From assembly GCA_963698275.1 (NCBI GenBank), contig CAVOQE010000006.1, positions 79,682 to 143,681 on the forward strand: 64,000 nucleotides of DNA. The letters are read 5' to 3'. The notes under the pieces are model-generated. The model did not search any database and was not told where the DNA came from. It saw only the letters and a list, made by a program, of their open reading frames with translations. The translations under genes and the position numbers were made by a program. Below, in pieces: positions 1-64,000 of the stretch (the first letter of the stretch is position 1; every line of letters begins with the position of its first letter). This stretch comes from an uncultured Alphaproteobacteria bacterium (GTDB lineage Bacteria; Pseudomonadota; Alphaproteobacteria; Rhizobiales; Aestuariivirgaceae).

Positions 1-1101
1 TCGGCCAACGCACCGTGGTCACCGACCATGGCCACAAACCTGAGTGACAGGATCACCGGTGTGTTCTGGGCAGCCTTCCTGCTGTTCTCCTGGACCGCTG
101 CCTCGATCGTGTCCGGTTCGGTTATCGAACGCATTCGTTCAACGGCTTTCTGGATCCATGCCGTTTTGATCGGATCGGTGTTCTGGATTATCGATGCATC
201 CTGGGGCTGGCACTATGCCGGCTGGATGGTCAAGGTACTTGGCTATCACGATGCCTACGCGTCCGGCGTTATTCATGCCATCGCGGGCGGTTATGCATTG
301 GGTGTTCTGGTGGTTCTCGGACCGCGCCTCGGCAAGTTTGCCGCCGACGGCACGCCGCGCGATATCCCGCCGCACAATCCCTGGCTGGTCACCATCGGCC
401 TGTTCATGATCTATACGGGCTTCTGGGGCTTTTACGCCGCGTGCAACGTGCCGATCATCTCGCCTGAAGTCATTGACGGCCAGATCACCGGTGTTACCTG
501 GACAGCAACCAATATCTATCTTGCTCCAACCACGCTTGGTGCCATTACCTTCAACTTCCTGATGTCATTGTCGGGCGGATTGCTGGTTGCCTACGTGGTG
601 TCCAAGGGCGATGCCTTCTGGACGTATTCCGGTGGCCTTGCAGGGATCATTGCCGCATCTGCCGGTAACGATCTCTACCATCCGATACAGGCCATGTTCA
701 TAGGCGGTTTCGGCACTTTCTGTGCCTACAAGCTGCACTACTGGGTCGAACGCAAGTTCAAGATCGATGATGCAGTTGGTGCTGTTGCAGTCCATGGTTA
801 TGCCGGCTTCATAGGCGTAACAATTGCCGGCTTCATGCTCTGGGGCCAGCCATCGTCGCCATATGAAGGCTATGCAGCCATCAACCCGCTGGGTAACTTT
901 ATCGGTGCCATCATCATGTTCGGTGTCCTTGGCTTCCTGCCGGCGTACATCGTATCGAAGATCATGGCCGGCATGGGAATGTTGCGTATTCCTGCAAAAG
1001 CCGAACTGCAGGGCCTTGATCACCACAGCGAGCTTGCCTATCAGGCGGCCATCGACGATGTCCGCGCTGCCGAGCGTGAACTCGCTGCAGCTCAGAAATA
1101 A
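1..1101 (+). CDS. amt: Ammonium/methylammonium transporter (Amt/MEP family), 5' end cut by window edge
   Basis: ORF 28..1101 stays open in frame back to nt 1. Multi-TM protein with Amt-type motifs (AASIVSGSVIERIR, IHAIAGGYALGVLVVLGPRLGKF, VAVHGYAGFIGV). About the first 100 aa expected for the family are missing. Confidence 0.85.
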   Translation, partial: SANAPWSPTMATNLSDRITGVFWAAFLLFSWTAASIVSGSVIERIRSTAFWIHAVLIGSVFWIIDASWGWHYAGWMVKVLGYHDAYASGVIHAIAGGYALGVLVVLGPRLGKFAADGTPRDIPPHNPWLVTIGLFMIYTGFWGFYAACNVPIISPEVIDGQITGVTWTATNIYLAPTTLGAITFNFLMSLSGGLLVAYVVSKGDAFWTYSGGLAGIIAASAGNDLYHPIQAMFIGGFGTFCAYKLHYWVERKFKIDDAVGAVAVHGYAGFIGVTIAGFMLWGQPSSPYEGYAAINPLGNFIGAIIMFGVLGFLPAYIVSKIMAGMGMLRIPAKAELQGLDHHSELAYQAAIDDVRAAERELAAAQK

Positions 1102-1113
1102 GGAGGATAGATC

Positions 1114-1329
1114 ATGTCTACCAATGGTATGGAAAGCTGGGCTGTCGATCTGAAGGACGTCGGTGCCATCTATCCCTTCCAGGGAACCGAAGTCATTCTG
1201 GTCATCCTGGGACTTGCGTTCTGGATCGGGTTTCATGTGCTGCAGGCACGGGTCGAAGCCGAAGAACTGGCTGACGCTGAACGTGACTTCAATGCAGAGC
1301 ACTCGAACAAGAGCATTGATCGATACTAG
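1114..1329 (+). CDS. Small (71 aa) single-TM membrane protein, function unknown
   Basis: ATG lies 12 nt after the amt stop and is preceded by AAGGAGGA (1100-1107). One hydrophobic helix (VILVILGLAFWIGFHVL) followed by an acidic tail. A strong terminator follows. Confidence 0.55.
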   Translation: MSTNGMESWAVDLKDVGAIYPFQGTEVILVILGLAFWIGFHVLQARVEAEELADAERDFNAEHSNKSIDRY

Positions 1330-1347
1330 ATCACCTTGCTAAGGCAA

Positions 1348-1383
1348 GGGCGGATGTGGAAATCGCATCCGCCCTTTTCTTTT
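1348..1383 (+). terminator. Rho-independent terminator after amt and the small ORF
   Basis: 11-bp stem GGGCGGATGTG / CGCATCCGCCC (1348-1358 pairs with 1364-1374), 5-nt loop, then TTTTCTTTT. Confidence 0.8.
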
Positions 1384-1480
1384 GCCTGTAAAGAAAAAAA
1401 CATTCCTCTGAGTTGAAAACGTTTCCCGTTGGTGATAGCGTTTTTGGAGATGGCAACCACCTAATTGGATAGAACAATAA

Positions 1481-2377
1481 ATGTGCGGGATCGTAGGATT
1501 ATTCCTTAAGGACAAATCGCTGGAGCCGAAGCTTGGCTCGATGCTGACAGACATGCTGATTACCATGACCGACCGCGGTCCAGACAGCGCTGGTATCGCC
1601 ATTTACGGCCGGGACGAAGACAGCAATACCAAGCTGACCGTTCAGTCGGCAGACCCCGCTGAGGACTTTGCAGACCTGGACAAGGCACTGTCCGAAGCAA
1701 CCAACACGCAGGTTTCCATGCGGATCAAGGATACCCACGCGGTTCTTGAGGTTTCGGACGAGCACGCAGACGATGTGCGCAAGGCACTGGCGGAACTGCG
1801 TCCAGGTATTCGCGTCATGAGCGTCGGCGACATCATCGAGATTTACAAGGAAGTAGGCCTGCCAAAGGATGTCGCCGAACGATTTGAACTGGCTGAGATG
1901 AGCGGCAGCCACGGCATCGGGCACACCCGGATGGCGACCGAGTCCGCGGTGACCACCATGGGTGCACACCCGTTTTCCACAGGTTCCGACCAATGCCTGG
2001 TGCACAATGGCTCTCTGTCCAATCACAACAGCCTGCGGCGCAAGCTGAAGCGCGACGGCATTGTTTTTGAAACAGACAATGATTCAGAAGTTGCCGCAGC
2101 TTACCTGACCAACAAGATGAACCATGGCAGCAATCTCGGCGAAGCGCTGGAATCCAGCCTTGATGACCTCGACGGGTTCTTCACCTTCGTTGTCGGCACC
2201 AAGGACGGGTTCGGCGTGGTGCGTGACCCGATCGCGTGCAAGCCCGCCGTCATGGCCGAAACAGACCAGTATGTGGCATTCGGATCCGAGTACCGGGCGC
2301 TGGTCAACCTGCCGGGTATCGAGCACGCCCGGGTGTGGGAGCCCGAGCCTGCAACCGTCTATTTCTGGGAGCACTGA
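1481..2377 (+). CDS. mgsA: N-methylglutamate synthase subunit A (class-II glutamine amidotransferase domain)
   Basis: Starts M-C-G-I-V-G (Ntn Cys2). Motifs GHTRMATES and HNGSLSNH present. First of three consecutive genes that reproduce the three domains of the glutamate synthase large subunit, followed by a GS-like gene, as in described NMG clusters. Confidence 0.85.
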   Translation: MCGIVGLFLKDKSLEPKLGSMLTDMLITMTDRGPDSAGIAIYGRDEDSNTKLTVQSADPAEDFADLDKALSEATNTQVSMRIKDTHAVLEVSDEHADDVRKALAELRPGIRVMSVGDIIEIYKEVGLPKDVAERFELAEMSGSHGIGHTRMATESAVTTMGAHPFSTGSDQCLVHNGSLSNHNSLRRKLKRDGIVFETDNDSEVAAAYLTNKMNHGSNLGEALESSLDDLDGFFTFVVGTKDGFGVVRDPIACKPAVMAETDQYVAFGSEYRALVNLPGIEHARVWEPEPATVYFWEH

Positions 2378-2381
2378 GCCC

Positions 2382-3065
2382 ATGCAAACCATCGACATGG
2401 CCTCCACAGAACTTCGCGAAGTGAACTCCACGCTGCAGGCCCAGAAGGCCGACACCAACCAGAAGGCATGGGAGATTGTAAACCCCAAGGGCAGCCACGC
2501 CATTGCCTGCGGTCTCGACGGTCCCATAGAGGTTACCGTGCGCGGCTCCACCGGCTATTACTGCGCCGGCATGAACAAGCAGGCCCACATTCATATTGTC
2601 GGTTCTGCCGGTCCCGGTGTTGCGGAAAACATGATGTCGGGCACCGTCGTCATCGACGGCGACGCCAGCCAGTATGCCGGCGCCACCGGTCATGGAGGGT
2701 TGCTGGTCATCAAGGGCAATGCCTCATCGCGCTGCGGCATTTCCATGAAAGGCATCGACATCGTCGTGCATGGCAATATCGGCCATATGAGCGCCTTCAT
2801 GGCCCAGTCGGGCAACCTGGTTGTGCTGGGCGATGCCGGCGACGCGCTTGGCGATTCCCTGTATGAGGCGCGGCTTTTTGTGCGCGGCACTGTCAAGAGC
2901 CTGGGCGCGGACTGCATCGAAAAGGACATGCGACCCGAGCATCTTGAGATTCTGAAAGACCTGTTGGAGCGCGCCGGCGCGGACGCCAAACCGGAACAGT
3001 TCAAGCGTTACGGCTCAGCCCGCAAACTCTATAATTTCGACATTGACAACGCAGCTGCGTATTAG
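2382..3065 (+). CDS. mgsB: N-methylglutamate synthase subunit B (GXGXG / glutamate synthase C-terminal-like domain)
   Basis: GXGXG-type repeats VGSAGPGVAENM, VIKGNASSRCG, VVHGNIGHMSAF, VVLGDAGDALG. ATG 2382 (4 nt after the mgsA stop) is preferred over the ORF-track start 2124, which would overlap mgsA by about 250 nt. Confidence 0.85.
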   Translation: MQTIDMASTELREVNSTLQAQKADTNQKAWEIVNPKGSHAIACGLDGPIEVTVRGSTGYYCAGMNKQAHIHIVGSAGPGVAENMMSGTVVIDGDASQYAGATGHGGLLVIKGNASSRCGISMKGIDIVVHGNIGHMSAFMAQSGNLVVLGDAGDALGDSLYEARLFVRGTVKSLGADCIEKDMRPEHLEILKDLLERAGADAKPEQFKRYGSARKLYNFDIDNAAAY

Positions 3066-3074
3066 GGGGTGACC

Positions 3075-4424
3075 ATGAACAAGATGACCAAGGATGTATC
3101 CGGCATTCCACGCACCGTGCCGCAGAAACCTGCGACATTCACTGACCCGGTCAATGCCGAAATCCGCCGCGCCGCAGCAACCGGCATCTACGATATTCGC
3201 GGTGGCGGCGCAAAGCGCAAAGTCCCGCATTTCGACGACCTGCTGTTTCTCGGCGCTTCGATTTCGCGCTACCCGCTGGAAGGATATAGAGAAAAGTGTG
3301 AAACAAAGGTTGTGCTCGGCACCCGGTTTGCGAAAAAGCCGATCGAACTGGACATCCCGATTACCATTGCCGGGATGAGTTTCGGTTCGCTTTCCGGCCC
3401 GGCCAAGGAAGCCCTGGGGCGCGGCGCAAGTGCTGCCGGCACATCGACCACGACCGGCGACGGCGGCATGACCGAAGAAGAGCGCGGCCATTCCGACAAG
3501 CTGGTTTACCAGTACCTGCCGTCGCGCTACGGCATGAACCCTGACGATCTCAGGCGCTGCGATGCCATCGAGGTCGTGGTCGGCCAGGGCGCGAAACCCG
3601 GCGGCGGCGGCATGTTGCTGGGCCAGAAAATTTCCGACCGGGTTGCCGAAATGCGCAACCTGCCCAAAGGCATCGACCAGCGTTCAGCCTGCCGTCATCC
3701 CGACTGGACCGGCCCGGATGACCTGGAAATCAAGATCCTGGAATTGCGCGAAATCACCAACTGGGAAAAACCTATCTATATCAAGGTCGGTGGCGCGCGG
3801 CCCTATTTTGACACCACGCTGGCGGTCAAGGCGGGTGCGGATGTCGTCGTTCTTGACGGCATGCAGGGCGGCACGGCGGCAACACAGGACGTGTTTATCG
3901 AACATGTCGGCCAGCCGACGCTGGCTTGTATCGGCCCGGCCGTTCAGGCCCTGCAGGACCTCGGCATGCATCGCGAAGTGCAGTTGGTTGTATCAGGCGG
4001 CATCCGTTCCGGTGCCGACGTTGCAAAGGCACTGGCGCTGGGTGCGGATGCGGTGTCAATCGGTACGGCGGCCCTGATTGCGCTGGGTGACAACGATCCG
4101 CGCTGGGAGGCTGAATACAACGAACTGGGCACCACTGCCGGCGCCTATGACGACTGGCATGAAGGCAGGGACCCGGCCGGCATCACCACTCAGGACCCCG
4201 ACCTGATGGCCCGTTTTGACCCGATCGCAGGTGGGCGCAGACTGTCCAATTATCTCAAAGTGATGACGCTTGAGACACAGACCATCGCGCGCGCATGCGG
4301 CAAGAACCATGTCCACAACCTGGAACCGGAAGACCTGTGTGCATTGACGGTGGAAGCATCGGCCATGTCGGGCGTACCGCTTGCCGGGACGAACTGGGTT
4401 CCCGGACGCGACGGTAACTACTAA
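3075..4424 (+). CDS. mgsC: N-methylglutamate synthase subunit C (FMN-binding glutamate synthase central domain)
   Basis: Motifs GMSFGSLS, QGAKPGGGG, LDGMQGGTAA, VSGGIRSGADVAKALALGADAV. AGGGGG lies upstream. The start could instead be GTG 3069. Confidence 0.85.
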   Translation: MNKMTKDVSGIPRTVPQKPATFTDPVNAEIRRAAATGIYDIRGGGAKRKVPHFDDLLFLGASISRYPLEGYREKCETKVVLGTRFAKKPIELDIPITIAGMSFGSLSGPAKEALGRGASAAGTSTTTGDGGMTEEERGHSDKLVYQYLPSRYGMNPDDLRRCDAIEVVVGQGAKPGGGGMLLGQKISDRVAEMRNLPKGIDQRSACRHPDWTGPDDLEIKILELREITNWEKPIYIKVGGARPYFDTTLAVKAGADVVVLDGMQGGTAATQDVFIEHVGQPTLACIGPAVQALQDLGMHREVQLVVSGGIRSGADVAKALALGADAVSIGTAALIALGDNDPRWEAEYNELGTTAGAYDDWHEGRDPAGITTQDPDLMARFDPIAGGRRLSNYLKVMTLETQTIARACGKNHVHNLEPEDLCALTVEASAMSGVPLAGTNWVPGRDGNY

Positions 4425-4470
4425 AACACGAAGACAACAATCACAGAGATTTCCGGGAGGACACAAATCC

Positions 4471-5778
4471 ATGGCAACTGATCTGGCCCAATTCGCCAAG
4501 GAAAACGGCGTCAAATATTTCATGATCTCGTTCACCGACCTGTTCGGCGGGCAGCGCGCAAAGCTGGTCCCGGCGCAGGCCATTGCCGACATGCAGAAGG
4601 ACGGTGCCGGGTTCGCCGGATTTGCGACCTGGCTCGACATGACCCCTGCCCATCCGGACATGCTGGCGGTACCTGATCCTGCGTCAGTCATACAACTGCC
4701 ATGGAAAAAGGACGTTGCATGGGTGGCCGGCAACTGCGTCATGGAAGGCCAGTTCGTTGCTCAGGCACCGCGCAACGTGCTCAACCGACTGGTCGCGGAA
4801 GCGGCCGACGAAGGCATGCGGGTAAAGACCGGTATCGAAGCCGAGTTTTTCCTGCTGACGCCGGACGGGTCACAGATTTCCGATGAGTACGACACCGCTG
4901 CAAAACCCTGCTATGATCAGCAGGCGGTGATGCGGCGCTATGATGTCGTCGCTGAAATCTGCGATTACATGCTGGAACTGGGCTGGGGCCCCTACCAGAA
5001 CGACCATGAAGACGCCAATGGCCAGTTCGAGATGAACTGGGAGTTTGACGACACCCTGAACACCGCCGACAAGCACTCGTTCTTCAAATTCATGACGAAA
5101 TCCGTTGCGGAAAAGCACGGGCTGCGGGCCACCTTCATGCCGAAACCGGTTGAAGGCCTGACCGGAAACGGCTGTCACGCGCACATTTCCGTCTGGGACA
5201 AGGCGGGCAAGGTCAATGTGTTTGCCGATGACGATATGGAACTGGGCCTGTCGGCAAAGGGTCGAAACTTCCTCGGCGGCATCATGAAGCATGCATCGGC
5301 GCTTGCTGCGATCACCAATCCGACGGTGAATTCCTACAAACGCATCAATGCGCCGCGCACCATGTCGGGCGCAACCTGGGCACCGAACACGGTGACATGG
5401 ACCGGCAACAACCGTACCCACATGGTCCGGGTACCAGGTCCGGGACGGTTCGAACTTCGGCTGCCGGATGGTGCTGCCAATCCGTACCTGCTGCAGGCGG
5501 TTATCATTGCTGCCGGCCTTGACGGGGTTCGCACCCAGGCTGATCCGGGCAAGCGCCATGACATCGACATGTATGCCGAAGGCCACAAGGTCAAAGGAGC
5601 GCCCAAGCTGCCGCTCAACATGCTCGACGCCTTGCGCGAGTTCGACAAGGACAAAGGCCTGAAAGCCGCCATGGGTGATGAATTCTCCGCTGCCTACCTG
5701 AAAATGAAGCATCAGGAATGGAATTCGTTCGCTTCGCATTTCTCGCAGTGGGAGAAAGACAACACGCTGGATATCTAG
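4471..5778 (+). CDS. gmaS: gamma-Glutamylmethylamide synthetase (type III glutamine synthetase family)
   Basis: GS catalytic-domain motifs DHEDANGQFEMNW, FMPKPVEGLTGNGCHAHIS, NSYKRI, GNNRTHMVRVPG, RFELRLPDGAANPYL. Sits directly after mgsABC. ATG 4471 with a GGGAGG SD is preferred over 4381. Confidence 0.8.
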   Translation: MATDLAQFAKENGVKYFMISFTDLFGGQRAKLVPAQAIADMQKDGAGFAGFATWLDMTPAHPDMLAVPDPASVIQLPWKKDVAWVAGNCVMEGQFVAQAPRNVLNRLVAEAADEGMRVKTGIEAEFFLLTPDGSQISDEYDTAAKPCYDQQAVMRRYDVVAEICDYMLELGWGPYQNDHEDANGQFEMNWEFDDTLNTADKHSFFKFMTKSVAEKHGLRATFMPKPVEGLTGNGCHAHISVWDKAGKVNVFADDDMELGLSAKGRNFLGGIMKHASALAAITNPTVNSYKRINAPRTMSGATWAPNTVTWTGNNRTHMVRVPGPGRFELRLPDGAANPYLLQAVIIAAGLDGVRTQADPGKRHDIDMYAEGHKVKGAPKLPLNMLDALREFDKDKGLKAAMGDEFSAAYLKMKHQEWNSFASHFSQWEKDNTLDI

Positions 5779-5857
5779 TTCAAATACCGGCTGGTAAACA
5801 GGTGTCAAAACTGATTTAATCCAACGGGTTATCAGCCACATTTAATGGAGCGTCCGA

Positions 5858-6430
5858 GTGCTTCCCGATGATCTGCGCAATCACTTCCTGACCTGGCAAT
5901 GCCGCATAAGGCAAATCGCCATGCGGGAGGAAGAAGGCCGTCCCAGCCAGGGCATGCGGCCGCGTGTTCTTGATGCGACAGGAAAGCAGTTGTCGGCTGG
6001 CATTATTGTCCTGCTGGTGCGTGAGGATTCATTTGAAAGCACCGAGTTTCTGAAATTCCAGGTGCAGAAGTACAACGACCCGCAGGACGTTTACAAAAAG
6101 GCGCTGATCTTCCTGCAGTCCACCCATTACCACCGCGCCGCAGAATTTTCTGACGAAATGACCGGATTGTTCGGCACCGGCTCGGAGCTGGTCGAACGCA
6201 TGACGGGCGACGAAAAGATCACTCTGGAGTTCAGCCAGTTTTCCCAAACCTACCGAATTCCCTGCAAGATCCGCTTGCTGGATGCTGATGAAGAGGCTTA
6301 TCAGGCGACGCTGTGGCACAACCGGGTCTTCAATCCGAATATCGGCTCAGATATCGAGATCGTGGGTTTCCAGCCGGACTGGGATGCAGCAGTTGCGCTA
6401 CTGAATAATGACGCAAAAGCAGCCAGCTAA
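5858..6430 (+). CDS. Hypothetical protein (190 aa), no recognisable domain
   Basis: Only long ORF in this interval. GTG start 80 nt after gmaS on the same strand. Composition looks protein-like rather than like an antisense shadow. No motif recognised. Confidence 0.45.
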   Translation: MLPDDLRNHFLTWQCRIRQIAMREEEGRPSQGMRPRVLDATGKQLSAGIIVLLVREDSFESTEFLKFQVQKYNDPQDVYKKALIFLQSTHYHRAAEFSDEMTGLFGTGSELVERMTGDEKITLEFSQFSQTYRIPCKIRLLDADEEAYQATLWHNRVFNPNIGSDIEIVGFQPDWDAAVALLNNDAKAAS

Positions 6431-6524
6431 GCCAACTCCTTCAACAGATTTATGACGCTATGTGGTGAGCTCGAGCCGATGTGGTAGTTGCAAAAACCGC
6501 GTCCCTAGAGTGCGATGAGGGTTA

Positions 6525-7758
6525 ATGGACACCTTTGATCATATTATCATTGGTGGCGGCGTTTTGGGCCTGTCCATCGCCTACCACCTTGCCCGTGACA
6601 GCCGGGAGAGCGTGCTCGTACTTGAACGCAATGAACTGGCCAGTGCCGCGTCCAGCAAGGCGGCGGGCCTGATCTTGCAGGCCACGGGAAAGGCGCCGCA
6701 AACACCGTTGGTCAAGTTGACCCGCGATACCATTGCGCTGCTCGAAGAGCAATTGGGCGAAACCATTGGTTTCCATGCAGTGGGTAGCCTTCGGATTGCC
6801 GCTTCGGCTGAACGTGAGGCGGAGTTACAGGGCATGGAGCGTGACGCTGCAAGTCATGGTATTCCATTCCAGCATTTGAGCCGCCAGGACGTTGGCGCCT
6901 GTGCCCCATGGTTGAATTCATCGACGGCCCATCGCGTCACATTGTTTCCCACCGATGGCTATGTTGATCCCTACATGCTCAGCACGGCTTACGGTCGGGC
7001 GGCGCGCCAGCTTGGAGCACAAATCCGGACACGTACCGCGGTAAACAATCTGATTATCAGTTCTGATCGCGTCACGGGCGTTCGTACGGCCTCTGGCGAT
7101 ATCTTCGGCGGCTCGGTAATCGACGCCGCCGGGGCCTGGGCGTCCCTGATTTCCGCCCGCGCCGGGTATCCGCTGCCCATGGCGCCCACCCGAAGCCATT
7201 ATTGGATTACCGCGCCGGATGCATCCTATGGCGGCGATTTTCCGGTCACCCTGCTACCCGACTGCCGGGCCTATATGCGCCCGGAAGCGGGTGCCATGGT
7301 GGTCGGAGTACAGGAGACAAACTCGGCGACTTTCGACGCGCGCCAACTGCCGGATGATATCAACACATTTTCCCCCACCCAGGGTGAGGATCATTGGGAC
7401 GTTATCGCCGGGGCCATGGCGTCGATCTCGGCATTTTTCCCGGTTATTCCACAAGCAATGTTTGCGAGCTATGTCAGCGGTCTGTCCACCTATACGCCGG
7501 ACGGCGACCATCCTTCTGGGCGCGGTTCCGGGATCGCCCAGTTTTTTCACTGCCGCGGGATGCTGTGGCAACGGAATCGCACTCTCCTCCGGGATCGGCT
7601 CGGCCATTGCGGCATTGGTGCGCGGTGATGAGCCGGTGTTTGACATAACGCCATTTGCTCCGGGCCGTTTCGGTTCAGTCGATCCGTTCTCGCGCGAATT
7701 TCGAGATCTCTGCTCTGCCACGCGCGCTGCCAAATCTCACAACACCCCGGCTTCGTGA
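6525..7758 (+). pseudogene. FAD-dependent oxidoreductase (DAO / sarcosine-oxidase-like family) interrupted by a single frameshift near 7505-7515
   Basis: N-terminal dinucleotide fold DHIIIGGGVLGLSIAYHL sits in the frame of 6525..7628. The family-typical C-terminus (ILLGAVPGSPSFFTAAGCCGNGIALSSGIGSAIAALV...ITPFAPGRF) is read only in the frame of ORF 7219..7758. The switch occurs right after ...STYTPDG. Confidence 0.7.
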
Positions 7759-7919
7759 TGCGCACCCCTCGGCCGGCCTGTTCGCACTGGTAGACTTCTC
7801 ATCCGAAGCGTTGTTCCTTTCCCCGAACATCTGCGGGTGTGCGATTGACGCATACCCGGCAACGATGTTTTTGTTTCAGTGCAGACCAACCATTCCGGGC
7901 AGAAAGGGCCACCAAGGCG

Positions 7920-8702
7920 ATGACGGCGAGAGCGGACAATCAAGCGTCATCGTATATCATCTGCGCGACGCCGAGAAGCGGCAGCACGCTGCTGTGCGAC
8001 CTTCTGCATGATACCGGTGTGGCCGGAAACCCTCATTCCTTCTTCCGAAGCCAGGACTTTGCCGAATGGGCAGAGGAGTTCAATGTGCCCGTCGCAAAAT
8101 GGCGTGATCGCCAGGCGTTCGATCAAGCCTATCTTGATGCGGTCGTGACCTACGGCACCGGAGGCACCGGGTTGTTTGGCATGCGTGTGATGTGGGAGAG
8201 CCTGCGTGATCTGGCGATCAGGCTCGAAACTCTTTTCCCGGAACTGCGCAATGACAGTGCCCGTTTCCAGTCGGCTTTCGGACTTCCCGTCTACCTGCAT
8301 CTGTTCCGCGAGGACAAAGTTGCTCAGGCAGTGTCACGGTGGAAAGCCGAGCAAACCGGTTTGTGGCACGTCGATGCGGACGGAAATGAACGCGAGCGGC
8401 TCAAGCCCGGGCAAACCCCAAGCTATGACGCCAACGAACTCTCAAGGCTTGTAACAGAACTGGAAGACCATGATGCAGCGTGGGCGCAGTGGTTCGCCCG
8501 GCAAGGCGTGGTTCCGGTCAGCATCAGCTATGAAATGCTTTCATCCCACCCGCAAGCCACATTGGCGCTCATCCTGGCTGCTCTCGGCCAGGACAAAACG
8601 ATCGCGGAAACCGTTGCACCCAGAACCACCAAATTAGCGGACAATGAGAGCCGCGAGTGGGCTGATCGTTTCCGGGCAGAGCGGCGCATTCCGACTGTGT
8701 AA
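7920..8702 (+). CDS. Stf0-type sulfotransferase
   Basis: YIICATPRSGSTLLCDLLHDTGVAGNPHSFF matches the PAPS-binding N-terminus of Stf0-family (trehalose 2-sulfotransferase-like) enzymes. Internal ATG 7920 chosen. Confidence 0.7.
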   Translation: MTARADNQASSYIICATPRSGSTLLCDLLHDTGVAGNPHSFFRSQDFAEWAEEFNVPVAKWRDRQAFDQAYLDAVVTYGTGGTGLFGMRVMWESLRDLAIRLETLFPELRNDSARFQSAFGLPVYLHLFREDKVAQAVSRWKAEQTGLWHVDADGNERERLKPGQTPSYDANELSRLVTELEDHDAAWAQWFARQGVVPVSISYEMLSSHPQATLALILAALGQDKTIAETVAPRTTKLADNESREWADRFRAERRIPTV

Positions 8703-8750
8703 GACACTGCACGCACTTCTGCGTGGCCATACGCCCCGTCGAACTTCGAA

Positions 8751-9563
8751 CTATTTTGGCCCTGTTGACGCGATCAGTTGACCATCTGCGGCCATTACAA
8801 TTTCACCACTGCCAAATGATCGCCAGGACTCATCGGTCAAAGGAACACTTGCGATCAGAACGACACGCTGATGTGCCGCGTCCACAGTGAGCCCTTCAGC
8901 CTCAAATTCAGCACCGGAAGGCGGACATTCGCGGATGAGGACGTGAAGGCCCGGCGGGCCGATGACACCAGAGGTTTGATGACGCCGGTCGCCGTGAGCG
9001 ATCACGACATCGCCATCCCAGTAAAGAAAGTTGGCCGGACCTAACGGACGCAGGTCCCGTGCAAATCTGGACACTGTCTCAAAGCGCGCTTCAAGTGATG
9101 GTGGCCGGTCTTTATCCAACCAATCAGTCTCCAGCCGCGCGAGGAGCGCGCAAAACGCATATTCGGAATCTGTTTCGCCTACCGGTCGATGTCGACCCAA
9201 TGGAAACAACTTGCCGTTCGTTACATCGGGAACATGACCGTTGTGCGCGAAGGCATGAATGCGCCCTCCGAGTTCGCGAATGAAAGGCTGTGTATTCTTG
9301 AGAGCCAGTGTGCCGGTGGTTCGCTTGCGGATATGTGAAATCACCGCCCGACTGCGAATGGGATGGTTTTCCAGGAACTGCAGCCAGGGGCTGCTGCTTG
9401 CAGCCGTAGTGTCCTTGACAACACGAACGTCACCGTCCTCCGCAAATGCGATACCCCAGCCATCCTTGTGTGGCCCTGTCAGGCCGCCATGCTGAGCGAA
9501 CTCCTCAAGTGAAAAGGTGACCGTCGCCGGCACGCTGCTGGACATGGCAAACAGCTCGCACAT
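8751..9563 (-). CDS. Class-II glutamine amidotransferase (YafJ/EgtC-like)
   Basis: With ATG 9563 the protein begins M-C-E-L-F (Ntn Cys2). Motifs DGWGIAF, ISHIRKRT, NTQPF and FAHNG are present. Confidence 0.8.
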   Translation of the reverse strand: MCELFAMSSSVPATVTFSLEEFAQHGGLTGPHKDGWGIAFAEDGDVRVVKDTTAASSSPWLQFLENHPIRSRAVISHIRKRTTGTLALKNTQPFIRELGGRIHAFAHNGHVPDVTNGKLFPLGRHRPVGETDSEYAFCALLARLETDWLDKDRPPSLEARFETVSRFARDLRPLGPANFLYWDGDVVIAHGDRRHQTSGVIGPPGLHVLIRECPPSGAEFEAEGLTVDAAHQRVVLIASVPLTDESWRSFGSGEIVMAADGQLIASTGPK

Positions 9564-9662
9564 GGGTCCTCCTTTTGTCCGGTGTCGTGCAGCGGCACAT
9601 AGCAAAATGTTCGAGTGTCACTTATCTCGACGTTAGTGGGCCAAAACCGGAGTTTCGCCAGT

Positions 9663-9965
9663 TCACTGATCGATGTCGGCAACAGCCAGCGCTTTCAGGA
9701 AGGCGACGAGATCACAATCACGTGCTTCATCCGTTGTGCCGTGCGACTGTAATTTCACACAGACTGAACCTTGGGCCAATGCTTCATCCTCGCCAAAATA
9801 CTGCTTGGCGAGGTGGGCTGGCGAATGGCAGATTCTGCAGTGCTTCGCGAACAGATCGCGCCCTCGCACAGCGTTGCCGGTCCTGCCGGTTTCCTCAAGT
9901 TCAACCGCAGACGGCAGTTCCAGAGCCGCGATACGATCCCAGTCACTGCTTCCATTCGCGGACAT
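9663..9965 (-). CDS. Small c-type cytochrome-like protein (single CXXCH)
   Basis: GRDLFAKHCRICHS is a typical class-I cytochrome c haem motif. Start is uncertain and no signal peptide is visible from Met 9965. Overlaps the stop of the upstream gene. Confidence 0.45.
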   Translation of the reverse strand: MSANGSSDWDRIAALELPSAVELEETGRTGNAVRGRDLFAKHCRICHSPAHLAKQYFGEDEALAQGSVCVKLQSHGTTDEARDCDLVAFLKALAVADIDQ

Positions 9966-10587
9966 CTGCAGCCTTTGCTGGATCAAAGACCTTGTACAGG
10001 GAAAACGCGCCGCGAATATCCCCGACCTCATAGCCGATTGCCTGGTCTTGCGGATAAAGCTCTTTGATCGCCGTTGTGACTTCTGGCGCAATCTGTTTGC
10101 CATGGCAGGCCAGGCACGTGTCAAAAGTGGGGATTGCCTGCATGAAATGTACGGTTTGCGTTCCGTCTCGATCGAACAGCCTTGTTGATCTGAGCATTTC
10201 AGGACCTTGTCCGGCCATCGCCCGCAATTCGAAGCTCATCATCATGCTGCGTTCCCGCGTGTCGGGCATATTCTCGGGGTTGCGCACACGTAACCCTATG
10301 CGACGGATTTGCCACCCTGTTTCCTTTTCAATCTGGTCTTCAATCTCCGGTGCCAGATGCCGACACACACCGATCGCCTGTTTGACGCCGCCCTGCATGG
10401 CGGTCTGCATCTCCCGCATCATTACCTGACGCAGGCGCTGGAGTGTCTGCTGCGCTTCCAGTTCGTAATTTTTGAGGCTTTGCGCATGGACACCGTTACC
10501 AGCGGCGAAAGCAAAAAGGACAATAGTAATTATCAAACGCACCACCACACACTTCCATCCGTTGCGCATGACGAAAACAGCGGTCAA
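9943..10587 (-). CDS. DUF3365-like periplasmic haem protein
   Basis: N-terminal signal/anchor (VVVRLIITIVLFAFAAGNGVHAQ). C-terminal CLACHG haem motif, with overall length and layout as in DUF3365 (Tll0287-like) proteins. Confidence 0.6.
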   Translation of the reverse strand: MTAVFVMRNGWKCVVVRLIITIVLFAFAAGNGVHAQSLKNYELEAQQTLQRLRQVMMREMQTAMQGGVKQAIGVCRHLAPEIEDQIEKETGWQIRRIGLRVRNPENMPDTRERSMMMSFELRAMAGQGPEMLRSTRLFDRDGTQTVHFMQAIPTFDTCLACHGKQIAPEVTTAIKELYPQDQAIGYEVGDIRGAFSLYKVFDPAKAADVREWKQ

Positions 10588-10611
10588 ACCGTGCTCGCCC
10601 TGAGCGAAATA

Positions 10612-11037
10612 TTAATCGTCCCGTTCAGAGCGAAGTACTTCACCGGTGATACCGTCCACGTAGAGCTCAACCCGATTGCCGTTGGCATCAATGGTCTTCA
10701 CTTCGTAACGCTTGCCGCTTTCGGCTTCGATCTTTGAAATCTCGCCATAACCCTGCTGCTTCAATTTATCGGCAATCTCATCTGTCGACATCATGGGCAT
10801 GCGGCTACGAACGCCACCGCCAGTCGTATCAAGAGCCTGCTGACAGGAGCTTGACAATTTTGCCCGATTGTCCTCCAGACAGGCGCGAACCGCGCCAGCA
10901 CCATGGTCTTTATCAGCACAATATTGAGTAATTTCCGATGCGCATTGGGTCTTGACCGGGCCACCTTGAGCAACTGCCGGAGCTGACAGGATCGTTACAA
11001 TGCCAGCGGAGATCATCAGTTTTTTCGACGTATTCAT
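10612..11037 (-). CDS. Secreted PepSY-domain protein with Cys-rich N-terminal repeat
   Basis: Signal peptide MNTSKKLMISAGIVTILSAPAVAQ. Cys-rich segment CASEITQYCADK...ACLEDN...SCQQAL. C-terminus YEVKTIDANGNRVELYVDGITGEVL is PepSY-like. Confidence 0.7.
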   Translation of the reverse strand: MNTSKKLMISAGIVTILSAPAVAQGGPVKTQCASEITQYCADKDHGAGAVRACLEDNRAKLSSSCQQALDTTGGGVRSRMPMMSTDEIADKLKQQGYGEISKIEAESGKRYEVKTIDANGNRVELYVDGITGEVLRSERDD

Positions 11038-11261
11038 AGTCAGAGTCCTTCTTCGGATTGGGTTTCTGCTAAGTTACCGCCTTGTACGGACAATTCGCAG
11101 ATCCGCCGACTTCGTTCCTTGATGGGGATCAATAGAAATGGAAAATTTTTTGCAACCTTGGCGTGCCGCAGCCTTCGCCAGGTTGACGCCCAGGTTTTCG
11201 GCACGAACGTGTATCAGGTTTTGATTGAACCAAAACCGCGCACACTTTTGTGAGACTTGCT

Positions 11262-11639
11262 CTAGTTGGTCGCTGAAAAACCAACGCCGGGCGACAGGTA
11301 TTCCTTGCGCACCGGAGAGAAGATATCCAGCACTACTGCCCCGTCCGCCCCGGCCTTCATGGTGTGCAGTGCGTTGGGTGGTGTGCGCCAGATATCGCCC
11401 TTGTTGATCTGGAATTCCTCATCGTCCTGATAGCGGGTCGCTGACCCCGACAGCATGACGCCCCATTGCTCTTCAGGGTGTTTGTGCATCTTTCCCATGG
11501 CATGAGGATCAATGCGCACAACCGACAGCATGGCGTTCTCACCTGGAAAAATGGTGGTTGTCATGCCGTCTGCAAGTTGACGGAAAATGCCGCCTTCCTC
11601 ACTGTCGAGATTGAAGAGTTCAATTTTCGAACGGGCCAT
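11262..11639 (-). CDS. Cupin-domain protein, last gene of the second GS/Mgs-like operon
   Basis: Cupin motifs GKMHKHPEEQWGVMLSG and GDIWRTPPNALH. ATG 11639 is preceded by AGGAG. Lies 73 nt downstream of the 136-aa gene on the same strand. Confidence 0.7.
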   Translation of the reverse strand: MARSKIELFNLDSEEGGIFRQLADGMTTTIFPGENAMLSVVRIDPHAMGKMHKHPEEQWGVMLSGSATRYQDDEEFQINKGDIWRTPPNALHTMKAGADGAVVLDIFSPVRKEYLSPGVGFSATN

Positions 11640-11712
11640 TGACCACTCCTGTTTTAAAGCAATGCCCCGCTGGACCACAATCCGGCGGGGCATTAGGTTG
11701 TTCAGCTATCGC

Positions 11713-12123
11713 CTAGAATTTCCGGTAGGCCTTGTTCAGGACCACCATGGGGTGATCCGGTGACATCTGGAATTTGATCAGCAGTTCACGCGCGATCATG
11801 TCGCGATCCTGCTGATTGTCCGGCAGGTCGTAACTTTCAGGGATCGCCACCCAGCCATTGATGTTGCGGTCAAAAACGGCGGGTTTGCCGTCGTCGTACC
11901 CCATGTGAACATCTTCCAGCCAGTTGAGATCTTCCCAACCCATGAACTCGATGTAGCCCTTTAGAAAATCGGTTATGCGGTTGTAGTCAGGCAACAGGTT
12001 CACATCATAGCGATAGCCAATGTGCTGTCCGATGACCTGCTCGCGTTCCGAGTCAATGCCACCACCCTTGAGGAAGTGATCGACGTCTCCGATCTCGGCG
12101 CCTTTGTAGCTGGTTCCAGCCAT
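11713..12123 (-). CDS. Conserved-looking hypothetical protein (136 aa), cotranscribed with the GS/Mgs-like genes
   Basis: ATG lies 13 nt after the stop of the FMN-subunit gene and has a perfect AAGGAGGA SD. Acidic, Trp/Tyr-rich soluble protein. No motif recognised. Confidence 0.7.
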   Translation of the reverse strand: MAGTSYKGAEIGDVDHFLKGGGIDSEREQVIGQHIGYRYDVNLLPDYNRITDFLKGYIEFMGWEDLNWLEDVHMGYDDGKPAVFDRNINGWVAIPESYDLPDNQQDRDMIARELLIKFQMSPDHPMVVLNKAYRKF

Positions 12124-12136
12124 CTTCGTGTCCTCC

Positions 12137-13519
12137 TTAAATATGGTGGTAGTCGTCTACGCCAACCGTGAAGTCGGTGCCGGCAAGCGGCACCTGGGCG
12201 ATTGCCGAGGCTTCCATCGTCAACGCAGCCAGATCTTCCGGTTCCAGACTGTGAATATTGGTCTTGCCGCAGGCCCGCGCCATCATCTGGGCTTCCATGG
12301 TCAACGTATGCAGGAAGTTGTAGACGCGTTCTGCTGCTTGATCCGGGTCGAGACGCTTGCGCAACATCGGATCCTGGGTTGCCACACCGACCGGGCAACG
12401 CCCGGTATGGCAGTGGTAACACTCGCCTGCCTCCACTCCCATCTCGGATGGATAGTCGGCTTCCTCGATATCCTTGTTGCAGTTCAGCGCCATCATGGCG
12501 GAATGACCGATTGCGATGGCGTCGGCTCCCAGAGCCAGTGCCTTTGCAACATCACCGCCATTGCGGATACCACCGGCGTAAACCAGCGTTATCTCGCCGC
12601 GCTTGCCGATATCATCGATGGCACGGCGCGCCTGGCGGATGGCCGCCATGCCGGGCACCCCGGTTTCTTCCGTTGCCAGGTGCGGGCCGGCGCCGGTGCC
12701 GCCTTCCATGCCATCGATATAGATCGAGTCCGGATCACACTTTGCCGCCATGCGCACATCATCATAGACGCGGGCTGCGCCCAGCTTGAGCTGGATCGGG
12801 ATCTGCCAGTCGGTCGCTTCACGGATTTCCTGGATCTTCAGCGCCAGATCATCCGGTCCGAGCCAGTCCGGGTGACGCGCCGGTGAGCGCTGGTCAATAC
12901 CGGCTGGAAGCGAGCGCATTTCAGCAACCTGGTCGGTTACCTTCTGGCCCATCAGGTGGCCGCCGAGACCAACCTTACAGCCCTGTCCGATGAAAAACTC
13001 GCAACCATCGGCCAGTTGCAGATGGTGCGGGTTGAAACCGTAGCGCGACTGGATGCACTGATAGAACCATTTCGACGAATAACGCCGCTCATCCGGGATC
13101 ATGCCGCCTTCACCGGAACACGTTGCCGTGCCGGCCATGGTCGCCCCACGGGCCAACGCGGTTTTGGCCTCGAATGACAGCGCGCCAAAACTCATGCCGG
13201 TAATGTAGATCGGAATATCCAGTTCAATGGGACGCTTGGCACGCGGGCCGATAATGGTCTTGGTCAGGCATTTTTCACGGTACCCTTCAATCACGAAACG
13301 GGTCAGCGTGCCGGGAAGAAAGGTCAGATCGTCCCAGTGAGGGATTTTCTTGAACAGGGAAAATCCGCGCATGCGGTAACGGCCGAGCTCGGACTTGATG
13401 TGAATATCGTTCATCACCTCCGGCGGAAACACAAACGATTTGCCGAGCTTGTACTTCTTCTCGACCTGCAACTTGGAATGGCCGGTGTCTTTTTTGGTCT
13501 TGCCAGTCATTGAATTCAC
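12137..13519 (-). CDS. MgsC/GlxD-like FMN-binding glutamate-synthase-domain protein (paralog 2)
   Basis: Motifs GMSFGALS, GQGCKVGLGGHL, IDGMEGGTGAGP, YAGGIRNGGDVAKALALGADAIAIG. Collinear with mgsC at 3075..4424 but clearly divergent. Confidence 0.85.
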   Translation of the reverse strand: MNSMTGKTKKDTGHSKLQVEKKYKLGKSFVFPPEVMNDIHIKSELGRYRMRGFSLFKKIPHWDDLTFLPGTLTRFVIEGYREKCLTKTIIGPRAKRPIELDIPIYITGMSFGALSFEAKTALARGATMAGTATCSGEGGMIPDERRYSSKWFYQCIQSRYGFNPHHLQLADGCEFFIGQGCKVGLGGHLMGQKVTDQVAEMRSLPAGIDQRSPARHPDWLGPDDLALKIQEIREATDWQIPIQLKLGAARVYDDVRMAAKCDPDSIYIDGMEGGTGAGPHLATEETGVPGMAAIRQARRAIDDIGKRGEITLVYAGGIRNGGDVAKALALGADAIAIGHSAMMALNCNKDIEEADYPSEMGVEAGECYHCHTGRCPVGVATQDPMLRKRLDPDQAAERVYNFLHTLTMEAQMMARACGKTNIHSLEPEDLAALTMEASAIAQVPLAGTDFTVGVDDYHHI

Positions 13520-13553
13520 TTTCTTACATTGTTGGAGCCTGAAAACCTGATCC

Positions 13554-14402
13554 CTAAAGGACCAGTTTTTTCTCCGACGGTTCGAGGTTGTCGTAGCTCC
13601 ACAGCTGCTTGCCGGCGACGATCTTGGTAAAATGATCCACGCCCTTGTCCGGCATCATCTCGTATTGCGTCAGCTTGCGGGTCAGCCAGGCCTTGTCCAG
13701 ATCGGTCAGTTCCGCGGGAATGGCGTCCACGCCCAGATCCTTTATTTCACCACCGATGAAGATGGTGCCGTCATACATGCTGTCACCGAGGTTCTTGCCG
13801 GCATTGCCGCACACGACCATGCGGCCACGCTGCATCATGAAGCCGGAAAATGCACCGGTGTCGCCGCCGACCAGAATGGTTCCGCCCTTCTGGTCGATAC
13901 CGGTCCGGGACCCGACCGATCCCTTGCACACAAGGTCACCGCCACGAATGGCTGCACCGAAGGTCGAGCCTGCATTCTTCTCAACGACACAGACACCGGC
14001 CATCATGTTCTCTGCAAAAGACCAGCCGACACGACCGGAAATGCGAACAGTCGGGCCATCAAGCAGGCCGCAGCCGAAATAGCCCAGAGACCCGTTCACG
14101 ATGAAATTCATCCGGTGCAGAATGCCGACAATGATCGAATGCTTGGCACCGGGGTTTTCAAGGACAATGGTGCCGTGGCCGGATTTTATCAGCTCGCGGA
14201 TTTCCTTGTTTATCTCGGTTGCTTCCTTGTCCTGGCAATCAACCGATCCACGCTTGTTGAAGTCCACATCCGGTGCAAACGCATAGGCATAACCGCCTTC
14301 GTTCTCCAGCGAGAACATCGTCTTGATGTCACGTCCCTTGAGCGGCTCCGTGTGGAGACCCATCATTTCGCCGGCATCGCCTGAGGTATCTACGCCTGCC
14401 AT
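13554..14402 (-). CDS. MgsB/GlxC-like GXGXG-domain protein (paralog 2)
   Basis: GXGXG-type repeats ISGRVGWSFAENM, VCKGSVGSRTG, LVGGDTGAFSGF, VVCGNAGKNLG. Overlaps the upstream gene by 13 nt. Confidence 0.85.
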   Translation of the reverse strand: MAGVDTSGDAGEMMGLHTEPLKGRDIKTMFSLENEGGYAYAFAPDVDFNKRGSVDCQDKEATEINKEIRELIKSGHGTIVLENPGAKHSIIVGILHRMNFIVNGSLGYFGCGLLDGPTVRISGRVGWSFAENMMAGVCVVEKNAGSTFGAAIRGGDLVCKGSVGSRTGIDQKGGTILVGGDTGAFSGFMMQRGRMVVCGNAGKNLGDSMYDGTIFIGGEIKDLGVDAIPAELTDLDKAWLTRKLTQYEMMPDKGVDHFTKIVAGKQLWSYDNLEPSEKKLVL

Positions 14403-15325
14403 ACTCTTACCTCCTCGTCATAAGGGTCCCAGGTATCTATTTCGTGGGGAACAATTGCCCGGATCGCGACTTCCTCTGAAGCCAGGGCAACCATGTCGTC
14501 GGTTTCGTAGAGCACCATCGGTTTGGCCGCCATGGAGTCCTTGGCCATGCCAAGCTGATCCTTTGTGGTCACCAGGTAGGTGAAGACACCATCGATCTCT
14601 TCGATGGACTTCTTCAGCGTTTCTTCCAGTGTCATGCCCTTTTCCAGGCTGGTGGCCACGTAAACCGCAAGCAGTTCGGAATCGCAGTTTGAAACGAAGC
14701 GCTGTCCCTTACGCTCCAGGTCGCGGCGCATCAGCCAGTAATTGGTGATCTGGCCGTTATGCACCACTGCGATGTCGCTGTAGGGGTAGGCCCAGTACGG
14801 GTGAGCCGAGCGGATGTCGACATCCGACTCCGTGGCCATGCGGGTATGCCCGATACCGTGGCTTCCGGTGAAATTTCCCAGCCCGTAGGCGCCGGACACC
14901 ACACCTGCGTCGCCCAAGTCCTTGATCAGTTCAAGCGCCGAGCCTATCGACAGGATTTCCGCACCTTCTATATCCTCGATATGATCGGACAGCAGTTTCA
15001 TGTCGCCGTCATATTGAATGGCGTAACGAAACGCATACTCGGTCGCGTCTTTCATTTCGGAAACCGTCACGCCGAGCGCCTTCAACGTCTCGTCGACGGC
15101 ATCCTTGCGGCGCTTGATTTCCTCGTGAATCTTGAGTGCGCCGTGCAGGTCTTCCTGCTCGGCAACCTTGAAGCGCAAGACAAAAGTGTTTTCCTTAGGT
15201 TCGCCGTAAATCGCAAACCCGGTTGAATCCGGCCCCCGGTGCTTCAGGGCCTGCAGCATGCTGGTCATTTCCTGACCGACATTGCTGGTGCCCTTCCGGT
15301 GGATCAGCCCTGCAATTCCGCACAT
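14390..15325 (-). CDS. MgsA/GlxB-like class-II glutamine amidotransferase (paralog 2)
   Basis: From ATG 15325 the protein starts M-C-G-I-A-G (Ntn Cys2). Motifs GHTRMATES and HNGQITNY present. Confidence 0.85.
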   Translation of the reverse strand: MCGIAGLIHRKGTSNVGQEMTSMLQALKHRGPDSTGFAIYGEPKENTFVLRFKVAEQEDLHGALKIHEEIKRRKDAVDETLKALGVTVSEMKDATEYAFRYAIQYDGDMKLLSDHIEDIEGAEILSIGSALELIKDLGDAGVVSGAYGLGNFTGSHGIGHTRMATESDVDIRSAHPYWAYPYSDIAVVHNGQITNYWLMRRDLERKGQRFVSNCDSELLAVYVATSLEKGMTLEETLKKSIEEIDGVFTYLVTTKDQLGMAKDSMAAKPMVLYETDDMVALASEEVAIRAIVPHEIDTWDPYDEEVRVWQA

Positions 15326-15402
15326 GGGCATATGTCTCCTGTTGAGTGGGTTGCACGGCGGACCGCCGCCCGCCGCAAATCAGTTTCAAGAATGGCCGGT
15401 TT

Positions 15403-16881
15403 TTACGGCAGGCATTCCATGTAGGTTTCTTTGTCCCAATCGGTGACGGAAGCCATGAAGCGCGCCCATTCATCCGATTTGTACTCATGGTAGAGCCGGT
15501 ACATTTCACCGGGCAGGCCGCGCTGGACGACTTCATCTGCCTCCAGCGCCTCAAGCGCCTCGCCAAGCGACATCGGCAGCTTCTTCACATCCTTGCCGGC
15601 CTTGATGGCCTCATAGATGTTTCTTTCTTCAGGCTCACCGGGGTCGAGCTTGTTGACGATGCCGTCATCGGCTGCTGCCAGAATGCAGGCGCCCATGAGG
15701 TACGGGTTCACCATGGAGTCCACCGAGCGGTATTCAAACCGGCCCGGTGCCGACACCCGCAAGCCAGTGGTGCGGTTCTGGAAGCCCCAGTCAGCAAACA
15801 CCGGTGCCCAGAAGCCGGTATCCCACAGGCGGCGATACGAGTTCACGGTTGATGAGCCGATTGCGGTCAATGCCCGCAAGTGATGCACAATACCACCGAT
15901 TGCTTCCAGTCCCGCTTTCTGCGGCATCTGGGGATCATCACCATCCGGCATGAAGGTGTTGTCTCCACCTTTCACATACATGTAGTTGTCCTTCATGCCC
16001 GGCAGTGCTTTCGGGTCATTGCCGGTGCGGCAGAACTCATCCTCACCGCCATGCCACAGCGACATGTTATGGTGACAACCGGACGCCGAAACGCCCTCGA
16101 AAGGCTTGGTCATGAAGCAGGCAAAAATGCCGAACTCACGGGCAACCTGGGCACAAATCTGCCGGTATGTGGTCAACCGGTCCGCATTGCGCAGCACGTC
16201 ATCGTACATCCAGTTGAGTTCCAGCTGACCCGGTGCATCCTCATGATCGCCCTGGATCATGTCCAGCCCCATGGCCCGGGAGTATTCCATGACTTTCATG
16301 TAGACAGGACGCAGGCTCTCGAACTGGTCGATATGGTAGCAGTAGGGCTTGGAATAGCCCTCTTCCGGCTTGCCGTCCTCGTTGTACTTGAGCCACATCA
16401 TTTCCGGCTCGGTACCGACACGCAGGCTGAGGCCCTTGTGCTTTGCCTTGAAGTCATCGTGCAGGCGGCGCAGGTTGCCGCGGCAGTCCGCCGTCAGGTA
16501 CCCGCCTGGATCTTCCTTTTCCTCGCGATTGCGGAACAAGGTGCAATAAAAGCGCCCGATGCGCTTGTCCCATGGCAACTGCATGAAGGTTTCAGGCTCC
16601 GGTATGCCAACCAGTTCAGCTGCTTCGGGACCATAACCGAGATACTCGCCGGCCCGGTTGGTGAACAGGTTCATCGTTGCGCCGTAGACGAGCTGGAAGC
16701 CCTTCTTGGCGACCGCTTCCCAGTGATCGGCCGGAATGCCCTTGCCCATTATCTTGCCGGTGACCGAGATGAACTGGAGGTAGAGATATTCAATCCCCAG
16801 CTCGTCGATCATTTTCCGGACTTCCTTGACCTTTTCGGCCCTGCCCGGCGCATCAACAAAATTCTCGATATCCATTGCCAT
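15403..16881 (-). CDS. Glutamine-synthetase-family enzyme (type III/GlnT-like, 492 aa), substrate unknown
   Basis: GS catalytic motifs DHEDAPGQLELNW, FMTKPFEGVSASGCHHNMS, NSYRRL, FQNRTTGLRVSAPGRFEYRSVDSMVNPYL. About 55 aa longer than the gmaS product in this window. AGGGAG SD lies 10 nt before ATG 16881. Confidence 0.85.
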   Translation of the reverse strand: MAMDIENFVDAPGRAEKVKEVRKMIDELGIEYLYLQFISVTGKIMGKGIPADHWEAVAKKGFQLVYGATMNLFTNRAGEYLGYGPEAAELVGIPEPETFMQLPWDKRIGRFYCTLFRNREEKEDPGGYLTADCRGNLRRLHDDFKAKHKGLSLRVGTEPEMMWLKYNEDGKPEEGYSKPYCYHIDQFESLRPVYMKVMEYSRAMGLDMIQGDHEDAPGQLELNWMYDDVLRNADRLTTYRQICAQVAREFGIFACFMTKPFEGVSASGCHHNMSLWHGGEDEFCRTGNDPKALPGMKDNYMYVKGGDNTFMPDGDDPQMPQKAGLEAIGGIVHHLRALTAIGSSTVNSYRRLWDTGFWAPVFADWGFQNRTTGLRVSAPGRFEYRSVDSMVNPYLMGACILAAADDGIVNKLDPGEPEERNIYEAIKAGKDVKKLPMSLGEALEALEADEVVQRGLPGEMYRLYHEYKSDEWARFMASVTDWDKETYMECLP

Positions 16882-16912
16882 TGCACGGTTTCTCCCTGCT
16901 TACACACCAAAG

Positions 16913-16942
16913 TGACCAATACCATACCAATGCTATACCAAT
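16913..16942. promoter_or_regulatory. Three ACCAAT direct repeats with exact 11-bp phasing upstream of the GS-like operon
   Basis: ACCAAT at 16915-16920, 16926-16931 and 16937-16942 (tgACCAATacc / atACCAATgct / atACCAATttt), 34-61 nt upstream of start codon 16881. They lie in the divergent region shared with the GntR gene. Confidence 0.55.
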
Positions 16943-17212
16943 TTTGACAACCTACAAAATGAACCAAGGCGTCTTTTCGCACAAAAACTCTCTTCAGCAG
17001 CAACAGTGTTTTTTGCGATCATGAATTGCGAACAGTTGCCAAAGCTGTATCGTCTGTGTGTATTCTCTTGCACTGGTCCGGCGGCCAGCGACAGGAAAAT
17101 GAATCAATAAAAACCTGCAACAATTTGATATATATGATATTTTATCGTATTTGTTGTTATGTTCAGCACAACTGAAACACCTGCTCGCAGATATTATTGC
17201 AAGGCAAAGGGA

Positions 17213-17914
17213 ATGATTTCGATCGAACACAAGAGCACCCGAGGAGCCCGGTCCATAACGTCCGAACTCCGTAAAGCCATCGAAACAGGCAGGTATCATG
17301 ACGGTGACCAATTGCCTCCGGAACGGGACCTTTCCGAAACCTATTCAGCGTCACGCAATACAATCAGAAAGGCGCTGGACAATCTTGAAGACGCCGGCCT
17401 GGTGGTTCGAAAGGTGGGCAGCGGCACCTTTGTCAATTATTCCGGGCCGGCCGATCTCGAGACCGAAAATGTTGTCGAGCAGATCAGCCCGTTGCAGTTG
17501 ATTGACGCACGTATCGGCTTTGAACGGCAGATGACACGACTGGCGGTGGTCCACGCCACAGGCCGGGACATCGAAAAGATGGAGTCCCTGCTGACCCAGC
17601 TGGAGGCGACAGAACACGACCGCAATGCTTTTACAAAACTGGATTCGGAATTCCACCACCAGCTGGCAAAAGCGTCCGGCAATCCATTGATTGTGAAATT
17701 GTATCATCAGATCAATGAAGTACGCACTCATTCCCAGTGGAGAAAGGCGCGTGAACTGGTTCTCAGCCCTGAGAAAATCCGCCAGTACAACAAGTTCCAC
17801 AGGGGCATACTCGACGCACTGATAAAACGCGACACCAAATCAGCAATCGACGCGCTGAATGCGCACATGGAACTGGCCCACCTTGACCTTGTCGGCACCG
17901 CCCCCGACGACTGA
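17213..17914 (+). CDS. GntR-family transcriptional regulator, FadR/FCD subfamily
   Basis: Winged-HTH motif GDQLPPERDLSETYSASRNTIRKALDNLEDAGLVVRKVGSGTFV, followed by a helical FCD-like C-terminal domain. The start could be 17159. Confidence 0.85.
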   Translation: MISIEHKSTRGARSITSELRKAIETGRYHDGDQLPPERDLSETYSASRNTIRKALDNLEDAGLVVRKVGSGTFVNYSGPADLETENVVEQISPLQLIDARIGFERQMTRLAVVHATGRDIEKMESLLTQLEATEHDRNAFTKLDSEFHHQLAKASGNPLIVKLYHQINEVRTHSQWRKARELVLSPEKIRQYNKFHRGILDALIKRDTKSAIDALNAHMELAHLDLVGTAPDD

Positions 17915-17937
17915 TCTGCAGGCCGGTGCCACGGCAG

Positions 17938-18801
17938 TCACCCAGAGCTGGCCAGTTGGGGTTTGCGCCCCTGCCCCTCATCAGTCACGCGAATAGGCCG
18001 GTCGTGCTGAAGTGCCGGAATCCTGGCTCTCGCAGCTGCAACCCTGGACATATCCAGCCTGGCGACAATGTATCCTTCACCATCGCCGGCGTCTGCCAGC
18101 ACCTCTCCCCATGGATCAATGATGAGAGAGTGTCCGTAGCATTCGCCGCCGCCCGATATTTTTCCGTACTGGCACGGGGCAATGACGAAGCATCCATTTT
18201 CAATGGCCCGGGCACGCTGCAGCACATGCCAATGTGCCTGACCGGTCACCTTGGTAAACGCAGCAGGCGTTGCCAGCACCTCGGCGCCCATCATGGCGAG
18301 CTGCCGATAAAGCGCTGCAAACCGCAAATCATAACAGATCGACAGCCCGATGCGGGCCCACGGCGTGTCTGCCACTATCGCCTGATCACCTGGCGATATG
18401 GTCGCTGACTCACGATAGGAGCCACCATCGAGATCCACGTCAAACATGTGAATTTTGTCATAGCGCGCGACTATCTCGCCGTCAGAGTTGATCAGGTAGG
18501 AGCGATTGGATATGCGGCCATCATGGTTTTGCACGCCGATAGAGCCGAGCAGGAACCAGACCCCAAGCTTGCGGGCAGCTTCGGCAAACGCTGGCAGCAC
18601 CGGATGATCTGCTTCAGGATAAGCGCCGGGAAGAAACAGCCCATCCCTGGTTTCCAGGCCGGAAAAATACTCAGGCGTTGCTATCAGCTGCGCCCCGTCG
18701 GCTGCGGCCGCACCGGCAAGTCGCAAGCTTGTCTCGATATTATGCCGGACATCCGGCGTGGCGCAGTTCTGAACACAGGCTATAGTGAACTTCTTGGACA
18801 T
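17938..18801 (-). CDS. Carbon-nitrogen hydrolase family amidase (Nit/omega-amidase-like)
   Basis: Glu-Lys-Cys triad contexts LIATPEYF, RYDKIHMFD, GLSICYDLRF. ATG 18801 (MSKKFTIACVQ) chosen. Confidence 0.8.
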   Translation of the reverse strand: MSKKFTIACVQNCATPDVRHNIETSLRLAGAAAADGAQLIATPEYFSGLETRDGLFLPGAYPEADHPVLPAFAEAARKLGVWFLLGSIGVQNHDGRISNRSYLINSDGEIVARYDKIHMFDVDLDGGSYRESATISPGDQAIVADTPWARIGLSICYDLRFAALYRQLAMMGAEVLATPAAFTKVTGQAHWHVLQRARAIENGCFVIAPCQYGKISGGGECYGHSLIIDPWGEVLADAGDGEGYIVARLDMSRVAAARARIPALQHDRPIRVTDEGQGRKPQLASSG

Positions 18802-18829
18802 TGCTTTGCTCCAGTGGCGGCTGTTTGCA

Positions 18830-18846
18830 ACCAATTTTATACCAAT
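18830..18846. promoter_or_regulatory. Two ACCAAT direct repeats, 11-bp phasing, upstream of the C-N hydrolase gene
   Basis: ACCAAT at 18830-18835 and 18841-18846 (caACCAATtttatACCAATtcg), 29-45 nt upstream of start 18801. Orientation relative to the gene is the same as the repeats at 16913-16942. Confidence 0.5.
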
Positions 18847-19015
18847 TCGGGCAGTTCGGAAGAGACTTGCAGGCCAAATCGCACAATACCCGGCCAGAAA
18901 TGGTGAACCAGCCCGGGGTGCAACTCAAAACCACTAACCCAATAACCCAAGCAGCACTCAACACTCAGTGCAAAGATCTTCATCCGCTGAATCAGGCTAA
19001 CACACCACAACTCAA

Positions 19016-19032
19016 CCAATTTTTCAAATTGG
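19016..19032. promoter_or_regulatory. Perfect inverted repeat CCAATTT-ttc-AAATTGG in the tmoX upstream region
   Basis: Read directly from the sequence. Embedded in caaCCAATTTTTCAAATTGGatc, about 155-170 nt upstream of the tmoX ATG. It shares the CAACCAATTTT core with 18828-18838. Confidence 0.45.
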
Positions 19033-19185
19033 ATCAAAATCGGTTCTATTTTGGGTTGATTTGGTTGAGGATTCAGCCAATAGTGCAAGTGATGTCGCCG
19101 CTGACGCAGACGGAACGAACATCCAAAAAGACAAATCAGCACTAGGACAGCCCGGCACGGGCTCATCAAACCCGGGAGGAATACG

Positions 19186-20139
19186 ATGAAGATTACAAAA
19201 CTGCTGGCCACTTCGGCCATTGTTGCCGCCAGCTTGGCGTTTACACTACCGGCTTACGCAGAAGCAGAATCTGATGATCCAATTATCATGGTCCAAAACA
19301 ACTGGACCAGCCAGCTGGTGCTGTCATTTGTTGTCGGCAAGACACTTGAAGGCATGGGCTACACGGTCGAGTATGCCCCGTCGGACTCTCAGCTGCAGTT
19401 CAAGGCCATCGCCGATGGTGACATGCATTTCCAGGTGGAAGCCTGGGAAGGGTCCATGAAGACCGCTTTTGAAAAGGCTGTTGCCGAAGACGGCATGGTT
19501 GATGCCGGGTCACATACCGCGCTTACCCGCGAAGAATGGTGGATCCCCGACTATGTTCTGGAAAAATGTCCTGAAGCCCAAAACTGGGAAGGCCTGAATG
19601 CCTGCGCGGAAATTTTCGCGACAGCAGAGACCAAGCCCAAAGGCCGCTTCGTCGGCCCGCCGGCTGACTGGGGCAAAAACTACGCCGCGCGCATTGACGC
19701 CCTGGAAATGAACTTCAAGGCAATCAATGTCGGACAGGCCGCAACCTTGTGGGCGGAACTGCAGTCTGCCTATGACCGCAAGGAGCCGATTGTGCTGTTC
19801 AACTGGACCCCGAATTTCATCGAGTTGAAATTCAAGGGCCGGTTTGTCGACTTCCCGAAACCTGAAAAAGGTTGCATGGAAGACAAGGCATGGGGACCAA
19901 ATCCCAACGCCACTGGCGATTGCGGCGCCCCCCATTCGGGCTGGCTGAAAAAGGCTGCCTGGTCAGGCCTTGCCGAAAAGTACCCGAAAGCCTGGGCCGT
20001 GATGCAGAAAATCGACTTTGACAATGCCCAGATCGCCGCTGCTGCCCTGATGGTTGATGTTGACGGGTTGTCTCCGGAAGATGCTGCCGACAAGTGGATT
20101 GCCGATAACGCAGCCGTTGTCGAGGGCTGGAAGAAATAG
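19186..20139 (+). CDS. tmoX: TMAO / glycine-betaine-type ABC transporter substrate-binding protein
   Basis: Signal peptide MKITKLLATSAIVAASLAFTLPAYA. ProX/OpuAC-like fold with a Trp-rich binding region (NNWTSQ, EAWEGS, EEWWIPDY). First gene of an X-V-W-tmm array, as described for roseobacter tmoXVW-tmm. Confidence 0.75.
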   Translation: MKITKLLATSAIVAASLAFTLPAYAEAESDDPIIMVQNNWTSQLVLSFVVGKTLEGMGYTVEYAPSDSQLQFKAIADGDMHFQVEAWEGSMKTAFEKAVAEDGMVDAGSHTALTREEWWIPDYVLEKCPEAQNWEGLNACAEIFATAETKPKGRFVGPPADWGKNYAARIDALEMNFKAINVGQAATLWAELQSAYDRKEPIVLFNWTPNFIELKFKGRFVDFPKPEKGCMEDKAWGPNPNATGDCGAPHSGWLKKAAWSGLAEKYPKAWAVMQKIDFDNAQIAAAALMVDVDGLSPEDAADKWIADNAAVVEGWKK

Positions 20140-20257
20140 GTTCACACCTCATGTGAGCAACATTTCGAGGCCGGGCTGAAGACATCTTTTGCCCGGCCTT
20201 TTCATCTGTGCAACGATAAGAAGACGATCCGGCAGGTTATCTGTCGAAGGGGACAAA

Positions 20258-21298
20258 ATGGGCGTCGACGCGCAAATCAAGTGCCGCAATATCTGGAAGA
20301 TTTTCGGGGCGGATCCGGAAGGCTTCATGCAGCGCCACAACGGCAACCCGACAGCTGATGATCTTGCCGTAGAAGGTTACATAGGGGCTGTGCGCAATGT
20401 CTCATTCGATGTCCACCAGGGTGAAATCCTCATCATCATGGGACTGTCGGGCTCCGGCAAGTCCACCATTATTCGCTGTATCACCCGTCTTAACGACCCG
20501 ACCGCGGGAGAGGTTGAGTATGAAGGACGCGATCTGCTCAAAGCGACACCGCGGGAACTGATCGATATCCGCCGCCACAAGATGGGCATGGTGTTCCAGA
20601 GCTTTGGCCTGCTGCCGCATCGCACGGTTCTGTCGAACGTCGCCTTCCCGCTTGAGGTACAAAATCTAGATCAGCTGGACCGTGAAAAACGCGCCATGGA
20701 AATGATCGAGCTTGTCGGCCTGGGCGGCAGGGAGAACTACTTCCCGCGCGAACTGTCCGGCGGCCAGCAGCAACGGGTCGGCATCGCGCGTTCGCTCGCT
20801 GTCGAGCCGGACATCTGGTTTCTCGATGAACCTTTTTCCGCACTCGACCCGCTGATCCGGGCGGAAATGCAGGACGAGTTCATTCGCCTGCAGCAAATGC
20901 TGAAAAAAACCATTGTGTTCATCACCCACGATTTTGAAGAAGCCACCAAGCTGGCTGACCGCATCGGCATCATGAAGGCCGGCGAGATGGTGCAGCTGTG
21001 CACACCGGAAGAAATGGTGCTTAACCCGGCAGACGAGTACGTGGCGGAATTCGCCCGTAATGCACCGCGCGACCGAATTGTTTCCGCCGCGGCGATCATG
21101 AAAAAATCCACGGCGAAAACACCCAGCAAAGTTTCAGGTGCTTGCGTCCTGGCAAACACCAAAATCGGCGCGATCGCAGAACAGGTCATCAGCTCGGACA
21201 AGCCGACACCTGTCACGGACGCAGACGGATATGTGCTTGGCCACGTGAGCCGGGAGCGTATTACAAAAGCCCTGTTTGGCAAGGGTGAGATTGTATGA
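20258..21298 (+). CDS. tmoV: ABC transporter ATPase (ProV-like) with C-terminal CBS-like tail
   Basis: Walker A GLSGSGKST, signature LSGGQQQRV, Walker B IWFLDEPFSALD. ATG 20258 chosen. Its stop overlaps the next start (ATGA). Confidence 0.85.
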   Translation: MGVDAQIKCRNIWKIFGADPEGFMQRHNGNPTADDLAVEGYIGAVRNVSFDVHQGEILIIMGLSGSGKSTIIRCITRLNDPTAGEVEYEGRDLLKATPRELIDIRRHKMGMVFQSFGLLPHRTVLSNVAFPLEVQNLDQLDREKRAMEMIELVGLGGRENYFPRELSGGQQQRVGIARSLAVEPDIWFLDEPFSALDPLIRAEMQDEFIRLQQMLKKTIVFITHDFEEATKLADRIGIMKAGEMVQLCTPEEMVLNPADEYVAEFARNAPRDRIVSAAAIMKKSTAKTPSKVSGACVLANTKIGAIAEQVISSDKPTPVTDADGYVLGHVSRERITKALFGKGEIV

Positions 21299-23469
21299 AC
21301 AGTGCGATAACAGACATCGGCAAATCGCCACCCTCCAGTGTTTCGGGCCTGAATTCGTTCTGGGTTCAGATGGCTGGCATGATCTGTTTTACCGTACTGG
21401 TGAGCCTGGTGCTCGACTTCATGAAAATCTGGCCGCAGGAATGGATCATTCCAATCAAGGAATGGATCACCGTGTTCTTCACCTGGCTCGACAAGGAAGC
21501 CGCTATAGGTCCGCTGCAATTCAAGACCGTGACCCGATCCATTTCGTGGCTGCTCGAGCAGCCACTGGATTGGGCAGAATACATCTTGTACCGCGGCATC
21601 AAGGCCAAGCAGTTCCCAGCGATCTTTTGGATGTTTGTTCCGGTCATCGGCATGGCCGTGTTGCACAAGCGATTTGGCCTGCAGAAATGCCTGCTTGCCG
21701 TGGTCGCCATCTGGGCGGTTACGCTGGCTGACAATGTTCTGTTTCAAACAGGTCTGTTCGGGTTGCCGGCTACGGTTCTGGATGCACTCGGCGTCAAGAA
21801 GCTGGATGCGCTTCCCTGGGTGGTGATCGTTGCCGGCGCCGGTATTCTCGGACACTGGATTGGCGGCTGGAAGCTGGCTCTGTTTTCCGCCGGCTGTATC
21901 GGCTATCTGGCTGTCATGGGCCTGTGGCGCGACTCCATGAAAACGTTCTCCATCGTTGCGGTTTCGGTGCCGTTTGCGGTGGTTCTCGGCCTGGGCCTGG
22001 GCATCTGGGCGACCCGCTCAAAACGGGCCGCTGCAGTTATCTCGCCGATGTTCGACATCATGCAGGCAACCCCGCACATGGCCTATCTGGTCCCGGTGGT
22101 CGTGTTGTTTGGCGCCGGCCAGGTGCCGGCCATGATTGCGACGGTGATCTTTGCCATGCCGCCCATGGCCCGGTGCACCATACTGGGCATTCAGACGGTC
22201 TCCAGCGACGTGGAAGAGTCCGGCCGGATGTCGGGTTGCACGCCGCGACAGCTGCTGTGGAAAGTCACGCTGCCCTCGTCGCAGCGCGTCCTCATGCTGG
22301 GCGTCAACCAGGTCGTCATGCAGACGCTGGCCATGGTGGTGATTGCATCCATGGTCGGGGCTCAGGGCCTGGGCCACAAGCTGCTCTTTTCCCTGCAGCA
22401 GCTGCGTCTTGGCGCTGCTGTTGAGCAAGGTCTCGCCATCGTCCTGATGGCGGTGGTGCTCGACCGCCTGACCCAGGCCTATGCGAACCGGGCACCCGGT
22501 GAACTGGCGTCGCGTGAGACAGGCTGGAAAGCCAGAAAGCATCTGTGGCTTTTCCTTGCTGTTACAGTCGGTGCCTACATCCTGGCACAGATTGTTCCCA
22601 TGGTGGAGAAGTATCCAAGAGCCCTTACCTTCACGCTTGGCCGCGACATCGATTTTGCCCTGCGCGCGTTTTCCAAACACGCCTATGACTACATCAGTCC
22701 GGTGCGGGATTTCATAACCGTTTACATGCTGATCCCGTTCCGCGATTTTTTCCTGTGGTTGCCGTGGAGCACCGTGATCGGCGTTGTCGGCCTCACCGCC
22801 TACTGGCTCGGCGGCATACGCACCACCTTGTTGACCACCAGCCTTATCAGCGTTGTCATCCTTATTACCGGCAACTGGGAACAGGGCATGCTGACGCTCT
22901 ATCTCGTCACCTCTGCTGTCATCCTGTGCATACTTATCGGCGTGCCGATCGGTATCTGGGCCTCGCGGTCGGAGCGGGCCGCGCGCCCCATCATGGCAAC
23001 CTGCGATACACTGCAGACGTTTCCATCCTTCATCTACCTGATCCCGGTGATCATGCTGTTGAAGGTCGGCGATCTGTCCAATGTCATCGCCATCCTGGCC
23101 TATGCCACCGTCCCTGCGGTGCGCTACACATATCTCGGCATCAAGCGCATTCCGGAAGTCACCATCGAAGCATCCATCGCCAACGGGACAACCCCGTTCC
23201 AGCGCCTGTGGAAAGTGGAACTGCCGATTGCGCTGCCTGAAATCATGCTCGGCATCAACCAGACCATCATGATGGCGCTGGCCATGACGGCGATCACCGC
23301 GCTGATCGGATCCTCCGACCTTGGCCAGGAAATCTACCGGGCCCTGCCGACCGCCGATTCCGGTCGCGGCATCATGGCCGGTCTTGGCATCGCCGTTATC
23401 GGCATTGTCGCCGACAGGCTCATTCAGGCCTGGGCAGCAGAACGCAAGAAACAATTGGGCATAAACTAA
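21295..23469 (+). CDS. tmoW: ABC transporter permease, duplicated/fused ProW-like domains (724 aa)
   Basis: Many TM helices and two BPD-type permease cores, with two EAA-like loops (around [15 protein letters not shown] and [16 protein letters not shown]). Confidence 0.8.
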
Positions 23470-23483
23470 GGAGAGCAAAACCG

Positions 23484-24824
23484 ATGTCAAAAAGAGTAGC
23501 CGTTATTGGTGCCGGTCCGTCCGGTCTGGCACAGCTGCGCGCCTTCCAGTCTGCTGCAAAAAAAGGTGCCGATATTCCGGAAATAGTCTGTTTCGAAAAG
23601 CAGGACAACTGGGGCGGGTTGTGGAACTACACCTGGCGCACCGGACTGGATGAATATGGTGAGCCGGTACATTGCTCGATGTATCGCTATCTCTGGTCAA
23701 ACGGCCCCAAGGAAGGTCTGGAATTTGCCGACTATTCCTTCGAGGAACATTTCGGCAAGCAGATTGCTTCCTATCCGCCGCGCGCCGTCCTGTTCGACTA
23801 TATTCAGGGCCGCGTGGAGAAGGCGGATGTGCGCAAGTGGATCAGGTTCCGCACACCTGTGCGTCATGTCGAATGGGATGCAGCAGCAGCTAAGTTCAAC
23901 GTTACATCACATGACCTCATAAACGACAAGGTGACCACCGAAGCCTTCGACAATGTCGTGTGCTGCAGCGGCCATTTCTCGACGCCGAACGTGCCTCACT
24001 TCGACGGCCTGGATCGCTTCAATGGCCGGGTACTGCACGCGCATGACTTCCGCGATGCGATGGAGTTCAAGGACAAGGACATCCTCATCATCGGCACGTC
24101 CTATTCAGCCGAAGACATAGGCTCACAATGCTGGAAGTACGGCGCCAAATCGATCACCGTCAGCCACCGGACCGCCGCCATGGGATACGACTGGCCGGAC
24201 AATTGGCAAGAGGTTCCGCTTCTGACCAAGGTCGACGGCAACACATGCACGTTCAAGGACGGGACAACGAAGGATGTCGACGCCATTATCCTGTGCACCG
24301 GTTATCAGCATTACTTCCCGTTCATGGCGGAAGATCTGAAACTGCATACCGCCAATCGTCTGGCCACGGCTGATCTCTACAAAGGTGTGGCCTTTGTTCA
24401 CAACCCGGCGCTGTTCTATATCGGCATGCAGGACCAGTGGTTCACGTTCAACATGTTTGACGCGCAAGCCTGGTGGGCGCGTGATGTCATTATGGGGCGT
24501 ATCGCCCTGCCCGACAAAGCCGCCATGCAGGCAGACGTCGAAGACCGGGTAACCCGTGAAGATGCCAATGAGGACGACTATGCCTGCATTCGGTATCAGG
24601 GCGACTATGTGAAGGAACTGATCGCGGAAACCGACTATCCGAGCTTTGATGTGGATGGTGCCAATGAGGCCTTCTTCCAGTGGAAAAAGCACAAGAAGCA
24701 GAACATCATGACCTTCCGCAACAACAGCTACAAATCAGTGATCACCGGCACCATGGCACCTGCCCATCACACACCGTGGAAAGATGCACTCGACGATTCA
24801 CTTGAGTCGTACCTGGAGAACTGA
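23484..24824 (+). CDS. tmm: Trimethylamine monooxygenase (bacterial flavin-containing monooxygenase)
   Basis: FAD site GAGPSGL, FMO motif [18 protein letters not shown] site [10 protein letters not shown]-terminus [19 protein letters not shown]...[13 protein letters not shown] is typical of Tmm. AAGGAG SD present. Confidence 0.85.
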
Positions 24825-24827
24825 ACC

Positions 24828-25622
24828 ATGAACAGGCTGGCAGGCGTACAATGGTTTGCCAGCCGATTGTTCCTGTCCCTGATCGCTGCTGCCTGTCTCT
24901 TTTTGACGGTAGCACGGGCACAGCAGGTAGACCTGGAAATCGTGCTGGCAATGGACGGGTCAGGCAGCATCAGTTCCGACGAATTTCAATTGCAGGTCAT
25001 AGGGACGGCAGCGGCACTCAGGGACGCGAGCGTCCAGCATGCAATTCTTTCCGGACCGACGGGGAGTGTGGCGATCGCCGCCGTCATCTGGTCCGATGCG
25101 GCGTTCCCGAAATATCCAACCGAGTGGCATCTGCTGAACTCACCCCAGTCGATTGATGCGTTCGCACAAAGACTGCTCAGTTTCAACAATCCGGCAAATG
25201 CCGGCAAGCGCCAGGGCAAGGGCGGCGGCGGAACCGGTATCGGCGACGGCATTGTCTATGCACTGGAAATGATCCGCAGCAACAGGTTCAACGGAGCCCG
25301 CAAGGTCGTGGACGTTTCAGGCGACGGGGTCGAAACCGACCCCTGGTTCGAGAAGGCCTTCACCCTGCCCGATGCGCGCGACCTCGCCCGGGCACAAGGC
25401 GTGACGATCAACGGCCTTGCCATTCTCACCGACAATTGGAAGCTGCATCAGTATTATCGAGCTGAAGTCATCTCGGGGCCCGGCGCGTTCGTGGTCAAGG
25501 CGGTGAACTTCGATGCCTTTGCTGTGGCAATCCGCAACAAGCTGCTGCGAGAGATGTCGCCGGTGATCACGATGAATCCGGAGAACGAAAATCTGCAACA
25601 GACCGCAAACAATCGATACTAG
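24828..25622 (+). CDS. DUF1194 (vWA-like) secreted protein
   Basis: Signal peptide. MIDAS-like LAMDGSGSISSDEF. Family-typical VVDVSGDG, GVTINGLAI and ISGPGAFVV. Starts 3 nt after the tmm stop, with GGAGAA inside the tmm 3' end. Confidence 0.8.
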   Translation: MNRLAGVQWFASRLFLSLIAAACLFLTVARAQQVDLEIVLAMDGSGSISSDEFQLQVIGTAAALRDASVQHAILSGPTGSVAIAAVIWSDAAFPKYPTEWHLLNSPQSIDAFAQRLLSFNNPANAGKRQGKGGGGTGIGDGIVYALEMIRSNRFNGARKVVDVSGDGVETDPWFEKAFTLPDARDLARAQGVTINGLAILTDNWKLHQYYRAEVISGPGAFVVKAVNFDAFAVAIRNKLLREMSPVITMNPENENLQQTANNRY

Positions 25623-25630
25623 GGCACAAC

Positions 25631-28015
25631 CTAAGACCGCGGCCGTGTTTTCTTGGGATCGTAATGCGCAAACGGCACTATGGTGGCCGGCAGGCGTTTC
25701 TGGTGACCGTCCAGCTTGCCTACTTCCACCTTTGTTCCGATTTCGGCATGCACCACATCAACCCGCGCCAGCGCAATGTTCTTTTTAAGCATGGGGGATC
25801 GCATGGAGGACGTGATCTCGCCGATCTGGGCACGACCGACGTGCACACAATCGCCATGCCCGACATCCACCGAGCTGTCTATGTCCAGCCCGACCAGCTT
25901 GCGCGACGGGGTTTCCTTGCGCCGGATAAGCGCATCACGTCCGATGAAGTCATCGGTTTTACTTTTCAGCGGAACCGTAAAGCCGATACCGGCTTCAAAC
26001 GGATCGGTCTGGTCAGAAAAATCATTACCGGCGAATATCAACCCGGCCTCAATGCGCACCATGTCCAGGGCTTCAAGCCCCATCGGTGTCAGACCGTGTG
26101 GCTCACCCGCTGCCCAAAGTGCCTCAAACACCGTCTCGGCGTGTTTGGGATGGCACCATATTTCATAACCCAGCTCGCCGGTGTAGCCGGTGCGAGACAC
26201 CACAATCGGTACGCCCTGATCGTCTCCCACACGCCCGACCGTAAAGCGAAACCATTCCAGTTCACCGATCGCCGGTTGATGCGGCGGGGTCCAGACGAAT
26301 TTCTTCAGTATGTCCCGGCTTTCGGGGCCTTGCACGGCGACATTGTGCATCTGGTCGGTTGACGACCGTATATTGACGTTCAGGCCCAGCTTGCCGGCCA
26401 CTTCGCGCAGCCAGACACCACCGTAATCGTCGCCACCGATCCAGCGGAAATTATCCCTGCCCAGGCGCAGCAGCGTGCCGTCATCGATCATGCCGCCGTG
26501 TTCATAACACATGGCGGAATAGACAACCTCACCAACCGCCAGTTTTGCGATATTGCGGGTCAGGGTGTATTGCATCAGCGCTTCGCTGTCCGGCCCGGTA
26601 ATCTCGAATTTACGCAGCGGCGACAGATCAACTACGACCGCTTTTTCCCGGCACGCCCAGTATTCGTCAATCGGGCCTGACTTTGAAAAACAGTTGGCCA
26701 GCCAGTATCCCTTGTACTCGACAAAATTGCGGGTGTGCTTTTCGAAGCTGGAATGGAAGGCCGTTTGCTTGGTCATTTTCGGTTCCGAATCTGGTGTCGT
26801 ACGCATGGCAATCGCGCGGGAAAACTTCTCTTCGCCTGAATAGGTGCGCACGTGAATGTCTGTGGGGTTCCATCCGTTGGCGGGAGATGTGTCATCAGGA
26901 CAGGCGGACGTTACACAAATCAAATCGGTCAGCGCCCGCAACAGCACATAGTCCCCGGGCCGTGACCAGGGTTCGTCGCTGAACAGCACGCCTTGTTCGT
27001 CAATGCCGGTATTGAAGAAAAAATTGATCGCCATCCACCCGGCCCGGGCAGTGACGCCGTGTTCAGCCAGCACGCCGTTGAAGTTGTCGGAACAATTGAC
27101 ATGCCCCGGATACCCGATGTCATCATAGTATTTCGCGGCACAGGCCAGCGCGAACGCATCATGCCTGCCGACCGTATCCTGAACCACCTCAACCAGCGGC
27201 AGCATGTCCTGGTCGTAGTATTTGGCATGCAGGCCGGGCATCGGATAGGCATGGCCCATCAGCGCACGCGTGGTGGTGACGTCAAGCGGATGCTCAGTTC
27301 CCTTGTCCAGTTTGCGTGCTGAAAAACACTGGAAATCCGTGCACTGGCGCCCGTCCACATCCAGAACCTGAATGAAGTCGCCGGCTTTCACAAAGTAGGT
27401 TTCAGCTGTCTCGGTGTGAACGCGAAGATCAAGCACAGGATCAGCCAACGGGTCGGGCAGTTCGAATTTCACATGGGACTTGACGACAGCCCTTGTCACC
27501 ATCACCGTCAGCGGAGTTGAGGTATCCTGGGCTTCCATGTCCATGGCGCCGCCGGGTGCTGCAATGACAACCACGCCATCGCGCTGAGCGGACAGTTCAA
27601 TTTCCTCGCCGTGGCGGGTCCGGGCATTGAAACAACTGACCGCTCCCGCGCCGGCAAGATCAATATTTCGGCTTTCCAGCCCCATGCGCAGGCCGCGCAG
27701 ACTGTGGTCTGGTCCGGCCAGCAGCGCCTTCAGACCGGCCGCATCCGAGTTTGGCTTTTTGCCGAGCATGCCTGCATCAATATTGCCGGTTGTGTCTGCG
27801 GCGACGATTTCGCAAACCTGACCGCCCTCGTCGTTGATGACGGTGAACCTGTCGCCCTGCTCCACCGGAATCAGTACAGCGCCTGCACCTTGCACAACAT
27901 ATCGTTCGGTGCCTGGCGGCATGGAAAAAACCCCAGGCTGAATGATACTACTCGGAACCGGCGGTCCCGCTTTTACAACCGGATATGCGGTTTCCAGCAT
28001 GCTTTGTTTCCTCAC
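25631..28015 (-). CDS. tdm: Trimethylamine-N-oxide demethylase (DUF1989 + GcvT aminomethyltransferase fusion)
   Basis: The N-terminal half is DUF1989-like (VLDVDGRQCTDFQCF..., DIGYPGHVNCSDNF). The C-terminal half is a tetrahydrofolate-binding GcvT domain (VSRTGYTGELGYEIW, MVRIEAGL). At about 790 aa the size matches Tdm. The start may be Met 28000. Confidence 0.85.
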   Translation of the reverse strand: MRKQSMLETAYPVVKAGPPVPSSIIQPGVFSMPPGTERYVVQGAGAVLIPVEQGDRFTVINDEGGQVCEIVAADTTGNIDAGMLGKKPNSDAAGLKALLAGPDHSLRGLRMGLESRNIDLAGAGAVSCFNARTRHGEEIELSAQRDGVVVIAAPGGAMDMEAQDTSTPLTVMVTRAVVKSHVKFELPDPLADPVLDLRVHTETAETYFVKAGDFIQVLDVDGRQCTDFQCFSARKLDKGTEHPLDVTTTRALMGHAYPMPGLHAKYYDQDMLPLVEVVQDTVGRHDAFALACAAKYYDDIGYPGHVNCSDNFNGVLAEHGVTARAGWMAINFFFNTGIDEQGVLFSDEPWSRPGDYVLLRALTDLICVTSACPDDTSPANGWNPTDIHVRTYSGEEKFSRAIAMRTTPDSEPKMTKQTAFHSSFEKHTRNFVEYKGYWLANCFSKSGPIDEYWACREKAVVVDLSPLRKFEITGPDSEALMQYTLTRNIAKLAVGEVVYSAMCYEHGGMIDDGTLLRLGRDNFRWIGGDDYGGVWLREVAGKLGLNVNIRSSTDQMHNVAVQGPESRDILKKFVWTPPHQPAIGELEWFRFTVGRVGDDQGVPIVVSRTGYTGELGYEIWCHPKHAETVFEALWAAGEPHGLTPMGLEALDMVRIEAGLIFAGNDFSDQTDPFEAGIGFTVPLKSKTDDFIGRDALIRRKETPSRKLVGLDIDSSVDVGHGDCVHVGRAQIGEITSSMRSPMLKKNIALARVDVVHAEIGTKVEVGKLDGHQKRLPATIVPFAHYDPKKTRPRS

Positions 28016-28295
28016 GCCACACGGAGATACAAGGGGCTATTTGCGTTTGCATGTGTGGAATAAAAATTTATCATAAAGAATAACGCTCGACCGTTCCCAT
28101 CACAAGCTGTTTCTAGTCTTTTCACGGCCGTTTCAGAACCGACAAGCCGATTGTCCGAGGGGATTTTGTGCTGCCATTCTGATTGCAAACACCGCCGGTT
28201 TTGCGGCAAGCTGGCATCCGGCGCACGCGCGCAAACCCACACTGCAACCAACCGTGTTCAAATCCGTGTTGACGGCAACCAGAGTAGAGAAACCG

Positions 28296-28658
28296 ATGCA
28301 AAAAATTCAACCCGATGATCGTCGTGTCGTCAACATCTACAATGATGACTTCAAACCTTTCGGCGGCGAGGCCGCCCCTTCTTCCCATGAGAGCGCCCTG
28401 CAGATAAACGCCCACGAGCAATTGGGAGTCGGGTTCCATGTCTATCGAATGCAGCCGGGAACGACCACAACGCCGCATGAGCACACACAGGACGAGGAGT
28501 TCCTGGTGCTTGAAGGTGAACTCACCGACAATGACGGTTACGTTTACAGGACAGGCGATCTGGTCTGGCTGAAAAAAGGCACGCAGCATTCTTCCCATTC
28601 GGAACACGGCGCCCTGCTCGCCGTCTATATCGGCGCCGCTGAGAAAAACCTGACATAA
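28296..28658 (+). CDS. Cupin-domain protein
   Basis: Motifs TTTPHEHTQDEEFLVLEGEL and GDLVWLKKGTQHSSHS. Internal ATG 28296 chosen. Confidence 0.6.
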   Translation: MQKIQPDDRRVVNIYNDDFKPFGGEAAPSSHESALQINAHEQLGVGFHVYRMQPGTTTTPHEHTQDEEFLVLEGELTDNDGYVYRTGDLVWLKKGTQHSSHSEHGALLAVYIGAAEKNLT

Positions 28659-28732
28659 CCATCCCGGCTGCTGTTACATGGTCAGCCGGAACCATGTACC
28701 GAGCGTGATGGCAAAGGCAGCTGATAACCGAC

Positions 28733-29659
28733 ATGCAACACCCATACCTGATTGCCATTGACTGGGGCACTTCCAGTTTTCGTCTGTGGGCGATATCGGG
28801 CGGCGGACAAGTCGTATCGCGAACACGCAACGACAACGGCATGTCGAAACTGAAGCCGGGTGACTATGCACACGTGCTTGCCGCCGCATTGACCGAACTC
28901 GGCCTTGCCCACACCCTGCCGACAATAATCTGCGGCATGGCAGGGTCCGCGCAAGGCTGGATGGAAGCCCCGTATGTCGACACGCCCACCAGTCTAGAAG
29001 GCATACCGTTACAGGCTGTTGTGGTACCCGGCACCGCAACAATGGTGCGCATTCTGCCGGGCCTTGCGCAGCGCAAAATGTCAGCACCTGATGTGATGCG
29101 GGGAGAAGAAACACTGCTGCTGGGCGCCGTTCTTGAAAGGGGTGTCTCCGGAACCATCTGTCTTCCCGGTACACATTCAAAGTGGGTGACAATCGATGAA
29201 GCAGAGGTTTGCGGGTTTTCAACATCGATGACCGGAGAGATTTTTTCGCTTCTGCAATCCCACTCCGTGCTGGCTCACTCCGTGCAACAGGCGGCAGGCG
29301 AAAACGATGACGATGAGGCCTTCCAGTCTGCAGTCAGGGAAGCGGTGAACTCGCCTGAAAAAATACTGCAGGCCTTGTTTTCAGTCCGCTCGGCATCCCT
29401 GCTTCAACAAACCGCAACAGCCCGGCCTATGCGCGCCCGGCTGTCAGGACTGTTGCTGGGCCTGGAAATCGCCGGCGTTCGAGACATTGCGCAAGAACAA
29501 GTGACGTTGATCTCAAGCGGCCAGTTGGCGCACAGCTACAGACACGCGCTTGAGTCAGTTGGCTTCCAGTGCAAACTGATTGATGCGGACGAAATGGTGC
29601 TGGCAGGACTTTGCCATGCCGCCGGCCAAATATGGCCGAACCTGAAAGCCGAAAGGTAG
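28733..29659 (+). CDS. dgoK: 2-dehydro-3-deoxygalactonokinase
   Basis: N-terminus LIAIDWGTSSFRLW and internal CLPGTHSKW are DgoK signatures. An aldolase gene follows. Confidence 0.8.
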   Translation: MQHPYLIAIDWGTSSFRLWAISGGGQVVSRTRNDNGMSKLKPGDYAHVLAAALTELGLAHTLPTIICGMAGSAQGWMEAPYVDTPTSLEGIPLQAVVVPGTATMVRILPGLAQRKMSAPDVMRGEETLLLGAVLERGVSGTICLPGTHSKWVTIDEAEVCGFSTSMTGEIFSLLQSHSVLAHSVQQAAGENDDDEAFQSAVREAVNSPEKILQALFSVRSASLLQQTATARPMRARLSGLLLGLEIAGVRDIAQEQVTLISSGQLAHSYRHALESVGFQCKLIDADEMVLAGLCHAAGQIWPNLKAER

Positions 29660-29667
29660 CCTTGCAC

Positions 29668-30312
29668 ATGACAGTTGAGAACAAGTGGCACGAACTGGAT
29701 CGCAAGCTGGTTGCAATTTTGCGGGGCATTGATCCCGGTGACGTATCCGAAGTCGTTACCCAGCTACTGGAGACCGGTTTCCGGGCAATCGAGATTCCAC
29801 TGAACTCTCCTGACCCGTTCCGCTCCATAGAGAGCGCAGTCAAGGCCGCCGAAAAACACTCCCCTCGTGCATGCCTGATCGGCGCCGGAACGGTTTTAAG
29901 CGTCGATGACGTCAAGGCTGTTAAGTCATCCGGCGGCAATCTGATTGTGTCACCAAACACAAATGAGGCCGTTATCGAAGCCACGATCGAAAACACCATG
30001 GTGAGCTTGCCCGGCGTGTTTACCGCGACAGAGGCCCACATGGCACTGGCAAAAGGTGCCTCCGGGCTGAAGTTTTTCCCGGCCTCTATCCTGGGGCCAA
30101 AGGGCATAGCGGCGATCAAGGTTATCCTGCCGGCAGACGCCGGGATATGCGCCGTCGGAGGCATCGAGCCGTCAGACTTTCCCGCCTATTTTGCATCGGG
30201 AGTGAACGGGTTTGGACTTGGGTCGTGCCTGTATGCGCCTGGTAAGCCGCTGGGTGACATTATCGAATGCGCGCGGTCAGCGATAACCGTTTACGACCGG
30301 CATTCACGCTGA
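29668..30312 (+). CDS. dgoA: 2-dehydro-3-deoxy-6-phosphogalactonate aldolase (KDPG/KHG aldolase family)
   Basis: Motifs VAILRGI, IEIPLNSP, GAGTVLS, LKFFPA and AVGGI. ATG 29668 chosen. Confidence 0.8.
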   Translation: MTVENKWHELDRKLVAILRGIDPGDVSEVVTQLLETGFRAIEIPLNSPDPFRSIESAVKAAEKHSPRACLIGAGTVLSVDDVKAVKSSGGNLIVSPNTNEAVIEATIENTMVSLPGVFTATEAHMALAKGASGLKFFPASILGPKGIAAIKVILPADAGICAVGGIEPSDFPAYFASGVNGFGLGSCLYAPGKPLGDIIECARSAITVYDRHSR

Positions 30313-30452
30313 TCAGTGCTTGGCCATTCACCATGCACCTGGCAGGCCTGTCAGGCGCGCCACATCCATATGGGAAACCGATGGAAGTGCGGCTTTGGCG
30401 TTCTCATCGGGTTGTCATGAGAAACACCGGACATGTCACAGTCGTTACAAGA

Positions 30453-31046
30453 CTAGAGGTCATATCCAAAACGCCTGAAGTCATTGGCATAAAATTTCCC
30501 GATAAGGTTTCGATCTGCCTTCGAAACGGTTTGCAAGGGTGCATCTGCCACCTTGCGGGCCTCAGGGGTTTCCGAGTAATCCGCTCCGGTCACTTCACTC
30601 AGGCGTTGGAACACTTTATCGAGACCATCCTCCAGCCTGAACACCTCGGTATTGAGGCACAAAAACTCCTCCTGCGCTCGAAAGTGATTGTCATCCAGAT
30701 AAGGCGAACTGCGTGCCTGAAAGAGTTTTTTGCGTAACCAAAGCCAGAACGGCATCTTGATGGACCGCTTTCTCTGATTCCAGTCGTATTCGCTGCGAAT
30801 CCTGTCAACCGGATGCCTGACAACCGTGAAGACATAAGCAAGTGCCTCCGGTTGAAAAAGCTCTCTCAACGGGCTGTTGTGCAGATGTTGCGGCGTGCAG
30901 TGATAACCCGGCCACGGCGAACTCGTGATCATGCCGACCTGATGATGAAGCTTCAATTCACTGGAGATCGTGCTGCCTCCCGTTTTGGGAATGTGAATGA
31001 ACAACACCTTGCCTTTGGGAGTATCAAATATCGGCATCAATTCCAT
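30453..31046 (-). CDS. Sulfotransferase (carbohydrate sulfotransferase family 2-like)
   Basis: 5'-PSB motif FIHIPKTGGSTI and 3'-PB-like VVRHPVDRIRSEY. Confidence 0.7.
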   Translation of the reverse strand: MELMPIFDTPKGKVLFIHIPKTGGSTISSELKLHHQVGMITSSPWPGYHCTPQHLHNSPLRELFQPEALAYVFTVVRHPVDRIRSEYDWNQRKRSIKMPFWLWLRKKLFQARSSPYLDDNHFRAQEEFLCLNTEVFRLEDGLDKVFQRLSEVTGADYSETPEARKVADAPLQTVSKADRNLIGKFYANDFRRFGYDL

Positions 31047-31099
31047 CGCAGCTCAATTGATCAACCATGCATCAGCCGTCAGACTCTGCAATCCAGATA

Positions 31100-31828
31100 T
31101 TAGTTTTGATTTCGCTTCAGGCGAAGGGTCAGCCGCTTGTCATGGGCAATAAAGGGCTCGCCGCCAAATGCCTTGATCTGCCACCAGTGAAAGTCATCAA
31201 TGACACGAAGGACATTCTTCTTGTCAAGCCTGAGCCTGGTTCTCCATTTCCGGAACAGTCCTTTCCATAAAATCCATTGGTCACGCGGTGGCTTGTCGGC
31301 CAGATAGGCCAGTTCCCCGAACGGCAATTCCATCCACTCATCCATGAACGCCTGTCCTTCATGCGAATTTCGGATCGCAAAAAAACCGGCATTGGGACAA
31401 ATCCAGGCGCGGCATTCCCAGATACCAAGCCAATTCAGCGGAATCAAAACTCCCGCCCGTACACTGGCGTCACTGGAAAAAACCGCATCGGTGCCGGTTT
31501 GATCATCAATGAATTCCTCAAGGCGCCTGGACCGATCACAAACCCAGGTGTCGGCATCGGCAACCACCATCCAGTCACATTCAGATTGCCGAAGGTGGCG
31601 TTTTGCGAGTTCAATTTTGGACCAGTTGATGTGCATGTCGGGCAACACCTGCTCATCATAGTGCGTCAATGAATAGCCGTGCTGCAAACAATAGGACTGC
31701 CAATTGGCGAGCGTCTCTTTTGCATAGTCATCTATATCTGCTGTCGCCATTATGACGACATCAATCTTGCTACACCTGTTTCCCGGAGCATCCGGACCGG
31801 GATGCTCCGCAAGATCAACTGAACCCAT
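31100..31828 (-). CDS. Putative glycosyltransferase (nucleotide-diphospho-sugar transferase fold, GT8/GT34-like)
   Basis: DXD-like WMVVADADTWV, NWSKIELAK and NAGFFAIRNS. The start is uncertain. Confidence 0.55.
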   Translation of the reverse strand: MGSVDLAEHPGPDAPGNRCSKIDVVIMATADIDDYAKETLANWQSYCLQHGYSLTHYDEQVLPDMHINWSKIELAKRHLRQSECDWMVVADADTWVCDRSRRLEEFIDDQTGTDAVFSSDASVRAGVLIPLNWLGIWECRAWICPNAGFFAIRNSHEGQAFMDEWMELPFGELAYLADKPPRDQWILWKGLFRKWRTRLRLDKKNVLRVIDDFHWWQIKAFGGEPFIAHDKRLTLRLKRNQN

Positions 31829-31940
31829 GCCGTCTCCTATGCGATCAGTAACAGTTGCAATCCGTGGATCTTTGGGTCAACCCTGTGGCGTACAGTTCGA
31901 TCATCTTTTCGCCGTCGCAACGCCTGACTTCCAAAGCCCC

Positions 31941-32996
31941 ATGACACAATCTACACCGGCACAGAAACAACGATTTTCGTCCAAGATCAACCCCTTAGCG
32001 CGTGTTGTTACCTGGACTGAATCTGTTATGCGTCGCAACGGTCGTTTCGCAAAACAACTCAGCCGTGCAAACGCCCAGCCAACCACAATTGGCAGCGGTG
32101 TTGCATGTGTCGGTGTCATGAAGAACGAACGCCCGCGGATCGAAGACTTCCTCAATCACTATAGAATGCTGGATGTGAGCGGATTTGTGCTGATTGACAA
32201 CGGGTCAACAGATGGCACTCTCGAATATGCCCTGGAACAACCTGACTGCACCGTTTTCAGCACCACCAACAGCTACTCGCAATCTGGCTTCGGCAGCCAG
32301 TGGATCAATGCAGCAATTGACATATGCGGTCTCAGAAACAGGTGGCTGGTTGTTGCCGACCTTGATGAGTTGCTGGTTTATGATCGTTGTGAAACACACA
32401 AACTGCCTGACCTTGCCGATTTGCTCAAAGAGGCAAATCTGGACGCCCTGCCCTGCCTGATGCTGGATATGTATGATGACGGAGACCCTGAACGGAGCAG
32501 ATATGTGCCCGGCAGCAGCATGATTGATGCATCACCGATGTTCGATGCCACCGGGTATCACCGCGAGCCGTCATTGCTCAAATCACTACTGCCAGCGACA
32601 GCCCTGGCAATTCGCGGCGGCCCGCGGGCACGCACCATGTTCAGTCCATCCGACGCAGGCAACATGCTGCCCTATCTGCACAAAGTCCCCTTCATGAAAT
32701 GGTCCCCGGGGGCAGGCATGAGAACGTCGCACGAAGTTGACCCGATCATCAGGAACTTTTCCCCCTTACGCGGCGCACTGCTGCACTTCAAGTTTCTCAA
32801 CAACGCCGCATTGACCAACAAGGACCGCCTGCGTGACCTGGATCACTGGAACAACAATCAACAACAGTCAAAGTACTTTGAGAATGCCGGCAAAACAGCA
32901 GGCACAACCTTCATGTATGAAGGTTCAGAACGATATCTATCCTCCCAGAGCCTGGTGCATCACGACCTGATTTCGAAACTGCAGTGGCCAGCCTGA
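31941..32996 (+). CDS. Glycosyltransferase family 2-like (Glyco_tranf_2_4 / GT92-like)
   Basis: Motifs VGVMKNERPRIEDFLNHYRMLDVSGFVLIDNGSTDGTLEY and VVADLDELL. ATG 31941 chosen because ORF start 31752 would overlap the divergent gene. Confidence 0.65.
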   Translation: MTQSTPAQKQRFSSKINPLARVVTWTESVMRRNGRFAKQLSRANAQPTTIGSGVACVGVMKNERPRIEDFLNHYRMLDVSGFVLIDNGSTDGTLEYALEQPDCTVFSTTNSYSQSGFGSQWINAAIDICGLRNRWLVVADLDELLVYDRCETHKLPDLADLLKEANLDALPCLMLDMYDDGDPERSRYVPGSSMIDASPMFDATGYHREPSLLKSLLPATALAIRGGPRARTMFSPSDAGNMLPYLHKVPFMKWSPGAGMRTSHEVDPIIRNFSPLRGALLHFKFLNNAALTNKDRLRDLDHWNNNQQQSKYFENAGKTAGTTFMYEGSERYLSSQSLVHHDLISKLQWPA

Positions 32997-33799
32997 TGCG
33001 CACGGTTGAAACACAGCTGAATACCTTGTGGATCGGGCCTGAACTTTCTTCCATTCATCTGGCGTGCCTGCTGTCAGCAGTCAGGGCAGGCCACAAGGTC
33101 AGGTTGTTCTGCTATTCACCGCCAAGAAACCTGCCCGCGGAAATCGAGATCGCCAATGCGGAAGACGTGTTGCCTGAGACCGGGATCATGCGACACCGCG
33201 ACAGCGGCAGCCCGTCCCTGTCCTCAAATCGTTTCCGGTATCTTCTGTTTGAGAAAGAGCTTGGTCCCTGGATAGATACAGATGTTTTTGTGCTCAAACC
33301 GCTGACGTCACGCGACGGGTACATGATGGCCTGGCAGGATGATGAACTGATCGGTTCAGCCGTGCTGCGATTACCCCCCGGCCAACTGACTGACTTCCTG
33401 TGCGACTTTACCTTGCAATCACACCCGATACCGTTCTGGTATCCGCCCCTGCACAGACGCTGGTTGCGGTTGCGAAGTGCGGCGGGTTTTCCCCTCGCTG
33501 CCGGTGATTACCGATGGGGCATATATGGCCCGCACCTGCTGACCAATTCTGTTCGCCGGCACAATCTCGAAGCCAGTGCGCAACCATCCAGCGTGTACTA
33601 CCCTGTCGGCTGGCGGGACGCAGCCAACCTTTATGCACCGCAGGGTTGTGATCTTGACACCCTGCCGGACACGACCGAAGCCGTCCACCTATGGCACCAC
33701 ATGGGACCAAACACAGCCGATTACACAAATCCCATTCAACCGGGCAGCTTCCTTGATCAGGCCTTCCGCATGGTCGACATGTCTGTTGAGGCGCAGTGA
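32996..33799 (+). CDS. Glycosyltransferase with DXD sugar-binding region (GT32 / Och1-like)
   Basis: Motifs LNTLWIG and SNRFRYLLFEKELGPWIDTDVFVLKPL. Its ATG overlaps the upstream stop (TGATG). Confidence 0.65.
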   Translation: MRTVETQLNTLWIGPELSSIHLACLLSAVRAGHKVRLFCYSPPRNLPAEIEIANAEDVLPETGIMRHRDSGSPSLSSNRFRYLLFEKELGPWIDTDVFVLKPLTSRDGYMMAWQDDELIGSAVLRLPPGQLTDFLCDFTLQSHPIPFWYPPLHRRWLRLRSAAGFPLAAGDYRWGIYGPHLLTNSVRRHNLEASAQPSSVYYPVGWRDAANLYAPQGCDLDTLPDTTEAVHLWHHMGPNTADYTNPIQPGSFLDQAFRMVDMSVEAQ

Positions 33800-33803
33800 C
33801 TAT

Positions 33804-34799
33804 TCAGTGATGGCTGGTAATTGACGCCAGCCGGTTTTGGGCCTCGGCAGCTTCGCGCTCCAGTTGTTTGACAATATCGGCAATAGGGGCAACAGCGTGA
33901 AGGAAGCCCAAAGCGTGACCGGCAGACAAAAGGCCTTTGGATGTGTCTCCTGTTTCATAGGCCTGGCGGCCGATCTTGCCGGACACATGCGGCAGCAGGT
34001 CTTCAATCCGGATGTCCGGATTTTCAGTTTCCAGGCGCGTAACCAGATCGGTTGTCTCATTGCGCAATGTTCGAATGGTATTGCGGACGCTTGCCATGGT
34101 CAGCGCGGTGTCGCGCTCGGATGCCTCGATCAGTGTCTGCTTGTAGTCGGCATGCGCCTTGATCTCTTCGGCCACCAGAAAGCGGGTTCCCATCACCACA
34201 CCATCGGCCCCCATCGCCAGGGCCGCAACCAGTTGCGAGCCGGTGCCGATACCGCCGCCAATCAGGTACGGAATGTCCAGGCGCTGCTGCGCCAACGCCG
34301 CGTTGACCATGGTGCCGATCATTTCCATGCCCGGGTGACCACCGCACTCAGCCCCGACAATGGACACCATATCGACGCCGACACTCTGGGCTTTCACCGC
34401 AAAGCGGACGCTCGGCACCTTGTGCAGTATGACGATACCTGCCTCCTTTAACATCGGCACATAGGCCTCGGGATTGCGGCCGGAGGTTTCAACAAAGCGA
34501 ACGCCTTCATCGACGATCAGTTGAAAAACCTCCTGCGTCTGTTCGCCCTGCACCAGCTTGGGCAACATCGAAACATTCACGCCGAACGGCCGTCCGTCAC
34601 ACAGATCACGGCACCGGCGTATCTGGGCGCGGAGTTCGTCAGGATCAGCAAAACTGGCGGCGGTGATAAAAGATATGATACCGGCATGAGCCGCGGCTGC
34701 GACGTAATCGGCATCTGCCAGCCACATCAATCCGCCTGCTACTATGGGTACCCGGATGCCGAACGTCCGGCATACCTGCGTGTCAAATCGCACCGGCAC
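33804..34799 (-). CDS. Nitronate monooxygenase / enoyl reductase family FMN protein
   Basis: Motifs PIVAGGLMW, GAECGGHPG and IGGGIGTGSQLVAALAMGADGVVMGTRF. GTG start overlaps the upstream stop by 1 nt. Confidence 0.8.
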   Translation of the reverse strand: MPVRFDTQVCRTFGIRVPIVAGGLMWLADADYVAAAAHAGIISFITAASFADPDELRAQIRRCRDLCDGRPFGVNVSMLPKLVQGEQTQEVFQLIVDEGVRFVETSGRNPEAYVPMLKEAGIVILHKVPSVRFAVKAQSVGVDMVSIVGAECGGHPGMEMIGTMVNAALAQQRLDIPYLIGGGIGTGSQLVAALAMGADGVVMGTRFLVAEEIKAHADYKQTLIEASERDTALTMASVRNTIRTLRNETTDLVTRLETENPDIRIEDLLPHVSGKIGRQAYETGDTSKGLLSAGHALGFLHAVAPIADIVKQLEREAAEAQNRLASITSHH

Positions 34800-35599
34800 T
34801 ACGTGTCGCCGAGCTTGGCGAAATCGGGTTTGCGCTTTTCAAAGAATGCGGTAATGCCTTCCACAGCAGGATCTTCTGTGACAGCGGCGGCCATGTGATC
34901 AAGCTCCAGATGCATTTGTTCCTCGAATGTGGAGTGCTCTGCTGCGTTCAACAATTCCTTGATGCGCGACAGTGCGCTGGTTGGAGATGCCGCCAGTCGA
35001 TCAGCAATTGCGGAGGCCTGTGACATGGCTTCGCCCGGCTCACTTACCTGGTTCAAGGCACCCAGTTGATACAGACGATCAGCAGCAATGGGATCAGCCA
35101 ACAGGCACAACTCATTGACCAGAGGCCGTGGCAGCATGTTCATCAGGCGATGGGTTATGCCACCGTCCGGGGTCAGGCCAACCCTGACATAGGAGACCGT
35201 GAACTTTGCCTCCCTGCTTGCCACAATAAAATCGCAGGCATAGGCCAGCGAGACACCGGCACCGGCTGCCCCGCCTTCAACTGCCGCGATCACCGGTTTT
35301 GGACAAGACCTGAACCTGCGAACAATGTCATGGAGGCTCTCGATATGAGCCTTGCGGTCCTCGAGCGGTTCAAAACGCCGGTTCCTGATCCGGTTGAGAT
35401 CACCGCCTGCACAGAAAAAAGATCCCGCGCCGGTGAATATCACCGATTTCACCCGGTCAGCTTCAGTGGCCAGGTCCAGCGCTTCGGAAATGACATCATA
35501 CAGCTCCAGGGTGATCGCGTTGCGGTTGGCGACATTGGCGTTGTAGATAACCAGACGGTCCCCAAGGTCTTCGAAATAGGCGGCTTTATCACTGGTCAT
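34799..35599 (-). CDS. Enoyl-CoA hydratase/isomerase family protein
   Basis: Crotonase oxyanion motif FTGAGSFFCAGGDL. ATG 35599 overlaps the upstream gene by 11 nt. Confidence 0.8.
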   Translation of the reverse strand: MTSDKAAYFEDLGDRLVIYNANVANRNAITLELYDVISEALDLATEADRVKSVIFTGAGSFFCAGGDLNRIRNRRFEPLEDRKAHIESLHDIVRRFRSCPKPVIAAVEGGAAGAGVSLAYACDFIVASREAKFTVSYVRVGLTPDGGITHRLMNMLPRPLVNELCLLADPIAADRLYQLGALNQVSEPGEAMSQASAIADRLAASPTSALSRIKELLNAAEHSTFEEQMHLELDHMAAAVTEDPAVEGITAFFEKRKPDFAKLGDT

Positions 35600-36761
35600 G
35601 GTCTGAACCCTGAGCTTGAGAAAGCGCAATAAAGCGCTCCAGATGATGGTCGGTGTCGCCAAATTCATGGTCCACCATGATCAGGCGCCGGGCATAATGG
35701 GCGAGTGCATATTCCTGCGTCATGCCGATGCCGCCATGCATCTGGATGCTTTCTTCCGCCACCAGCCGCGCGACGCGTCCGATCAGATTCTTGGTCGCGC
35801 TGGCATTGCGTTCACGCTCATCGCGGGGCTTGTCCAGAGCAGCAGCCAGGTTGAGCACCGCTGATCGTGCCTGCTCAATCTCAATCAGCATGTCCGCCAT
35901 GCGGTGCTGCAAGACCTGAAACTTTCCGATGGGACGGCCAAACTGGGTCCGCGTCTGCAGATAATCTATGGTGAGCTGCTTGGCAGTCTCCATCGCCCCC
36001 AGGGCTTCTGCTGAAACAGCAGCGATCGCCATGCAGGTTCGCGCCTCGATTGCCGGGAACGCGCCGCCGGGGCGCCCCAACAACGCGTCGCCCGGCAGCT
36101 TCACATCGTGCAATTCAATCTCGCCTGCATAACCGCCATCGATTTTCGGGTAACCACGTGTCGATATTCCCGGCGCATCAGCCGGCACCAGAAAAAGCGA
36201 AAGGCCGTCTTCTGCATCATCCGCACCGGCAGTCCGGGCACTTACAACAAGTGTCTGCGCACAGTCTGCGTTTGAGACCACGGATTTGCGCCCGTTCAGC
36301 TCAAATCCCTGTCCATCCGGTTTGGCGGTGGTTGTGACGCAGGCCATGTCATACCGGCTGCCCGGTTCGGCATGAGCAAAGGCAAGCTGATGGTCGCCTG
36401 ACATCACGGTTTCCAGAAGTGCGCGTTGATCGGCAGTTCCAAGATCGGCAATCAACCCGCCGGCCAGAATCGCGTTGTCAAGCAGCGGCTCGACCACGCC
36501 TGCACGCCCGATCTCCTCAAACACCGTAACAATGTCATACCCCTGCCCGCCCAGTCCGCCGACATTTTCGCCGAACAAGGCATGCAGCACACCCAGTTCA
36601 GCCAGTTGCGACCAGATTTCACGCGACACGCCATGTTCTGTGGCCAGCGATGTGTTGCGTTGTTCATCGGAATACACATCAGACAGAAACCGCCGCAGTG
36701 TGTCGCGCAACATGGTGCGCTCTTCGGTTTGCCCGAAGCTGGTTTGATCTTGTGTACTCAC
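35589..36761 (-). CDS. Acyl-CoA dehydrogenase family protein (390 aa)
   Basis: ACAD architecture (N-terminal helical, middle beta and C-terminal helical domains) with motifs QMHGGIGMTQEY and RRLIMVDHEFGDT. Confidence 0.8.
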   Translation of the reverse strand: MSTQDQTSFGQTEERTMLRDTLRRFLSDVYSDEQRNTSLATEHGVSREIWSQLAELGVLHALFGENVGGLGGQGYDIVTVFEEIGRAGVVEPLLDNAILAGGLIADLGTADQRALLETVMSGDHQLAFAHAEPGSRYDMACVTTTAKPDGQGFELNGRKSVVSNADCAQTLVVSARTAGADDAEDGLSLFLVPADAPGISTRGYPKIDGGYAGEIELHDVKLPGDALLGRPGGAFPAIEARTCMAIAAVSAEALGAMETAKQLTIDYLQTRTQFGRPIGKFQVLQHRMADMLIEIEQARSAVLNLAAALDKPRDERERNASATKNLIGRVARLVAEESIQMHGGIGMTQEYALAHYARRLIMVDHEFGDTDHHLERFIALSQAQGSDHDQ

Positions 36762-37948
36762 AGGTCCAGAACCTGCTTTGCAATGATGGTCCGCTGGACT
36801 TCATTGGACCCGCCATAAATCGTCAGCTTGCGGTTGTTGAAGTATTGCGCAGCAACAGGTGCTGCATATTCAGGCCCGATGGCTTGCGCATTGGACCCTT
36901 CGTCAAGCGCCTCGGATACAAACGGGATTGCATAAGGTCCTACAGCGCGTCTGGTCAGATCGTTGATCTGCTGACGCAACTCGGTTCCCTTGATTTTCAA
37001 CATGGAGCTTTCAACACCAGGGGCCTGCCCGGCGGCGACCTGCGCAATGACACGGAGGTTGGTGGTCTCCATGGCCATCAGGTCAATCTCCACCTGCGCG
37101 AGACGGGCTGCAAAATACGGATTTGCGGCAAGGGGCTTGCCACCGGCCATTTCCTGAGCGGCAATTCGTTTGACCGCATCAAGTCCGGCTTTCGCGAAAC
37201 CTGTACCTGCAATATTGGTGCGCTCATGGGTCAAAAGATATTTTGCGTACGTCCAGCCCTGATTTTCTTCTCCGACGAGATTTCCAACCGGTACACGCAC
37301 ATCGTCGAAGAATACTTCATTGACCTCCGCCTCACCGTCCAGAAGCCGGATCGGGCGTATCTGCACACCGGGACTGGCCATGTCGATCAGCAGGAACGAG
37401 ATACCGGCCTGTGGCTTGACCTCGGTATCGGTGCGCACCAGGCAAAAAATCCAGTTCGCGTGCTGGCCCAGCGTGGTCCAGGTTTTCTGGCCATTGACCA
37501 CATAGTGATCGCCATCTCGAACCGCGCGGGTCTTCAAGGATGCAAGGTCGGACCCGGCACCGGGTTCGGAATACCCCTGACACCACCAGTCATCGCCGTT
37601 CAGAATACGTGGCAGGAAACGGTCGCGCTGTGCCTGTGAACCGAATTTCTGCAACACCGGGCCCAGCATCATCAACCCAAACGGGACAATTCTGGGCGCG
37701 TGGGCAGCACACATCTCGTCTTCGAAAATGAAGCGCTGATGCGCCGTCCATCCGGTGCCGCCAAACTGCACCGGCCAGTTTACCGCAAGCCAGCCCTTTT
37801 GATTCAGAATCGCATGCCACTCTTCATGGTCGGCCTTGGTCATGCGCAGGCCGGAGTGCACCTTGTTGCTTATCCGGGCCGGTAGGTTGTCGTTCAGAAA
37901 CTGACGCACTTCTTTACGGAATTCATCCAGATCAACTTGTGCTGGCAT
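36758..37948 (-). CDS. Acyl-CoA dehydrogenase family protein (about 396 aa)
   Basis: Motifs WCQGYSEPGAGSDLASL and TIYGGSNEVQRTIIAK. ATG 37948 overlaps the zur stop by 1 nt. The alternative start 37987 would overlap zur by 40 nt. Confidence 0.8.
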   Translation of the reverse strand: MPAQVDLDEFRKEVRQFLNDNLPARISNKVHSGLRMTKADHEEWHAILNQKGWLAVNWPVQFGGTGWTAHQRFIFEDEMCAAHAPRIVPFGLMMLGPVLQKFGSQAQRDRFLPRILNGDDWWCQGYSEPGAGSDLASLKTRAVRDGDHYVVNGQKTWTTLGQHANWIFCLVRTDTEVKPQAGISFLLIDMASPGVQIRPIRLLDGEAEVNEVFFDDVRVPVGNLVGEENQGWTYAKYLLTHERTNIAGTGFAKAGLDAVKRIAAQEMAGGKPLAANPYFAARLAQVEIDLMAMETTNLRVIAQVAAGQAPGVESSMLKIKGTELRQQINDLTRRAVGPYAIPFVSEALDEGSNAQAIGPEYAAPVAAQYFNNRKLTIYGGSNEVQRTIIAKQVLDL

Positions 37949-38373
37949 TACATGACCTTTCGCGAGGCGTTCCGGCACGTCTGGCACACACCTCGCAGTT
38001 CGACTGCAGATTTCTTCAACGCAAACCCTGCTTCGGCGGCGAGTGACTGCAACCTGGCGGCAACAGTATCATCGCTGATTTCAGACACCTGACCACACTC
38101 GTCACAGATTGTGAATGCTATGGTTTCATGATCATCGCAACTGGGATGGCGGCAGGCAACAAATGCATTGAGACTTTCCAGCCTGTGGACCATCCCGAAC
38201 TCGACCAGCTTGTCCAGGGCGCGATAGACCTGCAGCGGCGCGCGAAATCCGTGCTCGCGCAACTGATCCAGAATTGTGTAGGCGCTCAACGGACCGCCGG
38301 ACTGCGACAGCGTATCGAGCACAAGTAACTGGTTACGGGTCAGGTCGGTTTCAGAATGGGCATGAACCGTCAT
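37948..38373 (-). CDS. zur: Zinc uptake regulator (Fur family)
   Basis: Fur-type winged helix (LSAYTILDQLREHGFRAPLQVYRALDKLVEFGMVHRLE), a CxxC...CxxC pair (CDEC, CQTC), and position next to znuCB. Confidence 0.85.
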   Translation of the reverse strand: MTVHAHSETDLTRNQLLVLDTLSQSGGPLSAYTILDQLREHGFRAPLQVYRALDKLVEFGMVHRLESLNAFVACRHPSCDDHETIAFTICDECGQVSEISDDTVAARLQSLAAEAGFALKKSAVELRGVCQTCRNASRKVM

Positions 38374-39212
38374 TTCAAGCCTCCCTTGTCAATCGCGGCC
38401 CGATTGGCCTGCCCGCGCCTCTTTAAATGCCTGCCTGCCGACAGCAGCGAGAGGATGAACAGCAACAGCGCCGCCACTACAATGCTGGGCCCCGACGGTG
38501 TGTCAAACTTCAACGAGCCAAACAGTCCGATCACCACGCTCACCGCGCCGATCAGTGCTGCAAGAACGGCCATTTGCTCAGGCCCTGTGGCGAAGCGGCG
38601 AGCCGTGGCGGCTGGAATAATCAGCATGGCGGTGATCAGCAACACACCGACGATCTTCATGGAGATGGCGATGATCGTCGCCATCAGCAACATGAAAACG
38701 AGGTTGGCACGGTCCGGGTTCATATTCTCCGCCTGGGCGAGTTCCGGATTCACCGTTGCCGCAAACAGCGGATGCCAGATCAATGCCAGCACTGAAATCA
38801 CCATCAGTCCGCCCAGATAGATGATCGCAATGTCGGTGCGCGACACCGACAGGATATCGCCAAACAGGAAGCCCATCAAATCAACCCGTACCCAGGTCAT
38901 GAATGCCAGCACCACAAGGCCCAGCGCCAGCGCGGAATGTGACAACAGCCCCAGCAATGCGTCCGATGACAAAGTGGCGCGTTTCTGCAGCAGCAGCAGC
39001 GCAAACGACACGCACGCCGATACCGCGAAAACCGCCAGGGTAATGTTGACTTCAAACAGCAAGGCAAGTGCCACACCCAGCAATGCGGCGTGAGACAGTG
39101 TATCGCCGAAGTAAGCCAACCGTCGCCAGACAATGAAACACCCCAGGGGGCCTGCAACCAGCGCAACTCCGATACCGGCCACCAGCGCGCGGGTGAAAAA
39201 ATCATCCAGCAT
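38370..39212 (-). CDS. znuB: Zinc ABC transporter permease
   Basis: MLDDFFTRALVAGIGVALVAGPLGCFIVWRRLAYFGDTLSHAALLG is a typical ZnuB N-terminus, in a multi-TM protein. ATG 39212 overlaps znuC by 11 nt. Confidence 0.85.
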   Translation of the reverse strand: MLDDFFTRALVAGIGVALVAGPLGCFIVWRRLAYFGDTLSHAALLGVALALLFEVNITLAVFAVSACVSFALLLLQKRATLSSDALLGLLSHSALALGLVVLAFMTWVRVDLMGFLFGDILSVSRTDIAIIYLGGLMVISVLALIWHPLFAATVNPELAQAENMNPDRANLVFMLLMATIIAISMKIVGVLLITAMLIIPAATARRFATGPEQMAVLAALIGAVSVVIGLFGSLKFDTPSGPSIVVAALLLFILSLLSAGRHLKRRGQANRAAIDKGGLK

Positions 39213-40068
39213 GGCGTGCCCCTCCTGCCTTCTTGTTGTCATCGGTATCACCAGGCCCGTTACCGTGGTGATGATCATGATGTCCGTCATCGGGATGGCA
39301 GTGTTCAGTGATTGACCCGTCGGCGTGACGCACTGTGCCATCGGCTAAGTGAGTGTGGTCATGGCTGTGCTCGTATACCGCCAGGATCGAGGTGGCACGG
39401 GCGCCAAACAGTTCCTTGTATTCACTACTTGACGCCACAGCCGTTGGTGTACCCTGGCAGCACACATGGCCGTTGAGACAAATCACCCGGTCCGTTGCGG
39501 CCATCACCACATGCAGGTCGTGCGAGATAAGCAGCACGCCGCAATTCAACTGATCCCGAATGCGCCTGATCAGATCATACAAATCGATCTCGCCGGTGAA
39601 ATCCACGCCCTGAACCGGCTCATCCAGCACCAGCAGGTCAGGTTTGCGGGCAATGGCACGCGCCAACATCACGCGCTGAAATTCGCCGCCCGACAAGGTG
39701 CGCACTTCTTCATGCCGCAAGTGCAGAACACCGGTGGCCTGCATTGCCTCATCTGCTTCTGCGGCAGCCACCTTCCCCGTCAGCCGCATGAACCGCTCCA
39801 CGGTCAATGGCAATGTCCAGTCGATGGTCACTTTCTGTGGCACATAGCCGACAATGAGGCCGCTTCGCCTGGAGACACTGCCCTCATCAGGCGCGACAAT
39901 ACCAAGGGCCATCTTCGCCGTGGTCGACTTGCCGGAGCCGTTCGGACCGATCATGGTGACGATCTCACCGGCACAAACCGCAAATCCGACGCCACGCACC
40001 AGCCACCTGCCGGCGCGCTCGACACCGGCATTGGACAATTGCAGCAATGGTTCTGAAGATTTCAACAT
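39202..40068 (-). CDS. znuC: Zinc ABC transporter ATPase with His-rich C-terminal tail
   Basis: Walker A GPNGSGKST, signature LSGGEFQRV, Walker B LLVLDEPVQGVD. The tail is HSHDHTH...HCHPDDGHHDHHHG. ATG 40068 chosen. Confidence 0.85.
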   Translation of the reverse strand: MLKSSEPLLQLSNAGVERAGRWLVRGVGFAVCAGEIVTMIGPNGSGKSTTAKMALGIVAPDEGSVSRRSGLIVGYVPQKVTIDWTLPLTVERFMRLTGKVAAAEADEAMQATGVLHLRHEEVRTLSGGEFQRVMLARAIARKPDLLVLDEPVQGVDFTGEIDLYDLIRRIRDQLNCGVLLISHDLHVVMAATDRVICLNGHVCCQGTPTAVASSSEYKELFGARATSILAVYEHSHDHTHLADGTVRHADGSITEHCHPDDGHHDHHHGNGPGDTDDNKKAGGARHAG

Positions 40069-40115
40069 GTCGGCATGATTCTTTTTGGTTGCTGGCTTGC
40101 ACGGCAACATCTCAC

Positions 40116-40153
40116 ATGTTATACCATTACACAATGAGAAGTTATACCATTAC
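40116..40153. promoter_or_regulatory. Two tandem Zur boxes in the znuC / znuA divergent promoter
   Basis: ATGTTATACCATTAC (40116-40130) and AGTTATACCATTAC (40140-40153). Both closely resemble the alphaproteobacterial Zur operator core ATGTTATAACATTAC as I recall it. The 14-nt GTTATACCATTACA unit is repeated exactly. Confidence 0.7.
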
Positions 40154-40186
40154 ATTCCTGCGATGCATAACCTCAATGGACCTGAC

Positions 40187-41119
40187 ATGATCTCCCGGAA
40201 AACCCTTCTAGTCGCTGCTTCCGCCCTGCTTCTGACAGCCAACGCCGCACGTGCGGACCTCAAGGTAGTGACATCAATCAAACCCGTTCATTCACTGGTT
40301 TCGGCGGTCATGGAGGGCGTTGGAACGCCGGACCTGATAGTCACCGGCGCCGGTTCACCACACAACCATGCCCTGAAGCCGTCACAAGCCTCCCTGCTCG
40401 CAAACGCCGGCCTTGTGTTCTGGGTCGGACATGAAATGGAGGCATTTCTGGAAAAGCCAGTGGCCACCATTGGTGAGAAGGCCAAATCCATCGAACTGTT
40501 TGACACCCCTGGCCTGCGTAAACTTGAGCAGCGTGAAGGCGGTGCTTTTCAGGCCCATGACCACAAGGAAAAAGGCGGTCACAATCATGATCATGAGGAG
40601 CACGATCTTCATTTCTGGCTGGATCCGGAAAATGCGAAACTGATGACCGTTATGATTGCAGATACGCTGACGGCTGCAGACCCAGGCAACGCAGACCAGT
40701 ACCAGACCAATTCCATGGCCATGCTTGACCGGCTTGATACCCTGATCCGGGAGACCTCAACCGAACTGGCTCCCGTCAAAGACGGCAGTTTCATTGTGTT
40801 TCATGATGCATATCAATATTTTGAAACCCGGTTTGGCCTGTCTGCGGCCGGTTCCATTACAGTCAATCCCGAGGTTATGCCCGGTGCAGAACGGGTAAGC
40901 GAAATCCGGCAAAAGTTGAAGAAGAACAACGTGCAATGCGTGTTTTCTGAACCACAGTTCGAGCCGAAACTGATTGAGGTCGTCACCGAAGGGACGGAAA
41001 CGAAACCGGGCGTTCTTGATCCCCTCGGCGCAACGCTGGAGGACGGACCAGATCTCTATTTCACCCTGATCCGGAATATGGCGCAGTCGTTCAGGCAATG
41101 CCTTTCAAAATCCAGTTGA
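40187..41119 (+). CDS. znuA: Zinc ABC transporter periplasmic binding protein
   Basis: Signal peptide MISRKTLLVAASALLLTANAARA, His-rich loop HDHKEKGGHNHDHEEHDLH, and HFWLDP. ATG 40187 chosen. Confidence 0.85.
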   Translation: MISRKTLLVAASALLLTANAARADLKVVTSIKPVHSLVSAVMEGVGTPDLIVTGAGSPHNHALKPSQASLLANAGLVFWVGHEMEAFLEKPVATIGEKAKSIELFDTPGLRKLEQREGGAFQAHDHKEKGGHNHDHEEHDLHFWLDPENAKLMTVMIADTLTAADPGNADQYQTNSMAMLDRLDTLIRETSTELAPVKDGSFIVFHDAYQYFETRFGLSAAGSITVNPEVMPGAERVSEIRQKLKKNNVQCVFSEPQFEPKLIEVVTEGTETKPGVLDPLGATLEDGPDLYFTLIRNMAQSFRQCLSKSS

Positions 41120-41140
41120 TCAATACAGACCAAGCATGCC

Positions 41141-41269
41141 CTACCGCTCGCCGCCTTCTGGCAGCAACACAACATTCAATGCCACAGTGTCTTTCGTCAG
41201 TTTTCCGTCCTGCTGAAGCCGGGCCAGAATGTTCATCTCAATCCGGTCGAGCTTTACCGCGCCTGCCAT
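41141..41269 (-). pseudogene. 42-codon remnant resembling the N-terminal HTH of an Lrp/AsnC regulator
   Basis: My translation of the minus strand is MAGAVKLDRIEMNILARLQQDGKLTKDTVALNVVLLPEGGER-stop. LDRIEMNILARLQQDGKLT matches the AsnC-type HTH start, but the ligand-binding domain is absent. Confidence 0.35.
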
Positions 41270-41285
41270 CCGGCTTCACCTCGCT

Positions 41286-42008
41286 TTACGCCCGCAACGC
41301 TTCCTGATGGGCCTTCACAAGGTCCGCCATGCTGTTGAAGCGAAAATCATAATCCGGCATGTCGCCGGGGTTCATGGTTGCACCAAAACCTTCCTGGTCA
41401 AAGCGGCGATAGATCCAGCACGAGGTCAGACCATGCCGGTTGGCCGGGCCGTGATCATGGAACATGCTCTCAGCCGTATGGAGAATTTCCTCCTTTTCAA
41501 CGCCAAGCGTTTTCAACTTGTCCAGCATGTATTCAAAATTGCGGTCGGACGGTTTGTAGGAACCGACGTCCTCAGCGGTGTAGATGGCATCAAACTCAAT
41601 ATCCAGACGCGCATTGCTGCCGGCAAAGCTCTCATTGTCGACGTTCGACAGGATGACCAGCTTGAAATGCCTTTTGAGATACTTAAGGGCGCCGACACTA
41701 TCGGAAAATGCAGGCCAGTTCTTTACCGACTGGCCATAGGCTGCACACTCTTCAGGCGATGCAGACACACCCCATTCTTCGGCCAACCGCTTGTAGACAA
41801 TGGGCAGCAACTCGCAATACCGCATTGCCGGTGTCCAGGACTGTTGTGATGATTCATGGCGGGCGTGGGCCTCAAGAACATCATCGCGCGTCAGCTCACA
41901 ATCAAGCCGTGAAGTCAGAGGCTGCAGCCCGTCGACCATACCGGTTTCCCAGTCGATCAGCGTTCCATAGCAATCAAATGTCAGTGCCTTGAAGTCGGTA
42001 AGTTTCAT
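41286..42008 (-). CDS. HAD-superfamily hydrolase, haloacid dehalogenase type II-like
   Basis: Motifs FDCYGTLIDW (motif I), LSNVD and SYKPS. Confidence 0.75.
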   Translation of the reverse strand: MKLTDFKALTFDCYGTLIDWETGMVDGLQPLTSRLDCELTRDDVLEAHARHESSQQSWTPAMRYCELLPIVYKRLAEEWGVSASPEECAAYGQSVKNWPAFSDSVGALKYLKRHFKLVILSNVDNESFAGSNARLDIEFDAIYTAEDVGSYKPSDRNFEYMLDKLKTLGVEKEEILHTAESMFHDHGPANRHGLTSCWIYRRFDQEGFGATMNPGDMPDYDFRFNSMADLVKAHQEALRA

Positions 42009-42111
42009 TGCCGGGTCCTTGCTGTCAAAAATGAGCGACCGTCTTCGCTACCGGTCTGTGTCAGCTCAACCTTGCAGAATATTGTAGCGCGCAAACCTTG
42101 AATATGCCGGT

Positions 42112-42141
42112 CCGGTCAGCCTGATATATCAAGCTGACCGG
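42112..42141. repeat. 30-bp near-perfect palindrome (possible terminator or operator)
   Basis: CCGGTCAGC-cTGATATATCAa-GCTGACCGG has 9-bp outer arms and an inner TGATA/TATCA palindrome. It lies between the aas stop (42172) and the HAD start (42008). No clear U-tract on the minus strand. Confidence 0.4.
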
Positions 42142-42171
42142 TTTGACAGCATAAAATGCTGCAAGAGCAGA

Positions 42172-45100
42172 TCATCCGCCAGCCGAAACCAGTAGACCTA
42201 CACCGACATAATCGGTCTTGCCCGTCCCCAACACGGGAACCGACTTCACGTTCATGATGGTTTTCGGCACCATCAGTTCACCCAGTCCCTGCTTCTTGCA
42301 ATGGCTCTGCAGCGCGTCACGCTTTGCCTTGGCGTTGTCTGTCACCAGGACAAGCTGTTCGCCCTTGCGGGCATCAGGTATCGACACCACCGCATGCATG
42401 TTGTCCGGCCACAAGGTGCTGGCCTGGGCCTCCACAGCGGTCAGGCTGACCATCTCGCCGGCGATCTTGGCAAACCGCTTGGCCCGGCCCAGGATGGTGA
42501 TGAAGCCATGTTCATCGACATCAACTATGTCGCCGGTGTCATAGGTCTGGTCAACCGTCGCTTCCAGGACTCCGGGGTTTTCGGCACGCAGATAACCCAG
42601 CATGACATTGGGACCCTTGACGATGAGCCGACCGCCCTCAACGATACCGGGAACCGGCTGCAGCTCATATGAAATGCCCGGCAGGAAGCGGCCCACGGAG
42701 CCTGCCTTGAAATGTTGCGCCGTGTTGGTCGAAATTCCAGGCGATGTTTCGGTGGCGCCATAGCCTTCAAAAATGCGGATGCCGAATTTTTCACTCCACA
42801 CCTTGCGGGTCTCGTCCTTGACCTTTTCAGCACCGGCAAATGCATAGCGCACGGAATAAAAATCATATGCATCAGACGAGCGCGCATAGCCTGCCAGAAA
42901 CGTATCCGTCCCAAACATGATGGTGGAATTGGTGTCGTAAACCAGCGCCGGCACGATGCGGTAATGCAGTGGCGACGGGTACAGGAACGTTTTAACGCCG
43001 GCGAGCACCGGCAGCAGCGTGCCGCCGGTCAACCCGAACGAATGAAACACCGGCAGTGCGTTGAAGACGATGTCGCGCGGGTTGAAGTCCACCCGGGCCC
43101 CGAGCTGGTAGCAGTTTGCCAACAGGTTGGAGTGGCTCAGAACAACACCTTTGGGGGTGCCCTCGGAACCGGAGGTAAACAGGACAACAGCCGGATCATC
43201 CGGCGAGATCGCAAGCCTGGAATGCGCCATCCCCGCAAACGGCGCCGTGACCAGTGCCAGCGCCTTGTCCCAACCGCGGATGGAAGCCTTGATATCTTCC
43301 AGGTAGACCACTTTCACGGTTTTCTCGAACGCAGAAACCGTGTCTTCCATCTTGGCAACTTCGATGAACTTCCGCGATGTGATGACCGTCTTGATATCGG
43401 CTGCCGCAATGGCCGCCTGCATGTTTGCCAGACCGGTGGAGAAATTCAACATGGCCGGCACACGGCCTTGCGACTGCAGCGCAAAAAAGGTCACCACAGC
43501 ACCGACCGAGTTGGGCACCATCAAACCGACACGCTCGCCCTTGCCACAATAGCCGGCCAGCTTGCGGCCCATGATCCGGGCGCCCAGGACCAGTTTTCCG
43601 TAGCCGAGCGCTTTGCGCTCGATGTCTTCAAGTATCGCATGCTTGCCGCCATGCACGACTTTTGCGTCCAGCAAGGCGTCATACAAGGACCGGCGGCGGT
43701 TGCAGGTTTCAAAGATCATGTCACTCATGACATCATAAAGCTGCTGGCCGGCATGACGACGGCGGCTCTTGCCCACCAGGCCATCCTGTACGTCCAGCTT
43801 GCGCGGCGGCATGATGGTCAGCGTTATCTTGGGGAACCAGCGGGCGCGCAAAGTGCCCTTGAGCCTGGAGAAAAACGTGTACTGGGCGCCATCGATACGC
43901 ACCGGCACCAGGTCTGCGTCAGCCTGGTCTGCAATCATTGCCGGGCCTTCAAATACCTTCATCAAGGCACCGGTGACAGTGATGCGTCCTTCGGGGAATA
44001 TGACACAATGCTTGTCCTGCCTGACTTCACGCACCAGCGCCTTGGCGGCCATCGGATTTGTCGGATCCATCGGGAAAGCGTCGACGAGCCGCAGGAAGGG
44101 TTTCACCCACCAGGCATTTGCGATGTGTGTGTTGACGGCGAACAGGGGTTTGACCGGCAGAAATGCAGCCAGCAGGACCGGGTCCAGAAACGACACGTGG
44201 TTGACGACGATGACGGCCCGCTTGCCGGCCTTTTCGTAATTCTCCAGGCCCTTGACCTCGACCCGGTAAAACAGCTTGAGAATGCTGATCAGAGCTGTCT
44301 TGATCAACTGGTCCGGCAACAGCACGCATACATAGATCGCGACAATGAAATTGATCGCGGCGATACCCAGCAGGACTATTGGAATGGCAACCCCTGCCCC
44401 GATCAGCGCGGCTACGACCCCGGCTCCTGCAGTCATGAAAAACGCATTGACGATATTGTTGGCGGCAATGGTGCGCGAGCGGTCCTCATCGTCAGATCTT
44501 GCCTGCAGAATGGCGTATAACGGCACGATGAAAATACCACCGCACAGCGCCACGCCGATCAGGTCCAGCATCATGCGCAGATTGGTCCAGTCAGACAGGA
44601 AGGTCAGCCCGCCAACCAGTTCCCCGTTTGCCATCGGCTGATAGTTCATCAAGGCGAAGGAGAAATCAGCGATAAAGATGGTAATGCCGAGGGCGCCGAA
44701 CGGCGCGTGAATTGCCGTGACCTGGCCTTTCAGCAGCCGATTGCACAACATGGATCCGATGGCGATGCCGACCGTAAACAGCACCAGGAACAGCGTGACA
44801 ACGGTTTCGTCACCCTTCAGCAGGTCGCTGGCAATCGCCGGGAACAGCGACAGCAAGGTTGCACCCACCAGCCAGAACCAGGAGATGCCCAGTATGGTCA
44901 GGCGTGAAAACCTCACCGATGCCGCCTTCGACACCATGCGCCAGCTTTCGGCAACGACATTCCAGCTGATTTTCAGATCCGGGGCTGCAGCCGGCGCATC
45001 CGGTATGAAGCGGCTTGCCGCATAGCCAAGGCCGGCCAGTATCAGAACCAACCCGGAAACAACGGCAATGCCGTAGCCTGTCAAAACCAGCAGACCGCCG

Positions 45101-45591
45101 GCAATCGTGCCGGCAAGAATGGCGAGAAACGTGCCGGCCTCAATCAGCGAGTTGGCGCCGATCAGCTGACTTTCCTTCAGGTGCACCGGCAGTATGGAGT
45201 ATTTCAGCGGGCCAAAGAATGCCGATTGCGTGCCCATGAGAAACAGCACGCCAAACAGGAACCATACATCGCCGGAGAACAGCGCAGCCGCTCCCAGAAC
45301 CATGATGATGATTTCAGCCAGCTTGATCTTCCGGATCAGGCCTGCCTTGTCGAACTTGTCGGCAACCTGGCCGGCGGTGGCGGAAAACAGGAAGAACGGC
45401 AGGATGAAAATACCGCCGGCAGCCGTTGCCATCACCGCCGCATTCAGGCCGGCTTCGGCGGCAATGCGGTAAACCAGCAGGATAGCCAGCGCGTTCTTGT
45501 ACACATTGTCGTTCAGGGCACCCAGCGCCTGGGTCACAAACAATGGCAGAAAGCGTTTCGACCTCAGCAAGGCAAATTGGGAATTATCCAT
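42172..45591 (-). CDS. aas: Tri-domain fusion: LplT-like MFS lysophospholipid transporter + PlsC-type acyltransferase + acyl-ACP synthetase (Aas)
   Basis: The N-terminal ~420 aa form a 12-TM MFS domain. The middle carries HVSFLDP (HX4D acyltransferase motif) and FPEGRIT. The C-terminus has AMP-binding motifs FTSGSEGTPKGV, YGATE and TGD. Confidence 0.85.
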   Translation of the reverse strand: MDNSQFALLRSKRFLPLFVTQALGALNDNVYKNALAILLVYRIAAEAGLNAAVMATAAGGIFILPFFLFSATAGQVADKFDKAGLIRKIKLAEIIIMVLGAAALFSGDVWFLFGVLFLMGTQSAFFGPLKYSILPVHLKESQLIGANSLIEAGTFLAILAGTIAGGLLVLTGYGIAVVSGLVLILAGLGYAASRFIPDAPAAAPDLKISWNVVAESWRMVSKAASVRFSRLTILGISWFWLVGATLLSLFPAIASDLLKGDETVVTLFLVLFTVGIAIGSMLCNRLLKGQVTAIHAPFGALGITIFIADFSFALMNYQPMANGELVGGLTFLSDWTNLRMMLDLIGVALCGGIFIVPLYAILQARSDDEDRSRTIAANNIVNAFFMTAGAGVVAALIGAGVAIPIVLLGIAAINFIVAIYVCVLLPDQLIKTALISILKLFYRVEVKGLENYEKAGKRAVIVVNHVSFLDPVLLAAFLPVKPLFAVNTHIANAWWVKPFLRLVDAFPMDPTNPMAAKALVREVRQDKHCVIFPEGRITVTGALMKVFEGPAMIADQADADLVPVRIDGAQYTFFSRLKGTLRARWFPKITLTIMPPRKLDVQDGLVGKSRRRHAGQQLYDVMSDMIFETCNRRRSLYDALLDAKVVHGGKHAILEDIERKALGYGKLVLGARIMGRKLAGYCGKGERVGLMVPNSVGAVVTFFALQSQGRVPAMLNFSTGLANMQAAIAAADIKTVITSRKFIEVAKMEDTVSAFEKTVKVVYLEDIKASIRGWDKALALVTAPFAGMAHSRLAISPDDPAVVLFTSGSEGTPKGVVLSHSNLLANCYQLGARVDFNPRDIVFNALPVFHSFGLTGGTLLPVLAGVKTFLYPSPLHYRIVPALVYDTNSTIMFGTDTFLAGYARSSDAYDFYSVRYAFAGAEKVKDETRKVWSEKFGIRIFEGYGATETSPGISTNTAQHFKAGSVGRFLPGISYELQPVPGIVEGGRLIVKGPNVMLGYLRAENPGVLEATVDQTYDTGDIVDVDEHGFITILGRAKRFAKIAGEMVSLTAVEAQASTLWPDNMHAVVSIPDARKGEQLVLVTDNAKAKRDALQSHCKKQGLGELMVPKTIMNVKSVPVLGTGKTDYVGVGLLVSAGG

Positions 45592-46576
45592 TATGGTGTG
45601 TCCTTACGTTTTCGAAACGGCCTGACTTGAGAAAATTCTGAACCGGCAGCTCAATTTCCGGCGACCTTGCGACAAATCCATGAAGACCGGGTAAAACCAT
45701 GAAATCCTTAGCGCCTTCAAGGCGGGTTTCATTAACCGCCACCGTGCCATCGTCGTCTCCTGGTACAAACGGGTTATACCCTTGAGAATTTCCCAGGCCG
45801 CCGGCAATGATGCCAAAAGGGATGTTTGGAACGGGAAGGCTCGCGACTTTTGCAGGGGTCAATTGCTGGCCGGCAGACCCGTAGACCAGTTTATAGGGCC
45901 ATGCGGGTTGCAGCGCCTGTGCTATGAGCGAACCCTGGCTTGGCGGCGCAATCATGACCAGCCGCCCAGGCGTGATGCGTGATTTCCACCCGCCGCCCCG
46001 GGCCAGCAAGCGACGCACAATAATGCCGCCCATGGAATGGGTTACGAACGAAACTTCATCCACACCCTGCAAGCGCTGCAGCAGCCTTTCCAGTTGTGCC
46101 GCGTGATCCTCGATCAATCCTCGTGTGCTGGGATAGCTGATGGCATGAGCCTCAAGCCCGGCCTTGCGCAATTTGTCCGGCAAGTCCCCAAAAGTTGCGG
46201 GCCCGCGCCCGATGCCATGCACAAGCAGCACGAGATGCCGGTTTTGGGGTGCTGCAACCTTGCGCTTCATCAGTTCACCCAGGCAGTCCGCATAGCTGCC
46301 CCAGGCGTGGCGGACGTTTTTCTCATCCAGCAGCCGGTGGTGCCCGGACCAGACATGGCGCTGAATACGCCAGCCGCCGCGCAGGTTTTCGTCTGCCCAC
46401 AATTGCGTCCCCCCGAGCGTCGGCAAAGCCACGTTCAGGTTTTCAGCGCGAAGCGGCGCAGACAGCAGCCCGATAATGAACAGGCTTGCGACCACAAGGG
46501 CGCACAAAACCCCGCCATGCAGGAGTCCCGAAAGGGATCCTATGTCATTGAGTTGATTGGGTCGGCGGATCAGCAT
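45584..46576 (-). CDS. Alpha/beta hydrolase (lipase/esterase-like), membrane-anchored or secreted
   Basis: N-terminal hydrophobic segment, LLVHGIG, and nucleophile elbow THSMGG. Its stop overlaps the aas start by 8 nt. Confidence 0.75.
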   Translation of the reverse strand: MLIRRPNQLNDIGSLSGLLHGGVLCALVVASLFIIGLLSAPLRAENLNVALPTLGGTQLWADENLRGGWRIQRHVWSGHHRLLDEKNVRHAWGSYADCLGELMKRKVAAPQNRHLVLLVHGIGRGPATFGDLPDKLRKAGLEAHAISYPSTRGLIEDHAAQLERLLQRLQGVDEVSFVTHSMGGIIVRRLLARGGGWKSRITPGRLVMIAPPSQGSLIAQALQPAWPYKLVYGSAGQQLTPAKVASLPVPNIPFGIIAGGLGNSQGYNPFVPGDDDGTVAVNETRLEGAKDFMVLPGLHGFVARSPEIELPVQNFLKSGRFENVRTHHNG

Positions 46577-46635
46577 TGTATCGGTTTCCTTCCAAACAGC
46601 ATTGATCAGGCTTGCAACAGTCTGAAAATCAATTT

Positions 46636-46706
46636 ATGAACATTGTTCATGAGTGTGTTATAAGCCACCTACGAACGCTGTTCAAGAATAATTTGAACGC
46701 CGTTCA
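46636..46706. promoter_or_regulatory. Three TGAAC-N3-GTTCA-type palindromes (candidate TetR operators)
   Basis: ATGAAC-att-GTTCAT (46636-46650), GAAC-gct-GTTC (46673-46683) and TGAAC-gcc-GTTCA (46694-46706). All lie in the 144-bp divergent region between the hydrolase and TetR genes. Confidence 0.65.
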
Positions 46707-46720
46707 CAAATGAGGTAAAA

Positions 46721-47338
46721 ATGGTTACCGGTACCAAAACCACTGAACGCCGACACAAATTGCGCCTTGAGTTGATCGATGCCGGCGAAACAATACTGGC
46801 CACACGGGGGCTGAACGCGCTGACGGCGCGCGCAGTGGCATCAGCGGTCGGCTGCTCTGTCGGCGCCATCTACAATGTGTTTGATGACATTGACGGCCTG
46901 ATTATCGCGGTCAACTCCAGAACCCTTGCCAAGCTCGACCAGAAGATCAGCCGCTTTGTGCCCGGTGGCGCATGCGGGCAGGAACCGGAAGACTGCCTGA
47001 CCGGCCTGGCTGTCGCTTATTGCCAGTTTGCCATTGAACATACCAGTGCCTGGTCCGCCCTGTTCGAACACGGCGAACGCATCAGCCGCCAGATTCCCGA
47101 CTGGCACATGGACGAGCATGTGCACCTGGTCGGCCACATCGTGAAGTCCCTGCGGCAGTTGCAGCCCACCATCTCTGACGACGAAAACTGGCAACTTGCC
47201 GGGTTGTTGTTTTCCGCTGTGCACGGTGTGGTGTCGCTTGGCCTGCAGGGGTTTTTCTTCGCCGTGCCGCAACGCAAACTGGAAGCCCAGGTCGCCCTGC
47301 TGGTGCGGGCAACGCTGGCCGGATTGAAGCCGAACTAA
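46721..47338 (+). CDS. TetR-family transcriptional regulator
   Basis: HTH LTARAVASAVGCSVGAIYNVFDDIDGLI, with a helical C-terminal domain. Confidence 0.85.
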   Translation: MVTGTKTTERRHKLRLELIDAGETILATRGLNALTARAVASAVGCSVGAIYNVFDDIDGLIIAVNSRTLAKLDQKISRFVPGGACGQEPEDCLTGLAVAYCQFAIEHTSAWSALFEHGERISRQIPDWHMDEHVHLVGHIVKSLRQLQPTISDDENWQLAGLLFSAVHGVVSLGLQGFFFAVPQRKLEAQVALLVRATLAGLKPN

Positions 47339-48228
47339 GCGGTCTTTTCCGTATTGCCATAAATGTCGATGAGCACGGCGGCGACGATGATCATCCCGCC
47401 GATCACCGACAGGGTTGTCATCGAGGTTCCGATCAATGCCCAGGCGCTGATTGTTGCAACGACGATCTCGGTCATGGTCAGCAATGCAGCCCTGGTTGCA
47501 GGTACCAGCCGCGCACCCCATAACTGGCCGATCATCGATGGCCACAAGGCAACAACACCAAACGCCACCACAGCCAGTGCCAGCACAGGCGTAAGCGCGC
47601 CTTCTGAAAACTCTACGCTGCCGATCAGCACGGCTGCCAGCGCTGAAAACACGGCGCCGAAGAAGATTGCCGATGCGACATTCCAGTGCGGATCGACCTC
47701 AGCACGGCCGCGCACCAAAGACAGCGTCGACCCCCAGAAGAATCCCGCCACCAGGCCCGCCCAGTCACCGGCATTGCGCGGCACCGGCAACCCGCCATCG
47801 CCGCCCAGCAACAGCCACAAGCCGGCAAAGGCCAGCAGAATGGCAAACGCCCGCCATGGATTGAGCCGGATGCCAAACACCACCCGGTCAATCAGGGTGG
47901 CCCAGATCGGCAGCATGTAAAACAGGAAGATTGCCCTGATGACGTCGGTGGAAACCACTGCATAGAAGTAGCAGACCTCGGAAATACCAATCCCGGTGCC
48001 GACAAGCACTACCCAGCGGGCATGGTCCGCGCGCCATTTGCCCCATTTTGATGCCGCAAGCAAGGCAATCGGCAATCCGGCGCCCAGAACCAGGGCAGCC
48101 GACCAGAACGCACCGAAACCGGCATCAGACAGGTAGCGCAGCGGAATCCAGAACAGCCCCCACAGACCGGCACCAACCGCGATGGCCAACGCACCGCGAA
48201 GTTGCGGGGAGAAAAATGAATGTGTCAT
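47335..48228 (-). CDS. EamA/DMT-family transporter
   Basis: About 10 TM helices and two EamA-like halves. Stop codons overlap convergently with the TetR gene. Confidence 0.75.
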   Translation of the reverse strand: MTHSFFSPQLRGALAIAVGAGLWGLFWIPLRYLSDAGFGAFWSAALVLGAGLPIALLAASKWGKWRADHARWVVLVGTGIGISEVCYFYAVVSTDVIRAIFLFYMLPIWATLIDRVVFGIRLNPWRAFAILLAFAGLWLLLGGDGGLPVPRNAGDWAGLVAGFFWGSTLSLVRGRAEVDPHWNVASAIFFGAVFSALAAVLIGSVEFSEGALTPVLALAVVAFGVVALWPSMIGQLWGARLVPATRAALLTMTEIVVATISAWALIGTSMTTLSVIGGMIIVAAVLIDIYGNTEKTA

Positions 48229-48283
48229 CGCCGATATCTATCTTTGCCGGTCACCGCAGGCAAGCGAACAATAAAATTTGCAT

Positions 48284-49084
48284 CTACCTGATCTTGCCAA
48301 AGTGGCCATGACGGCCCTTGCCAGCGCTGAAATGCCCAGCCCCCTGCAAACCACCGGCAGCCAGTTCCGGGCGCCCATTGTGCCATTCGCGAACCAGTGC
48401 ATCACGCACACCGAGGCCATGCTGGGCAATTACCGAGCGCCGGTCGGCACGCACGCAACTCTGCGGGAACCGCGCAATGTCATGAGCCAGTTGTTCGGCC
48501 TTGTCCCGGGCGCAGCCATCGTCCACCACATACTCGCACAGCCCTATACGTTCACATTCCTGCGCTGTCACCTGTCGGCCCGTCAGCACGATGTCCATGG
48601 CGCGCCCCTCGCCTACCAGGCGCGGCAGGCGCACCGTTCCACCGTCAATGAGCGGTATGCCCCAGCGCCGGCAGTAGACCCCCATATACGCAGACTGCTC
48701 CATCACCCGCATGTCGGCCCACATTGCCAGTTCCATGCCGCCGGCAACGGCAGGACCGGCAATCGCGGCGATCACCGGCTTGTCGAGTTCGAGACGCGAC
48801 GGCCCCATGGGGCCACGCGGATCAGCCTCAGGCGTGTCGGCAAAATCCAGTTCGACCAGCGGGTCATCGCTTTCCAGGGCGGCCGCGAATTTCAAATCCC
48901 AGCCGGCGCAAAACGCCCCGCCCTCACCCCAGAACACGGCAACCGAAGCTGCATCATCCCGATCAAATTCAAGGAAGGCGTCCTGAAGAGCATCTGCGCT
49001 TTCGGGATCCATGGCATTGCGTGCCTGTGGCCTCGAATGAATGATCGTCCAGACCGCATCGGACTTTTCAATACGAACCGACAT
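48284..49084 (-). CDS. Enoyl-CoA hydratase/isomerase family protein
   Basis: Motifs FWGEGGAFCAGWDLK and AIAGPAVAGGMELAMWAD. ATG 49084 chosen. Confidence 0.8.
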   Translation of the reverse strand: MSVRIEKSDAVWTIIHSRPQARNAMDPESADALQDAFLEFDRDDAASVAVFWGEGGAFCAGWDLKFAAALESDDPLVELDFADTPEADPRGPMGPSRLELDKPVIAAIAGPAVAGGMELAMWADMRVMEQSAYMGVYCRRWGIPLIDGGTVRLPRLVGEGRAMDIVLTGRQVTAQECERIGLCEYVVDDGCARDKAEQLAHDIARFPQSCVRADRRSVIAQHGLGVRDALVREWHNGRPELAAGGLQGAGHFSAGKGRHGHFGKIR

Positions 49085-49095
49085 GAGATCACCTT

Positions 49096-49548
49096 TCATT
49101 GTACTAAGGAGTTGCGAACGCCCTTGCGCACTGGTGCCTTGCCGGCACTGGTCGACCCCCCATAGCGGGGCAGTTGATCGTGCACTTCAAACCACGGCAA
49201 TTGCTCGTCACTGTATACATGGTAAGCCGGTTCGACGATGACGTCCGGTTCAAGCGATGCTGCATACAGATCGATAAAACCGGGATGTACAGGTCCCTCA
49301 TAGGATAGCGGTGACCCGCAAGTGCCGCAAAATCCGCGCCTGACACCAGGTGATGAGATGAAATATTTCGGCTCACCCTGTGTAAAACGCATTTTGTCCG
49401 TCGGCACGGTGATCCAGGTGGTGACCGGAGAAGACGCCGCCCGCCTGCAACTCTCGCAGTGGCAATGAAATGCCTGGCCTACTTCCTGGTCGAATTCAAA
49501 GCGCACCGCGCGGCACAGGCAGTGTCCTTTGGCCTGTCCGGTCATCAA
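49096..49548 (-). CDS. GFA-family (glutathione-dependent formaldehyde-activating / CENP-V-like) zinc protein
   Basis: Cys clusters GHCLCRAVRF, HCHCESCRR and FCGTCGS. Confidence 0.75.
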   Translation of the reverse strand: MMTGQAKGHCLCRAVRFEFDQEVGQAFHCHCESCRRAASSPVTTWITVPTDKMRFTQGEPKYFISSPGVRRGFCGTCGSPLSYEGPVHPGFIDLYAASLEPDVIVEPAYHVYSDEQLPWFEVHDQLPRYGGSTSAGKAPVRKGVRNSLVQ

Positions 49549-50435
49549 TCGACACCAAACACGGAAGCGCGGCCATCCAGCGAAATGACCGGATCATACA
49601 GTTCCGGACGGCGATCCCGGAAAATCCCCCAATAAGCGCGCTTCTCGGCCAGGTCATCCAGATCAAATGTGTGGGTCAACACCGTCTCGTCGGTGCGGTT
49701 GGCTTCAGCGACTTTCTCACCGGTAAAATCGGCAATGAACGACGAGCCGTAAAACGTCATTTCGGTGCCATTGCGACCGGGCTCGGTGCCGATCCGGTTG
49801 GATGCCACCAGCGGCATCAGATTGGCGCCGGCATGGCCCTGCTGTACCCGTTGCCAGTGCGCTGCGGAGTCCCATGAAGGATCCAGCAACTCAGATCCGA
49901 TCGCGGTCGGGAAAAACAGCATCTCTGCCCCCATCACCGCCATGGATCGCGCTGTTTCAGGAAACCACTGATCCCAGCATATGCCGACACCGATCCGACC
50001 GAACAGTGTTTCCCAGACCTTGAAGCCGGTATCGCCTGGAGAGAAATAGTACTTTTCCTGATAGCCTGAACCGTGCGGAATATGGGACTTGCGGTAAATG
50101 CCCAGGTCGGTTCCGTCCGCATCGATGATGGCTATGGAATTGAACCGTGCATTGCCGGCCTCTTCATAGAAGGACACCGGCAGCACAACGCCGAGTTCCC
50201 TGGCGAGGCCCTTGAAATGCTCAATTGTGGGGTGCGCCTTGGCCGGCAACGCGCGGGCGTAGAATTCCGGCAACTCGTCCTGGCAGAAATAGTATCCTTC
50301 AAACAGTTCCTGCAACAGGACGACATTGGCCCCTTTGCTGGCAGCATCGCGAACCAGCTTCTCGCCGCGCTCGACATTTTCCGATGTAACGTCGGAGCAA
50401 GCCATCTGTGTGGCCGCGATTGTTACATTACGCAT
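49545..50435 (-). CDS. aguB: N-carbamoylputrescine amidase
   Basis: C-N hydrolase triad contexts LQELFE, YRKSHIP and GVGICWDQWFPE. Sits immediately downstream of agmatine deiminase. Confidence 0.8.
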   Translation of the reverse strand: MRNVTIAATQMACSDVTSENVERGEKLVRDAASKGANVVLLQELFEGYYFCQDELPEFYARALPAKAHPTIEHFKGLARELGVVLPVSFYEEAGNARFNSIAIIDADGTDLGIYRKSHIPHGSGYQEKYYFSPGDTGFKVWETLFGRIGVGICWDQWFPETARSMAVMGAEMLFFPTAIGSELLDPSWDSAAHWQRVQQGHAGANLMPLVASNRIGTEPGRNGTEMTFYGSSFIADFTGEKVAEANRTDETVLTHTFDLDDLAEKRAYWGIFRDRRPELYDPVISLDGRASVFGVD

Positions 50436-50441
50436 ATGACA

Positions 50442-51473
50442 TTATCCTCCATTGGCCGCACACAGCGGTTCCTGCTGGGTGATGCAATGTACGCCGCCCC
50501 CGCCCTTGAAAATATCCACCGCAGGCACAGACACAACCTCGCGGTCATTGAACAGCCGCCGGAAAACGCCGGCCACCGCTTCATCCTGCGGATCGTCGAA
50601 TTCACACAGAACGACACCGCCGTTCACAAAGGAAAAATTCACATAGGAACAGGACAAGGGCTCACCATGATCATAGCGCTCCTTTGGCGCCTCAAGCACA
50701 ATCACTTCCAGGGGGCGGCCACGCGCATCGGTTTCAGCCCGCATGATGGCCTCGATCTCCCTGGCGGTTTCATGATCAGGATGGTCCGGGTCCGGCTGGC
50801 CGTGCACGACCACCACGCCAGGTTTGACGAAGCAGGCCAGCGTATCAACGTGGCCGTCGGTTCCGGATTCTGTCGTGTCAGCCTCAAGGCCGCGCGGCAC
50901 CCAGATTGCCTTGCTGGTGCCGAGCTTGGCGTGCATTTCAGCTTCGACTTCCTGGCGTGTCCAGTTCGGGTTGCGGTTGCGGTTCAACTGGACAGTTTCG
51001 GTGAGCAGCAAGGTGCCTTCACCATCAACATGGATGCCACCACCTTCATTCACCAGCACTGACCGGAGTCTCTCGGCGCCGGCCTGTTCGGCAACGAATC
51101 TGGCAACAAGCGCATCTGCCGAGCCTTCAGGAAAAGTGCGGCCGCCCCAGCCGTTGAAGGTCCAGTCAACAGCGCCAAGTGCACCTTGCTCATTGACCAC
51201 GAATGTCGGACCACAGTCCCGCATCCAGCTGTCGCCGAGGTCGCGTTCAACAATTGTCACGCCGGCATCGAGATACTTTCGCGCCACCGCCTCTTGACCA
51301 GGATTGCAGACCATGGTGACCGGTTCGAACCGGGCGATTGTGTTGGCAGCACCTGCCCATGCCTTGTAGGCCGCCTCGTCAGAGCCCACCAATTCCAGCA
51401 CATACGGATTGCAGGGCCAGCCCATCCAGGTTCGTTTGTGCGGTGCCCATTCGGGCGGCATCATCCAGGTCAT
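50442..51473 (-). CDS. aguA: Agmatine deiminase
   Basis: N-terminus MPPEWAPHKRTWMGWP and C-terminal catalytic-Cys motif GGGVHCITQQEP. Confidence 0.85.
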   Translation of the reverse strand: MTWMMPPEWAPHKRTWMGWPCNPYVLELVGSDEAAYKAWAGAANTIARFEPVTMVCNPGQEAVARKYLDAGVTIVERDLGDSWMRDCGPTFVVNEQGALGAVDWTFNGWGGRTFPEGSADALVARFVAEQAGAERLRSVLVNEGGGIHVDGEGTLLLTETVQLNRNRNPNWTRQEVEAEMHAKLGTSKAIWVPRGLEADTTESGTDGHVDTLACFVKPGVVVVHGQPDPDHPDHETAREIEAIMRAETDARGRPLEVIVLEAPKERYDHGEPLSCSYVNFSFVNGGVVLCEFDDPQDEAVAGVFRRLFNDREVVSVPAVDIFKGGGGVHCITQQEPLCAANGG

Positions 51474-51540
51474 GAACGCGCTCCTTGCCTGCTCGCATTA
51501 AACTTAGAGGCAGCGCTTACACTGCCACCTAACCGGAAGC

Positions 51541-52344
51541 TCAATCAAACAGAACATTCAACAATTTTGAAACCCCTTCCTTCAACACCGGCAAGTGTTG
51601 TTCGGCGGTTTCACGGCTCACGCGCACTGTCGGGGCATGATAGGCCAGTGCACCGAAATACCGGTCACCCTGCAGGTAAATCGGCACGGCAACAGCAATC
51701 ATTCCATCCATGAACTCTTCATTGTCCACCGAATGACCCTGCCTGGCCACCTTGTCCAGTTCGGCCAACAGGCCACTGACACTGGTGTGGGTATTGCCGG
51801 TATGAGGTTCGAGTTTGAGCATTTCCACAAACTGGGTCCGGCGTTGCGGCGGCAGGCTGGCCAGGTAGGTCTTGCCGCTGGCGGTGCAGTGAAACGGCAC
51901 ATTGGTACCCACCGGCAACTGGATGCGGAACGGCCATTCCGTTTCGACCCTGTCGAGATAGCGCATGCCGGCGTCTTCCGGCACCACCAGATTGACAGTC
52001 TCATTGACCTTGCGCGCCACGTCCTGCAGGGCCTGGTGGCGGGCAATTGACGTGTCACTGGTGGACAAAAGCCCGGCAGCCATGCGTCTTAACCTGCGTG
52101 CAGGCCGCAAGCGACGCGGATCAGAGTCGCGCGTCAGGTATCCTTCGGCCAGCAAGGTCTGACAAAGCCGGTGGATGGACGGTTTCGGCAAGCCCAGTTG
52201 CCGATTGATCTCGCTTGGTGTCATTGGCTTGCCGGCATCAGCGACAATCTCGGCAATCATCAACAGACGCAGATTTGTCGGCACCCTGTCAGTGTCGTCC
52301 GCCGTCTTTGAAGCTGCTTCAACAATCATGTGGTCTTCTCCCAT
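51541..52344 (-). CDS. IclR-family transcriptional regulator
   Basis: HTH PSEINRQLGLPKPSIHRLCQTLLAEGYL plus an IclR effector domain. Divergent from the GMC oxidoreductase gene. Confidence 0.8.
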   Translation of the reverse strand: MGEDHMIVEAASKTADDTDRVPTNLRLLMIAEIVADAGKPMTPSEINRQLGLPKPSIHRLCQTLLAEGYLTRDSDPRRLRPARRLRRMAAGLLSTSDTSIARHQALQDVARKVNETVNLVVPEDAGMRYLDRVETEWPFRIQLPVGTNVPFHCTASGKTYLASLPPQRRTQFVEMLKLEPHTGNTHTSVSGLLAELDKVARQGHSVDNEEFMDGMIAVAVPIYLQGDRYFGALAYHAPTVRVSRETAEQHLPVLKEGVSKLLNVLFD

Positions 52345-52458
52345 GTTCGCTATGCCCGGTTGTTCCGGAGAATTTTGATTAACTAATCGTAATTTTTGCT
52401 TGCGATGAGGTCACATTAATGATCTTATCTCAAAAAACAATAATAAAAGTCTCATTTT

Positions 52459-54081
52459 TTGAATTTTGGGGAGTCGGCGTTGGAATTTGACTACGTGATC
52501 GTCGGGGCAGGTTCGGCGGGCTGCGCAATTGCTGCACGCCTGTCAGAAAACCCCTCTGTCAGCGTGGCTCTGATCGAGGCTGGCGGACGTGACAGCTCAC
52601 CGTGGATTCATATTCCGGTCGGGTATTTCAAGACGATCCAGAACCCGGCCCTCAACTGGATGTACCGGACAGCATCTGACCCCGGCCTCAATGGCCGCAA
52701 GTTGAACTGGCCGAGGGGCAAAACACTTGGCGGCTCAAGCTCTATCAACGGCCTGCTCTATGTGCGCGGCCAGGCCCAGGACTATGACCACTGGCGTCAA
52801 CTGGGCAATGCCGGCTGGGCATGGGAAGATGTCCTTCCCCTGTTCAAGCGCGCTGAAAACTGGGAAGACGGCGAGACCGAGCTGCGTGGTGGCGATGGCC
52901 CGCTTTCGGTCACCCACTCGCGCAAGTCCTGGAAGATCGTCGATGCATGGGTCAAAGCTGCGCAGAACGCAGGTTTTCCCTACAATGCCGACTATAACGG
53001 TGCTGATCAGTATGGGGTCGGATATTTCCAGCTGACCGCCCATGGCGGATTGCGCTGCTCATCGGCCAAGGCCTATCTGAAACCCATTCGCGATCGCAAG
53101 AACCTGGAAATCATCACCAATGTGATGACGGAGAAAGTTCTTTTTGACGGCAAGCGCGCCATCGGCGTGCAAGGTGCGCGTGGTGGACAGCCGATTGTCA
53201 TCAAGGCGCGCAGTGAGGTCGTCGTGTCTGCGGGCGCCATCGGATCACCGCAGATCCTGATGCTCTCCGGCATAGGGCCTTCCGAGCAATTGACCGGACA
53301 CGGTATCGACGTTCTGCATGCAAGCGCGGGTGTCGGCAAAAACCTGCAGGACCACCTGCAGGCACGCCCGGTTTACAAATGTTCATTTCCAACCATCAAC
53401 ACCCGCACCCGGGGTTTGTGGAACCAGGCCAGGATCGGCTTGGAGTATGCGATGAAACGCACCGGCCCCATGACCATGGCAGCCAGTCTCGGAACCGGAT
53501 ATCTGAAAACCAGGCCTGAACTTGAAACCCCGGATATCCAGTTTCACATCCAGCCGTTCAGCGCCGACAACCCGACCGAAGGCACTCACCGTTTCGACGC
53601 CTTCACAGCGTCTGTGCTGCAAATGCGACCGGAAAGTGCCGGTGAGCTGGTGCTCAAATCCAGTAACCCGAACGATCATCCGGACATCCACCCGAACTAT
53701 CTTGCGACGCAGCTTGACCAGGACACCATTGTCGAGGGCATCCGGATTGCACGTCACATTTGCCGGCAGCAACCGGTGGCCGATGTGATCACCGAAGAAC
53801 ACGCACCGGGCACCGCAATTGGAGATGATGACTATGATGCGCTGCTCAACTGGGCACGCGACACAGCCACCACCATCTACCACCCGACCGGCACCTGCAA
53901 AATGGGACCGGACTCGGACAAGATGGCGGTTGTGGATGAACGGCTGCGCGTCAAGGGCGTTTCGAACCTGCGTGTGGCGGACTGCTCGATCATGCCGCAA
54001 ATCGTATCCGGCAACACCAATGCACCAGCCATCATGATTGGCGAGCGCGCGAGCGACATTATCCGTGAGGACGCTCGCTGA
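52459..54081 (+). CDS. GMC-family FAD oxidoreductase (choline/alcohol dehydrogenase-like)
   Basis: Motifs DYVIVGAGSAGCAIAARLSE, GGSSSINGLLYVRG and the C-terminal HPTGTCKMG. TTG start as given by the track. Confidence 0.85.
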   Translation: MNFGESALEFDYVIVGAGSAGCAIAARLSENPSVSVALIEAGGRDSSPWIHIPVGYFKTIQNPALNWMYRTASDPGLNGRKLNWPRGKTLGGSSSINGLLYVRGQAQDYDHWRQLGNAGWAWEDVLPLFKRAENWEDGETELRGGDGPLSVTHSRKSWKIVDAWVKAAQNAGFPYNADYNGADQYGVGYFQLTAHGGLRCSSAKAYLKPIRDRKNLEIITNVMTEKVLFDGKRAIGVQGARGGQPIVIKARSEVVVSAGAIGSPQILMLSGIGPSEQLTGHGIDVLHASAGVGKNLQDHLQARPVYKCSFPTINTRTRGLWNQARIGLEYAMKRTGPMTMAASLGTGYLKTRPELETPDIQFHIQPFSADNPTEGTHRFDAFTASVLQMRPESAGELVLKSSNPNDHPDIHPNYLATQLDQDTIVEGIRIARHICRQQPVADVITEEHAPGTAIGDDDYDALLNWARDTATTIYHPTGTCKMGPDSDKMAVVDERLRVKGVSNLRVADCSIMPQIVSGNTNAPAIMIGERASDIIREDAR

Positions 54082-54722
54082 TGTGGGAAAACATCCTCGA
54101 TTTCAGCCAGATCGTTATCGCCGACATTATCCTGTCAGGCGACAATGCACTGATCATCGGCATGGCAGCGGCCGGGCTTGCGCCGGAACTGCGCAAGAAA
54201 GCCATTCTGTTCGGCATGATCATTGCCGCTGTGTTGCGTATCGTGTTTGCGATTGTCGCCACCAAACTGTTGGCCATCCCCGGCATCTTGTTCGTCGGTG
54301 CGTGTCTGTTGTTCTGGGTGTGCTGGCGGCTTTACCAGGACTTGCGCGAAAGTACCGAAGAACGTGCCCTTGACGCAATGGAATTGGCCGAAGATGAAAC
54401 TCAGGGTTATACCGGTCCGCCGCGGCGCACCATGATGTCCGCGCTGTTTTCCATCACCATCGCTGATGTTTCCATGTCGCTCGACAATGTGCTGGCCGTG
54501 GCCGCCATTGCTGATGGCGATACACAAAAGCTGGTGTTTGGTCTCGGTCTGGCTATCCTGCTTATGGCATTTGCCGCAACAATGATCATGAAACTGCTGA
54601 CAAAGTATCCCTGGATTTCATGGCTTGGCCTTGTCGTGCTGTTGTATGTTGCAAGTGAAATGATGTATCGCGGCCTGCTGGGTCCGTCGCATGGGGTTCT
54701 CAAATTGATGGGGATTGCGTGA
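54081..54722 (+). CDS. TerC/YjbE-family integral membrane protein
   Basis: Duplicated motifs SGDNALIIGMAA and SLDNVLAVAAIA. Its ATG overlaps the upstream stop (TGATG). Confidence 0.8.
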   Translation: MWENILDFSQIVIADIILSGDNALIIGMAAAGLAPELRKKAILFGMIIAAVLRIVFAIVATKLLAIPGILFVGACLLFWVCWRLYQDLRESTEERALDAMELAEDETQGYTGPPRRTMMSALFSITIADVSMSLDNVLAVAAIADGDTQKLVFGLGLAILLMAFAATMIMKLLTKYPWISWLGLVVLLYVASEMMYRGLLGPSHGVLKLMGIA

Positions 54723-54858
54723 TGTAAAGAATTACAGGCTGCAGTCCCTGTGGCAGTGACAAACTGCCTGAAGTTCCTGCACGCAGAATGCTGGCCGAAC
54801 TGGTTCTGGTCAGCAATGAATTGGAGTAGTTCCGAGAACGACAAAAGGGAGGAAAACC

Positions 54859-55977
54859 ATGTCGATTTTCAAAAAGATGGTACTGGCAACCGCCGGTATC
54901 GCCCTCATGGCAACAGTTGCGGCAGCCCCGCAGATTGCTGAAGCCAAAACCACTATCCGGGTTCAGTCGGTGATCTCAGCCAAGGCTGACGAAGTGGTAA
55001 TGCTGAAGGACTTCGCTAAAGATGTGTCGGACCTGACAAACGGCGAAGTTGTCATTGAAGTGCTTCCTGCCGGCGCCGTAGTCGGTGTCAAGGAAACCCT
55101 CGACGCGGTTGACAAGGGCCTGGTGGAAGGCGGATTTGCCTGGACCCATTACTGGTCAGGCAAGCACCCGGCAGCCATGCTGTTCGGCTCACCTGTTGCA
55201 GGCGCCGGTGTCGGTATCGACAACATTGCCTTCCTGTCCTGGTTCCAGTTTGGCGGTGGCAAGGAACTCTATGAAGAGCTTTGGAAAGAGATGGGCATGA
55301 ACGTCAAAGGCTTCATGCTGCAGCCTGTTGGCCCGGAAGCACTTGGCTGGTTCAAAGAGCCAATCAACTCCATGGCTGACTTCCGCAAGTATCGGTTCCG
55401 CACCCCTCCCGGCATTCCCGGCCAGACCTACAAGGACATTGGCGTTGCGTCAGTGGCCATGGGCGGCGGCGACATCCTGCCGGCACTGGAAAAAGGCACA
55501 ATTGACGCTGCCGAATGGTGCTGCCCGAAGCCTGACTCCGTGTTCGGTTTCCAGAAAGTGCTGAAGCACTACTATCTGCAGGGTCTCCACCAGGTTGTTG
55601 TGAACGCTGACCTGTACATCAATGGCGATGTCTACAACGGCCTCACCGACCTGCAGAAGAAAGCGCTGGAAGTTGCAGCCAATGCTTCGCTGTCAAAATC
55701 GATGTCTTACCGCATCTACGAAAACGGCAAGGCACTGAAGAAGCTCGTGGAAGAAGATGGCGTCATCCTGCATGACACACCAGCCGACTATTTCCCTGCT
55801 TACATGAACGCAGCCAAGGCAGCTCTCGAAAAGAACGCGGCTGAAAACCCGTTCTTTGCGAAGGTATGGCAGTCCCAGAAAGACTTTGCTGCAATCGCGG
55901 TACCTTACTGGGCCGGTTCGCAGGCATCCAACGCAGCTCTCGGCAAAGCCTTTGCCGACAGTGTAAAAAAGAAGTGA
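54859..55977 (+). CDS. TRAP transporter substrate-binding protein (DctP family)
   Basis: Signal peptide ...AAPQIAEA. The protein is DctP-like in length and layout (from memory of the family; no specific motif checked). GGGAGG SD present. Confidence 0.8.
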   Translation: MSIFKKMVLATAGIALMATVAAAPQIAEAKTTIRVQSVISAKADEVVMLKDFAKDVSDLTNGEVVIEVLPAGAVVGVKETLDAVDKGLVEGGFAWTHYWSGKHPAAMLFGSPVAGAGVGIDNIAFLSWFQFGGGKELYEELWKEMGMNVKGFMLQPVGPEALGWFKEPINSMADFRKYRFRTPPGIPGQTYKDIGVASVAMGGGDILPALEKGTIDAAEWCCPKPDSVFGFQKVLKHYYLQGLHQVVVNADLYINGDVYNGLTDLQKKALEVAANASLSKSMSYRIYENGKALKKLVEEDGVILHDTPADYFPAYMNAAKAALEKNAAENPFFAKVWQSQKDFAAIAVPYWAGSQASNAALGKAFADSVKKK

Positions 55978-56105
55978 TCCATCAATGGATCGGCGGGCAT
56001 CCGGCGTGATGCCCGCCAACTTCCTTGTTCATTCAGGCCGGGCGCAGAAACCAGCCGTTTCAAACAAGAATATCAACAAACTGGACCCTCTGGGAGGAGC
56101 GGCAG

Positions 56106-58466
56106 ATGGCTGAGCAAATTGGCGAACTCGATATCACAGACGAGTTGATTGCGGAGCGACGCGCAGAAGAACCCGGGCAGACACCGGAAGACATGACGCC
56201 CTGGCAGCGGCCGATCACGGCGTTCATCGATGTCCTAAACATGTGGGCAGGCCGGATTACGTGTTTTCTGCTGATCCCTCTCATCATCGCGATGGTGTTC
56301 GAGGTTGTTTCGCGCAAGCTGTTCGCGGTGTTCACCGACTATGGCTACAACGAACTGGCCATTTCGATCGGGCTTGGCCCGACCCTTTGGGTCTATGATA
56401 CCAGCCGAATGCTGGGTGGTGTGCTGTTCATGGCCGCCGCCGGTTACGCGCTGATGCGCGGGGTGCACATCCGGGCGGATTTCCTGTACCGGAACTGGAC
56501 ACCGAAGACGCAGGCCACGGTCGACGCCGCGCTGTACCTGTTGCTGTACTTTCCAGCCATGCTGTTCTTCTTCTGGAGCGCACTGGACTTCACCCTGGAT
56601 GCTTTTGGCTGGAAAGGCTGGGACAGACCCTGGGGCATCTGGGAACGTGCGAGTGATTCAACCTGGGCACCGATACTTGGCCCGGCCCGTGCGGCGATGC
56701 CGATAGGTGCGTTACTGTTGTTCCTGCAGGGGTTTCCCGAGCTTTTCCGGGCATTCCACCAGATGGGCAAGGAGCGCGAAGCCCAGTTCGTTAGAATCCT
56801 GCCGTTCTATTTTGCCTTGCTGGCCCTGATTTTCGTCAGTGTATTCTATCCAAACGCAGTGCCTTTCGATGACTGGTGGGCTTCCCTGACTTCATCCGCC
56901 GGCATATTCGACTTCTCCAAGCCGACCATCGGATTGTTCATGCTCGCGGCCATGCTGTTTTCAATCTTCGTGGGTTTTCCGATCTCGTTCACGCTGATCT
57001 TCCTGGCCTTCACGTTCGGATCCTGGGGCGCCGGCAGCGCGCTGACCTTCTACCTCATGACGCTGCAGACCAACTCGGTGATGCTGGACGATCAGCTGGT
57101 GGCGGTGCCGCTGTTCATCTTCATGGGCATCATGATGGAACAGGCGGGTCTGATGGAAAGGCTGTTCAAGGCCGTCCAGCTGATGATGTCCCGCACACGC
57201 GGTGCGCTCTATATCGCCGTCCTGTTCGTATCCATGATCTTCGCCGCAGCCACGGGTATTGTGGGTGCATCAGTGACCATCCTGGGCATCATGGCGGCAA
57301 AGACCATGAACAAGTCCGGCTATGATGTCAGGCTTGCTGCAGGCACGATCACTGCCGGTGGTACGCTTGGTATCCTGATCCCGCCGTCGATCATGCTGAT
57401 CGTCATGGGGCCGGTACTGGAAGTGCCGGTGACCGACCTGTTCCGTGCAGCGATTGTACCGGGCATCCTGCTTGCCGTGCTGTACATGGTGTACGCCATT
57501 GGCCGGTGCATGATCAATCCGAACCTGGGGCCCATACTGCCCATAGATGAGCAGCCTGAAACCTCACCTTACTATCTGCTGGAAGTGATCGCGGTCATGG
57601 CCTCGATTGTCGTTCTCACCTATCTGCTGGGTGCCGGCGCGGCCGGTTCTCTCGCCTTCATTCCGCTTGGCGGATTGATCCTTCCGATCCTGTGGCTGGG
57701 CTTCATGTTCTTTGTCTACACCTGGACCCGCAAGACCAAGCCGGGTGGATTCTACTTCTCAGACCTGTGGTACGAGTTCTTCATGGGGCTGGTGCCGCCA
57801 ACGGTTCTGATCGCCTTCGCGCTTGGCTCCATCCTGGCCGGTTGGGCAACGCCTGCCGAAGCAGCCGCATGTGGTGCATTCGGTGCAATTCTGCTGTCAT
57901 TTGTCTATCGCAAGCTGACCGCAGTCGGTTTCTACGACGCCATGATCAAAACACTGGAAATTTCAGTGCTGATCATGTTCCTGGTTGCAGCATCCAACTT
58001 CTTCGGTGCCGTGTTCTCAAATCTGGGCACGCCGAAATTCCTCACCGAAGTACTGCTGTCGATGGACCTGTCCACGGCTGCCATGCTGATCTTCGTCATG
58101 GCGCTGGTGTTCCTTCTCGGCTGGCCTCTGGAATGGGTGCCGATTGTACTGATCATCGTGCCGATCCTGGTGCCGTTGCTTGTGTCGCTCAATGTCAACC
58201 TGACATGGTTTGCAATTCTGGTGGCTGTGAACCTGCAAACTGCCTGGCTATCACCGCCGGTGGCGTTGTCTGCCTACTTCCTGAAGGGCGTTGTGCCTGA
58301 ATGGGATCTGAAGGACATCTACTTCGGCATGATGCAGTTCATGGTCATTCAGGTGATCGGTCTGGCACTGATCTTCATGCTGCCCGGCTTTGCACTATGG
58401 CTGCCGGACTGGCTGTCAACGGCCGGTGCACAACCGTTCCTGAGCTATGTCGGATACGGCGAATAG
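56106..58466 (+). CDS. TRAP transporter fused small-large permease (DctQ-DctM fusion)
   Basis: An N-terminal ~270 aa DctQ-like 4-TM region followed by a 12+ TM DctM-like region in one ORF. ATG 56106 with a GGGAGGAG SD. Confidence 0.8.
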   Translation: MAEQIGELDITDELIAERRAEEPGQTPEDMTPWQRPITAFIDVLNMWAGRITCFLLIPLIIAMVFEVVSRKLFAVFTDYGYNELAISIGLGPTLWVYDTSRMLGGVLFMAAAGYALMRGVHIRADFLYRNWTPKTQATVDAALYLLLYFPAMLFFFWSALDFTLDAFGWKGWDRPWGIWERASDSTWAPILGPARAAMPIGALLLFLQGFPELFRAFHQMGKEREAQFVRILPFYFALLALIFVSVFYPNAVPFDDWWASLTSSAGIFDFSKPTIGLFMLAAMLFSIFVGFPISFTLIFLAFTFGSWGAGSALTFYLMTLQTNSVMLDDQLVAVPLFIFMGIMMEQAGLMERLFKAVQLMMSRTRGALYIAVLFVSMIFAAATGIVGASVTILGIMAAKTMNKSGYDVRLAAGTITAGGTLGILIPPSIMLIVMGPVLEVPVTDLFRAAIVPGILLAVLYMVYAIGRCMINPNLGPILPIDEQPETSPYYLLEVIAVMASIVVLTYLLGAGAAGSLAFIPLGGLILPILWLGFMFFVYTWTRKTKPGGFYFSDLWYEFFMGLVPPTVLIAFALGSILAGWATPAEAAACGAFGAILLSFVYRKLTAVGFYDAMIKTLEISVLIMFLVAASNFFGAVFSNLGTPKFLTEVLLSMDLSTAAMLIFVMALVFLLGWPLEWVPIVLIIVPILVPLLVSLNVNLTWFAILVAVNLQTAWLSPPVALSAYFLKGVVPEWDLKDIYFGMMQFMVIQVIGLALIFMLPGFALWLPDWLSTAGAQPFLSYVGYGE

Positions 58467-58492
58467 CCGGCTTTAACCAGCAACATCAAAAG

Positions 58493-58529
58493 GGCCCGTT
58501 CTCAATCGAGAGCGGGCCCTGCTTCTTTG
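58493..58529. terminator. Bidirectional rho-independent terminator between convergent TRAP and ADH genes
   Basis: 12-bp stem GGGCCCGTTCTC / GAGAGCGGGCCC with a 4-nt loop. It has a T-rich tail on the plus strand, and the upstream A-run (58489-58492) gives a short T-run after the hairpin on the minus strand. Confidence 0.75.
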
Positions 58530-58573
58530 CCTGGAACACAACAGTTTCACAAAATTCAAAGACGGATGCCTGA

Positions 58574-59560
58574 TCAGGCAGGTTGCAGGATGATCTTCGG
58601 CGCTGCGCACTGGCCTGTCGAGATATCATCGAAGGCCTGCGCCCCCATTTTCAGGGGCCGTTTTTCGATCCAGCTCAGCTTGCCCAGTTTACCAGCGAAA
58701 ATGGCGTCCGCAGTCGCCTGGAAATCAGCCATCGTATAGGTGTAGGTACCGATGAACGTAATCTCCTGAAGCGTCATGCGGCGCACGTCCAGCCCGCCCT
58801 CGGCTGCGCCAAGACCAATGTGCATGATCAACCCGCCCGGCTGCACCAGTTTGCTCGCGGAGGCACGGGTTGCTGCAATACCCACCGCATCGATTACCAG
58901 GTCCGGCGCGCCATCATCATTTGCTGCTGCGAGGCATTTGATATCCTCGGTCTCTATGATCCTGTTGCGCCGTGATGAATTGGGCTCCACGATCGTCACT
59001 CGGCTGCCGCCCTGGGCCCTGAATGCAAGTGCTGCGCCCAGCCCTATGGCGCCGCCGCCCAGAACCAGACAGCGCACCTCGGAAAGATCTCCACCCAATG
59101 TGGTTTTTGCCAGCCTGACAGCATGCCAGCCACAGGCCAGCGGTTCGCACAAGGCGGCGCTTTCCAGCGACACGTGGTCGGGAACGTTCACCAGATTGCC
59201 TTCAGGCATGGCCAAAAGCTCGGCAAATGCCCCTTCGCGCGGCGGCATGGAGATGATCTGGCGGCTGGCGCACAGATTGTCCCTGCCCGCGACGCAGGCT
59301 TCACACTTGCCGCATGTCACCAGGGGGTTGACGGTCACCCGCCGCACAGCACCGCCAAATCCGACAATTTCACCGGCTGCCTCGTGGCCAAGCACCAGAG
59401 GCGCGGGCCTGCGCTCATCGTGTCCTGCCCAGGCATGCATGTCCGAGCCGCAGATACCGGATGCCCGCACCCTGATCAGCGCCTCGCCCGCTGCCGGCCT
59501 GGGGTCGTCGACAGTCCTGAATTCCATTGTCTTGTCGCCAGTGTAAACCAGTGCCTTCAT
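58574..59560 (-). CDS. Zinc-dependent medium-chain alcohol/polyol dehydrogenase
   Basis: Motifs CGSDMHAW, GHEAAGEIV, structural Zn Cys cluster CGKCEACVAGRDNLC, and Rossmann GGGAIGLGA. Confidence 0.8.
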   Translation of the reverse strand: MKALVYTGDKTMEFRTVDDPRPAAGEALIRVRASGICGSDMHAWAGHDERRPAPLVLGHEAAGEIVGFGGAVRRVTVNPLVTCGKCEACVAGRDNLCASRQIISMPPREGAFAELLAMPEGNLVNVPDHVSLESAALCEPLACGWHAVRLAKTTLGGDLSEVRCLVLGGGAIGLGAALAFRAQGGSRVTIVEPNSSRRNRIIETEDIKCLAAANDDGAPDLVIDAVGIAATRASASKLVQPGGLIMHIGLGAAEGGLDVRRMTLQEITFIGTYTYTMADFQATADAIFAGKLGKLSWIEKRPLKMGAQAFDDISTGQCAAPKIILQPA

Positions 59561-59709
59561 TTCGCTATATAACCTCCATCAACAGCCAGCACTTTACCAA
59601 TGACACAACAAGCTGCATCAGGACAGAAAAACACCACCGGAGCGAGCATTTCCGGCGCACACGCCTGTGGTGTCAACCGCATCAACTGCACAACCGGCCC
59701 GGGGCAGCT
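59557..59709 (-). pseudogene. C-terminal stump of a short-chain dehydrogenase/reductase (SDR) gene
   Basis: My minus-strand translation is ...MRLTPQACAPEMLAPVVFFCPDAACCVIGKVLAVDGGYIAK-stop, a typical SDR C-terminus. The frame is closed by TGA at 59710-59712, and I found no SDR N-terminal region upstream. Its stop overlaps the ADH start (ATGA). Confidence 0.6.
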
Positions 59710-59828
59710 TCATTTTCACGAACTTTCAGTAAAACCTGATTGCCAGCGGCTGTGTCCACACTTGGCCGCAATTGAGGTCTAACTCATTGTAGATATAGAC
59801 AACTATACCGATAAAGGGTTTCACACTC

Positions 59829-60278
59829 ATGATCCGCAAGTTCTGTTTATCACTGGCCCTGGTGTGCGCCGTGTCTGCGCAGGCTGTTATTGCAACTGTT
59901 GCCCCTGCCAATGCCGGGGGCAATGCCATCATCGAGATGACAATTGGAAAAATCGGTTTTCTGGTTGGTGTTTCGCGAGGTGACGGCAAGATTTTTTACA
60001 ATGGCAGACAGGCTGAACTCGACATAAACGGCTTGCGGGTCGGACTGACCATCGGTGCGTCTTTCGCCAATATGCGCGGAGAAGTCTATAATCTCAACCG
60101 TCTCGAAGACATAGCCGGCACCTACGTTACCGCTCAGGCTTCTGCCGTAGCCATCAGCGGCGGCGGCCAGAACCTGGTGCTGATCAACGAACACAATGTG
60201 CGGCTGGTGTTGTGGGGCGAGCAGCGCGGCCTTGATGCATCCCTGGATGCCGGCGGCATGCTGATCTCATTGAGATAG
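59829..60278 (+). CDS. Small secreted protein (149 aa), possibly DUF1134/DUF992-like periplasmic beta-rich protein
   Basis: Signal peptide MIRKFCLSLALVCAVSAQA. Gly-rich beta-strand pattern with EVYNL and GTYVTAQASAV. The family assignment is from memory and tentative. Confidence 0.6.
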   Translation: MIRKFCLSLALVCAVSAQAVIATVAPANAGGNAIIEMTIGKIGFLVGVSRGDGKIFYNGRQAELDINGLRVGLTIGASFANMRGEVYNLNRLEDIAGTYVTAQASAVAISGGGQNLVLINEHNVRLVLWGEQRGLDASLDAGGMLISLR

Positions 60279-60396
60279 CCAGCGGTTTTTTTGTAAACCA
60301 ACAGCTGTTCCGCCTTTGGCGGGCCGTTGTGTACCCCTGAACGAATATCGGGAAATGCCTCGGTTGTGCAACGTCAAGTGACGGGGACTGCAGTCT

Positions 60397-61128
60397 TCAG
60401 ATCAAACCCATCTTCTTGAGTGAGCCCAGGTCCAGCGACAGCTCGCGGCGTTGAAACTGACCAAACACTTCCGACAGAAAGGATCTCAGGCGCAGCCGCA
60501 GAGACGGCGGCAGCGTGGTGTAGATGCCCTCCTGGAATTCTATGAATGAAAACGGGGGCTCTTCAGCGGCCGCCATTGCCTCTCGATCGAGCAAGGGCAG
60601 GCTGAACACCGCATCGGGCTCGATTTCCTCGTAAACCTCGCGCGCCTGACGCGTTACAAGCGGATTTCCGTTCCAGGCGTTGCGGATCAGATAAAATGTT
60701 TCGGTTGCATAGGCACCTCGAAGATCCCTCGCCGTCATGACCGAGGTTGCTGTGTGGTCAAGCACGTAAGCAATGACCAGTTCAATGTGCGCATCATGGG
60801 CGGCGTTGATAAAGTCAAGATCATCGACCACCGTAAAAAACTCATCCAGCCCATGCGACGGCAGATCAATGATGTAGTCACGATCCGGCTCAGCGAGAAT
60901 CTTGTCGAAGAGCCTTATCTGACCGCTGGTTTTTTCAACACTAATGAGGGTTGAACGATCAGGATAGAACCGGTTGATCCGACCGCGCGGGTCATCGCAA
61001 TCAAACACATGAGGGTTGTGACCGGTCATCAGCAGATGGTCCATCAACAAGCGTGCGATCAGAGTCTTGCCGTTGCGTGCCTCATCGGAACACACGACAA
61101 TTATCCGACTTCCCGCACGTTCGCTCAC
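60397..61128 (-). CDS. TraL/ParA-like P-loop protein with degenerate Walker A
   Basis: Paralog of 61374..62129 (compare FDCDDPRGRINRFYP with FDTENPRGTLHRFYP, and IIDLPSHGL with VVDLKAGNL). The P-loop reads CSDEARNGKTL instead of GADKGGVGKTT. Confidence 0.7.
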   Translation of the reverse strand: MSERAGSRIIVVCSDEARNGKTLIARLLMDHLLMTGHNPHVFDCDDPRGRINRFYPDRSTLISVEKTSGQIRLFDKILAEPDRDYIIDLPSHGLDEFFTVVDDLDFINAAHDAHIELVIAYVLDHTATSVMTARDLRGAYATETFYLIRNAWNGNPLVTRQAREVYEEIEPDAVFSLPLLDREAMAAAEEPPFSFIEFQEGIYTTLPPSLRLRLRSFLSEVFGQFQRRELSLDLGSLKKMGLI

Positions 61129-61292
61129 GTAAATCGTCCTGTTGATACCCCGGAATGACTGGACAGCGGTTCACGTGACGCGAATCAACGCAACCCCTTG
61201 TCAGCCACAAACTCAGTTTAACCCGATTGCGCCACACAGGTCCGGCCCATTCGGCCGGGAAATCACAAATACGCTTGGCCGGGTAAACCTGC

Positions 61293-61320
61293 TGCCCGGC
61301 AGCAGACGAGCTGCCGGGCA
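61293..61320. other. Perfect 11-bp stem-loop between the two TraL/ParA-like genes
   Basis: TGCCCGGCAGC-agacga-GCTGCCGGGCA. Only a weak T-run follows on the minus strand, so it could be a terminator or a processing/binding site. Confidence 0.4.
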
Positions 61321-61373
61321 ACCAGAACCATTCGCAACATGTAGTGTCTAAATACCTACCGGCTTAATGACAA

Positions 61374-62129
61374 TCAGCTCTTGGGTTTTGCGGCTTCACC
61401 GGACCCGCCCGAGGTGAGCATCTGGATCAGGCGAAGCTGATCGAACTCGTCATCGATCTCAGAACACCACTTCTTCACATAGCCACGCAGCACGAACGAA
61501 AAGTCTGCAGATTTGCCCTGGCTGTCCTTGTTGTCGATGAAGTTCTTGTAGGTTACATCAGCAAGATCAACCTGCTCTGCAGCCATTTCATTGAGTTTTG
61601 GAATAACAATTTCCCGGGCTTCATTCACATTGGAGAAATACCGCTTGTAGGTCTTCTCATCCCATTCGAAGAAGTTGGTTTCATTGATGAAATTGCGGGC
61701 AACAGTGTAGTCGAGCCCTTCCACATAAGGTGTTACTTCCTGAAGCTCGTCCAGTGACGCGATCGCCGGACCAACCACGTGGATCAGTCCCATCTCAAAC
61801 ACCCCGTCCCGGGCAGCCTGCAAAACACCAATCTTTTCGAAGGTTTCCAGGGCGTAAGACAGGTTCCCTGCTTTCAGGTCCACAACTGTCACCGGTACTT
61901 TGGCGGTCTCCAGCGTATCAAGCACTTTCATCTGGTCCGCTACATTGTGCAGATCAATGATCTCGGTGATGGCCGGGTAGAACCTGTGCAGTGTTCCGCG
62001 AGGGTTTTCCGTGTCAAATGCACGGGCCAGAACATTGTTGCGGTGGAAGTAGTCCAGCAACGCACGTGAAATTGTTGTCTTGCCTACGCCGCCCTTGTCG
62101 GCCCCAACCATGATGACTACTGGTTTCAT
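61374..62129 (-). CDS. TraL/ParA/MinD-like P-loop ATPase (intact deviant Walker A)
   Basis: MKPVVIMVGADKGGVGKTT is a deviant Walker A with a signature Lys. At about 250 aa the length and layout resemble IncP TraL-type proteins, from my memory of the family. Confidence 0.75.
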   Translation of the reverse strand: MKPVVIMVGADKGGVGKTTISRALLDYFHRNNVLARAFDTENPRGTLHRFYPAITEIIDLHNVADQMKVLDTLETAKVPVTVVDLKAGNLSYALETFEKIGVLQAARDGVFEMGLIHVVGPAIASLDELQEVTPYVEGLDYTVARNFINETNFFEWDEKTYKRYFSNVNEAREIVIPKLNEMAAEQVDLADVTYKNFIDNKDSQGKSADFSFVLRGYVKKWCSEIDDEFDQLRLIQMLTSGGSGEAAKPKS

Positions 62130-62243
62130 CTATCTCTTTCCCTCTATACCTCTAGAACATGCCCCCTGGGTCGGGCCTCGAAAACCGAATACCATGTCTT
62201 GCACGCCGATGCCACTGCTAGTAACGCACCTTGAGAACAGTCA

Positions 62244-62978
62244 TTGACAAAGACGCTTAAGAAACCTCGCCTCACACCAATCACTTACAGCAGCGCTGTC
62301 GGTGCCGTCAAAACCACGGGATGGGCAAATCTCGATTTCTTTACATCCGGCGCCGGCAGTGAAACCGCGGCACGCGTGGATGCACGCGTGGCAGCAGGCG
62401 CTCAGGTCCTGCCGCCTGCCGGCGACATTTTCAAAGCCCTCGAACTCACACAGCCGGATCAGGTAAGAGCTGTTATCTTGGGCCAGGACCCCTATCCAAC
62501 GCCAGGCGACGCGCACGGGCTGGCATTTTCAGTGGCGAATCCGGACCAGCGGATTCCGGCGTCTCTTCGGACGATATTCACCAGCCTTGAGGTGGATCTG
62601 GGGATCACGCGGCCTGCCCATGGCAACCTGACCCAATGGGCGCGCTCCGGCATACTGCTGCTCAATGTGACGCTGAGCGTTGAGGCCGGCAAGGCGAACA
62701 GCCACAAGGACTTCGGCTGGGCAGCATTGGCTGGCGAAGTCATGCAACGGCTGAATGAGCGCGCTACACCGGTCGTATTCATGCTGTGGGGGAAATTTGC
62801 CCAGCACGCCGGTGCCGGTGTTGACAGGTCACGGCACTGTGTCATTGAAACCGCGCACCCCTCACCACTGGCCCATGGCGCCGGTCCGCAACACAGGTTT
62901 GTGACCTCGCGGCCATTTACTCAGGCCCAGGAGTGGCTTTTATTGCGTGGCCTTCCACCAATCGACTGGCGACTGTAG
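62244..62978 (+). CDS. ung: Uracil-DNA glycosylase, family 1
   Basis: Motifs VILGQDPYPTPGDAHGLAFSV, LLLNVTLSV and the C-terminal HPSPL. TTG start is uncertain. Confidence 0.85.
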   Translation: MTKTLKKPRLTPITYSSAVGAVKTTGWANLDFFTSGAGSETAARVDARVAAGAQVLPPAGDIFKALELTQPDQVRAVILGQDPYPTPGDAHGLAFSVANPDQRIPASLRTIFTSLEVDLGITRPAHGNLTQWARSGILLLNVTLSVEAGKANSHKDFGWAALAGEVMQRLNERATPVVFMLWGKFAQHAGAGVDRSRHCVIETAHPSPLAHGAGPQHRFVTSRPFTQAQEWLLLRGLPPIDWRL

Positions 62979-63073
62979 AGTGCACCCAGGTCAAGGCTGT
63001 CCTTCGGTCATGGCTCAAAGTGATAGCGGCGCATCAAGACGTGGTACAGCAGAGATAAAGGCACACCGATCCC

Positions 63074-64000
63074 ATGGCTCTTGCCGAAGAACACAAATAC
63101 GCTCCTTCCTTCAATGGCCCTGAAGGCCAGGAGGACATGCCCTGGCTCTTGACCATGGGACCGGTGACAACGTCGCGCGATGTTAAACTCGCCATGCTGG
63201 CTGACTGGAGCATGCGGGATAATGAATTTGTTTCGCTTGCCCTCAGCGTTACTGAACAGTTGCTTGAGCTTGTCGACGGGACCAGTGAATATGACTGTAT
63301 CCCGCTGCATCTGTCAGGCGATGCGTTGCTGGAGTGCGTGCTGGGCGCATTGGCGCCAACCGGACGCAAGCGCAAGACACTGATTGCGGCCCACGGGCCC
63401 CATGCCGAGCAGGCAACCAGTATACTGACCCACATCAAACGCCCGGTTGAAACCATCGCCGGCTCGGTTCTCAAACCTGTCACCACCAATCGGCTGGCGA
63501 AGGTGCTGGATGCCGATCCCGACATACATACTGTCTATCTGGCAGAAATCGACATTTCCACCGGACTGGCCAATCCGGTTGCCAAGCTCGCGGCCATTGC
63601 CCATGCGGCCGGGCGCAAGGTGATAGTCGATGCCCGCGCGAGCATTGGCGCCATGCCACTCGACCTCGCCGGCGGCACAGTGGATGCCGCGGTGGGTGTG
63701 CCGTGGGCATGTATTGAAAGCGTTCCAGGGTTTTCTTTTGTCATGGTGCGCCGAAGCTTGCTGACAGAAAACCTGTTCCAGTCCCCGTCAGCCGCGCTGG
63801 ACCTGGTTGAGTTGTGGAAAGGCATCCATCGCACCGGCTGGTTTCCCGGTACGCCGCCGGCACATGCCATTGTTGCCTGCGGCGTCGCATTGCGGCGGCT
63901 CTATCTAGAGGGTGGGCCTGAAATGCGGCGCAAGCGCTATCAGGACCATCATCAAAGACTGTTGTCAGGCATGGCAAAACTGGGGTTCTCCCCTACCCTC
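63074..64000 (+). CDS. PhnW-like class-V aminotransferase (2-aminoethylphosphonate:pyruvate aminotransferase family), 3' end cut by window edge, canonical PLP-lysine absent
   Basis: This ORF is not in the supplied track because it runs off the end. My translation from ATG 63074 is open for 309 codons. LLTMGPVTTSRDVKLAMLADW, IVDARASIGAMPLD, SVPGFSFVMV and PPAHAIVACGVAL are collinear with PhnW as I remember it. Confidence 0.7.
   Translation, partial: MALAEEHKYAPSFNGPEGQEDMPWLLTMGPVTTSRDVKLAMLADWSMRDNEFVSLALSVTEQLLELVDGTSEYDCIPLHLSGDALLECVLGALAPTGRKRKTLIAAHGPHAEQATSILTHIKRPVETIAGSVLKPVTTNRLAKVLDADPDIHTVYLAEIDISTGLANPVAKLAAIAHAAGRKVIVDARASIGAMPLDLAGGTVDAAVGVPWACIESVPGFSFVMVRRSLLTENLFQSPSAALDLVELWKGIHRTGWFPGTPPAHAIVACGVALRRLYLEGGPEMRRKRYQDHHQRLLSGMAKLGFSPTL

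What the first reader, a model, noticed from the sequence alone, without database searches (positions are those of the whole stretch)
11262..16881. Second, divergent GS-like + three-subunit glutamate-synthase-like operon of unknown substrate, between the NMG module and the TMAO module
Six tightly packed minus-strand genes encode a 492-aa type-III GS-family enzyme, an Ntn-Cys amidotransferase, a GXGXG protein, an FMN subunit, a 136-aa unknown protein and a cupin. All catalytic motifs are intact, and the proteins are collinear with gmaS/mgsABC 10 kb away but clearly divergent.

The gene order also differs. Here the synthetase comes first, whereas in the canonical module it comes last. The GS-like enzyme is about 55 aa longer than the gmaS product, and two extra genes are appended. 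This is therefore not a recent duplicate.

By analogy with GmaS/MgsABC, which form a gamma-glutamyl amide and then an N-alkylglutamate, the module could activate a different amine. Its location next to tmoXVW-tmm-tdm, and the absence of dmmDABC from the window, make DMA or another methylated or short-chain amine an attractive but unproven candidate.

The arrangement also recalls the glnT-glxBCD loci of rhizobia (from memory), whose physiological role is itself poorly defined.
Basis: partly seen in the sequence, partly recalled or inferred. Interest (0 to 1): 0.75.

Follow-up and report, generated by a model that had tools for sequence, protein, structure and literature searches.

The report
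Second glutamyl-amine module in trimethylamine island
A very widespread, highly conserved and uncharacterised five-gene module sits inside the trimethylamine-breakdown gene islands of marine bacteria; it attaches a small amine to glutamate and passes it to an iron-sulfur, glutamate-synthase-like enzyme, and it may be the missing route for dimethylamine.

Summary
The six minus-strand genes are real and lie at the stated coordinates. The conserved unit is five genes: a GS-like ligase (GS2), an Ntn amidotransferase, a GXGXG protein, an FMN subunit and an orphan 136-aa protein. The cupin occurs only in this genus.

At least 596 species genomes encode GS2 relatives. In the 80 loci kept, 61 of 68 with enough sequence carry the full core. 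It usually lies as GntR | GS2 block - CN-hydrolase - orf190 - tmm - tmoXVW/tdm.

It is a deep paralogue of GmaS/MgsABC (29-52% identity), not a copy. GS2 lacks the ammonia residues of true GS. It groups with P450-linked gamma-glutamyl-amine ligases rather than with GmaS/GlnT. The FMN subunit keeps the three 3Fe-4S cysteines of true glutamate synthase in 68 of 68 orthologues, and MgsC/GlxD have none.

No dmmABC lies in the window or in any GS2 locus. Plasmid tdm islands carry dmm and never GS2.

My best reading is a gamma-glutamyl route for dimethylamine (about 0.4). A second monomethylamine route (about 0.3) is not excluded. No paper describing the module was found.

The parts
15403..16881 (-). 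GS2: a 492-aa glutamine-synthetase-family ligase, predicted to be a gamma-glutamyl-(methyl)amine synthetase
   Evidence: It matches PF00120 at 3e-80 but falls below the TIGR03105 cut-off. It is 29% identical to the window's GmaS. The metal, ATP and Glu residues are kept, while D50->V, S53->A, Y179->C and E327->W; the GmaS motif QxDHEDAxGQxExNW is kept. Identity is 75-98% across the 80 genome loci kept (best hits of >=596 species genomes).
14390..15325 (-). GAT2: a class-II (Ntn-Cys) amidotransferase subunit, paralogous to MgsA
   Evidence: It matches GATase_6/7 and is 33% identical to MgsA. Its orthologues begin with MCGIAG.
13554..14402 (-). GXGXG2: a beta-helix GXGXG subunit, paralogous to MgsB
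   Evidence: It matches PF01493 and is 31% identical to MgsB. A natural GXGXG+FMN fusion protein, P0580, exists.
12137..13519 (-). FMN2: the FMN-binding glutamate-synthase-family subunit, which retains the Fe-S ligand cysteines
   Evidence: It matches PF01645 at 5e-91 and is 52% identical to MgsC. It is 84-96% identical across loci.
12395..12481 (-). Codons for Cys347, Cys367, Cys370 and Cys375 of FMN2 (LNC...CYHCHTGRCPVG)
   Evidence: Cys347, Cys370 and Cys375 align with Cys1102, Cys1108 and Cys1113 of A. brasilense GltS. The CxxCxxxxCPxG motif is present in 68 of 68 orthologues. These cysteines are absent from the window's MgsC and from A. tumefaciens GlxD.
11713..12123 (-). small136: an orphan 136-aa protein and the fifth conserved member of the module
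   Evidence: It has no Pfam or NCBIfam match. More than 8000 close homologues exist, but only 290 representatives at 50% clustering and no distant relatives. The AF2 model has pLDDT 72 and no PDB fold match. It follows FMN2 in 61 of 68 loci.
11262..11693 (-). Cupin_2 protein, a lineage-specific accessory gene
   Evidence: It matches PF07883. It is present in only 1 of 53 complete loci, the close Anderseniella relative L005.
16882..17158 (.). Divergent regulatory region between GS2 and the GntR gene, carrying TTGGTAT repeats
   Evidence: The sequence was read directly. TTGGTATA and TTGGATCA 8-mers recur in 24-27 of 71 equivalent regions.
17159..17914 (+). GntR/FCD-family regulator, divergently transcribed from the module
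   Evidence: It matches GntR and FCD domains. A homologue is adjacent in 52 of 53 loci.
17938..18834 (-). Nit-type CN-hydrolase, a frequent partner of the module
   Evidence: Its best NCBIfam match is deaminated-glutathione amidase, below cut-off. It directly follows small136 in 36 of 53 loci and lies on the GntR side of the block in four more loci (L005, L036, L071 and the short L028).
5858..6430 (+). orf190: a protein of unknown function that accompanies the module elsewhere; in this window it lies next to gmaS
   Evidence: It has no significant Pfam match (one weak NAPRTase hit, E 0.046, below cut-off). A homologue lies downstream of the block in 49 of 53 loci, usually just before tmm.

Best explanation
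The block is a self-contained catabolic module of the trimethylamine/TMAO gene island. It handles a small methylated amine through gamma-glutamyl chemistry, and that amine is most likely dimethylamine (DMA), the product of Tdm.

Step 1 (inferred from family and active-site residues): GS2 uses ATP to ligate the amine to the gamma-carboxyl of glutamate. With DMA the product would be N5,N5-dimethylglutamine.

Step 2 (inferred from homology to MgsABC and GltS): the Ntn amidotransferase GAT2 hydrolyses this amide. The released amine passes, within a complex held together by the GXGXG subunit, to the FMN subunit. There it condenses with 2-oxoglutarate or iminoglutarate and is reduced to an N-alkylglutamate, which with DMA would be N,N-dimethylglutamate.

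FMN2 differs from NMG synthase in keeping the Fe-S ligand cysteines of true glutamate synthase. This step is therefore probably coupled to an external electron donor or acceptor. The orphan 136-aa protein is a fifth, module-specific subunit of unknown role.

Step 3 (inferred from neighbours in other genomes): flavoprotein N-demethylases remove the methyl groups and leave glutamate. The candidates are a DAO-type oxidase encoded directly upstream of GS2 in 33 loci, followed by MgdABCD.

The Nit-type CN-hydrolase would recycle the 2-oxo (deaminated) form of the gamma-glutamyl amide. The divergent GntR/FCD protein regulates the operon.

What is shown: the gene set, its conservation, its synteny with tmm/tmoXVW/tdm, its distinctness from GmaS/MgsABC, and the absence of dmm nearby.

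What is not shown: the identity of the amine, the chemistry of step 2, and the direction of electron flow.
For: Genes and domains are established.

Conservation and synteny:
- At least 596 species genomes encode relatives.
- 61 of 68 loci carry the five-gene core.
- Of 53 loci with about 10 kb downstream, 52 have the GntR gene, 49 have orf190, 36 have the CN-hydrolase downstream, and 34 have tmm, tmoX or tdm in the flank.

GS2 is an amine ligase and not a GS:
- It has D50->V, S53->A, Y179->C and E327->W, with the metal, ATP and Glu residues kept.
- It keeps the catalytic Asp/Glu motif of GmaS.
- It clusters with GS-family genes of P450/ferredoxin/gamma-glutamyl-hydrolase clusters at 38-54% identity, apart from GmaS, GlnA and PuuA.

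The module differs from the NMG module:
- Identity to the canonical proteins is 29-52%.
- The Fe-S cysteines are present in 68 of 68 FMN2 orthologues and absent from MgsC and GlxD.
- An extra orphan subunit is present.
- Both modules lie side by side in the window, in Pikeienuella (L029) and in Methyloceanibacter (L042, L045, L066).

Evidence pointing to DMA:
- No DmmA, DmmB or DmmC is found in the window or in 84 GS2 loci.
- On plasmids, Tdm (139 records) and DmmC (148 records) share the same taxon distribution. DmmC lies within 6 kb of tdm in 9 of 11 islands read, and no plasmid has a GS2 orthologue.
- The GS2 block occupies the position between the regulator and the permease/tmm that dmmDABC holds in P. 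aminophilus and Thioclava.
- Many marine bacteria with tmm, tdm and gmaS lack dmm (PMC5520151).
- DMA can be gamma-glutamylated by a GmaS, but with a Km about 600 times higher than for MMA, which leaves room for a dedicated enzyme (PMC7948447).
- Two different N-methyl-amino-acid-oxidase-type enzymes (DAO447 and MgdABCD) flank the block in many genomes, as a two-methyl product would require.
Against: There is no biochemical, genetic or expression evidence for any substrate.

Every residue proposed to line the MMA pocket of RhGmaS is conserved in GS2. The sequence therefore does not favour DMA over MMA.

Amt-family (ammonium/methylammonium) transporters lie next to GS2 in some loci. The same is true of dmmDABC in Thioclava.

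Absence of dmm was tested only within about 10 kb of GS2 and within the 64-kb window, not across whole genomes.

Reductive amination of 2-oxoglutarate by a secondary amine has no precedent in this enzyme family.

The Fe-S cluster and its redox partner are inferred from cysteines alone.

The window itself lacks the DAO447, C26 and mgdABCD genes that complete the proposed pathway elsewhere.

The GS2-associated GntR proteins are only about 33% identical to the FCD regulators of dmm islands. Orthology with the DMA-sensing TmoR could not be tested.
Confidence: 0.4

Rival explanations
1. The block is a second monomethylamine route. GS2 would make gamma-glutamylmethylamide, and the GltS-like complex would make N-methylglutamate from it. 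It would use 2-oxoglutarate plus an external reductant through the Fe-S cluster, in place of the redox-neutral glutamate exchange of MgsABC. The module would then be an isofunctional alternative to GmaS/MgsABC, differing in affinity or regulation, that feeds MgdABCD.
For: All proposed MMA-pocket and catalytic residues of RhGmaS are conserved in GS2. The subunits are collinear with MgsABC, and FMN2 is 52% identical to MgsC. mgdABCD and a TmaR-like regulator lie just upstream in 15-18 loci. Amt transporters are adjacent in some loci. JGI pipelines already label FMN2 homologues 'methylamine-glutamate N-methyltransferase subunit C'. Bacteria without dmm are accepted to exist.
Against: The canonical gmaS-mgsABC sits next to the block in at least three lineages, including this window, so this reading requires adjacent redundancy. 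GS2 is no closer to GmaS (29-30%) than to E. coli GlnA (28%), and it groups with ligases from P450-type alkylamine clusters. The extra orphan subunit, the Fe-S cysteines, the frequent CN-hydrolase and the DAO447 gene have no role in the known NMG pathway.
Confidence: 0.3
2. The module acts on another nitrogen compound linked to TMA oxidation. Candidates are N-methyl- or N,N-dimethylhydroxylamine formed by Tmm from secondary amines, or ethylamine, ethanolamine or other short alkylamines. The Fe-S/FMN subunit would carry out a redox step specific to that compound.
For: The nearest relatives of GS2 at 38-54% identity serve P450-based alkylamine pathways whose substrates are unknown and probably larger. 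Seven loci pair GS2 with such a P450 plus a GMC oxidoreductase, an alpha/beta hydrolase and a C26 hydrolase. GmaS-type enzymes accept hydroxylamine and ethylamine. The Fe-S cysteines imply net redox chemistry.
Against: The synteny is specifically with tmm, tmoXVW and tdm. No transporter or dehydrogenase set for ethanolamine or polyamines recurs among the neighbours. The very high conservation of GS2 across hosts argues for one common, simple substrate.
Confidence: 0.15
3. The block is an ordinary ammonium-assimilation pair, that is a glutamine synthetase plus a split, ferredoxin-type glutamate synthase, co-located with amine catabolism to capture the released ammonium.
For: The domains are those of GS and of the three catalytic parts of GltS. 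FMN2 keeps the 3Fe-4S ligand cysteines of GltS. Amt genes are sometimes adjacent.
Against: GS2 lacks Asp50, Ser53, Tyr179 and the flap Glu327, which bind and deprotonate ammonium. It scores far below the GlnA and GlnT model cut-offs. FMN2 scores 134 bits against the 1047-bit cut-off of the GltB model. FMN2's closest characterised relatives are NMG synthase subunits.
Confidence: 0.04

Closest known systems
N-methylglutamate pathway module GmaS + MgsABC (gamma-glutamylmethylamide synthetase and N-methylglutamate synthase; glnT-glxBCD in rhizobia and SAR11)
   Same: Both combine a GS-family ligase with three separate proteins that correspond to the amidotransferase, GXGXG and FMN domains of glutamate synthase. 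The subunits are collinear. GS2 keeps the GmaS catalytic Asp/Glu motif and Trp in place of the flap Glu. Both lie in methylated-amine gene islands.
   Different: Identity is only 29-52%. The ligase comes first instead of last. GS2 has an insertion of about 27 aa and a longer subunit-interface loop, and it falls outside the GmaS/GlnT clade and below its HMM cut-off. FMN2 keeps the Fe-S ligand cysteines that MgsC and GlxD lack. An orphan fifth protein is always present. A Nit-type amidase in 36 of 53 loci and a DAO-type oxidase in 33 of 80 accompany it.
Glutamate synthase (GltS/GOGAT alpha subunit; Fd- or NADPH-dependent)
   Same: Both have an Ntn-Cys amidotransferase, an FMN (PF01645) domain and a GXGXG domain. 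The three cysteines that ligate the 3Fe-4S cluster of GltS are conserved in FMN2.
   Different: Here the domains are split into three polypeptides. No central domain or GltD partner is encoded nearby. A 17-residue insertion lies between the first and second Cys ligands, and a fourth Cys is present. The partner ligase is not a glutamine synthetase. Scores are far below the GltB model cut-off.
Gamma-glutamylation pathways for alkylamines (Ipu isopropylamine pathway of Pseudomonas, Puu putrescine pathway of E. coli; pathway details recalled from memory)
   Same: The first step is ATP-dependent gamma-glutamylation by a GS-family enzyme. GS2 belongs to the clade of ligases that sit beside P450, ferredoxin, C26 hydrolase and aldehyde dehydrogenase genes. 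Seven loci pair GS2 itself with such a P450 and a C26 hydrolase, and 42 of 80 loci have a C26 hydrolase nearby.
   Different: In the window and in 61 of 68 loci the gamma-glutamyl amide is handed to a GltS-like complex instead of a P450 or oxidase. The window itself has no C26 hydrolase.
Dimethylamine monooxygenase DmmDABC
   Same: It occupies the same place in the TMA island, between the regulator or permease and tmm/tdm. Its distribution appears complementary to the GS2 block in the loci examined.
   Different: There is no sequence relationship. Dmm is a haem/PAS, FNR-type reductase and GcvT system that needs O2 and NADPH. The resemblance is only a proposed functional analogy.

Membership tests
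Glutamine synthetase (ammonium-dependent, GlnA type) | Residues for binding and deprotonating ammonium: Asp50', Ser53', Tyr179 and the flap Glu327 (E. coli numbering) | tested here: not met
   GS2 has Val, Ala, Cys and Trp at these positions, in all six GS2 orthologues aligned. The TIGR00653 score is 254 against a cut-off of 429.
Glutamine synthetase superfamily (PF00120 fold, gamma-glutamyl-phosphate chemistry) | Metal, ATP and glutamate ligands: E129, E131, E212, E220, H269, R321, R339, R344, E357 and R359 | tested here: met
   All of these are conserved in GS2. The PF00120 match has E = 3e-80.
GmaS / GlnT (TIGR03105 'type III glutamate-ammonia ligase') | Score above the curated family cut-off and placement in the GmaS/GlnT clade | tested here: not met
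   GS2 scores 312 bits against a cut-off of 470. It is 29-31% identical to GmaS and GlnT. In the NJ tree GS2 groups with P450-linked GS-family proteins, apart from GmaS.
GmaS / GlnT | Catalytic Asp177 and Glu186 and pocket residues Tyr147, Gln175, Glu179, Asn188 and Lys30' of RhGmaS; Trp in place of the flap Glu | tested here: met
   The alignment to 7cql and the motif QGDHEDAPGQLELNW with KPYCY, GK47 and FWAP show this. These residues are also shared by the wider alkylamine-ligase clade, so they do not define substrate.
GmaS / GlnT | Preference for monomethylamine (micromolar Km) | not testable with these tools
   This needs enzyme assays.
N-methylglutamate synthase MgsABC | Three separate subunits: Ntn amidotransferase, GXGXG and FMN/PF01645 | tested here: met
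   The gene order GAT-GXGXG-FMN is the same as mgsABC.
N-methylglutamate synthase MgsABC | An FMN subunit of the Cys-less MgsC/GlxD type, consistent with a redox-neutral flavin-only enzyme | tested here: not met
   FMN2 carries LNC...CxxCxxxxCPxG in 68 of 68 orthologues. The window's MgsC and A. tumefaciens GlxD have GAYDDWHEG(R/K)DPAG at the same place.
Glutamate synthase (GltS alpha) | Three Cys ligands of the 3Fe-4S cluster (C1102, C1108 and C1113 in A. brasilense) | tested here: met
   The HMMER alignment to 1ea0, 2vdc and 7mfm pairs FMN2 Cys347, Cys370 and Cys375 with them. Cluster binding itself was not tested.
Glutamate synthase (GltS alpha) | Single multidomain polypeptide with a central domain; score above the GltB model cut-off; glutamine as amide donor supplied by a true GS | tested here: not met
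   The genes are split. The PRK11750 score is 134 against a cut-off of 1047. The partner ligase lacks the GS ammonium residues.
Ipu/Puu-type gamma-glutamyl amine pathways | GS-family ligase plus a class-I GATase/C26 gamma-glutamyl hydrolase and an oxidase or P450 acting on the glutamylated amine | tested here: inconclusive
   The ligase clade fits. A C26 hydrolase is present in 42 of 80 loci and a P450 in 7 of 80, but neither is in the window.
Dimethylamine monooxygenase DmmDABC | DmmA, a PDR/VanB reductase (DmmB), a DUF3445 haem subunit (DmmC) and a GcvT protein (DmmD) | tested here: not met
   tblastn with the P. aminophilus proteins finds no DmmA, DmmB or DmmC in the window or in 84 loci. 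The DmmD hits are the GcvT domain of Tdm or other GcvT-family proteins, without adjacent DmmA/B/C.

The most novel reading that the evidence does not exclude
A large share of marine TMA/TMAO-degrading bacteria do not use dimethylamine monooxygenase at all. They trap DMA with ATP as N5,N5-dimethylglutamine. They then convert it, through a previously unrecognised five-subunit, iron-sulfur glutamate-synthase-like enzyme that includes an orphan protein, to N,N-dimethylglutamate. This is demethylated twice to glutamate. Such a route would be oxygen-independent at the DMA step, would bypass free monomethylamine, and would partly dissolve the proposed 'DMA bottleneck' in the ocean.
Probability: 0.3. 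Interest if true: 0.85.

Novelty: new variant of a known kind. Interest (0 to 1): 0.72.

Why it matters
Methylated amines are a major marine nitrogen and carbon pool and are precursors of aerosols. The accepted pathway is Tmm, Tdm, Dmm, then GmaS/Mgs/Mgd. It has a known gap: many tmm- and tdm-carrying bacteria lack dmmDABC, and this has been read as a metabolic bottleneck that releases DMA (PMC5520151).

The module described here is abundant. GS2 relatives occur in at least 596 species genomes, and there are thousands of metagenomic proteins. GS2 and FMN2 are more conserved than Tmm or Tdm in the same loci. The module sits where dmm sits in other islands.

If it consumes DMA, gene-based budgets of marine DMA turnover would need revision. 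A new enzyme type would also be defined: a split GltS with an Fe-S site, a new subunit and an N-alkyl amide donor.

If it instead proves to be a second MMA route, it still shows that 'gmaS/mgsABC' counts from automated annotation mix two mechanistically different systems.

Either way the question can now be tested directly in cultured Roseovarius strains and in the P450-variant strains.

Tried and rejected
1. Literature. Six searches and reading of the Dmm, GmaS-structure, TmaR, SAR11 C1, P. aminophilus, Donghicola and Trichodesmium papers found no description of this block. A seventh query failed on a syntax error.

2. Fold of the 136-aa protein. The AF2 model has pLDDT 72, and Foldseek against the PDB gave no hit with E < 1. 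The exhaustive HMMER search found only near-identical relatives and frameshifted fragments. A remnant of the GltS central domain is therefore not supported.

3. orf190. It has no significant Pfam match (one weak NAPRTase hit, E 0.046, below cut-off) and no plasmid homologue. The single-sequence AF2 model is useless, with pLDDT 32.

4. Orthology of the GntR gene with the DMA-responsive TmoR of R. pomeroyi. The SPO1553 sequence was not obtainable. FCD regulators of dmm-type plasmid islands are only about 33% identical to GS2-associated GntRs. The result is inconclusive.

5. Whole-genome co-occurrence of the GS2 block with dmmDABC or canonical gmaS. This is not possible with the tools, because only about 10-kb flanks are available. 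The organism names in protein clusters did not help. The supplementary table of the TmaR paper lists only dmm-type strains.

6. Promoter and terminator scans gave numbers close to the shuffled expectation. Rfam found nothing in the window.

7. The three genes between the cupin and Stf0 (PepSY, Tll0287-like and GATase_4 at 8751-11037) were considered as module members. They were rejected because they are missing from the closest relative, L005.

8. The 'true GS/GOGAT' reading was rejected on active-site residues and model scores.

Full report
**1. Observation**

The window carries six consecutive minus-strand ORFs at the reported coordinates. They are tightly spaced, with gaps of 77, -13, 34, 13 and 19 bp. 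Their Pfam matches, in order along the operon, are as follows:

- Gln-synt_C (492 aa; called GS2 here)
- class-II glutamine amidotransferase (GAT2)
- GXGXG (GXGXG2)
- Glu_synthase/FMN (FMN2)
- nothing (136 aa; small136)
- Cupin_2

An amt gene and mgsA-mgsB-mgsC-gmaS lie at 28-5778. They are followed by an unknown 190-aa gene and a DAO-type oxidase. On the other side lie a divergent GntR/FCD regulator, a Nit-type CN-hydrolase, tmoXVW, tmm, a DUF1194 gene and tdm. The rest of the window holds unrelated functions and no dmmDABC or mgdABCD. The closest genome is an Anderseniella MAG, at 98% identity.

**2. The conserved unit, and where else it occurs**

The best 80 loci span Paracoccaceae, several Hyphomicrobiales families, SAR116, Rhodospirillaceae, Kiloniellaceae and gammaproteobacterial Granulosicoccaceae.

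I mapped the window's proteins onto these loci.

- 61 of 68 loci with at least 6 kb downstream have GS2-GAT2-GXGXG2-FMN2-small136 in that order.
- Among 53 loci with about 10 kb downstream, the GntR gene is adjacent in 52.
- A homologue of the window's orf190 follows the block in 49 of these.
- The CN-hydrolase follows small136 in 36 of these; it lies on the GntR side of the block in four more loci (L005, L036, L071 and the short L028), as it does in the window.
- 34 have tmm, tmoX or tdm within the flank.
- The cupin occurs in only one, the Anderseniella relative.

The usual arrangement is GntR <- -> GS2 block, CN-hydrolase, orf190, tmm, tmoXVW.

Clustering the remaining neighbour ORFs revealed further recurrent partners that the window lacks.

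- A DAO-family flavoprotein of about 447 aa, distantly related to SoxB and N-methyl-amino-acid oxidases, lies directly upstream of GS2 on the same strand in 33 of 80 loci.
- A class-I GATase/peptidase-C26 hydrolase lies nearby in 42 of 80 loci.
- Further upstream, a GlxA/AraC-type regulator and SoxB/SoxA genes (that is, mgdABCD) occur in 15-18 loci.

The proteins are unusually constrained. Median identity to the window across species is 84% for GS2 and 89% for FMN2. In the same loci it is 71% for Tmm, 56% for Tdm and 47% for TmoX. Metagenomic homologues number in the thousands.

**3. A second architecture**

Seven loci have a GS2 that is 82-83% identical to the window's but have no GltS-like genes. 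These come from Marinibacterium, Psychromarinibacter, Maritimibacter and several MAGs. In them GS2 is followed by a cytochrome P450. A GMC oxidoreductase, a MetX-like alpha/beta hydrolase and a C26 hydrolase lie alongside, again next to tmm-tdm and an amt gene.

That P450 is 53% identical to the P450 beside a GS-family gene on a Ruegeria plasmid. It is 51% identical to the P450 upstream of glnA-xplB in Gordonia KTR9. The C26 hydrolase of these loci is 45% identical to the one in the GltS-type loci.

The same ligase therefore feeds two alternative downstream machineries. This marks its product, a gamma-glutamyl amide, as the common intermediate.

**4. What GS2 is**

GS2 is 29% identical to the window's own GmaS. 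Its best solved relatives are GmaS structures (9qur and 7cql, E about 1e-57), followed closely by type I-alpha glutamine synthetases. It fails the curated cut-offs of every GS-type NCBIfam model.

In an alignment with E. coli GlnA and PuuA, the window GmaS and relatives, GS2 shows the following.

- All metal, ATP and glutamate ligands are kept.
- The ammonium-handling residues are replaced: Asp50 by Val, Ser53 by Ala, Tyr179 by Cys and the flap Glu327 by Trp. The last two changes are also seen in GmaS.
- The catalytic Asp/Glu pair and the proposed amine-pocket residues of RhGmaS (PMC7948447) are conserved.
- There is an insertion of about 27 residues (281-307) and a longer loop at residues 64-80. 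That loop corresponds to the neighbouring-subunit 'Asp50 loop', which closes the amine site in GS.

In a neighbour-joining tree GS2 does not group with GmaS, GlnA or PuuA. It groups with GS-family proteins at 53% identity on Ruegeria and Paracoccus plasmids. More distantly (38-45%) it groups with proteins of Rhodococcus opacus, Streptomyces clavuligerus and the GlnA-XplB fusion of Gordonia. Where the flanking genes are annotated (the Ruegeria, Paracoccus, Rhodococcus and Gordonia loci; the S. clavuligerus stretch carries no annotation), these relatives sit among combinations of P450 or other flavoprotein redox, ferredoxin, gamma-glutamyl-hydrolase and aldehyde-dehydrogenase genes. From memory, that is the hallmark of gamma-glutamylation pathways such as Ipu and Puu.

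GS2 is thus an amine gamma-glutamyl ligase. It is not a glutamine synthetase, and it is not a member of the GmaS/GlnT family in the strict sense.

**5. What the GltS-like part is**

GAT2, GXGXG2 and FMN2 are collinear with MgsA, MgsB and MgsC at 33, 31 and 52% identity. GAT2 orthologues start with Met-Cys-Gly, as an Ntn amidotransferase requires. A natural GXGXG-FMN fusion exists (P0580), which supports a physical complex.

The important difference lies in FMN2. Its sequence reads ...LNC347...C367YHC370HTGRC375PVGVATQD. In HMMER alignments to solved glutamate synthases, Cys347, Cys370 and Cys375 pair with Cys1102, Cys1108 and Cys1113 of the A. brasilense enzyme. From memory these are the 3Fe-4S ligands, and the numbering in the alignment agrees. 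A 17-residue insertion lies between the first two.

The CxxCxxxxCPxG motif is present in 68 of 68 FMN2 orthologues, and the upstream Cys in 65. The window's MgsC and the GlxD of an A. tumefaciens glnT-glxBCD locus have GAYDDWHEG(R/K)DPAG at the same place, with no cysteine.

As I recall the classical enzymology, NMG synthase is a flavin-only, redox-neutral enzyme. An Fe-S site in FMN2 therefore implies exchange of electrons with an outside partner, as in true glutamate synthase. The module is not simply MgsABC retuned to another amine.

The fifth protein, small136, is an orphan.

- It has no Pfam or NCBIfam family.
- An exhaustive search of 1.8 billion representatives returns only 290 sequences, all close relatives or fragments.
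- A moderately confident model (pLDDT 72) has no fold match in the PDB.
- It has many invariant His, Tyr, Met and Asp residues but no conserved Cys.

**6. Which amine?**

The evidence for a methylated amine is the synteny with tmm, tmoXVW and tdm in dozens of species. Within that set, several observations favour DMA.

(a) The window has every other step of the island (Tmm, Tdm, TmoXVW, GmaS/MgsABC) but no dmmDABC. tblastn with P. aminophilus DmmA, DmmB and DmmC finds nothing in the window or in any of the 84 GS2 loci.

(b) In the plasmid collection, Tdm (139 records) and DmmC (148 records) have the same taxon distribution. DmmC lies within 6 kb of tdm in 9 of 11 islands I read. No plasmid carries a GS2 orthologue.

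(c) The block sits where dmmDABC sits in other islands. Compare Roseovarius (GS2 block - CN-hydrolase - permease - orf - tmm) with P. aminophilus (tmm - permease - dmmDABC - tdm) and Thioclava (tmm - tdm - FCD - amt - dmmDABC).

(d) The canonical gmaS-mgsABC lies beside the block in three lineages. This argues for different substrates.

(e) A canonical GmaS turns over DMA, but with a Km of 16 mM against 27 uM for MMA. The chemistry is feasible, but a dedicated enzyme would be needed at marine concentrations.

(f) Two kinds of N-methyl-amino-acid-oxidase-type enzymes flank the block in many genomes. A product carrying two methyl groups would require this.

(g) Many marine bacteria with tmm, tdm and gmaS lack dmm (PMC5520151).

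Several points count against a firm call.

- The pocket residues do not discriminate MMA from DMA.
- Amt transporters adjoin GS2 in some loci, although they also adjoin dmm in Thioclava.
- Absence of dmm was tested only locally.
- mgdABCD and a TmaR-like regulator next to the block fit an MMA-to-NMG route equally well.

The GntR partner could be the counterpart of TmoR. TmoR is the DMA-responsive GntR repressor that sits next to an unknown gene and tmm in R. pomeroyi (PMC13390433). I could not obtain its sequence, and regulators from dmm-type islands are only about 33% identical.

**7. Model and rivals**

My best-supported model has confidence of about 0.4 for the DMA version. It is much higher, about 0.85, for the general statement that this is a distinct gamma-glutamyl-amine module of methylated-amine catabolism. 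The steps are as follows.

- GS2 ligates DMA to glutamate.
- GAT2 hydrolyses the amide and delivers the amine to FMN2.
- FMN2 forms an N-alkylglutamate with 2-oxoglutarate, using electrons that pass through the Fe-S site.
- Flavoprotein demethylases then regenerate glutamate.
- The Nit-type hydrolase belongs to the Nit1/Nit2 group, which acts on 2-oxoglutaramate-type amides (established knowledge). It would salvage the deaminated amide.

The rivals are a second MMA route (0.3), another N-compound such as methylated hydroxylamines or short alkylamines (0.15), and an ordinary GS/GOGAT pair (about 0.04, contradicted by the active-site residues).

**8. Comparison with what is known, and novelty**

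The module works like the NMG pathway and shares ancestry with it. It fails membership tests for GlnA, for GmaS/GlnT, for MgsC-type NMG synthase and for bona fide GltS (see the membership table).

No paper in the searchable library describes the module. A 2026 study of the pathway's regulation still lists Dmm as the only DMA step. Automated pipelines label its parts 'glutamine synthetase family protein', 'FMN-binding glutamate synthase family protein' or, at JGI, 'methylamine-glutamate N-methyltransferase subunit C'.

I therefore rate it a new variant of a known kind. It is of high interest because it is abundant, strongly conserved and positioned to answer the open question of DMA turnover. 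The substrate and chemistry remain inference.

Noticed in passing
L062, L063, L068, L070 (about 8300-20000), L031, L057, L060: An alternative architecture exists. The same GS2 (82-83% identical) is followed by a cytochrome P450 in place of the GltS-like genes. A GMC (choline-dehydrogenase-like) oxidoreductase, a MetX-like alpha/beta hydrolase and a C26 hydrolase lie alongside, next to amt, tmm and tdm.
   Followed up: partly
L092 4599-8370 (Gordonia KTR9 pGKT2); L085 9428-13449; L068 9971-12663: A P450 plus GS-family gene pair is conserved from actinobacterial RDX-degradation clusters (the P450 upstream of glnA-xplB) to Roseobacter plasmids and to the GS2-P450 loci. The P450s are 51-57% identical. 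The role of the GS-like part of GlnA-XplB may therefore also be gamma-glutamylation.
   Followed up: partly
window 5858-6430; downstream of the block in 49 of 53 loci: orf190 is a protein of about 190 aa with no significant Pfam match (one weak hit below cut-off) and no plasmid homologue. It accompanies the module and tmm almost everywhere. It is probably the 'gene of unknown function' reported between tmoR and tmm in R. pomeroyi. The single-sequence structure prediction failed.
   Followed up: partly
window 1-28015: The methylated-amine island of this organism lacks both dmmDABC and the four-subunit mgdABCD. The only candidate N-methylglutamate oxidase is a single 367-aa DAO-type gene at 6525-7628, which resembles ThiO and N-methyltryptophan oxidase.
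   Followed up: partly
window 16905-16945; GntR-proximal intergenic regions of 71 loci: Three TTGGTAT repeats lie between GS2 and the GntR gene. TTGGTATA and TTGGATCA 8-mers recur in 24-27 of 71 equivalent regions, so this is a candidate operator.
   Followed up: partly
loci L007-L084: GS2 and FMN2 (median 84% and 89% identity to the window) are much more conserved than Tmm (71%), Tdm (56%) or TmoX (47%) in the same loci. This indicates either extreme constraint or separate horizontal spread of the module, which also occurs in Gammaproteobacteria.
   Followed up: no
L042, L045, L066 (Methyloceanibacter), 3000-20000: Four GS-family genes lie within 20 kb: two GmaS-like genes at about 38% identity flanking an amt, then GS2, then the canonical gmaS. 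The GS2 block lies between them.
   Followed up: no
window 24828-25622: A DUF1194/VWA-domain gene sits between tmm and tdm. It is also present in the Anderseniella relative L005.
   Followed up: no
window 8751-11037: A GATase_4 (EgtC/YafJ-like class-II amidohydrolase), a Tll0287-like protein and a PepSY/Cys-rich secreted protein lie between the cupin and the Stf0 sulfotransferase. All three are missing at this position in the 98%-identical relative L005, so this is a recent insertion or deletion.
   Followed up: partly
window 49545-51473: A second CN-hydrolase lies next to a Porphyromonas-type agmatine deiminase. This is probably the N-carbamoylputrescine amidase/agmatine deiminase pair and is unrelated to the finding.
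   Followed up: no
window 21295-23469: The tmoW ORF is 724 aa and contains two BPD_transp_1 permease stretches, so it is a fused double permease.
   Followed up: no
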